Shown here: one piece after another, positions 1 through 35,045 of the stretch | Layout of the letters: each line of letters opens with the position of its first letter | Numbering within the stretch: the stretch's first letter is position 1 | DNA from: Candidatus Fermentibacteraceae bacterium | Lineage (GTDB): Bacteria > Fermentibacterota > Fermentibacteria > Fermentibacterales > JCC-6 | Reading direction: 5' to 3' | Length of the DNA: 35,045 nt | NCBI GenBank assembly: GCA_041686025.1 | Contig: JAWLEP010000026.1 | Span: 7,476-42,520 of the forward strand | Position numbers and translations under genes: made by a program | Notes under the pieces: generated by a model | What the model saw: only the letters and a program-made list of their open reading frames with translations | Told to the model about the DNA's origin: nothing | The model's database searches: none

Positions 1-1
1 C

Positions 2-505
2 TCCGACTACCCCCTCTCCCTCTCCGCCAGCATCTGCTTCGAGCAGAGCTACGGAGGCGTAGACGGCGACAGCGCCAGCTCCACCGAGCTCTACGCCCTT
101 CTCAGCGTCCTGGCCGACGTCCCCATCCGGCAGGACCTGGCGGTCACCGGCTCGGTGAACCAGCGCGGAGAGGTGCAGGCCATCGGCGGGGTGAACCACA
201 AGATAGAGAGCTTCTTCCGTCTCTGCCGCGAGAGGGGCCTCACCGGCGACCAGGGGGTCCTGATCCCGGCCGCCAACCGGCACCATCTGCAGCTGAACCA
301 TGAGGTGATAGAGGCGGTGGAGAAGGGCGAGTTCCACATCTACCCCGTGGAGACCATCGACCAGGGCATAGAGCTGCTCACCGGCATGGAGGCCGGCACC
401 CGCCAGGCCGACGGCAGCTACCCCGAGGCCAGCATCAACGGCCGGGCCGACCGCAGGCTGCGGGGGCTGGCGGAGACCCTCAGGTCCTTCCGGTTCGGCG
501 ACTAG
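2..505 (+). CDS. Lon-family (S16) protease, C-terminal proteolytic domain; 5'-truncated by window edge
   Basis: Frame 2 is open from the window start and reads [28 protein letters not shown]...[23 protein letters not shown], with the Ser (DGDSAS) and Lys (NHKIE) dyad of LonB/LonC-type proteases. Confidence 0.9.
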
Positions 506-510
506 GGGCC

Positions 511-1707
511 ATGTCCGCCCCGGACCGCCGCCGGCACAGGGTGTTCACCGCCAGCTGGGGCCAGCTGGAGGCCGGGGGCTCCAACCTGGGAGACACGGCC
601 ATACTGGCCGCCCAGCTCCGCGACCTCTCGTCCGCCGGGGCGGAGGTGGGAGTGGCCTCCGCCGACCCCGGCAGAACGGCCGAGCTCTTCGGCGGCATCC
701 GTCCCTTCTCCCTCGCCGGGGGAAGGGCGGCGGCCTTCGCCCGGGGCGCGCTGTGGGCCGACACCGTGGTAGTGGGGGGCGGCGAGCTGGCCCAGGACGT
801 ATCCTCACTGCTCTACACCCCCTTCAACCTGCTCCCGCTGATGCTGGCCCGGACCTTCGGAAAGCGGGCCTTTGCCTGGGGCATAGGCATAGGGCAGGGC
901 GAAGAGCTGCGGCCCTGGACCAGGACGTTTCTGCGGCGCTGGCTGGGCACCTGCCGCGGGGTCACCGCCCGCGACGCCCCCACCCGGGAGCTGCTGCTGG
1001 AGCTGGGTCTGCACCCCCGCAGGGTGGTGCTGGCGGCGGACTCCGCCTTCTCCCTGGCGGATGATGGCTCTCCTCGGGCCGATGCGGCGGACAGGAACTT
1101 CCTGGCGGCCGCTCCCCGCAACGTCCTCAACCGACGGGGAAGGCTGCTGCCCCTGGAGCTGCGCCGGAAGCTGGGCATCCACAGCGAGGCCGACCCCACA
1201 TCCGTGAGGAAGGCCTGGGCCCGGCTGCTGGACCGCCACCTGGTCCGCCGCAGCGGAAGGGTACTGATGCTGCCCTTCCACACCGGCAGCCTCTCCAACG
1301 CCGACGACGACGAGTGCCGGGCGGTGGCGGAGGCCATGGACCATGGCGACAGGGTGGAGATGGTGGACACCACCCGGCTGGGGTCCGTCATGGAGGCCCT
1401 GTCCCGCTGCCGGGCCATGGTTACGGTGCCCCTGCACGGCTCCATACTGGCCGTGATCGCCGGAGCGGTGCCCCTGGCCGCCCCCTACGCCACCAAGGGC
1501 ACCCGCTTCATGCGCCAGGCCGGCCTGGAGGACCTGGTCCTCCCCCAGCCGGGCAGCCCCGGATGGGCCCGCCGCGCCGACGCCCTGCTGGAGTCGGTGT
1601 GGGAGGAGGGTTCGGGCGTCCGCGGCCGGATGCTCCGCCGGCGGGAGGAGCTGGTCCGCCGCGGCCGGCTCAACCTCCGGCACTTCCTGCGCACCTGCGG
1701 GGGCTGA
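511..1707 (+). CDS. Polysaccharide pyruvyl transferase family protein (CsaB/WcaK-like)
   Basis: Motifs SNLGDTAIL, VVVGGGELAQD, WGIGIG, VTARDAPT, LAADSAF, PLHGSILA, YATK. Confidence 0.8.
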   Translation: MSAPDRRRHRVFTASWGQLEAGGSNLGDTAILAAQLRDLSSAGAEVGVASADPGRTAELFGGIRPFSLAGGRAAAFARGALWADTVVVGGGELAQDVSSLLYTPFNLLPLMLARTFGKRAFAWGIGIGQGEELRPWTRTFLRRWLGTCRGVTARDAPTRELLLELGLHPRRVVLAADSAFSLADDGSPRADAADRNFLAAAPRNVLNRRGRLLPLELRRKLGIHSEADPTSVRKAWARLLDRHLVRRSGRVLMLPFHTGSLSNADDDECRAVAEAMDHGDRVEMVDTTRLGSVMEALSRCRAMVTVPLHGSILAVIAGAVPLAAPYATKGTRFMRQAGLEDLVLPQPGSPGWARRADALLESVWEEGSGVRGRMLRRREELVRRGRLNLRHFLRTCGG

Positions 1708-1708
1708 C

Positions 1709-2551
1709 TTGCTGCTGGGCATACACCTATCCGCCGCCGGGGGCATGGCGGCCACTGCCCGGCGGGCCGCAGAGCTCGACCTGCAGGCGGTGCAGATCTT
1801 CACCGCCAACCAGAGGCGGTGGAGGTCGCCCCCCATACCCCCGGAGGAGGCGGAGGCCTTCCGCCGGGAGATGAAGGTGCCGGTCCTGTCCCACGCCTCC
1901 TACCTGATCAACCCCGCCGGAAGCCGCGAAGGCGTTACCGCCCGCTCCCGGCTGGCCCTGGCCGGCGAGCTGGAGCGGATGGCGCAGCTGGGAGTAGACT
2001 GGGCCGTGCTCCATCCCGGCTCGCACCTGGGCGATGGCCCGGGCCGGGGCATCGACAGGGCGGCATCCATGATCGGAGCCGCCCTGGAGGCCAGCCCCCG
2101 CGGGGGGATACTCCTGGAGAATACCGCCGGCATGGGCTCCTCCCTGGGGGCCGACCTCGCCGAGCTGGCGGCGATAGCCCGACTGGTGGCCGCCCCGCAG
2201 CGGGTGGGTTTCTGCATCGACACCGCCCACCTGCACGGCGCCGGCTACGACCTGCGGCCGGAGGCCCCCCCGGAGGCAACGGTGGCCCGCATCGCCGAGG
2301 AGCTGGCCGGCGGCCGGGTCCGCGCCTTTCACCTCAACGACTCCCTGGCGGGCCGCGGAAGCAGGCGCGACCGCCACCAGAGCGTTGGGAAGGGAGGCAT
2401 AGGCCTGCAGGCCCTGGGAATGCTGGCGGCCATGGAGGAGTTCGAGGACGTGCCGGCGGTGGTGGAGACCCCGGGCACGGACGCCGACCGCGCCGAAGAC
2501 GTCCGGCTGATAGAGGGCAGGGTCAGGTCCATACGCGACGCACGCGCATAG
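1709..2551 (+). CDS. nfo: Endonuclease IV (AP endonuclease 2)
   Basis: GIHLS, QIFTANQRRW, HASYLIN, VLHPGS, LLENTAG, CIDTAHL, FHLNDS, RDRHQ, VETP zinc-ligand motifs; TTG start immediately after upstream stop. Confidence 0.92.
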   Translation: MLLGIHLSAAGGMAATARRAAELDLQAVQIFTANQRRWRSPPIPPEEAEAFRREMKVPVLSHASYLINPAGSREGVTARSRLALAGELERMAQLGVDWAVLHPGSHLGDGPGRGIDRAASMIGAALEASPRGGILLENTAGMGSSLGADLAELAAIARLVAAPQRVGFCIDTAHLHGAGYDLRPEAPPEATVARIAEELAGGRVRAFHLNDSLAGRGSRRDRHQSVGKGGIGLQALGMLAAMEEFEDVPAVVETPGTDADRAEDVRLIEGRVRSIRDARA

Positions 2552-2603
2552 ACCTGCCCGGCCCCGAAGCTTGTCCCCCGGGCCGGGATCGGCTATTTTC
2601 TCC

Positions 2604-2635
2604 AAGGGTCCCGGCGGCTGACAGGGACCCCTTTT
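2604..2635 (+). terminator. Probable intrinsic terminator after nfo
   Basis: GGGTCCC (2606-2612) / GGGACCC (2624-2630) stem followed by CTTTT. Confidence 0.45.
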
Positions 2636-2726
2636 CTACTCTCAAACCACCAGTCGAGGACAGGGCCGGGGCGGCCCTGGCACAACAATCGAAAAACCGG
2701 GCTCGGCCCGGTCAGGAGGTGTCAAA

Positions 2727-4010
2727 GTGGCTGAGGGCTTCAATCCGTACAAGATGGCCCAGGAGCAGTTCGACGCTGTAGCCGAGAAGCTGGGTCTCGA
2801 CCAGGGGGCCAGGGAGCTCCTGCGCAGGCCCATGAGGGAGTTCCACTTCACCATCCCGGTGAAGATGGACGACGGCAGCGTAAGGGTGTTCCAGGGATTC
2901 CGGGTCCAGCACAGCGACGTCCGCGGCCCCGCCAAGGGCGGCATCCGCTTCCACCCCCAGGAGACCGCCGACACCGTTCGCGCGCTGGCCACCTGGATGA
3001 CCTGGAAGACGGCGGTGGTGGACATCCCCCTCGGCGGCGGCAAGGGCGGCGTCATCTGCGACCCCCACGAGCTGTCCGCCCGGGAGCAGGAGCAGATCTG
3101 CCGCGGCTGGATTCGCCAGATCTGGAGGAACATCGGTCCGGTGCAGGACGTGCCCGCCCCCGACGTGATGACCAGCGCCCAGCACATGCTGTGGATGATG
3201 GACGAGTACGAGACCCTCTCCGGGGGCAAGTACCCGGGCGTCATCACCGGCAAGCCGGTGGGCATCGGCGGCTCGCTGGGCCGCACCGAGGCCACCGGCT
3301 ACGGCGCAATCTACACCGTCCGCGAGGCCCTGAAGCGCATGGGGCGCGACATCACCCAGACCACCATGGCCTGCCAGGGCTTCGGCAACGTAAGCCAGTA
3401 CGCGGCCGATCTCTACACCCAGTACGGGGGCATGGTGGTGTGCGTCTCCTGCTGGGACCAGAAGGACATGAAGGCCTACACCTACCGGAAGATGGACGGC
3501 ATCGACCTGGAGTTCCTGCTCTCCATCACCGACCGCTTCGGCACGGTGGACGCCGACAAGGCGGTGGAGGCCGGCTACGAGAAGCTCCCCGGCGAGGCCT
3601 GGATAGAGACCGAGGCCGACATACTCCTTCCCGGCGCCCTGGAGAACCAGGTGAACGGCGAGACGGCGAAGAAGATCAGCGACAAGGTCATCATCCTGGC
3701 GGAGGGAGCCAATGGGCCCACCACCCCCGAGGCCGACGAGATCCTCAGGGAGAAGGGCATCTTCAACATCCCCGACTTCCTCTGCAACGCCGGGGGGGTC
3801 ACCTGCTCCTACTTCGAGCAGGTACAGAACAACATGAACTACTACTGGGAGAAGGACGAGGTCCTCTCCAAGCTGGACACCAAGATGACCAACGCCTTCC
3901 ACGCTGTGGCCGACCTGGCCGAGGCCCGCGACGTCTACATGCGCGACGCCGCCTACATGATCGCCATCCAGCGGGTGGCGGAGGCGGCCCGCTACCGCGG
4001 CCTGGTCTAG
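2727..4010 (+). CDS. gdh: Glu/Leu/Phe/Val dehydrogenase, family-II (Clostridium/Thermotoga-like) glutamate dehydrogenase
   Basis: GPAKGGIRFHP, MTWKTA, PLGGGKGG, DVPAPD, ITGKP, GRTEATGYG, QGFGNV, EGANGPTT, PDFLCNAGGV; RBS AGGAGGT at 2714-2720 before GTG. Confidence 0.95.
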   Translation: MAEGFNPYKMAQEQFDAVAEKLGLDQGARELLRRPMREFHFTIPVKMDDGSVRVFQGFRVQHSDVRGPAKGGIRFHPQETADTVRALATWMTWKTAVVDIPLGGGKGGVICDPHELSAREQEQICRGWIRQIWRNIGPVQDVPAPDVMTSAQHMLWMMDEYETLSGGKYPGVITGKPVGIGGSLGRTEATGYGAIYTVREALKRMGRDITQTTMACQGFGNVSQYAADLYTQYGGMVVCVSCWDQKDMKAYTYRKMDGIDLEFLLSITDRFGTVDADKAVEAGYEKLPGEAWIETEADILLPGALENQVNGETAKKISDKVIILAEGANGPTTPEADEILREKGIFNIPDFLCNAGGVTCSYFEQVQNNMNYYWEKDEVLSKLDTKMTNAFHAVADLAEARDVYMRDAAYMIAIQRVAEAARYRGLV

Positions 4011-4032
4011 ACTCACAGCGCACAGAAGCGAA

Positions 4033-4065
4033 CAGGGGGCGGCGGGGAGACCCGCCGCCCTCCTG
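4033..4065. terminator. GC-rich hairpin between convergent gdh and amidohydrolase genes
   Basis: GGGCGGCGGG-GAGA-CCCGCCGCCC, perfect 10-bp stem (4037-4060), extendable by CAGG/CCTG with one bulge; no strong U tract. Confidence 0.65.
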
Positions 4066-4082
4066 CTTCAGACGTAGACCGG

Positions 4083-5408
4083 CTACTGCACCACCCTGCC
4101 TCCAGATATCACCGCCGCGATGGCCCGGGTGTTGGAAATGTCCCGAAGGGGGTCGGCGTCCAGCAGAACCAGGTCGGCCACCTTGCCCTCCTCCACCGTT
4201 CCCAGGGAGTCGGAGAGGCCGAAGAATATGGCGGGGGCCAGCGTTGCGCATTCGATTGCCTCCAGGGGGGATAGGCCACCCTCCTCCACCATCAGGGCCA
4301 GCTCCTCGTGCAGGCTCCTGCCCGGTTCGAGCAGCGGAAGGGAGAGGTCGCTTCCGGCCATCAGTCCTACCCCACATTCCCTCATCAGCCGCAGGTCCGC
4401 CGTACCCCTTTCCATGAGCCCCTGCCAGTCCATCGGTGATTCCAGGGCCTTGATGGCGATCTGCATCTCCCAGAAATCCAGAAGTCCCTCGGAGATGTAG
4501 GGTCTCTTCCGGCGTGGCGCCATCCTGAGCTGTTCGATGGCCCGCGATGCGACGCTGTCGGGGGTCAGCCGGTAGGCCTTCCAGGCCACCAGCGTGGGCA
4601 CAACCCATGTGTCGTTCCTTGCGAAATCATCGAAGAGCTCACGGCGCTCGGGCTCCTCCAGGTCGGCGACGGACAGGAACGGAAGATGCTCGATGCTTCG
4701 TTGACCCAGCTCCGAGGCGTCGGCAAGCGATACGACGAGGGGCTCGTGCCCTGCGACCGTCAGGCCCGCCTCCGCTGCTTCCCGGAGAATGGCCTCGTAT
4801 ACGGGTCTCGAGGGAACCGTTCTCAGCTTTACGAAATCGACCGCTTCGTCCCTGAGGTCCCGTACGGTGGAAGCTGCTTCATCCTCATCGGAGACCCCCA
4901 CACGTGTGGGCAGCAGGACCGGGCCCAGGGAGATGTCGAGCGCCCCGTCCACCTGTCCGATGATATCGATGAACCTGCCCGATTCGATGGCGGGCCCGCT
5001 GGTGAGGATGCGGGGGCCGTCCAGCTTGCCCTCCCGGACGGCGGCCCTCCAGCAGCGAACATCGGGCAGGGCGCTTCCCATGTCCCTCACGGTGGTCACT
5101 CCATGCCTCAAGAGACCTTCCAGGGCCTCGGCCCCTCCAAAGGAGAGATGGACATGAGAGTCCCAGAGGCCGGGGATCAGGTACCTGCCGCTCCCGTCGA
5201 TCACGGTAGCCCCTTCGGGTACCCTCGCTCCTCCGGCAGCCACCACATCGGCTATGAGCCCGTCCGTGACGGTGACGGTCATCCCCGGTCTCGGCTCGGA
5301 GTATGCTGCGTCTATGATGGTCACATCGGTGATGCACAGGATCTGCTGCGCCTGTGAGGGCGCAGCCGCGAAAACCAGACACAGAGCCGCTGCCAGAATC
5401 TTCTCCAT
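4083..5408 (-). CDS. Secreted metal-dependent amidohydrolase family protein
   Basis: Signal peptide MEKILAAALCLVFAAAPSQA; LIPGLWDSHVH, GVTTVRDMG, AGHEP, SIEHL, AGSD, GTVEEGKVADLVLLDADPL motifs. Confidence 0.88.
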   Translation of the reverse strand: MEKILAAALCLVFAAAPSQAQQILCITDVTIIDAAYSEPRPGMTVTVTDGLIADVVAAGGARVPEGATVIDGSGRYLIPGLWDSHVHLSFGGAEALEGLLRHGVTTVRDMGSALPDVRCWRAAVREGKLDGPRILTSGPAIESGRFIDIIGQVDGALDISLGPVLLPTRVGVSDEDEAASTVRDLRDEAVDFVKLRTVPSRPVYEAILREAAEAGLTVAGHEPLVVSLADASELGQRSIEHLPFLSVADLEEPERRELFDDFARNDTWVVPTLVAWKAYRLTPDSVASRAIEQLRMAPRRKRPYISEGLLDFWEMQIAIKALESPMDWQGLMERGTADLRLMRECGVGLMAGSDLSLPLLEPGRSLHEELALMVEEGGLSPLEAIECATLAPAIFFGLSDSLGTVEEGKVADLVLLDADPLRDISNTRAIAAVISGGRVVQ

Positions 5409-5599
5409 GTTACCGACCCCCTTCGAAATACCCCCATGCTATATATGCTGGAAGAGAGGGGGCCGGCAAATCTGTTCTTCCAGGATTGAGATGAGGAAGA
5501 TCAGCCCCCCATTGTATCCGGCGGTTGTCGCGGGGGCCGGTCTCCGCAAGATTATGCAGACAAGATGGCGGGCATCCATTCGGGAAACGGGAGGAACGC

Positions 5600-6937
5600 A
5601 TGAAGCAGAGCATCTCCAGGGAGGACCTGGCCCGGTTCGGGGCGGGGCTCTCCGACGACCCCACCTACGGGCTGTCGCTGAACGCGGTGACGGAGAACGG
5701 GGTGCGGGCGGTGGCCATGCGCCGGAGGAGCGTGGCGGCGGCGGACTCCACCTTCAGCCACCGGATCAAGACCCCGGAGGCGGCCAACCAGAAGAAGTCC
5801 GGCCGCTGCTGGCTCTTCGCGGCCATGAACACCCTCCGGCTGAGCATCATGGACCGGCTGAACCTCAAGGACTTCCAGCTCTCCGGGGCCTGGCTGATGT
5901 TCTGGGACAAGCTGGAGAAGGCCAACTGGTTCCTGGAGAACATAATAGAGACTCGCGAGGAGCCCCTGGACGGCCGGGTGGTAATGTGGCTGATGCAGGA
6001 CCCGGTGGGCGACGGCGGCCAGTGGGACATGTTCGTCAGCCTGGTGGAGAAGTACGGCCTGGTCCCGGAGGAGGCCATGCCCGAGAGCTACAGCAGCGGC
6101 AAGTCCCGGGCCATGAACGCCTTCCTGGTGGAGAAGCTGCGGGAGTACGCCCGCGACCTGCGCTCCATGGCGGAGGGCGGAGCCGGGGCGGACGACCTGC
6201 GGGCCGAGAAGGACCGGATGATGGCCACCGTCTACCGCATGCTGTGCGTGCACCTGGGCGAGCCTCCGCAGAGCTTCGTCTGGCAGTGGCGGGACAGGGA
6301 CGACGAGTTCCACCGCCACGGCGAGATCACCCCCAGGGAGTTCGCGGAGGAGTACGTGGAGTTCGACCTGGACAGCATGGTCTGCCTGATAAACGCCCCC
6401 ACCGACGACAAGCCCTACGGAAAGCTCTACACCGTGCAGTACCTGGGCAACGTCAAAGGCGGCCGGCAGGTGCGCTACCTGAACGTGCCCATGGACGTGC
6501 TGCGGGAGGCGGCCCTGGAGATGCTTCGCGACGAGAGGGCGGTGTGGTTCGGCTGCGATGTGGGGAAGATGGGCGACCGCACCAAGGGCCTGCTGGACAT
6601 GGCCATGTTCGACCTGGAGCCCGTCTACGGCGAGGCCATGACCATGACCAGGGCCGACCGGCTGGACTACGGCCACAGCCGCATGACCCACGCCATGGTC
6701 CTCACCGGAGTGGACATCGACGAAAGCGGCGAGCCGGTGCGCTGGGACATAGAGAACAGCTGGGGCAAGGAGTCGGGCCGCAAGGGCCACCTCACCATGA
6801 CCGACCGCTGGTTCGAGGAGTACCTCTACGAGGTGACGGTGGACGCCGACTACCTGCCCGACGAGTACCGGGCGGTGCTGGAAACCGAGCCGGTGGTGCT
6901 CCCGCCCTGGGACCCCATGGGCTCGCTGGCCCGCTAG
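5600..6937 (+). CDS. pepC: Aminopeptidase C / bleomycin hydrolase (peptidase C1B)
   Basis: NQKKSGRCWLFA (Cys), FWDKLEKAN, DGGQWDM, VWFGCDV, MTHAM (His), IENSWG (Asn), PPWDPMGSLA; start moved to ATG 5600 with GGAGG RBS. Confidence 0.95.
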   Translation: MKQSISREDLARFGAGLSDDPTYGLSLNAVTENGVRAVAMRRRSVAAADSTFSHRIKTPEAANQKKSGRCWLFAAMNTLRLSIMDRLNLKDFQLSGAWLMFWDKLEKANWFLENIIETREEPLDGRVVMWLMQDPVGDGGQWDMFVSLVEKYGLVPEEAMPESYSSGKSRAMNAFLVEKLREYARDLRSMAEGGAGADDLRAEKDRMMATVYRMLCVHLGEPPQSFVWQWRDRDDEFHRHGEITPREFAEEYVEFDLDSMVCLINAPTDDKPYGKLYTVQYLGNVKGGRQVRYLNVPMDVLREAALEMLRDERAVWFGCDVGKMGDRTKGLLDMAMFDLEPVYGEAMTMTRADRLDYGHSRMTHAMVLTGVDIDESGEPVRWDIENSWGKESGRKGHLTMTDRWFEEYLYEVTVDADYLPDEYRAVLETEPVVLPPWDPMGSLAR

Positions 6938-7023
6938 GGCGCGGTTACCCGAAGCCCGGCGGTGGATGGATCGACGGAACTGGCTGGGGACGGAGACGTT
7001 CTTGAAGCCTGAGAGGGGCTGGC

Positions 7024-7647
7024 ATGCAGAGTGGGCTTGATCCGGTATACCAGAGGAGCTTCTACCTGTTCCGCAGGAAGGTGTTCAAGCTCTTTGGCGG
7101 AGCCTTCCACGTGAAGGACGAGCAGGGCAACACGGTGATGTACTCCAGGCAGAAGGCCTTCAAGCTGCGCGAGGACATGACCGTCTGGGCGGACGAGAAC
7201 CAGTCCCGGGAGCTGCTGAAGATAAAGACTCCCCAGATACTGGACTTCGGAGCCACCTACTTCGTCACCGACAGCACCAGCGGCGAGGAGGTGGGAGGCC
7301 TGGCCAGGAAGTGGGGCAAGTCGATGATCCGCGACACCTGGCACCTGCTGGCCCCCGACCAGCAGCAGGTGGGCATCCTGCAGGAGAAGAGCCTGGCCGG
7401 CGCGCTGCTGTCGCGCTTCATCAAGGTGGTGCCCCAGAAGTACGTGATCCAGACCATGGAGGGCGCCGGGGTTGTATCCATCAAGCAGCACTTCAACCCC
7501 TTCGTGCTGAAGTACACCATGACCATAGACGACCCCATGCCCCCCATAGACAGAAGGCTGCTGATAGCCATGGGCATACTGCTGTGCGCCATAGAGGGCA
7601 GGCAGGGCAGGGGAGGCTCCTACGGAGGTTATGGCGGAAACGTATAG
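7024..7647 (+). CDS. LURP-one/scramblase (Tubby-C-like) family protein
   Basis: FRRKVFKLFGGAFHVKDEQG, QKAFKLREDM, DTWHLL, IDRRLLIAMGILL pattern; codon usage like neighbours. Confidence 0.6.
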   Translation: MQSGLDPVYQRSFYLFRRKVFKLFGGAFHVKDEQGNTVMYSRQKAFKLREDMTVWADENQSRELLKIKTPQILDFGATYFVTDSTSGEEVGGLARKWGKSMIRDTWHLLAPDQQQVGILQEKSLAGALLSRFIKVVPQKYVIQTMEGAGVVSIKQHFNPFVLKYTMTIDDPMPPIDRRLLIAMGILLCAIEGRQGRGGSYGGYGGNV

Positions 7648-8317
7648 CGGCGGACCGAAGCAGGCGGCCGGCGGAGCCGGGGAGGTGCAGAAGGCCTACC
7701 CCCGGCTGCGCTACGCGGGGTTGTGGGTCTTCGGGGTCACCCTGGGCCTCTTCGAGGCCGCCATCGTGGTCTACCTGCGCCGCATCGTCTGCCCGGAGGG
7801 CTTCTCCTTTCCCCTGTCGGACATGGGGTCGCAGCTGCTGGCGGTGGAGCTGGGCCGGGAGGCGGCCAGCCTGCTGATGCTGGGGGGAGTGGCCCTGGCC
7901 GCCGCCCGGAGGAGGCGGGAGGTCCTGCCCATCTTCTTCCTCACCTTCGGCATCTGGGACATCCTCTACTACGTTTTCCTCCAGATCGTGCTGGGATGGC
8001 CGGGCGGTCTCGGCACCTGGGACCTGCTCTTCCTGATCCCCGCCCCCTGGAGCTCGCCGGTGTGGGCGCCGGTGCTCATCGCCCTGCTGTTCGTGGCGGT
8101 GCCCTCCTGGCTGCTGCTGAGGAGGCGGGGCAGCGCATACCGGCCGCCTGACAGGTGGGCCATGCTGGCCGGGGGCCTCCTGTGCCTGGCCTCCTTCCTC
8201 TACAACGCCGGCGGCCTGATGGAGGGTGGCGTGCCCGGCAGCTTCCCCCTGTGGCTCTACATTCCCGGCCTGGGCCTGATGGTCTGGGGTGCTGTGAAGG
8301 GGGCTCTGCGGCGATGA
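7631..8317 (+). CDS. Hypothetical integral membrane protein
   Basis: About six hydrophobic segments; motifs FEAAIVVYLR, ELGREAA, FGIWDILYY, WDLLFLIPAPW; overlaps neighbours in an operon. Confidence 0.7.
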   Translation: MAETYSGGPKQAAGGAGEVQKAYPRLRYAGLWVFGVTLGLFEAAIVVYLRRIVCPEGFSFPLSDMGSQLLAVELGREAASLLMLGGVALAAARRRREVLPIFFLTFGIWDILYYVFLQIVLGWPGGLGTWDLLFLIPAPWSSPVWAPVLIALLFVAVPSWLLLRRRGSAYRPPDRWAMLAGGLLCLASFLYNAGGLMEGGVPGSFPLWLYIPGLGLMVWGAVKGALRR

Positions 8318-10857
8318 GGACGGCAGCGGCCCTGCTCATTCTTGCCGTCTCGGCCGGTCTCTCGGCGGACCCCGCGCCCCTGGACACATTCCGCCTGGAG
8401 ATCGCCCCCGCGCATCTGGACAGCCTGGTGGAGACCCCCGAGCGCGGCGAGCGCTACCCGGGGGTGGTGGAGTGGTCGGCAGACAGGTGCAGCTGCCAGG
8501 TGGGCCTGCGCGGCGGCAGCACCATGTACCTGCCCAAGAAGAACTTCCAGCTGGAGCTCTCCGAGCCCAGCGTGGAGGGCTGGTCGGAGATCCTCCTCAA
8601 CGCGGAGCTCAGGGACACCACGCTGATGCGCAACTGCCTGGGCCTCATGCTCACCAGGCTGCAGGGCCGGCCGGCCTCCTTCGCCCGCCACGCCTGGCTG
8701 AGGATAAACGGGGAGGAGTACGGCCTCTACCTGCAGGTGGAGGACATCGACCAGCACTTCCTGAACCGCTTCTCCCTGGGGTCGGGGCCGATATTCAAGT
8801 CCGAGAACCACCCCGCCCGCCTGGCCCTGTTCCCCTGCCACGAGGACCCCCTGGAGTACTGGGAGCCCCGGATGGACTGCGGCCATCAGGGCTGGATGCT
8901 GGAGGAGCTGGCGCAGAGGGTGTGCCTGGGGGGAACCATGGACGTGGATACGATGAGCTTCCTGGACTACGCCGCGGCCTCCATCGCCATCCGCGACGGC
9001 GACTCCATGACCAAGAACCTCTTCGCCATACGCGCCCCCGACGGACTGTGGCGGTTCGTGCCCTGGGACCGGGACGCCACCTTCGGCAACACCTGGTGGG
9101 GGGCGTGGGCCCCCGGACGCGTCCGCGAGGTGTTCTTTCAGCATCTGAGCTACACACCACTGCTTCAGCGGTTCCTGGAGACCGACCAGGGAGCCTGGCT
9201 CATGGCCCAGCGCCTGGAGGTTACGGCCGACCTCATGGAGGACGGCCTGACCCCCGCCGCCGACTCGATCTACCAGCGTATCCGGCCCTACGCCCTGGCC
9301 GACCCCTGGCTGCAGATATCTCCCGACGCGTACGACTCCCTCTGCGACAGCCTGTTCGGCTTTCTGGAGCGCAGGCCGCAAATCCTGCGGGAGGGAGCGG
9401 ACGACCTGGTCTTCTCGCCGGTGGAGTCCCTGCAGGTAACTCCCTGCCGACTGGAGGACGGCGACGACTTCTCCGTGCTGATGGAGAGCGTCCATCCCCT
9501 GGACTTCGCCCAGCTGCACTTCATGGACCCGGAGGCGGCCTGGGCCGAAACCGGCTTCTCCTCCCAGGGCCCGGGTGATACCCTCTGGGAGGCCGGGGGC
9601 CAGCTCCCCGACACCTGCTACGCCTGGGCCATGACCGCCTACACCGCCAGCAGCCTTTCCGGAGACAGCGCATGCCTGGGCACCTATCCCGGCTACGGCT
9701 TCGCCAACTACGGCTGGCAGAGGACGGCCCATCCCTCGGTGGTGAGGGCCCTGGGTCCCCTGGAGGCCGACCTCCTCCAGCCGCAGGACCCGGTCCGCTG
9801 CGGGCCGGCCCTGTGGTACCTGCCGGTGGTAAACGCCTCCGACGAGGCCCAGGACCTCTCCCGCTGCGGCTTCCTGCTGGAGGAAGCGGCGGCCGGCGTC
9901 TACCTCCCCGACTCCTTCCTGCTCCCGGCGGGCGACACCCTCCTGCTGACCAACGACGCCGAGGCCCTGCAGATGGAGGTGCCCTCGACGCCGGTGGCGG
10001 GCAACCTCCAGACTGAGTCTCCCTCCGGGTACGGCCTGGAGCTGCTGAATCCGGGCTGGTCCGTGTTGAGGCGCTACCGGGTGGGGGAGGAGGACACGCT
10101 TCCGGCGCCCCAGTCGCGGCTGGTGATCACCGAGGTCTGCACCACCCCCGCCGCGGAGAGCGGGGACTGGATCGAGCTGTACAACAGGTCCGCCGACGGG
10201 CTGGATCTCTCCGCATACGTGCTTACGGACAACCAGAACAGGAGCTCGGTAATCCCCGGGGGCACAGAGGTTCCGGCATGGGGATTCCTGGTGCTCTGCC
10301 GCAGCGGGGAAGACTTCGAAGAGGTTTTCCCGTCGATACCGGGACAGGTCGTCGCCTGCCTGGAGTCGGGTCTCAGAAGGAGCGCGGACTCGGTGACCCT
10401 GAGGGACAGGATCGGTCGCGTCGCCGCCTCTCTGACCTGGGACGGGGACGAGGGGTGGCCCTGCGGCAGCAACTCCGTCATGGCCCTGGCCTCCGACACC
10501 AGGGAGTACAGGCAGGTGGAGAACTGGACGGCCGCCAGGCTGCCCGGATCGCCGGGAGAGGCCAACCCCTCCTGGTCGCTGGGTCTGGACCTCCCCGTGC
10601 TGATGCCCCTGCGCCCCTGCCCCGCCCGGCTGTCCTCGGTGAGCAGGGTTCTGGCGGGCTTCGCGGTGGACCGGCTGCCCGCGCAGCTGCGGGTCTACTC
10701 CGTGGACGGCCGGCTGGTGGCGGGTCCGGTGGGCGTGAACGGTTACGAGGGCACTGCCAGCCTGTCCCTCGAGGGCTGGAACAGGCCCGGGGTCTACCTG
10801 GTCTCCCTCACCAGCAACGGCAGGACGGTCGTACGCAAGATGGTGGTGATACCGTGA
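8314..10857 (+). CDS. Secreted CotH-family kinase with lamin-tail domain and C-terminal secretion (T9SS/FlgD-type) tail
   Basis: ATGA overlap start, signal peptide MRTAAALLILAVSAG; LRGGST..PKKNF, INGEEYGLYLQVEDID, DGDSMTKN, PWDRDATFG; LVITEV..DWIELYN..GSPGEAN (LTD); GVYLVSL..RKMVV tail. Confidence 0.85.
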   Translation: MRTAAALLILAVSAGLSADPAPLDTFRLEIAPAHLDSLVETPERGERYPGVVEWSADRCSCQVGLRGGSTMYLPKKNFQLELSEPSVEGWSEILLNAELRDTTLMRNCLGLMLTRLQGRPASFARHAWLRINGEEYGLYLQVEDIDQHFLNRFSLGSGPIFKSENHPARLALFPCHEDPLEYWEPRMDCGHQGWMLEELAQRVCLGGTMDVDTMSFLDYAAASIAIRDGDSMTKNLFAIRAPDGLWRFVPWDRDATFGNTWWGAWAPGRVREVFFQHLSYTPLLQRFLETDQGAWLMAQRLEVTADLMEDGLTPAADSIYQRIRPYALADPWLQISPDAYDSLCDSLFGFLERRPQILREGADDLVFSPVESLQVTPCRLEDGDDFSVLMESVHPLDFAQLHFMDPEAAWAETGFSSQGPGDTLWEAGGQLPDTCYAWAMTAYTASSLSGDSACLGTYPGYGFANYGWQRTAHPSVVRALGPLEADLLQPQDPVRCGPALWYLPVVNASDEAQDLSRCGFLLEEAAAGVYLPDSFLLPAGDTLLLTNDAEALQMEVPSTPVAGNLQTESPSGYGLELLNPGWSVLRRYRVGEEDTLPAPQSRLVITEVCTTPAAESGDWIELYNRSADGLDLSAYVLTDNQNRSSVIPGGTEVPAWGFLVLCRSGEDFEEVFPSIPGQVVACLESGLRRSADSVTLRDRIGRVAASLTWDGDEGWPCGSNSVMALASDTREYRQVENWTAARLPGSPGEANPSWSLGLDLPVLMPLRPCPARLSSVSRVLAGFAVDRLPAQLRVYSVDGRLVAGPVGVNGYEGTASLSLEGWNRPGVYLVSLTSNGRTVVRKMVVIP

Positions 10858-13013
10858 GCGGCCTGTGCCTGATGATCCTGCTGGCCTCCCCGGCCTGGCC
10901 GGACTCCCTGGTGACCCTGGAGCTGGAGTTCGACCCGGAGCAGTGGGAGTACGCCTGCGAGAACCCCTTCGAGGACATACAGGTGCCCGCCGTGCTCACC
11001 GCCGGCGGGAGGGAGTATGACGCCACCTTCAGGATTCGGGGCGAGTCCAGCCGCAACTACCCCAAGAAGTCCATCAAGGTGAGGATAGCGGACGGCCGGA
11101 GGCTGTGGGAGTTCGATGAGCTCAACCTCAACGCCCAGTACCTGGACTACACCCGCATACGGGAGAATCTCTCCTACATACTCCACCGGAGGGCGGGCCT
11201 TGAGGTCCCGGACGTGCACATGACCGAGCTGCTCTTCAACGGCGAGACCCAGGGGGCCTACCTGTTCGTGGAGGACGTGGACGGCGACTTCCTGGAGCGC
11301 CACCCGTTCGCCGACGACGCCGTAGTCTACAAGTGCCAGGATAGGGGCGCCTGCCTCGACCGGCCCTGGGAGTTGGACCTCTACCTGAAGAAGACCCACG
11401 AGGACGAGCCCTTCGACGACCTCGAGCTCCTGACGGGCTGGCTCCCCTACGCTCCCGACAGCGTGTTCCGGCGGGACCTGGCCGACCGGGTGGCCTACGG
11501 GGAGCTGCTGGACTTCCTGGCCGCCAACGTCCTGGTTGCCCACGGCAGCTGCTACTACCACAACTACCACATGGTGCTGGACCGGCCCGGTGCGGCGGGC
11601 ACCTGGCATCCTGTCACCTGGGACATGGACCGCACCTGGGGCCTCAGCTACGGACCCAACACCCCCTACTTCTGGACCGCCAACCCCTTCAACCGGCCCA
11701 ACCCCCTGGCCTGGCGCAGCTGGGCCGACGACGGCATTCGGGAGCAGCTCACAGGCAGGGTGGAGGAGCTGGCCCCGCTGCTTCTGCAGATGGAGACCGA
11801 CGGCACGGTGGACTCCCTGGCCGCGCTCACCGAGCCCCTGGTGGAGGCCGATCCCTTCCGGGACTACACCATGGAGGAGTACGGGGAGCAGGTGCAGGTT
11901 GTGCTGAGCTGGCCGGAGAACCGGACCGACTTCCTGGAGGAGCAGTTCACGCAGTGGCCCCTTCCCTTCCGGACCTATCCGCCGGAGAGGGAGGAGGGGG
12001 TCTGCCACCTCCGGTGGAGCGCCGCCGGCGCAGGCTGCAGCTACCTGGTGGAGGTCTCCGCCGACTCCACCTTCGAGGACCCCTCGCAGATGGTGAGCAC
12101 CTGGACCACGGCCGACACCTGCCTCACCGCCGGGGAGGCGGAGGCTCCCCGGGGGGCGTTCTGGCGGGTCTCCGCCGACAACGCTCATCAGACGGTGGGC
12201 TGCATCAACCGGGTCCGCGCGCTGGACCCCCACTGGCACCCCCCCTCCATGGCCGGGAGCCTGGTGATCAACGAGATCAACTACAGCAGCCCTCCGGACG
12301 CCCCCGCCGGGGACTGGCTGGAGCTGGCGAACGCCGGTTCGGATACGGTGTGGACGACCGGCTGGAGCATCCGCAACGGCGCCGCCGACCACCTGCACGT
12401 GCTGGACGGCTACCCGCTGGCCCCCGGGGAGATGCTGGTGGTGTACGCGGACTCCTCCGCCTTCTTCTCGCTGCATCCCGGATGCCCCGCCGACGGCGAC
12501 GCCATGGACTTCGGCCTGGCCGCGGAGGGGGAGAGGGTCCGGCTGTACACGCCCCTCGGGGAGATGCAGGACTTCGTCCGCTACGGGTCGGAGAGCCCGT
12601 GGCCGGAGGCTCCGGACGGTCAGGGGCCGACCCTCTCCCTGAGAGACCCCTCCCTGGACAACGCCCTGCCGGAGTCCTGGGAGGCCGGGCCCTTCATGGG
12701 CACCCCGGGAGTGCCCAACGACTCGCTGCCGGGATGGTCTTCCAGCCCCGCGATGCGATTGAGCCCCGTAAGGCCCAACCCCGCGGTCTCGCAGGCGGGT
12801 GTGACGGTGACCCTGCAGCAGGCCGGAGAGGTCAGGCTCAGCGTCTACGACGTGGCCGGCAGGCTGCGGCTGCAGGGCGGGAGGGAGGAGCTTCCCAGGG
12901 GCAGCTCCTCCATGGACATTGACACCCGGGGGCTGGAGCCGGGAGTTTACTACGTGTTGGTGGAGCATCGGGGGATGGCACTCTCTTCGGGAATGGTGGT
13001 TGTGTCGGAATGA
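10854..13013 (+). CDS. Second secreted CotH-family protein with lamin-tail domain and C-terminal secretion tail
   Basis: GTGA overlap start; IRGESSRNYPKKSIK, FNGETQGAYLFVEDVD, HNYHM, TWDMDRTWG; LVINEINY..DWLELAN..GTPGVPN; PNP..VYDVAGR..GVYYV tail. Confidence 0.85.
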   Translation: MSGLCLMILLASPAWPDSLVTLELEFDPEQWEYACENPFEDIQVPAVLTAGGREYDATFRIRGESSRNYPKKSIKVRIADGRRLWEFDELNLNAQYLDYTRIRENLSYILHRRAGLEVPDVHMTELLFNGETQGAYLFVEDVDGDFLERHPFADDAVVYKCQDRGACLDRPWELDLYLKKTHEDEPFDDLELLTGWLPYAPDSVFRRDLADRVAYGELLDFLAANVLVAHGSCYYHNYHMVLDRPGAAGTWHPVTWDMDRTWGLSYGPNTPYFWTANPFNRPNPLAWRSWADDGIREQLTGRVEELAPLLLQMETDGTVDSLAALTEPLVEADPFRDYTMEEYGEQVQVVLSWPENRTDFLEEQFTQWPLPFRTYPPEREEGVCHLRWSAAGAGCSYLVEVSADSTFEDPSQMVSTWTTADTCLTAGEAEAPRGAFWRVSADNAHQTVGCINRVRALDPHWHPPSMAGSLVINEINYSSPPDAPAGDWLELANAGSDTVWTTGWSIRNGAADHLHVLDGYPLAPGEMLVVYADSSAFFSLHPGCPADGDAMDFGLAAEGERVRLYTPLGEMQDFVRYGSESPWPEAPDGQGPTLSLRDPSLDNALPESWEAGPFMGTPGVPNDSLPGWSSSPAMRLSPVRPNPAVSQAGVTVTLQQAGEVRLSVYDVAGRLRLQGGREELPRGSSSMDIDTRGLEPGVYYVLVEHRGMALSSGMVVVSE

Positions 13014-14416
13014 GATCTGCGGCGGCGGTGATGCTGGCCCTGGCCCTTTCCGGTGCGGCCCGGACTTCGGTGGTCTCACCCGATGACGCCTTCCGGGACA
13101 GCCTGTCCGCCCTCTCCCCCGGAGACACCCTCTACCTCCTCTCTGGCACCTACACCGCCGCGGACACCCTTCCCCTGCTGCACGTGCCCCCGGCGCTGGC
13201 GGGGGTGACGGTCACCACCTCGCCCGACGACCCCGCCGTACTGGACGGCCAGGGCTTTCATCGGCCGGTTCTGTATCTGGAGGGCAGCGGGGCCCAGACC
13301 AGGGTGGAGCTGCTCACCGTTACCGGAGGGGCCGCCCTGAGCGGGCAGTGGTTCGCCGGCGGAGGGGCCTTCCTCTCCGAGGCCGACGCCATCCTCTTCG
13401 GCTGCACCTTTCAGGACAACGCCGCGGCGGTGGGAGGGGCGGTGGCGGCCGAGGCCGGTGAGCCTGTGATCCAGCGGTGCGACTTCCTGGGCAACACCTC
13501 CTCGTCCACCGGGGGCGCGGTCAACCTCTACGCCTGCGTCGCGGAGGTGCTGGACTGCAGGATGCTGGGCAACAGCTGTGCCGACGACGGCGGCGGCCTC
13601 AACGGCTACCAGAGCAGCGTGGTCCTCCGCAACGTCCTCCTGGCCGGCAACCACGCCGGAGACGACGGCGGGGGCCTGACCCTGCTGCAGGGGACCCAGG
13701 ATCTCTCCTACCTGACGGTGGACTCCAACTCCTGCGTCGATGACGGGGCCGGCATCCTCCTCAGCGCCGTGGACTACGCCAGCCTCAGCTCCTGCATCGT
13801 GACCTCCAACCAGGGCAAGCACGGCATAGCCGGAAAGGGATCGCCGGACGTGGACTTCCAGTGCTGCTGCGTCTGGAACAACGAGCTGGGCAACTACGCA
13901 GGCTGGGAGGACCCCACCGGCACCCAGGGCAACATCAGCGTGGACCCGCTCTACGCCGACACCCTCTACCGGCTGAGCCAGACGGCGGCCGGCCAGCCGG
14001 TGCAGAGCCCGTGCGTGGACGCCGGCCACGAGCCGGCATGGGGGTCGTGGGTGGAAGGCTACTCCACCCGCACCGACAGCATCCCCGACTCCCTTACCTC
14101 CGACATGGGCTGGCACCAGCCCAGCTCCCTGCAGAGCGGCCCCGGGGGCGGCGAAGAGCCTCCGGGCGGGATGAGCCTCTTCCCCTCGCCCTTCCGCGAC
14201 AACCTCTTGATACGGGCCCCCGCCCCCGGAGCCGAGGTCTCGGTACGGGTCTACGACTCCGCGGGCAGGCTGCTCTGGCGGCGGGACGCCTACTCTTCCC
14301 GGGACAGCTGGTCGGGAATATGGGCACCGTCGGGCAGGGACGGCCCGGGGGTGGTGCTGGTCCGCCTCCAGTCCGGCGGTGCGGTCTACACCGGAAAGGC
14401 GGTGCTGCTGAGATGA
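13010..14416 (+). CDS. Secreted right-handed parallel beta-helix repeat protein with C-terminal secretion tail
   Basis: ATGA overlap; signal peptide; PGDTLYLLSGTY; repeated GG(A/G)x..FxxN units; GNISVDPLY..SPCVDAG..DMG; FPSPF..VYDSAGR..GVVLVRL..KAVLLR tail. Confidence 0.8.
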   Translation: MRSAAAVMLALALSGAARTSVVSPDDAFRDSLSALSPGDTLYLLSGTYTAADTLPLLHVPPALAGVTVTTSPDDPAVLDGQGFHRPVLYLEGSGAQTRVELLTVTGGAALSGQWFAGGGAFLSEADAILFGCTFQDNAAAVGGAVAAEAGEPVIQRCDFLGNTSSSTGGAVNLYACVAEVLDCRMLGNSCADDGGGLNGYQSSVVLRNVLLAGNHAGDDGGGLTLLQGTQDLSYLTVDSNSCVDDGAGILLSAVDYASLSSCIVTSNQGKHGIAGKGSPDVDFQCCCVWNNELGNYAGWEDPTGTQGNISVDPLYADTLYRLSQTAAGQPVQSPCVDAGHEPAWGSWVEGYSTRTDSIPDSLTSDMGWHQPSSLQSGPGGGEEPPGGMSLFPSPFRDNLLIRAPAPGAEVSVRVYDSAGRLLWRRDAYSSRDSWSGIWAPSGRDGPGVVLVRLQSGGAVYTGKAVLLR

Positions 14417-15804
14417 CGGCCCTGCTTCTCTGCGCCCTGGCGGGCGCGCTGTTCGAGGTATCCCCCGGGGAGAGCGTGCAGGGTGCGCTGGACCAGGCTT
14501 CCGCCGGCGACACCGTCCTTCTCCTCCCGGGAATCCACGCCGGCTCCGGCGAGCACCTGGCGGTGATCACCGGCCAGCATGACGGGGTGATGCTGCTGGG
14601 CGACCCCCAGTCCCCGTCCTCGGTGGTGCTGGACGGCAGCGGCCTGGACGAGTGCGTCCTGCTGGTGGACGGAGCCGCGGCGGGGGACGTGGGGCAGTCC
14701 ACAATCGTGCGCGGCCTCACCCTAAGCGGCGGCGATTCCGGCGCCGACCCCTTCGGCGGCGGCATGCGGCTGAACCACGCATCTCCCACCGTGGATCTCT
14801 GCATCTTCGAGGAGTGCACGGCAGAGAACGGCGGCGGAGCCTACGTCTGGAAGGGCCAGCCGGTGTTCACCGGCTGCATCTTCGACCAGTGCCATTGCGA
14901 GTCCGCCGGCGGCGGACTCTACCTCTACGATTCAGACGCCCAGGTGAGCCACTGCCGCTTCCTGGACTGCCACTCCAACGACGACGGGGCCGGGATCTAC
15001 CTCTACCACTCCGACGCCCAGATGCACGGCTGCCTCTTCGCAGGCGGGTCGGCGGGAGACGACGCGGCAGCCATCTACGCCTACACCTTCTCCTTCCCGG
15101 ACGTGGGCTTCTGCACCTTCACCGGGGGCAGCACCGGCTACGGCAACGCCGGCGCCGTCTACTTCCGGGTGGAGTGCGGGGGATTCATCCACGACAACAT
15201 CGTGGCGGACAACCAGACCACCGGGTTCTACGGTGACGGCGGGGCCTCCCCGGAGTTCAGCCACAACTGCGTCTGGAACAACCAGGGGTCCAACTACGGC
15301 AACCTGCCCGACCCCACCGGGGAGGACGGCAACATAGAGGCGGACCCCCTGTTCACCGGCGACTGGCACCTCAGCTGCACCGCGGCCGGCCAGCCCCAGC
15401 AGAGCCCGTGCATCGACGCCGGATCCATGGGGGTGGTCGAGGCCGGCCTGGAGCTCTACTGGACCCGCACCGACTCGGTCTTCGACACCGGCACCGCCGA
15501 CATGGGCTACCACCACGGCCCGCCGCCGGAGTGGATGGGGGCCGAGGGCCCCGCGGCTCCCGCATCCGGTGCGCTCTCGGCGGCACCGTGCCCTACCACC
15601 GGCAGCCTGGAGCTGTCCTGCGGCGGGCGGACCATGCAGCGGGTGCGGATACTGGACATGGCCGGCCGCGTGACGTACCGGTCCTCCGGCGGCAGCCAGC
15701 TGTCCATTGCCCTGCCGGCTCGTCTCCCCTCCGGCGTCTACCTGGCCACCGCCATGGTGGAGGGCCGCCGACTGGCGGCCCGGGTGGTGCTGGTGCGGCG
15801 ATGA
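14413..15804 (+). CDS. Second secreted beta-helix repeat protein with C-terminal secretion tail
   Basis: ATGA overlap at 14413 (MTALLLCALAGA); GDTVLLLPG; GGG/GAG repeats; GNIEADPLF..SPCIDAG..DMG; ILDMAGR..LPSGVYLA tail. Confidence 0.8.
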   Translation: MTALLLCALAGALFEVSPGESVQGALDQASAGDTVLLLPGIHAGSGEHLAVITGQHDGVMLLGDPQSPSSVVLDGSGLDECVLLVDGAAAGDVGQSTIVRGLTLSGGDSGADPFGGGMRLNHASPTVDLCIFEECTAENGGGAYVWKGQPVFTGCIFDQCHCESAGGGLYLYDSDAQVSHCRFLDCHSNDDGAGIYLYHSDAQMHGCLFAGGSAGDDAAAIYAYTFSFPDVGFCTFTGGSTGYGNAGAVYFRVECGGFIHDNIVADNQTTGFYGDGGASPEFSHNCVWNNQGSNYGNLPDPTGEDGNIEADPLFTGDWHLSCTAAGQPQQSPCIDAGSMGVVEAGLELYWTRTDSVFDTGTADMGYHHGPPPEWMGAEGPAAPASGALSAAPCPTTGSLELSCGGRTMQRVRILDMAGRVTYRSSGGSQLSIALPARLPSGVYLATAMVEGRRLAARVVLVRR

Positions 15805-17135
15805 GCGCACCGGGCCCGGCCCGCCGTCTGCTGCGGGCCGCAGGCTGGCTGCTGCCGGCGGCGCTTCTGGCCGCAGGCTGCGGGGAGAGCCGCCCCAGCT
15901 TCCTGCTGGTGGTGGTGGACGCCCTCCGGGCCGACCACCTGGGCTGCTACGGCTACCACCGGGACACCTCCCCGGCCCTGGACAGCCTGGCGGGCGCCGG
16001 CGTCATGTGGACCCGGGCCCAGGCCCAGGCGCCCTGGACGCTTCCCGCCGGGGCCTCCATCCTCTCCGGGCTGTCGGTCCGCTCGCACCGGGTCGGGCAG
16101 ACGGCCTCCCACCTGTACGGCATGTCCCCGGAGATGCCCACCGCGGCCACCCTGCTGTCCGCGGCGGGATACGCCACCGCCGGGCAGGTCAACGGCTACT
16201 GGCTGGGGCCGGACTTCGGCTTTCACCGGGGGTTCGGGAGTTTTTCCGCCTACCCCAACGGCCACGGCAGGGCCCGGCTGGCGGTGGACGAGATCATCGA
16301 CATGATCGGGGAGCTGGACCCGGACAGGCCCTTCTTCGCCTTCCTGCACCTCTACGACCCCCACTCCCCCTACCATCCCCCCTCGGAGTACGGCGGGCTG
16401 TGGGCCGAGGACCCCGGCGGCGGGCGGTTCCACTGGGACGTCGACCACCTCGCCGGCGTGGTGCGCGACCCGGAGAACAGGCAGCGCTACGTGAACCTCT
16501 ACGACGGCGAGATCAGGTGGACGGACGCCCAGCTGGCCAGGCTGTTCGCCTGGCTGCGGGAGACCGGCAGGGCGGAGACCACGGTGGTCATCGTCACCGC
16601 CGACCACGGCGAGGAGTTTCTGGACCACGGCTGGGTCGAGCACAGCGTCACCCTGTACCAGGAGGTGCTGCACGTGCCCCTGCTGGCGGCGGGGCCGGGA
16701 ATGCCCCGGGGCGTTGTGGACTCCACTGTCGTGGGCCAGATAGACCTGCTGCCCACCATGCTGGAGATGGCCTCCGCCGAGATTCCCCGTCACCTGGAGG
16801 GCCGGCCCATGCTGCCGACGGGCTCCGGGGCCGGGCGGGTCATGCCCTCCAGCGGCCCCACCCCCGAGCACAGCCCCTCCGGAACCGTCCGTGACCGGAA
16901 CCGGGTCGCCGTGAGGCAGGGCGACCGGAAGCTGATCTGGGACGCCGACGCGGACAGCGCCGTGATGTACGACCTGGCCGCAGACTCCGGGGAGATGAGC
17001 CCCCTTCCCCCCGACAGCGGTCTTCTGCGCGAGGCCATGCGGCACTGGGCCACCCCCCGGGCCTTCGAGCCGGTGGAGGTGGAGGGGCCGGAGGGGGAAG
17101 AGGCGGACATGCTCCGGGACCTGGGCTACATCTAG
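15801..17135 (+). CDS. Sulfatase-like hydrolase/transferase (alkaline phosphatase superfamily), probable lipoprotein
   Basis: ATGA overlap; lipobox-like LAAGC; VVVDALRADHLG, PWTLPA, HLYDPHSPY, YDGEI, TADHGEEF, LHVPL, DLLPT, LRDLGYI. Confidence 0.85.
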   Translation: MSAPGPARRLLRAAGWLLPAALLAAGCGESRPSFLLVVVDALRADHLGCYGYHRDTSPALDSLAGAGVMWTRAQAQAPWTLPAGASILSGLSVRSHRVGQTASHLYGMSPEMPTAATLLSAAGYATAGQVNGYWLGPDFGFHRGFGSFSAYPNGHGRARLAVDEIIDMIGELDPDRPFFAFLHLYDPHSPYHPPSEYGGLWAEDPGGGRFHWDVDHLAGVVRDPENRQRYVNLYDGEIRWTDAQLARLFAWLRETGRAETTVVIVTADHGEEFLDHGWVEHSVTLYQEVLHVPLLAAGPGMPRGVVDSTVVGQIDLLPTMLEMASAEIPRHLEGRPMLPTGSGAGRVMPSSGPTPEHSPSGTVRDRNRVAVRQGDRKLIWDADADSAVMYDLAADSGEMSPLPPDSGLLREAMRHWATPRAFEPVEVEGPEGEEADMLRDLGYI

Positions 17136-19873
17136 CCTCCGGGCAGGAAGTCCAGGGACAGCGCCCACCTGAAGTCCAGCCGGCCGCCCCCCTCGGGAGG
17201 GTCGGAAAGCCATATCGGGAAGTAGGCGGTGACCAGGGGCAGCCCCAGCTCTATGCCCGCGGCCAGGCGGGTCCCGCTGGCCGTCAGCTCCGAGGCCCGG
17301 TCCCCCAGCACCGCCGCGGAGGCGTACGCCCGGGGGGAGACCAGGCCCAGCAGCCGGCAGGGGGGAAGGGCCAGCGACTGCCTGGCGGAGAGGGCCCACC
17401 TGCCGCGCTCGGAGCTCTTGCCGTAGCCGGCCAGTCCGCAGACTCCCCGCCGGAAGAGGTGGGAGTTGGAGGATAGACCTCCCGCCAGGGCCGGAAGCAC
17501 GTGGGGGGGCGGGTCGCCCCACGCCCGGCAGACTCCCAGGGCGGTCCGGGTCGTCATCCTCCGCCAGACCCTGGTCTGCAGGCTTCCCCGCAGCTCCAGC
17601 CTGCCGTAGGCCCCGTGGTTCCAGCCCGGCGACATCAGCAGCGACCCGCCGGCGAAGCCCTCCAGTCGGTAGGACTCCCAGTCCAGGCCCGCCGACAGCT
17701 CCCCCTCCAGGGCCTGGCCCGCCTCGACCCTGTCCGCATCGTAGAGGGAGGTGTCGGAGACGCCGGAGATGCCGGCGGTGAGGTCCAGCCCCAGGGAGGG
17801 GTCCGCCGGGGTCCGGCCCCGGAGGTCCAGCGACAGCCCCGACCGCAGCGACTCCAGGCCGTACCTGCTGGCCAGGCTGGTGGTCCAGGCCAGCCTGCTG
17901 CGGGGGCCTGTGGCCACCCGGGCCCGCAGCGCGCCCCCGAAGGAGACGCACCCCTCCGCCTCCAGCGGCGCGGTGGCGTACCCCCCGAAGGTCCAGGGGC
18001 CGCCGGCCTCCAGCGGCTGCGAGTAGGACAGCAGGGCCAGGCCCAGGCCGCCCCCCACGCAGGAGGGGGTGTATATGGGCAGCACCCAGCTGCGGTAGCG
18101 GGAAGGCTCGGGAATGGGCAGCAGCAGGGGGCGGATGGTGCCCGTCGCCGGCAGGGAGTTGTTCCACGGCCGGGCGTCGGGGAGGCGGGTGAAGGGGTCC
18201 ACCTCGGCCCGGTCCCACCGGCCGGGCAGGACCACCGTGGTGTCCGCCGTCCACAGCCGGAGGGTGTCCAGCAGGCTGTCCGCCCCCGACTGCAGCAGGA
18301 GCTCGGCGGCCAGGGGATGGGGCACGCTGCCGGCCAGCCTTACGGCGGTGGAGTCCCCCGCGCGGCGGAGGTCCTCCACCGAGAGGTCCATGGTCCCCGT
18401 GCCCCGCAGCCAGTAGTCGAACTCCTCCCGCCAGCTGCGGCCGGTGGTCTCCTCCAGCACCTCCCGGAAGTCCCCGGTGCGGGGGTGGCGGAACCGGAAG
18501 CGGCGGAAGTACTCGCGCATGGCGCGGTCGAAGTCCGCCGAGCCCGCGGACAGCTGGACCATCCGCAGGAAGAGGGCGGGCTTGGAGTAGTAGGTGCCGG
18601 CGGTGGGGTGGCTGCCGTCGGCGGCGTCGGTGGCCGGGCTGAGCACCGGCGCCGTCTCCCGGCCCGCCTGCCGGGCGTAACCCATGGAGTGCAGGGCGTG
18701 GTCGCTGGCGCAGGCCAGCCAGCGGGGGGTGGTGGTGAGGTTGCAGCGCCTTCCGTACCTGCGCTCCATGTAGCGCAGCTCGCTGAAGGTGTTCACCCCC
18801 TCGTCCAGCCAGGCCTCAGCCACCTCGTCGTTGGCCAGCACCCCGTAGAACCACTGGTGGCCGATCTCGTGGGAGACCACCACCTCCAGCAGCCGCAGCA
18901 GGGGCAGGTCCAGGTCCCCTATCACCACCAGGGTGGGGTACTCCATGCCCCCCATGCCGCCGGGGCTGTCGTCCACCACGGTGAGGTTGCCGTAGGGATA
19001 GGGGCCGTACCACTGGCCGTAGTAGAGCAGGGTGGAGTCCGCCACCTCCTCCACCCCCTCCCAGTAGCCCTCGTCGTCGCTGGTGCGGAGGACGCGCACC
19101 TGCACCCGGCCTCCCCCCAGGGAGTCGGGGTAGCGGAACGTGTGGCGGGACTCCGTGAAGTCCGGGTCGGCGACCCAGGCGAAGTCGTGCACCGGCTCGG
19201 CCACCCAGACCTCCGTCCGCCGGGTGGAGTCGGCGCTGAGGCCGGCCTCCGCAAGCCGGCCCGTGGCGGCCACCACGAACTCCGCCGGCACGTCCAGCTC
19301 GGCCCGACAGGAGCCGAAGTCGCTGTAGAACTCCCCCTCCAGACGGTAGCGCGACCGCTGCCAGCCCCGGTGGTCCAGGGCGCACATCTTGGGGTACCAC
19401 TGGGTCAGCGTGTAGTGGCGGCCGCTGCGGCCCATGCGGCTCCAGAAGCGGGGCACCTTCACCGTGAACCCGGTGCTGAGGGAGATCCTCTCCCCCGGCT
19501 GCAGCGGCTCTTCCAGGGGCAGGTATGCCAGCGTCCCGTCCACCCCGGCCACCGCCGGCCCTCCCTCCAGCATGGTGTCGTGCAGCTCTATCCATCCCCG
19601 GTCGTCGGGGGAAGATGCGCTGAACCCGAAGCTCCCCCTGGCCTCCAGGTCCCGGGCGAAGGCGGAGGTCCGGCCGCGGTAGGCGTTGGGATAGAGGTGC
19701 AGCCAGAGGGTGTCCACGGCGTGGGGCGAGCCGTTGGTGAACTCTATCTCCACGCTGCCTGCCACCGTGGAGGACTCCGGATGGAGGGAGGCCCGCAGCA
19801 GGTAGTCGGCCCTGCTCTCGGCCCGGGCGGGCCCGGGCAGCACGGCCAGTACAGCCAGCAGAAGAGCCGTCAA
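17132..19873 (-). CDS. M1-family zinc aminopeptidase with signal peptide and probable C-terminal beta-barrel
   Basis: GGMEYP, HEIGHQWF, WLDEG, YSKP; start placed at TTG 19873 (TTGA overlap with upstream stop) giving signal peptide MTALLLAVLAVLPGPARA. Confidence 0.85.
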   Translation of the reverse strand: MTALLLAVLAVLPGPARAESRADYLLRASLHPESSTVAGSVEIEFTNGSPHAVDTLWLHLYPNAYRGRTSAFARDLEARGSFGFSASSPDDRGWIELHDTMLEGGPAVAGVDGTLAYLPLEEPLQPGERISLSTGFTVKVPRFWSRMGRSGRHYTLTQWYPKMCALDHRGWQRSRYRLEGEFYSDFGSCRAELDVPAEFVVAATGRLAEAGLSADSTRRTEVWVAEPVHDFAWVADPDFTESRHTFRYPDSLGGGRVQVRVLRTSDDEGYWEGVEEVADSTLLYYGQWYGPYPYGNLTVVDDSPGGMGGMEYPTLVVIGDLDLPLLRLLEVVVSHEIGHQWFYGVLANDEVAEAWLDEGVNTFSELRYMERRYGRRCNLTTTPRWLACASDHALHSMGYARQAGRETAPVLSPATDAADGSHPTAGTYYSKPALFLRMVQLSAGSADFDRAMREYFRRFRFRHPRTGDFREVLEETTGRSWREEFDYWLRGTGTMDLSVEDLRRAGDSTAVRLAGSVPHPLAAELLLQSGADSLLDTLRLWTADTTVVLPGRWDRAEVDPFTRLPDARPWNNSLPATGTIRPLLLPIPEPSRYRSWVLPIYTPSCVGGGLGLALLSYSQPLEAGGPWTFGGYATAPLEAEGCVSFGGALRARVATGPRSRLAWTTSLASRYGLESLRSGLSLDLRGRTPADPSLGLDLTAGISGVSDTSLYDADRVEAGQALEGELSAGLDWESYRLEGFAGGSLLMSPGWNHGAYGRLELRGSLQTRVWRRMTTRTALGVCRAWGDPPPHVLPALAGGLSSNSHLFRRGVCGLAGYGKSSERGRWALSARQSLALPPCRLLGLVSPRAYASAAVLGDRASELTASGTRLAAGIELGLPLVTAYFPIWLSDPPEGGGRLDFRWALSLDFLPGG

Positions 19874-20448
19874 GGTCCGGAAGCGCCTTTCTGTGTGAGC
19901 CTGCGCAGCCCTCCGGCCACCTCCGCCGCCCGTCCGGGATGGTCGGGGTGGGCCGTCCTTATCCACAGGTAGCGGATGTAGCGGGGCTGCAGCCTGCCCA
20001 TGGCCTCCACCAGCATCCGGCAGAACTCCCCCACCGGGAGCTTGCCGTGGCGGGCCCCCAGGACGGGGACCGACACCGCCTCCAGCTCCCTGATCTCCGC
20101 CTCCTCCAGGCTGGCCCCCAGGGCGGATGCGATCCACTCCCGCCTCCAGGTGGGGTCTGCGGACAGGTCGTGCACCACGGCCAGTATGGACAGCGGGCTG
20201 CCCCCTCGGACCACCACGGAGCCCGGGTCCCGGGGCCGGAAGCCCTCCAGCTCGGAGAGAGCGTCCTCCAGGGAGGCCCCGCCGTCTCCGTAGTCGGCCG
20301 GGGCGGGGGAGCTGAGGACCAGGCAGGTGTCCTCCTCCTCCACGGCCGCGGCCACCGGAAAGGGCGGGAGGCCCTCCGGAGCCACGGAAACGTGCACCGA
20401 GCCCATCACCAGCCGCAGCTCCCCGGACCGCCGGCTTCCCGCAGTCAA
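19870..20448 (-). CDS. Hypothetical protein, possible degenerate macro domain
   Basis: Fills the gap between two genes with TTGA overlaps at both ends (alternative ATG start 20406); PGSVVV, ILAVVH, ALGASLEEAEIRELEAVSVPVLGARHG resembles the macro C-terminal SIAxPxxGxG element. Confidence 0.55.
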   Translation of the reverse strand: MTAGSRRSGELRLVMGSVHVSVAPEGLPPFPVAAAVEEEDTCLVLSSPAPADYGDGGASLEDALSELEGFRPRDPGSVVVRGGSPLSILAVVHDLSADPTWRREWIASALGASLEEAEIRELEAVSVPVLGARHGKLPVGEFCRMLVEAMGRLQPRYIRYLWIRTAHPDHPGRAAEVAGGLRRLTQKGASGP

Positions 20449-23400
20449 CGGACCCCCTCGCCCCCCCGGTCGCCCGAGCACCCCGCTTCCAGCCGCCTCT
20501 CCAGCCTGGCCAGCCGCCGGCCGGCCTCCGGGAGCAGGTCGCGGGTCATCCTGTACAGCCGCAGCCTCTGCAGGGTCTCGGTACGGGTCCTTCCGTCGGA
20601 GAGCACCTCCCGCAGCCTCCCCGGGGCCTCCCGCTCCCGGCCCAGGGCGGCCAGGGCCCGGGCCTCCAGGCCCGCCCGCCACAGCCTGCCCCGGGGGTAG
20701 TCGGCCATGTCCATGGCCTCCAGCCTCTCCAGCACCCCCTCGGGTCCGCCGGGCAGCCCGGCCTCGCAGGCCAGCAGCCTGACGTCATGGGCGCAGACCA
20801 TGGAGAAGGTTGCCAGCTCCAGCGGCCGGGACGCCGAGTCCAGGGCCTGCAGTCCGGCTGCCGCAGCCTCGGCGGCCTCCGCCCTCCTGCCCGCCGACAG
20901 GTCGACCCCGGCCCGGCAGTGGCTCAGCACCAGCGGGTCTATCACGCCCCAGCAGGAGGCCCTGTGCAGCATGCCCGTGGCCCCGGGGGCGTCGCCGCAG
21001 GCCTCCAGGAGCAGGGAGTGCACCAGCTGCGCGCAGGCCATGGCCTCCGGGTCGTCGGTCCGGCCGGCCAGCTCCGTCGCCCTCCGCAGCCCCGCCAGCG
21101 CCCTTCGGGGCCGCAGGGCCCTCAGGTGCGCCCGGGCCAGCACCAGCAGCCCCCAGATGCTGCCCCACAGCGATAGCGACTCCTCCGCCGACTCCACCGC
21201 TGCGGACGCGGCCCGCGCCGCCTCCGCCACCCGTCCGGCGTACAGGAAGACCTCGGCCTGGTCGTAGCGCAGCCACCAGGGCGCCAGGCCCTTCGGGGAG
21301 GTTTCCGTGGCCCTTCTCACCGCCCTGCCGGAGTACTCGGCGGCCCCGGCGAAGTCCCGCCTGCTGAGGCGGACCAGCGCCCGCTTGTGCAGCACGGTGA
21401 ACGGCGCCGGCCCCGAGGGCCCCGAGGGCAGGCCCGCCAGCTCCCTCTCCGCATCCTCCGGCCGGCCCAGCCTGGTTAGGACGTCCGCCCGCTCCAGCCG
21501 CACGAAGTCCTCCAGGTCCCCGGCTCCTCCGGTCTCGATGCGGCCCAGCTCCCGCAGGGCCAGGTCGTTCTCGCCCATGATGCGCAGAGTGGAGGCCGCC
21601 CGCAGCAGAGCCCGGGCCCGCAGGCGGTCCATCCCGGCCTTCACCGCAGCCTCCGCCGCCTTCAGGGCGAAGCCCCGGCCCCTCCGGTGCATCCCGGAGT
21701 CGATGCAGGCCTCCGCCGCCTCCAGGGCGGTCTCCGCCGTGCGGACGGGGTCCCGCCGCTGCGGGGGAAGCCCCTCCAGGAGCCTCACGGCGGCTGCCAG
21801 GTGCTCGGCGGCAACGTGCACCAGCCCGCACCGCCGCAGCTCCCCGGCCGCGGCCAGCCGCTCCTCCAGGGCCTCGTCGCGGCTGCCGGCGCTCTCCAGG
21901 TGGACGGCGGCCATGGCCCGGTCTCCCGAGGCCCTGTACATGTCCGCAACGGCGGAGTGGAACGTGGACCGCAGCCCCCCCGAGAGGCGGGAGAGAAGCC
22001 CCTCCCGCAGGTAGGCGGCGGCCAGCTCGAACCGCATGGGGTCGGGGCAGGCCCGGAGCAGGCCCAGCCTCTCGGCGTCGTCGAAGCAGCTGAGCACCTG
22101 GCCCTCCTTCAGGGAGGTCAGGCGGGCAACGGTGTCTACATCGAAGCAGCGGCCCACGGTGGCGGCAAGGGCCAGCAGCCGCAGGTCCTCCCCGGGGAGG
22201 CGGTCCAGCCGGCTGCGGACGAAGGACCTTATGCGGGTGCCGGGCCCGGGCCTTCTCCCGTCGGATGCGGAGAGGCTCCGCTCCTCGTCCAGGCGCAGCA
22301 GACCGGCGTCGTTGAGACCACGCAGGTGCTCGGTGGCCAGCAGCGGGATTCCGCCGGAGACCTCCATCAGCTCCCCGGACAGCTCGTCGGAGACGGATTC
22401 GGCCCCCAGGCGGGCCCTGGCCAGCTCCCGGACCCCCTCTTCGTCCAGGGGGGGCACCTCCATCACCGCGGCCAGGGGATGGTCCGCCAGCTCCGCCGCC
22501 GGGGGAGGCTCGGGGGAGCGGATGTCCTCGGTGCGGACGGCGCACCCTACTGAGAGGTCGGTAGCATTGGCGTGGCTCAGCACGTAGGAGAGCAGGGACA
22601 CGCTGGCGTCGTCCAGCCACTGGGCGCCGTCGGCCACCACCACCGCCGGGGTCCAGGCCCGCAGCACGGCGGAGAGGGCGTCCAGCAGCACGAAGTGCTC
22701 CAGAAGGGGAGGAGCGCCTGCGCGCTCGCTGCGGGGGAAGAGGTCGGGCAGAAGCCCGCTCAGGACGTCCGACATGGCCGGGTCCACCTCCGGAAGCCCG
22801 TAGTCGCGCACGCCCTCGCGGACGGAGGCCAGCACCGCGGCGTAGGGGACCCGGGACAGCTCGGCCGACCCCGCCAGCCTCAGCACCCGTACGTCGTCGG
22901 GCAGCCTTTCCACTGCCGTCTCCAGCAGTGTGGTCTTGCCCGCGCCGGACTCGCCGGTGATGACCACCAGGGCGCACTCCCGGCCCGGGTAGAGGCGGGA
23001 GTGCAGCTCGGCCAGCAGCTCCCGGCGTCCGGTGAAGACTCCGCGGTGCCAGAAGAGGTCGTGGCCCTCGCGCCACCGCAGCATCCTCCCGCCCCCGGAC
23101 TCCTTGGCCGAACGGGCCGCCATGCCGGCCAGGGCCAGGAGGTCGGCCCCCGACTCGGAGTCCCCCGGGAACAGCGACTGGCCGATGCTGGCCCGGATGC
23201 CCCAGTTCTCCGTCAGAAGGCCCTCGGTCTCCCTCAGCAGCCTCCTGCCCGGGCCCACCTCGTTGCCCGGCCGCAGCCCCGGGGACAGCACCACGAACTG
23301 GTCTCCTCCGTAGCGGAAGACCGCGTCCGCCTCCCGCAGGATTCCCGAAAGCAGACGGGCGGTCTCCATCAGGGCCCTGTCACCGCATTCGGCCCCCTTG

Positions 23401-23579
23401 CTGCGGTTCAGCTCCGCCAGCCCGGAGAGCTCCACGAAGAGCAGGCCGAACGGCCCCTCGCCGGCGGTTAGCTCCTGCAGGCGGACGGCCAGCGCCCTGC
23501 GATTGGGCAGGCCGGTGAGGTGGTCGACCAGCTGCTGCTGGTCGCTGCCCCCGGCTGCGGGTCCGGCCCTGTCCGGCAT
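20445..23579 (-). CDS. Degenerate GGDEF domain + STAND-type AAA ATPase + helical/TPR-like repeats
   Basis: DHLTGLPNRR, RYGGDQF; FTGRRELL, Walker A GESGAGKTT, Walker B VVADGAQWLD, SGGIPL; Ala/Arg-rich helical C-terminus; ATG 23579 preceded by GGGAGG (alternative ATG 23600). Confidence 0.85.
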   Translation of the reverse strand: MPDRAGPAAGGSDQQQLVDHLTGLPNRRALAVRLQELTAGEGPFGLLFVELSGLAELNRSKGAECGDRALMETARLLSGILREADAVFRYGGDQFVVLSPGLRPGNEVGPGRRLLRETEGLLTENWGIRASIGQSLFPGDSESGADLLALAGMAARSAKESGGGRMLRWREGHDLFWHRGVFTGRRELLAELHSRLYPGRECALVVITGESGAGKTTLLETAVERLPDDVRVLRLAGSAELSRVPYAAVLASVREGVRDYGLPEVDPAMSDVLSGLLPDLFPRSERAGAPPLLEHFVLLDALSAVLRAWTPAVVVADGAQWLDDASVSLLSYVLSHANATDLSVGCAVRTEDIRSPEPPPAAELADHPLAAVMEVPPLDEEGVRELARARLGAESVSDELSGELMEVSGGIPLLATEHLRGLNDAGLLRLDEERSLSASDGRRPGPGTRIRSFVRSRLDRLPGEDLRLLALAATVGRCFDVDTVARLTSLKEGQVLSCFDDAERLGLLRACPDPMRFELAAAYLREGLLSRLSGGLRSTFHSAVADMYRASGDRAMAAVHLESAGSRDEALEERLAAAGELRRCGLVHVAAEHLAAAVRLLEGLPPQRRDPVRTAETALEAAEACIDSGMHRRGRGFALKAAEAAVKAGMDRLRARALLRAASTLRIMGENDLALRELGRIETGGAGDLEDFVRLERADVLTRLGRPEDAERELAGLPSGPSGPAPFTVLHKRALVRLSRRDFAGAAEYSGRAVRRATETSPKGLAPWWLRYDQAEVFLYAGRVAEAARAASAAVESAEESLSLWGSIWGLLVLARAHLRALRPRRALAGLRRATELAGRTDDPEAMACAQLVHSLLLEACGDAPGATGMLHRASCWGVIDPLVLSHCRAGVDLSAGRRAEAAEAAAAGLQALDSASRPLELATFSMVCAHDVRLLACEAGLPGGPEGVLERLEAMDMADYPRGRLWRAGLEARALAALGREREAPGRLREVLSDGRTRTETLQRLRLYRMTRDLLPEAGRRLARLERRLEAGCSGDRGGEGVR

Positions 23580-23611
23580 GCCAGGCCTCCCTTCCTCCAT
23601 ACTCTAGGCAA

Positions 23612-23649
23612 GGCGGGCGGGCGCGGCTACCCCGCCCGCCCCGTTGACA
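23612..23649 (+). promoter_or_regulatory. Inverted repeat followed by a -35 TTGACA in a divergent intergenic region
   Basis: GGCGGGCGGG (23612-23621) / CCCGCCCGCC (23631-23640); TTGACA at 23644-23649; no good -10 at 17 bp. Confidence 0.35.
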
Positions 23650-23712
23650 GGAATGGCGGGTTGGTTTCTCTTTGGTCTGTCCATCGTAGGCAAAAGCCAG
23701 CCGGAGGCAGAA

Positions 23713-26055
23713 ATGGATACAGCCGTCAACGTGGAGCCGCAGTCGGAGAAGATGCCCAGGTGGAAGGTGATAATCGACCTCCTGGCCGAGACCAACCAGC
23801 TGCTGCTGAAGAGGATAGGTCGGCTTATGATGAACTACCTCTTCCGCCGCAACGTCCCCCAGATGAAGGAGATGATGCAGCAGCTGCTGATCAGGGGCGA
23901 GGAGGACTTCGAGACCGGCGCCGCCTACGGCGAGAACCAGCCCATGGAGCGGATAAACTACGCCGCCCTGGAGCGGTTCATAGACGACGTCTTCCAGGTG
24001 GCCGCCGAGGAGCTTCAGGACGAGGAGATCAACTCCATGCTCTCCATCTGGATCAAGTCGGAGTCCACCAGGTTCCTCTCCGTCACCGCGGAGAAGCGTG
24101 ACGTCCGTCTGGGCGAGCTGGCCGAGAGCCTGCAGCGGTTCGCCATGCTCCCCGAGAGCCAGAAGTCGCTGGGCCACGAGGAGTGCATAGGCATCAAGGT
24201 GGCCCTGATCCGCCGGCTGCTCACCGAGGACCTGCACTACATCAACACGCTGAAGACCCACGTGTCGGTGGATGACTTCGTAAGCGTCCTCCGCCGCACC
24301 ATCGGCCCCGTGTCCGGCAACGGCAAGCTGGGGGGGAAGTCGGCCGGCCTCTTCCGGGCCCGGCAGATACTGGAGTCCCGCCGCCGGGACCACGTGGTTC
24401 TCCGCAACCTGAGAGTCCCGAAGACCTGGTACATAACCTCCGACGCCATCGTCGACTTCGTGCACCACAACGCCCTCGAGGAGCTGCTGTCCATAAAGTA
24501 CTCCGACCCCAGCGAGATCCGCCAGGAGCACATATACCTCAGGCAGATATTCAAGAACTCCCTTCTTCCCACCGAGATAATGGCCGGCCTGAGCATGGCC
24601 CTGGACGACCTGGGCGACGTTCCCCTTGTGGTCCGCTCCTCCAGCCTGCTGGAGGACAGCACCGGCGCCGCTTTCGCCGGCAAGTACCGCAGCCTCTTCG
24701 TGGCCAACCGGGGCAGCAAGGAGGAGCGGCTGGACGCCCTGGCGGACGCGGTCCTGGAGGTCTACGCCAGCGTCTTCGGCCCCGACCCCATAGAGTACCG
24801 CCGCGAGCGCGGCCTGCTGGACTTCAACGAGGAGATGGGGATACTGATACAGGAGGTGGTGGGCCACCGCCTGGGGGACTACTACTTCCCCGCCTTCGCC
24901 GGCGTTGCCTTCAGCCAGAACGATTTCCGCTGGTCTCCCCGAATCCGCCGCGATGACGGCATCATACGCCTGGTCACCGGCCTGGGCACCAGGGCGGTGG
25001 ACAGGGTGGGGGACGATTTCCCGGTGCTGGTGAGCCCGGGCAAGCCCGGCCTGCGGCCCAACGTCACGGTGGACGAGACCATCCGCCACGCGCAGAAGAG
25101 CCTGGATGTGATAAACCTCAAGACCCGCCGCTTCGAGACCGTCTCCTTCCAGGAGCTCTTCGACCGATTCGGAAGCGACTACCCCACCCTCAGCTACATC
25201 ATCTCCCTGGAGAAGGACGGCCGGCTGCAGCCCCCCATGGGCACACTGTTCAACGTGGAGCGGGAGCATCCTGTGGTGACCTTCGAGCGGCTCATCAGCA
25301 ACAGCCCCTTCATACTGCTGATGAAGACGGTCCTGGACACCCTGCAGGAGGAGATCGGCATGCCGGTGGACGTGGAGTTCGCCTACGCCGACGACATACA
25401 GGTCCCCTACCTGCTGCAGTGCCGGCCCCAGAGCCACGGGGTCGAAGGCCTGAGGGTGGAGTTCCCCCGGGAGGTTCCGCAGGAGGACGTGCTCTTCACC
25501 GCAGACCGGTACGTCACCACCGCGGAGACCAGGGGGATAGAGTACCTGGTGTACGTGGACCCCCTGGAGTACGACCTGCTGGACAGCCGCGAGAAGCTGA
25601 TCAACGTAGGCAGGCTGATCGGCCGGATCAACGAGAAGCTCCCCCAGAAGCGCTTCGTGCTCATGGGACCCGGAAGATGGGGCAGCCGCGGCGACATCAA
25701 GATGGGCGTGCAGGTGGGCTACAGCGACATCAACCGCACCGCCATACTGATAGAGATAGCCCGCTCCAAGAAGGGCTACGTCCCAGACCTCTCCTTCGGC
25801 ACCCACTTCTTCCAGGACCTGGTGGAGGCCGGCATCCGCTACCTGCCGCTTTACCCCGACAGCGAGGGGGTGGTGTTCAACGAGGAGTTCTTCGACTCCG
25901 CCCACAACTGCCTGCCCAAGATGGTCCCCGGCAGTCGCGAGCTGGCCCACGTGGTCAAGGTCATCCGGGTGGAGCGGGAGGTCAGCGACGCTACGGTAAC
26001 GGTGCTGATGGACGGCGACACCGAACGGGCCATGGCCTACCTGGACAGGGGCTAG
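23713..26055 (+). CDS. PEP-synthase/PPDK-like ATP-grasp domain protein (paralog 1), N-terminal helical region, no receiver domain
   Basis: LGGKSAGL, VRSSSLLEDSTGAAFAGKY, MGILIQEVVG, GLGTRAV, PVDVEFA, LLQCRP; C-terminal GPGRWGS..SFGTHFFQD; RBS GGAGG 23703-23707. Confidence 0.85.
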   Translation: MDTAVNVEPQSEKMPRWKVIIDLLAETNQLLLKRIGRLMMNYLFRRNVPQMKEMMQQLLIRGEEDFETGAAYGENQPMERINYAALERFIDDVFQVAAEELQDEEINSMLSIWIKSESTRFLSVTAEKRDVRLGELAESLQRFAMLPESQKSLGHEECIGIKVALIRRLLTEDLHYINTLKTHVSVDDFVSVLRRTIGPVSGNGKLGGKSAGLFRARQILESRRRDHVVLRNLRVPKTWYITSDAIVDFVHHNALEELLSIKYSDPSEIRQEHIYLRQIFKNSLLPTEIMAGLSMALDDLGDVPLVVRSSSLLEDSTGAAFAGKYRSLFVANRGSKEERLDALADAVLEVYASVFGPDPIEYRRERGLLDFNEEMGILIQEVVGHRLGDYYFPAFAGVAFSQNDFRWSPRIRRDDGIIRLVTGLGTRAVDRVGDDFPVLVSPGKPGLRPNVTVDETIRHAQKSLDVINLKTRRFETVSFQELFDRFGSDYPTLSYIISLEKDGRLQPPMGTLFNVEREHPVVTFERLISNSPFILLMKTVLDTLQEEIGMPVDVEFAYADDIQVPYLLQCRPQSHGVEGLRVEFPREVPQEDVLFTADRYVTTAETRGIEYLVYVDPLEYDLLDSREKLINVGRLIGRINEKLPQKRFVLMGPGRWGSRGDIKMGVQVGYSDINRTAILIEIARSKKGYVPDLSFGTHFFQDLVEAGIRYLPLYPDSEGVVFNEEFFDSAHNCLPKMVPGSRELAHVVKVIRVEREVSDATVTVLMDGDTERAMAYLDRG

Positions 26056-26056
26056 C

Positions 26057-29000
26057 TTGGCCCTGGGCGGAGGCCTCACCGACCCGCGCATAGACGCCCT
26101 GGCCGGCCGCCGGGGGGCCGACCCGGTTCCCTTCTGGTCGCTGATGTCCAACAGGGTCCGCCGGGTGCTGCTGGTCTCCAGCCTCTACGACTCCTACGCC
26201 CTGGAGGAGGACGGCAGCTTCACCGAGCTGCTGTTCAGCGAGTACCTGGAGCTGAACCTCCGCTACGCCCCCCACATCGTGAGGGTCTCCACCCCCGCCG
26301 AGGCCCTGCAGCGGCTGGACTCCGAGGGCTTCGACCTGGTTATCTACATGCTGCAGGTCTCCGACCGCTCCCCGGCGGACTTCGCCGCCGAGATCCGGCG
26401 CAGGGGCGGAGAGATGCCCCTGGTGGTGCTGGCCTACAGCACCCGGGAGCTGGAGCTGCTGCGCCGCGCCGGCAGGCTGGAGGGCGTGGACCGGGCCTTC
26501 ACCTGGCAGGGCGACGCCCGGCTGTTCCTGGCCATAGTGAAGTCGGTGGAGGACCGGCTCAACGCCCAGCCCGACCGGGAGACCGCCGGGGTGAAGGCCA
26601 TCGTACTGGTGGAGGACTCCATCCGCTTCTGCTCCTCCTACCTGCCCATGCTCTACACCGAGCTGATGCTGCAGACCCAGACCCTGATGACCGACGGCGT
26701 CAACCAGATGCAGAAGCTGCTGCGCATGCGCGCCCGCCCCAAGATCCTCCTGGCCACCACTTTCGAGGAGGGGATGGAGCTGTTCGAGGAGTTCCGCACA
26801 GACCTGCTGGGCCTGATAGTGGACGCCCGCTTCCCCAGGGGTGGAGAGGTGGAGGCGAAGGCGGGCCTGGAGCTGGCGGAGGTGGTCCGCCGCAGGGCCC
26901 CGGACTGCCCGGTGCTGGTGCAGTCCTCCGAGGAGGAGAACCGCCAGCCGGCCGCCAACATCGGCGCGGCCTTCATCAACAAGGAGTCCCCCACGCTGCT
27001 GGCGGAGGTCCGGGCCTTCATGCAGGACTACCTGGGCTTCGGAGACTTCGTCTTCCGCGGCCCCGACGGCGAGGAGGAGGCCAGGGCCAGCGACCTCACC
27101 GAGATGCTGGCGGCCCTGAAGGGCGTCTCCGACGAGACGCTGGTCTTCCACGCCCGCCGCAACGACTTCTCCAAGTGGCTCATGGCCCGCACCGAGTTCG
27201 AGCTGGCCCGGGCGCTGCGGCCGCAGAGGGTGGAGGACTTCGAGAGCCCGGGGCACATGCGCGCCTACCTGCTGGCCGAGGTCCGCCGCTGGCGGCGCCA
27301 CTACCGGGCCGGAGCGGTGGAGGAGTACTCGCCGGAGACCTTCGGCCACGGCGCGGAGTTCGTCCGCATCGGCCAGGGCTCCCTGGGGGGCAAGGGCCGC
27401 GGCCTGGCCTTCTTCCACGCCCTGATGAACCGCTACCGCATAGCCGACCGCTTCGCCCAGGCCCGGATATTCGTCCCCCAGACCGCGGTCCTGGCCACCG
27501 ACGTTTTCGAGGAGTTCATGAGGGACAGCGACCTCTACGATATGGTCTACACCGAGGAGCGGGAGCTGGGCGAGGACCCGGCCGGCCGCGACCGGAGGAT
27601 AGAGGAGGCCTTCACGGAGGCGGAGCTTCCCGCCCGCACCCGCGAGGCCCTGGCCTCCTTCCTGGACTCGGTGGACTACCCGCTGGCCGTCCGCTCCTCC
27701 AGCCTGCTGGAGGACTCCCCCGCCCAGCCCTTCGCCGGCGTCTACGAGACCCACCTGATCCCCAACGACCACCCCGACGCCGAGGTCCGTCTGGGGCAGC
27801 TGTGCACCGCGGTGAAGCGGGTCTGGGCCTCCACCTACAAGTCCGACTCGGTGAGCTACATCGACTCCACCCCCAACCGCCTGGAGGACGAGCGGATGGC
27901 GGTGGTGATCCAGCAGCTGGTGGGCCAGCGCCACGGAGACTGGCTCTACCCCACCGTCTCCGGCGTGGCCCGCAGCTACGACCTCTACCCGGTGGAGGGG
28001 GCCGACCCGGAGGAGGGGGTGGTCTGCGCCGCCCTGGGCTTCGGCGAGAAGGTGGTCTCGGGAGGCCAGTGCGTCCGCTTCAGCCCCGCGAAGCCCGGCA
28101 GGCTCTACGGCCTCTCATCACCGAAGGACTACCTGGACGCCACCCAGAGGGACTTCCTGGCGCTGCGCATGGCCGAGGAGCGCAGCGAGGCCGCCCGCCT
28201 GCAGAAGCTGCCCCTCTCCGAGGCGCAGGAGCACGGCACGCTGGACGCGGTGGGCTCCACCTACGCAGCCGCTGACGACCGCCTCTACCCCGGGACGTTT
28301 CGGGAGGGCGCCCACCTGGTGACCATGTCCGGCGTCCTGCAGGGTGACCGATTCCCCCTGGCCGGTCTGCTGGAGTTCCTGCTGGAGGTGGGGAAGGCCG
28401 GCTTCTCCTGCGACATCGAGGTCGAGTTCGCCGTGAACCTCTTCGCCGACCGCGGCCACCTGGCCGGGGAGCTGGGCTTCCTGCAGATCAGGCCCATGGG
28501 CTTTCGCAAGGACCCGGGCAAAGACCTCTCCGACGTCCGCCCCGGAGACACCATCGTCCTCTCCGAGCAGGTCCTGGGCCAGGGCAGCATAGAGGGGGTC
28601 ACCGACATCATCTACGTCCCCTCGCAGGGCTTCGACCGCGCATCCAGCACCAAGGCCGCCGCCGACGTGGGCCGGCTAAACGCCCGCCTGCGCCGGGAGG
28701 GAAGGAAGAGCCTGCTCATCGGCCCCGGCCGCTGGGGAAGCGCCGACCCCTGGCTGGGCATCCCCGTCCACTGGTCGCAGATATCCACCGCCGCCTGCAT
28801 CGTGGAGACCCACCTGCCGGGCCTGGAGGTGGAGCCCTCCCAGGGCACCCACTTCTTCCAGAACGTCACCTCGCTGGGCATAGGCTACTTCACCATGACC
28901 ACGGGCGACGGCCACCTGGACCTGGAGTGGCTGCAGGCCCAGCAGCCCCTGCAGACCGAGGGCCACGCCCGGCTGATCCGCACCGACGCCCCCCTGCAGA

Positions 29001-29068
29001 TCCACATCGACCGCCGCAGCGGCCGCGGCGCCATCCAGCCGCCCCGAACAGGGTCAGACGTCAACTAG
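26057..29068 (+). CDS. Receiver-domain-containing PEP-synthase-like ATP-grasp protein (paralog 2)
   Basis: Two CheY-like regions (LVED..LIVDARFP..VQSS..FINKES); LGGKGRGL, VRSSSLLEDS..FAGVY, VVIQQLVG, IEVEFAV, FLQIRPM, GPGRWGS, SQGTHFFQN; TTG start directly after upstream stop. Confidence 0.85.
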   Translation: MALGGGLTDPRIDALAGRRGADPVPFWSLMSNRVRRVLLVSSLYDSYALEEDGSFTELLFSEYLELNLRYAPHIVRVSTPAEALQRLDSEGFDLVIYMLQVSDRSPADFAAEIRRRGGEMPLVVLAYSTRELELLRRAGRLEGVDRAFTWQGDARLFLAIVKSVEDRLNAQPDRETAGVKAIVLVEDSIRFCSSYLPMLYTELMLQTQTLMTDGVNQMQKLLRMRARPKILLATTFEEGMELFEEFRTDLLGLIVDARFPRGGEVEAKAGLELAEVVRRRAPDCPVLVQSSEEENRQPAANIGAAFINKESPTLLAEVRAFMQDYLGFGDFVFRGPDGEEEARASDLTEMLAALKGVSDETLVFHARRNDFSKWLMARTEFELARALRPQRVEDFESPGHMRAYLLAEVRRWRRHYRAGAVEEYSPETFGHGAEFVRIGQGSLGGKGRGLAFFHALMNRYRIADRFAQARIFVPQTAVLATDVFEEFMRDSDLYDMVYTEERELGEDPAGRDRRIEEAFTEAELPARTREALASFLDSVDYPLAVRSSSLLEDSPAQPFAGVYETHLIPNDHPDAEVRLGQLCTAVKRVWASTYKSDSVSYIDSTPNRLEDERMAVVIQQLVGQRHGDWLYPTVSGVARSYDLYPVEGADPEEGVVCAALGFGEKVVSGGQCVRFSPAKPGRLYGLSSPKDYLDATQRDFLALRMAEERSEAARLQKLPLSEAQEHGTLDAVGSTYAAADDRLYPGTFREGAHLVTMSGVLQGDRFPLAGLLEFLLEVGKAGFSCDIEVEFAVNLFADRGHLAGELGFLQIRPMGFRKDPGKDLSDVRPGDTIVLSEQVLGQGSIEGVTDIIYVPSQGFDRASSTKAAADVGRLNARLRREGRKSLLIGPGRWGSADPWLGIPVHWSQISTAACIVETHLPGLEVEPSQGTHFFQNVTSLGIGYFTMTTGDGHLDLEWLQAQQPLQTEGHARLIRTDAPLQIHIDRRSGRGAIQPPRTGSDVN

Positions 29069-29137
29069 TCAACTATTTTGCCCCAGCCGGATAGGCCCAG
29101 CCCACGAAAATAGTTGACTAGTTGACGTCTGACCCTG
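29049..29137. repeat. 89-bp element with perfect 31-bp inverted repeats (MITE/REP-like)
   Basis: CAGGGTCAGACGTCAACTAGTCAACTATTTT (29049-29079) and its exact reverse complement (29107-29137), 27-bp spacer. Confidence 0.9.
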
Positions 29138-29140
29138 ATC

Positions 29141-29177
29141 GAAAGAAGGGGCGGCGGAAGACCCGCCGCCCCTCTTC
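29141..29177 (-). terminator. Intrinsic terminator of gdhA, possibly bidirectional
   Basis: Minus strand reads GGGGCGGCGG-GTCTT-CCGCCGCCCC-TTCTTTC. Confidence 0.75.
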
Positions 29178-29200
29178 GCTGCATGGCATGTGGCTGTGGG

Positions 29201-30656
<1,456 letters not shown>

Positions 30657-30687
30657 GACTTGTCGGATCGGCGGAGTAGGAAAATGC

Positions 30688-30716
30688 TTGACCTTCTCCG
30701 CGGCCTCCTGTATGGT
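30688..30716 (+). promoter_or_regulatory. Candidate sigma70 promoter for paralog 3 and nfnAB
   Basis: TTGACC (30688-30693) N17 TATGGT (30711-30716), A-tract just upstream. Confidence 0.6.
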
Positions 30717-30803
30717 GGCAACTCAAGACCGACAAAACCCCTGGCACAACCCAACTACGAGGAGAGGCACCCGGGCTTTGACCACCCTCCCCGCGGCCGT
30801 TCG

Positions 30804-33788
30804 ATGAGACCCGACAGCGCCGCCTCGGCCCCCCTGAGGCTGGAGGGAGAGCACACCCGCCGTCTGAAGTCCCTGATGCCCTTCCGGGTGGGCAGCGTAC
30901 TGCTCTTCTCCAGCGTCTACGACTACTTCGTCCTGGAGGCCGACGGCCGTCTCAACGACCTCCTGGGCGCCGCCTACAGCCGCCGCAACTACGGCTACAT
31001 CCCCGAGCTGGACCACGCCGGCGGGCTGGAGGAGGCGAAGGCCCTCTTCGAGGAGCGGGGCCACGACCTGGTGATATGCATGCCCGGCCCCCGCGACGAA
31101 GACGCCCTGGAGCTGGCCACGGCCGTCAAAGAGGCCTCCCCGCAGACGCCGGTGGTGGCCCTGGTCCACGACCTGCCCGGCAGGCATTCCACACCCTGGT
31201 CGGGGCCGGACTCTCCCTTCGACCGGGTCTTCGTCTGGCTGGGCGACGGCGAGACCCTGCTGGGCATAATCCAGCTGGCCGAGGACGCCCGCAACGCCGC
31301 CCACGACACCGAGAAGCTGGGGCTGCACGACCTGCTGCTGGTGGAGGGGGACGCCTTCTTCTACTCCCGCTACCTCCACCGGGGCATGGAGGTGATCCGC
31401 GAGCAGATGGGGGCCATCCTCCAGCGGGAGGAGTCCCTGGCCCGCCGCCGGCTGAAGGCCCGGCTGCGGCCCAAGGTGCTCATGGCCTGCAGCGCAGAGG
31501 AGGCCGGGGAGATACTGCAGGCCCACGGCAGCCACCTGCTGGGCCTGATCACCTCGCTGGGCTTTCCCCGGGGCGGCCGCAACGATCCCAACGCCGGAGC
31601 CGACATCGTACGCCTGGCCCGACAGATGAGCCCGGGCCTCCCGGTGCTGGTTCAGTCCGCCCGGCCCGACGCGGCCAAGATCGCCGAGGAGCTGGACGCC
31701 GGCTTCATCTCCAAGCACTCCAACACGCTGATGGCCGACCTGGCAGGACAGCTGCGGGAGCGGTTCGGCTTCGGAGGCTTCCGGTTCGCCCGACAGGACG
31801 GCAGCACCGTACGCACGGTGGAGAACGTCCCCGCCGCCATGCTGGCCGCCGAGAAGCTCCCGGCGGACGTGGTGGCCCGGGCCCTGCGCAGCCGCAGCCT
31901 CACCAGGTGGCTGCGGGTGCACACCGAGCTGGAGCTGGCCGCCCGGCTGGAGGGGGTCGTCGAGGAGCACGGGGAGGAGGACGACACCTCCCTCCGGCGC
32001 CGGGCCTTCGCGGAGATGCAGGTCTGGCGCGAGGAGTCCCACCGCGGCATGGTGGTCCCCTACTCCCGCAGCTTCTACGAGTCCTGGGCCCGCTTCAGCC
32101 GCATAGGCTCGGGCTCGGCGGGGGGCAAGGGCAGGGGGCTGGCCTTCATCGACCGGGTGCTGGCCAACAACCTCGACCCCGGCCGCTGGCGCCGGGTGAG
32201 CGTGACCATCCCCCGCACCCTGGTTCTCACCACCGACGTCTTCGACGAGTTCGTCCGCAGAAACGACCTCCTGGACTACGCCCTCGGCGACAGGATGGAC
32301 CTGCAGATAATCGGCCGCTTCCTCCGCGCCGACCTCCCGCCCACCATGCTGGGCGACCTCCGCGACTTCCTCCGCGAGGTGCGCACCCCCCTGGCCGTCC
32401 GCTCCTCCAGCCTGCTGGAGGACGCCCTCTACGAGCCCTTCGCCGGGGTCTACTCCACCAAGATGCTGCCCAACGACGACCCCAGCTTCGACACCCGCTT
32501 CAACCACCTGGACAACGCCATAAAGCTGGTGATGGCCTCCACCTTCCTCCGCGACGCCCGCTCCTACATCGAGGCCACCAGCCACCGGGTGGAGGAGGAG
32601 AAGATGGCGGTGCTGATACAGGAGGTGGTGGGCGGCCGCCACGGAGACCTCTTCTATCCCCACTTCTCCGGTGTGGGCCGGTCCTACAACTTCTACCCGG
32701 TGGGCTCGGCGGGCCCCGAGGACGGCGTGGTGAACGTGGCGCTGGGCCTGGGCAAGACCATCGTGGACGGGGGGATGTCCCTGCGCTTCACCCCCCGCTA
32801 CCCCCGGGTCCTTCCCCAGCTGGGCACCGTGGAGGACGCCCTGGACAACACCCAGCGCAGCTTCTGGGCCGTGGGCCTGAAGGGCAGCTCCTACGGCCCG
32901 CCGGAGCAGGAGGACCAGTTCATGGCCTCCGCCGACCTGCAGCGCGCCGAAAGAGACGGCACCCTCACCTACCTGGCCTCCACCTACGACGCGGGAAACG
33001 ACCGCCTCCGCGACGGCATACAGTCCGCCGGCGCCCGGGCGGTGACCTTCGCCCACATCCTCAAGGCCAAGGTCTTCCCCCTGGCCGACATTGCCCAGAC
33101 CCTGCTGGACATGGGCCAGGAGGCCATGGGCTGCCCGGTGGAGATAGAGTTCGCCGTGGTGCTGGGGGAGGACCGGCCCCTGCCGGCGGACTTCTCGCTT
33201 CTGCAGATCAGGCCCATGGTGGCCCAGCGGGGTGCGGCCGAGGTGGACCTGGAGGAGATGGACCTCCACCGGGCCCTGGTCCGCAGCGGCCAGGTGCTGG
33301 GCAACGGCGTCCGCGACGACATCCGCGACATCGTCTACACCAAACCCGAGGCCTTCGACGCCGCCCACACCCCGAAGATGGCGGCGCAGATCGAGCGGCT
33401 CAACGGCAGGCTTTCCGCCGAGGACCGGCCCTACCTCCTGGCGGGCTTCGGCCGCTGGGGGTCCTCCGACCACTGGCTGGGGGTCCCCGTCCGCTGGGGC
33501 CAGATAAGCGGGGTAGGGGCCATCGTGGAGGCCACCAGGCAGGGCATGAACGTCGATGCCTCCCAGGGCAGCCACTTCTTCCAGAACATGACCTCCCTGG
33601 GGGTATCCTACTTCACCGTCTCCCATACCGATCCGGCCTCCGACATCGACTGGGAGTGGCTGGATTCCCTACCGGCTGTGGAGGAAACCGATTACCTTCG
33701 GCACGTGCGCCTGGAGTCCCCCCTCACCGTGGCTGTAGACGGAAGGAAGGGGGCCGGGGCCGTACTCAAGCCGAACTCTGCACAATAG
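30804..33788 (+). CDS. Pseudo-receiver-containing PEP-synthase-like ATP-grasp protein (paralog 3)
   Basis: Colinear with paralog 2; AGGKGRGL, VRSSSLLEDA..FAGVY, VLIQEVVG, PVEIEFAV, LLQIRPM, GFGRWGS, SQGSHFFQN; start ATG 30804 is uncertain. Confidence 0.85.
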   Translation: MRPDSAASAPLRLEGEHTRRLKSLMPFRVGSVLLFSSVYDYFVLEADGRLNDLLGAAYSRRNYGYIPELDHAGGLEEAKALFEERGHDLVICMPGPRDEDALELATAVKEASPQTPVVALVHDLPGRHSTPWSGPDSPFDRVFVWLGDGETLLGIIQLAEDARNAAHDTEKLGLHDLLLVEGDAFFYSRYLHRGMEVIREQMGAILQREESLARRRLKARLRPKVLMACSAEEAGEILQAHGSHLLGLITSLGFPRGGRNDPNAGADIVRLARQMSPGLPVLVQSARPDAAKIAEELDAGFISKHSNTLMADLAGQLRERFGFGGFRFARQDGSTVRTVENVPAAMLAAEKLPADVVARALRSRSLTRWLRVHTELELAARLEGVVEEHGEEDDTSLRRRAFAEMQVWREESHRGMVVPYSRSFYESWARFSRIGSGSAGGKGRGLAFIDRVLANNLDPGRWRRVSVTIPRTLVLTTDVFDEFVRRNDLLDYALGDRMDLQIIGRFLRADLPPTMLGDLRDFLREVRTPLAVRSSSLLEDALYEPFAGVYSTKMLPNDDPSFDTRFNHLDNAIKLVMASTFLRDARSYIEATSHRVEEEKMAVLIQEVVGGRHGDLFYPHFSGVGRSYNFYPVGSAGPEDGVVNVALGLGKTIVDGGMSLRFTPRYPRVLPQLGTVEDALDNTQRSFWAVGLKGSSYGPPEQEDQFMASADLQRAERDGTLTYLASTYDAGNDRLRDGIQSAGARAVTFAHILKAKVFPLADIAQTLLDMGQEAMGCPVEIEFAVVLGEDRPLPADFSLLQIRPMVAQRGAAEVDLEEMDLHRALVRSGQVLGNGVRDDIRDIVYTKPEAFDAAHTPKMAAQIERLNGRLSAEDRPYLLAGFGRWGSSDHWLGVPVRWGQISGVGAIVEATRQGMNVDASQGSHFFQNMTSLGVSYFTVSHTDPASDIDWEWLDSLPAVEETDYLRHVRLESPLTVAVDGRKGAGAVLKPNSAQ

Positions 33789-33828
33789 CGCGGGCCATGC
33801 CCGATGTTGCCAGGAGAGGAGCCACCGT

Positions 33829-34683
33829 ATGCACACCATCACAGGCAAGGAGCAGCTGGGGCCCGACATCCACCGCTACGTCGTGGATGCCCCGCGCATA
33901 GCCCGAATGCGCAAGCCCGGGCAGTTCGTGATCATCCGCATATGCGAGGAGGGGGAGCGGATCCCCCTCACCATAGCCGACGCCGACCCCGACGAGGGAA
34001 CCATCACCCTGGTGGTGCAGGCGGTGGGGAAGACCACCCGCCAGATGGCCATGATGGAGGCCGGCGACCACATACGCGACGTAACCGGCCCCCTGGGCAA
34101 GCCCACCCACATCGACCGCTTCGGCACCGTCCTCTGCGTGGGCGGCGGCATAGGCAACGCCCCCCTCTACCCCATAACCAAGGCCCTCCAGGAGGCGGGC
34201 AACCACATCATCTCCATACTGGGCGCGCGCACGAAGGACCTCTTCATACTGGAAAGGGAGATGGCCTCGGTGAGCGACCGGGTGGTGATCACCACCGACG
34301 ACGGCAGCTACGGCATGAAGGGCCTGGTCACCGACGCCATCGAGAAGGTGGTGAAGGAGGACGGCGTGGACGCCGACCTCTGCGTGGCCATAGGCCCGCC
34401 TATAATGATGAAGTTCGTCTGCCTGCTCACCCGTGAGCTGGGCATACCCACCATCGTCAGCCTCAACCCCATAATGGTGGACGGCACCGGGATGTGCGGC
34501 GGCTGCCGGGTCTCGGTGGACGGGAAGATAAAGTTCGCCTGCGTGGACGGCCCGGAGTTCGACGGCCACCAGGTGGACTTCGACGAGCTGATGGCCCGCC
34601 TGCGCACCTACAGCCCCCACGAGCGGAAGGCCATGGAGAGACACGAAGAGGCCTGCAGGGCCCTGGCCGGAGAGGAGGAGTAG
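33829..34683 (+). CDS. nfnA: NfnA/SudB: electron-bifurcating transhydrogenase small subunit (FAD, 2Fe-2S; PyrK-like)
   Basis: KPGQFVIIR, GERIPLTIAD, GPLGKP, GGGIG, TDDGSYG, SLNPIMVDGTGMCGGCRV, FACVDGPEFDGH; RBS GGAGAGGAG. Confidence 0.9.
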   Translation: MHTITGKEQLGPDIHRYVVDAPRIARMRKPGQFVIIRICEEGERIPLTIADADPDEGTITLVVQAVGKTTRQMAMMEAGDHIRDVTGPLGKPTHIDRFGTVLCVGGGIGNAPLYPITKALQEAGNHIISILGARTKDLFILEREMASVSDRVVITTDDGSYGMKGLVTDAIEKVVKEDGVDADLCVAIGPPIMMKFVCLLTRELGIPTIVSLNPIMVDGTGMCGGCRVSVDGKIKFACVDGPEFDGHQVDFDELMARLRTYSPHERKAMERHEEACRALAGEEE

Positions 34684-34686
34684 CCC

Positions 34687-35045
34687 ATGCCCATCAACGC
34701 CAAGGAACGGCTCAGCATACCCCCTCACCCCATGCCCGAGCAGGACCCCGGGGAGCGCACCCGCAACGTCCTGGAGGTCCCCCTGGGCTACGACGCCGAG
34801 ACCGCCCGCGCCGAGGCGAAGCGCTGCCTGCAGTGCAAGACCCCCTTCTGCATGGAGGGCTGCCCGGTGGGGATAGACATACCCGCCTTCCTCCAGGCCA
34901 TAGAGGACGGCGACTTCCGGGAGGGCATCCGCATAATCAAGGAGAAGAACCTCCTTCCCGCCGTCTGCGGCCGGGTCTGCCCCCAGGAGACCCAGTGCCA
35001 GCTGGAGTGCACCGTGGGCAAGGTCCGCAAGGACCCCACCAAGGC
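34687..35045 (+). CDS. nfnB: NfnB/SudA (GltD-like) large subunit, 3'-truncated by window edge
   Basis: Not in ORF track; translates MPINAKERLSIPPHPMPEQDPGERTRNVLEVPLGY..EAKRCLQCKTPFCMEGCPVGIDIP..NLLPAVCGRVCPQETQCQLEC; adjacent to nfnA. Confidence 0.9.
   Translation, partial: MPINAKERLSIPPHPMPEQDPGERTRNVLEVPLGYDAETARAEAKRCLQCKTPFCMEGCPVGIDIPAFLQAIEDGDFREGIRIIKEKNLLPAVCGRVCPQETQCQLECTVGKVRKDPTK

Follow-up and report, generated by a model that had tools for sequence, protein, structure and literature searches.

Three large paralogous proteins (A, B, and C), encoded around a glutamate dehydrogenase (GDH) gene in a Candidatus Fermentibacteraceae bacterium, may belong to a single widespread and uncharacterised family: dikinase-type enzymes, gated by sensors, each of which would modify its cognate GDH in trans; this reading, though preferred, is held tentatively. 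In each member, an ATP-grasp domain is predicted to lead straight into a divergent phospho-His swivel domain, and the protein has no domain for binding an acceptor. In anaerobes, among them the gut Bacteroidales, GDH controls the flux that connects glutamate, 2-oxoglutarate, ammonium, and NAD(P)H. The family, whose genes neighbor those for GDH in many bacteria, may act on this central nitrogen enzyme as a switch that has gone unrecognised. At minimum, many of the "PEP synthase" and "histidine kinase" labels carried by its members are wrong.

Gene layout and the ATP-grasp core

The whole stretch of DNA that was analyzed (35,045 nucleotides; hereafter, "the window") contains the following features.

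2727..4010, + strand: second GDH gene (gdh2); the best family is GdhA_Arch, below its cut-off
23713..26055, + strand: paralog A, 780 aa, a short form
A, aa 205-575: ATP-grasp domain (PPDK_N) with K209, R308, and S327
A, aa 573-780: His/swivel-like domain; His698, codon 25804
26057..29068, + strand: paralog B, 1003 aa, with a TTG start codon 1 nt past the stop of A
B, aa 442-817: ATP-grasp domain with K446, R546, and T565
B, aa 814-1003 (modelled part 28496..29065, + strand): His/swivel-like domain; His932, codon 28850
29045..29141, no strand: dispersed palindromic repeat with 35-nt arms, 97% complementary; overlaps the B stop
29147..29178, - strand: G+C hairpin, terminator-like, after the gdhA stop
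29201..30562, - strand: gdhA (gdh1 here); NADP-GDH family NF006929, 739.5 bits, over cut-off
30804..33788, + strand: paralog C, ca. 994 aa; the frame is open from 30660 and the start is uncertain
C: His/swivel-like domain; His codon 33573
33829..34683, + strand: nfnA/sudB-like flavoprotein gene, 40 nt after C; NF004862 over cut-off
34687..35045, + strand: first part of an nfnB/sudA-like gene, truncated where the window ends; its frame matches the beginning of contig C76

A first-pass annotation had described the paralogs as flanking gdhA, with one of them leading into nfnAB. This layout was confirmed, with the correction that gdhA is a minus-strand gene (30562 to 29201), convergent with B and divergent from C. 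The two GDH genes share 33% identity, and gdh2 is ca. 20 kb from paralog A. The palindromic repeat is outside the dikinase-like/GDH system, and no Rfam families were found in the window. RNA runs, in contig form, gave mostly diverged cover and do not bear on expression or operon structure.

The motifs GGK, VRSS, FAG.Y, IQ..V, EFA, LQ.RP, G.GRWGS, and G[TS]HFFQ each occur once per protein in A, B, and C; all of the motifs and His codons in the first-pass annotation were recovered. A, B, and C all passed the cut-off of Pfam PPDK_N (PF01326; E = 1e-52, 4e-39, and 2e-34, respectively), and neither PEP-utilizers nor PEP-utilizers_C matched any of them at E<=0.1. With no PEP-utilizers_C match and protein ends 190-208 aa after LQ.RP, the earlier statement that the pyruvate-binding barrel is missing was borne out. 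The tail length given with it (ca. 170-200 aa) was corrected to 190 aa after LQ.RP for B and C and 208 aa for A. As in PEP synthase and PPDK, a swivel-type His domain comes directly after PPDK_N; unlike in those enzymes, there is no C-terminal PEP/pyruvate barrel, and the His domain goes unrecognised by PF00391. The median QxR-to-His distance is 123-129 aa (n = 402 proteins), which leaves no space for an acceptor or substrate domain between the ATP-grasp and His domains.

According to PMC4844700, in rifampin phosphotransferase (RPH; PDB 5hv1/5fbu) the ATP-grasp domain needs Lys22, Arg117, and Thr136 and, as here, is N-terminal in a protein with no pyruvate barrel. The equivalents of these residues are kept in B (K446/R546/T565) and in A (K209/R308/S327). 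RPH differs in having a large rifampin-binding domain between the ATP-grasp and His domains, where A, B, and C have a direct junction; the His motif SxG[TS]HFF with the GRWGS insert, the N-terminal sensor modules, and the GDH linkage further set the present family apart. Similarity to the PigC/RedH ligases and to the PRK06241 "PEP synthases" (E = 1e-8 to 1e-25 over ca. 150-200 aa) is confined to the ATP-grasp part, without a substrate domain, and scores 25-88 bits against cut-offs of 827-1350. With the best PEP synthase models, whose cut-offs are 598-883, no score of A, B, or C exceeded 88 bits.

The histidine domain, N-terminal modules, and family extent

The AlphaFold model of the C-terminal domain of B (pLDDT 91.2, pTM 0.88) has a swivelling beta/beta/alpha-type fold, with the His starting helix 119-126, which comes after strand 99-105. 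When the model was compared with 48,161 chains, the top match was the His domain of RPH (5hv1 756-867; Z 6.8-6.9, rmsd 3.5, 112 aligned residues), and six of the seven top rows were swivel domains of RPH, pyruvate kinase, PPDK, or EI. In a second structural comparison, 15 of the 16 top rows were RPH, PPDK, or EI. The RPH/PPDK/EI swivel matches extended over most of the model at Z 5.5-6.9, a range (Z <8) in which similarity may reflect a mere common arrangement. The His was invariant in 150/150 aligned domains, in agreement with the earlier expectation of conservation, as were G76, R79, G81, and G88 around the GRWGS insert. Of 269 database proteins, 260 also had the His (the other nine were unscored by the pattern); the patterns used to fetch the loci themselves contain the His motif.

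Sequence methods, and Foldseek, gave negative results. A PDB profile search with the His domain returned no matches, Foldseek with the B domain model returned none at E<=0.001, and the ESM Atlas yielded no usable match. PF00391 was absent among the Pfam families listed for 150 family members. The hhalign probability for the His domain against a shallow, 30-row swivel profile was 0.9%, and HMM and register tests for swivel homology did no better than shuffles; a by-eye resemblance to swivel domains around the His was discarded after failing the profile, HMM, and register tests. The swivel fold contemplated in the first-pass annotation is favored by the model, at a moderate Z of 6.9, and not by the sequence tests. 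We regard the C-terminal domain, with moderate confidence, as a probable divergent phospho-His swivel-type domain.

The N-terminal modules vary. Receivers had been noted earlier in two proteins; they occur in B and C, each of which carries two receiver-like domains. The first has Met in place of the phospho-Asp (Met98 in B). B has a canonical second domain (E186, D187, D256, S290, K309; Asp256 codon 26822), and in this genome's C that domain has Asp>Ser (31554) and Asp>Gly changes. Asp256 was found in 76/76 B-type proteins from GTDB loci and in 151/153 from the database, and Lys309 in all of them. The N-terminal domain of A (aa 1-200) is all-helical and contains no receiver. No clear match to its fold was found (best Z 6.2 over 49 residues), and a proposed likeness to the HPr-binding domain of EI was unsupported by structural comparison. 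The present A has neither the GAF-like start nor the nucleotidyltransferase (NTase) end of most of its relatives. The architecture of B and C is that of REC-PPDK, which the accessible text of PMC5847659 names as a response-regulator type; that text mentions no function, His domain, GDH link, or receiver-less members. No Pfam match to HATPase_c was found in A, B, or C, and the "histidine kinase" labels on some relatives are unsupported.

Among related A loci, 64/80 carry a Pol-beta NTase (PF01909), and the GS..SDxD motif is present in 64/72. A metallophosphoesterase gene accompanies 42/61 NTase-bearing and 0/21 NTase-less A loci (17 loci were too short to score), and within the phylum its distribution coincides with that of long A (22 of 70 genomes). 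The NTase and phosphoesterase are possibly an add/remove pair. This genome has neither: the NTase was absent from the window proteins and was not found in the genome with one query. GlnD and GlnE are nitrogen-regulatory nucleotidyltransferases. The long A relatives resemble them in carrying a Pol-beta NTase and adjoining a metallophosphoesterase and a nitrogen enzyme; unlike them, the NTase is minimal and fused to a dikinase-like unit.

The family is large, with 7020 matches among 8000 scored candidates and 2278 clusters at 50% identity. Paralogs occur in pairs and as fusions (P0121-P0123, P0134). Paralog A is 28-29% identical to B and C, which are 38% identical to each other. A tree was calculated in FastTree from 69 rows (at most 16 per labelled group from 255, plus the three window proteins and two units of P0134), after exclusion of 28 rows whose architecture was uncertain. 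In it, A, B, and C each group with proteins from outside the phylum sample and not with each other; they are old subfamilies, and a recent local triplication was rejected. The tree also contains a clade of short C proteins without receivers.

Pairing with glutamate dehydrogenase genes

In a sample of 201 Bacteroidota genomes, a family member lies within 10 kb of a gdh gene in 35 of the 42 family-bearing genomes, far above the 0.9 expected, as the first-pass annotation had supposed; because kin are not independent, such counts overstate the significance. Counted by gene, 58 of 70 family members in that sample are within 10 kb of gdh. None of the 19 control genes (Leu/Phe/Val-DH-like) has a family member within that distance.

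At the gene level, the subfamilies pair with GDH classes: A (with C) with the gdh2 class, and B with the gdhA class. A gdh2-class GDH was present in 46/80 A loci vs. 5/80 B/C-query loci; for the gdh1 class, the counts were 17/80 and 34/80, respectively. Across 70 genomes of the phylum, 53 have A together with gdh2, 12 have neither, and five have just one of the two. In relatives, a gdh2-class GDH directly precedes the A-type genes, and in 13/80 A-type loci the GDH gene leads straight into A with no receiver paralog in the recovered DNA. Comparison with four other sequences offers a lead to candidate acceptor residues on gdh2: H62, H114, H153, and Y251 (class-specific loop).

The recovered DNA contained no gdh in 43/80 B/C-query loci; among the 35 of these 80 loci that extend to 20 kb, 12 had none. 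Other recurrent neighbors include a cNMP-aspartase-type lyase and further amino-acid-catabolic genes. The gene neighborhood points to a shared function, not to a substrate. Nfn had also been named as a target, for which support is weak: of the 20 regions fetched from this phylum, seven have C running into nfnAB, and nfnA occurs in 1/80 B/C-query and 8/80 A-type loci, so that Nfn was rejected as a general partner.

Proposed mechanism and alternative explanations

In the mechanism that we propose, the ATP-grasp domain would bind ATP and pass the beta-phosphate to the invariant His, with release of AMP and Pi as in RPH; the residues and fold described above are the basis for this step. The His domain would then swing out and hand its phosphate to another protein in trans; the likeliest partner is the cognate GDH, whose activity would be switched. 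GDH is put forward as the acceptor because the proteins have no acceptor domain and because the gene pairing is class-specific. A-type proteins, with C-type, would serve the gdh2-class GDH, and B-type proteins the gdhA-class enzyme. The variable N-terminal modules would act as gating inputs (pseudo-REC plus REC in B and C, GAF-like plus helical in long A, none in short C). That the family as a whole comprises protein dikinases moving the beta-phosphate via a swivelling phospho-His onto proteins, each subfamily with its own GDH class, with receiver or GAF-like gates and with an NTase/phosphoesterase add-on in many lineages, is conceivable but somewhat doubtful. If true, it would mean GlnD/GlnE-like covalent control of GDH across many phyla, and a protein acceptor would represent new kinase chemistry for bacterial signalling. 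To our knowledge, there is no protein-substrate example of such dikinase chemistry. The known ATP-grasp plus swivel enzymes use small molecules or glucans (PMC4844700, in part, and general background), which counts against the GDH-modifying reading.

In a rather unlikely alternative, the proteins are small-molecule dikinases or ATP-dependent ligases at the glutamate/2-oxoglutarate node, with RPH/PigC-like chemistry and receivers that gate a metabolic enzyme. The acceptor site would come from the G.GRWGS insert, a partner paralog, or a GDH-bound metabolite. The nearest fold and family matches (RPH, PigC/RedH, PRK06241) are small-molecule enzymes, the invariant glycines and arginine near the insert resemble a ligand site, paralogs are paired or fused, and other amino-acid-catabolic neighbors recur. 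Against this stand the lack of a dedicated substrate domain and the three paralogs with differing sensor modules, which suggest regulation; moreover, pairing with two GDH types that handle the same metabolites fits protein recognition better. GudB-GltAB and the Thermus GDH-APRT-homologue complexes are parallels for a non-covalent GDH regulator, in which ATP turnover and His phosphorylation would switch the protein's own conformation as it binds the GDH hexamer and inhibits or activates it. Class-specific pairing and co-loss would follow without new protein-kinase chemistry, and A's large helical domain, with no matched fold, could bind the partner. We nevertheless judge this explanation improbable, as it accounts neither for the joint gain and loss of the NTase and phosphoesterase with long A nor for the retention of full dikinase machinery in all paralogs.

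The first-pass annotation had proposed, besides transfer to GDH or Nfn, a relay in which the dikinase autophosphorylates its His and the phosphate passes to a receiver Asp, giving signalling independent of histidine kinases. Strong conservation of the second receiver is in its favor, and visual inspection of sequence starts revealed no histidine kinase gene in the 40 commonest neighbor clusters of 80 loci. However, A-type and short C-type proteins have no receiver; a receiver-bearing paralog occurs in just 17/80 A-type loci, with none in the recovered DNA of the other 63. The phospho-Asp is lost in this genome's C, the proteins have no further output domain, and the genome holds 29 HATPase_c matches (none on this contig). 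REC plus an enzyme is, in addition, an ordinary response-regulator layout, under which PMC5847659 files REC-PPDK. The relay is not supported as the core mechanism, and we consider it quite improbable. Ordinary PEP synthase or PPDK activity, as in some database labels, has the PPDK_N domain and the weak PEP synthase model matches to recommend it; given the low scores, the missing pyruvate-binding barrel, and the presence elsewhere in the genome of two PEP-utilizers genes whose swivel sequences are PPDK-like and EI-like, it can be practically dismissed.

In the literature searched, which covered main texts and took in few subscription journals, no paper characterising the family or its GDH link was found. 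The candidate locus tags BT1970-1972 were dropped (BT1971 is a catalase). The GDH of Bacteroides fragilis is reported in older work to undergo reversible inactivation, and a 1996 paper, by its title, reportedly found that Bacteroides GdhA activity needs trans-acting gene(s) downstream of gdhA. The same search returned no mechanism for either phenomenon; the family is a candidate for these trans-acting genes. A family member (WP_041525632.1) adjoins gdhA in Parabacteroides distasonis, a culturable gut species, which makes the question directly testable.

Genes of the locus

The first-pass annotation had reported three large frames with the nucleotide-binding motifs of PEP synthase and PPDK. Each listed motif was found once per protein, and the codons of the C-terminal His (25804, 28850 and 33573) were where it had placed them. 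These paralogs and the two glutamate dehydrogenase (GDH) genes are listed below.

GDH genes and paralogs of the window
2727-4010: second GDH (gdh2 class), 33% identical to gdhA
23713-26055, + strand: paralog A, 780-aa open reading frame
26057-29068, + strand: paralog B, 1003-aa open reading frame
30562 to 29201, - strand: gdhA (gdh1 class), above the cut-off of NF006929
30804-33788, + strand: paralog C, ~994 aa, frame open from 30660

gdhA is tail-to-tail with B and head-to-head with C; nfnA and then nfnB lie downstream of C after a 40-nt gap. Using Pfam, PPDK_N was detected in A, B and C, and a receiver in B. Neither PEP-utilizers nor barrel domains were matched in any of the three, which agrees with the earlier statement that the pyruvate-binding barrel is missing. 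The NCBIfam models for PEP synthase, rifampin phosphotransferase (RPH) and PigC matched part of the ATP-grasp only, far under cut-off. The nearest named relatives of B were Candidatus Fermentibacteria proteins.

The second GDH belongs to a class with an inserted loop that carries conserved Trp243 and Tyr251; the loop was not seen in three other class-II GDHs or in gdhA. nfnB (34687-35045) is cut by the contig end; the final 32 residues encoded there are 100% identical to the beginning of contig C76. A near-perfect palindrome (29045-29141; 35-nt arms, 27-nt spacer) spans the stop of B. It gave a fold z of -13 with the adjacent hairpin, had related copies on nine contigs of the genome and no Rfam match, and is a REP/MITE-like dispersed element. 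Divergent from A is a 1051-aa GGDEF-AAA/STAND ATPase-TPR protein (20445-23600, - strand), which does not figure among the genes commonly found nearby in relatives. The stretch 8155-17135 (+ strand) consecutively encodes two CotH-kinase/lamin-tail proteins, of which one gave a weak secretion-tail match, two beta-helix proteins and a sulfatase. The segments 4083-6937 and 17132-20682 (amidohydrolase, C1-like peptidase, M1 peptidase, weak Macro-domain gene) are a peptide-degrading neighbourhood adjoining both GDH genes.

Distribution and linkage to GDH

The family is real, widespread and uncharacterised, a variant within the PEP-utilizing dikinase superfamily that lies outside the families of PEP synthase, PPDK, RPH and histidine kinase. 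The B query gave 7020 matches among 8000 candidates scored, and a profile of the C-terminal domain gave 2278 clusters at 50% identity. Members were found in 64 of 70 genomes of the window's phylum and in 42 of 201 sampled Bacteroidota genomes (Bacteroidota being the phylum of a Flavobacteriaceae locus). In a 69-row tree, A-type proteins, with a KaiC-like-fused type, were apart from B/C; the window's A, B and C fell in different groups, each also holding proteins of other lineages, and a receiver-less short C clade was present. Baggio and Morrison, judging by a 1996 title, reportedly described trans-acting genes downstream of Bacteroides gdhA. A search of largely open-access literature found no characterisation of the family, and passages of PMC4539542, PMC5552732, PMC12596196 and bioRxiv 2023.05.11.540287 do not mention it.

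The proposed linkage to gdh was borne out by the neighbourhood survey: in the Bacteroidota sample, a family gene and a GDH gene lay no more than 10 kb apart in 35 of the 42 family-bearing genomes (expected, 0.9), although this and the following linkage and co-occurrence counts treat kin as independent and so overstate significance. By gene, the count was 58 of 70; for Leu/Phe/Val-dehydrogenase-like genes, the control, it was 0 of 19 within 10 kb. Among 80 multi-phylum loci (B-led alignment), a GDH gene was present in 37 and absent from the sequence covered in 43; 23 of the 35 loci reaching 20 kb had one. The pairing is class-specific, with gdh2 in 46/80 A loci versus 5/80 B/C-query loci, and gdhA in 17/80 versus 34/80. 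Of the 70 genomes of the window's phylum, 53 had both A and gdh2, 12 had neither and 5 had one without the other (classes assigned from search scores and sequence-checked in 20 fetched regions). Linkage to nfn, also proposed, is a habit of particular lineages and does not hold for the family at large: nfnA occurred in 1/80 B/C-query and 8/80 A-type loci, and directly after C in 7/20 regions of the window's phylum.

Of the 80 A loci, 64 showed a GAF-like N-terminus, which Pfam supported weakly in one of three tested, and 64 showed a C-terminal Pol-beta nucleotidyltransferase (NTase); a GS..SDxD motif was present in 64/72 long tails. A metallophosphoesterase gene accompanied 42/61 NTase-bearing versus 0/21 NTase-less loci (17 were too short to score). 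In the window's phylum it was present in exactly the 22 genomes with long A and in 0/34 with short A only, "long" being judged by frame length and the NTase checked in seven. Since its genome has a short A, no NTase match in a search and only a distant phosphoesterase (27-30%), the window holds a reduced A system, with gdh2 20 kb away and B moved beside a conserved A-gdhA-C-nfnAB block.

Other arrangements were observed. In some Bacteroidales loci without gdh, the B-type gene is followed by one encoding a cNMP-binding domain joined to a lyase of the aspartase/fumarase type (L014:10700-12574, L031:10709-12574); this cluster also occurs in L008 and L040. Tandem B-like pairs with no gdh nearby (L003, L012, L013, L020, L021, L024, L028, L036, L050, L061) often have a variant HFFHN motif in one partner; their neighbours, by eye, are 2-oxoacid:ferredoxin oxidoreductase-like and proline dehydrogenase-like. 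In Parabacteroides distasonis (L223, NZ_OY725790.1), gdhA diverges from a B-like gene labelled "PEP/pyruvate-binding domain"; a phosphatase-family gene, a nucleotidyltransferase-family gene and a second NADP-GDH gene come next.

ATP site and His domain

According to the passages available of PMC4844700, RPH requires Lys22, Arg117 and Thr136 and transfers the ATP beta-phosphate to His825. The equivalent residues are K446, R546 and T565 in B and K209, R308 and S327 in A, the latter invariant in 57 A-type rows. GGK was found in 429 and [VI]RSS in 432 of 433 family proteins. The median distance from the ATP-grasp QxR motif to the His was 123-129 residues (402 proteins); thus, unlike in RPH, no substrate domain lies between the ATP-grasp and His domains, and none follows the His domain, unlike in PPDK. 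An acceptor must be provided by another chain or by the small conserved insert.

The His was invariant in a 150-row alignment, as were G76, R79, G81, G88, S115 and G117, a count that is partly circular because the loci were fetched with patterns containing the His motif. A less circular count gave the His in 260 of 269 database proteins, the other nine being unscored by the pattern. The swivel fold proposed for this domain was indicated by structure and not by sequence: profile, HMM and register comparisons gave no link to the swivel family. Among 48,161 chains, a confident AlphaFold2 model (pLDDT 91.2, pTM 0.88) best matched the His domain of RPH (5hv1, residues 756-867; Z 6.8, rmsd 3.5, 112 aligned); the swivel domain of pyruvate kinase, a DRTGG domain, PPDK and EI ranked next. 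RPH, PPDK or EI occupied 15 of the 16 top rows of a second comparison. Foldseek alone ranked RPH third, and none of its matches reached E<=0.001. Because Z is under 8, the predicted fold is called swivel-type with moderate confidence. In the model, the His starts a helix after a strand and loop and may correspond to the canonical His position of swivel domains.

Receivers and candidate mechanisms

Two paralogs had been described as carrying receiver-like domains. In B-type proteins the second such domain is canonical (Asp in 76/76 GTDB-locus and 151/153 database proteins; Lys in all). The first one lacks the phospho-Asp, mostly with Met in its place, across 264 aligned B/C N-termini. In the C protein of this genome and in that of a relative from the same genus, two acidic sites are occupied by Ser and Gly, the Asp being kept in 11/13 C proteins of the phylum. 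The N-terminal domain of A is all-helical and had no clear match in fold comparison. Only 17/80 A-type loci have a receiver-bearing paralog, and in 13/80 a GDH gene leads directly into A with no such paralog in the sequence covered. The genome has 29 HATPase_c matches and two further PEP-utilizers genes, one PPDK-like and one EI-like. Because A lacks receivers, few A loci have receiver-bearing paralogs, this genome's C lacks the Asp and ordinary kinases are present, the receiver is optional for the family and best read as an input. A His-to-receiver relay dispensing with HATPase_c kinases, as suggested earlier, was not supported as the core of the family; such a relay is unlikely, though Asp256 may conceivably be self-phosphorylated.

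We tentatively favor transfer of the ATP beta-phosphate to the invariant His and from there, in trans, to the cognate GDH, with the N-terminal modules as putative gates of the transfer. A small-molecule dikinase or ligase seems rather unlikely, and a non-covalent regulator of GDH, ranked next, unlikely; both stand ahead of the relay. That these are ordinary PEP synthases is barely credible given the missing barrel and the NCBIfam PEP synthase scores. The family would be categorically new only if the acceptor proves to be a protein.

Natural fusions of family units (P0121, P0122, P0123, P0134) suggest that the paralogs work in pairs. One layout joins a short C unit, a GAF-like domain and an A unit, the NTase being present in some cases; the other is a tandem protein whose two units are separated by a KaiC/RecA-like domain (recognised by eye; weak PAXNEB match).
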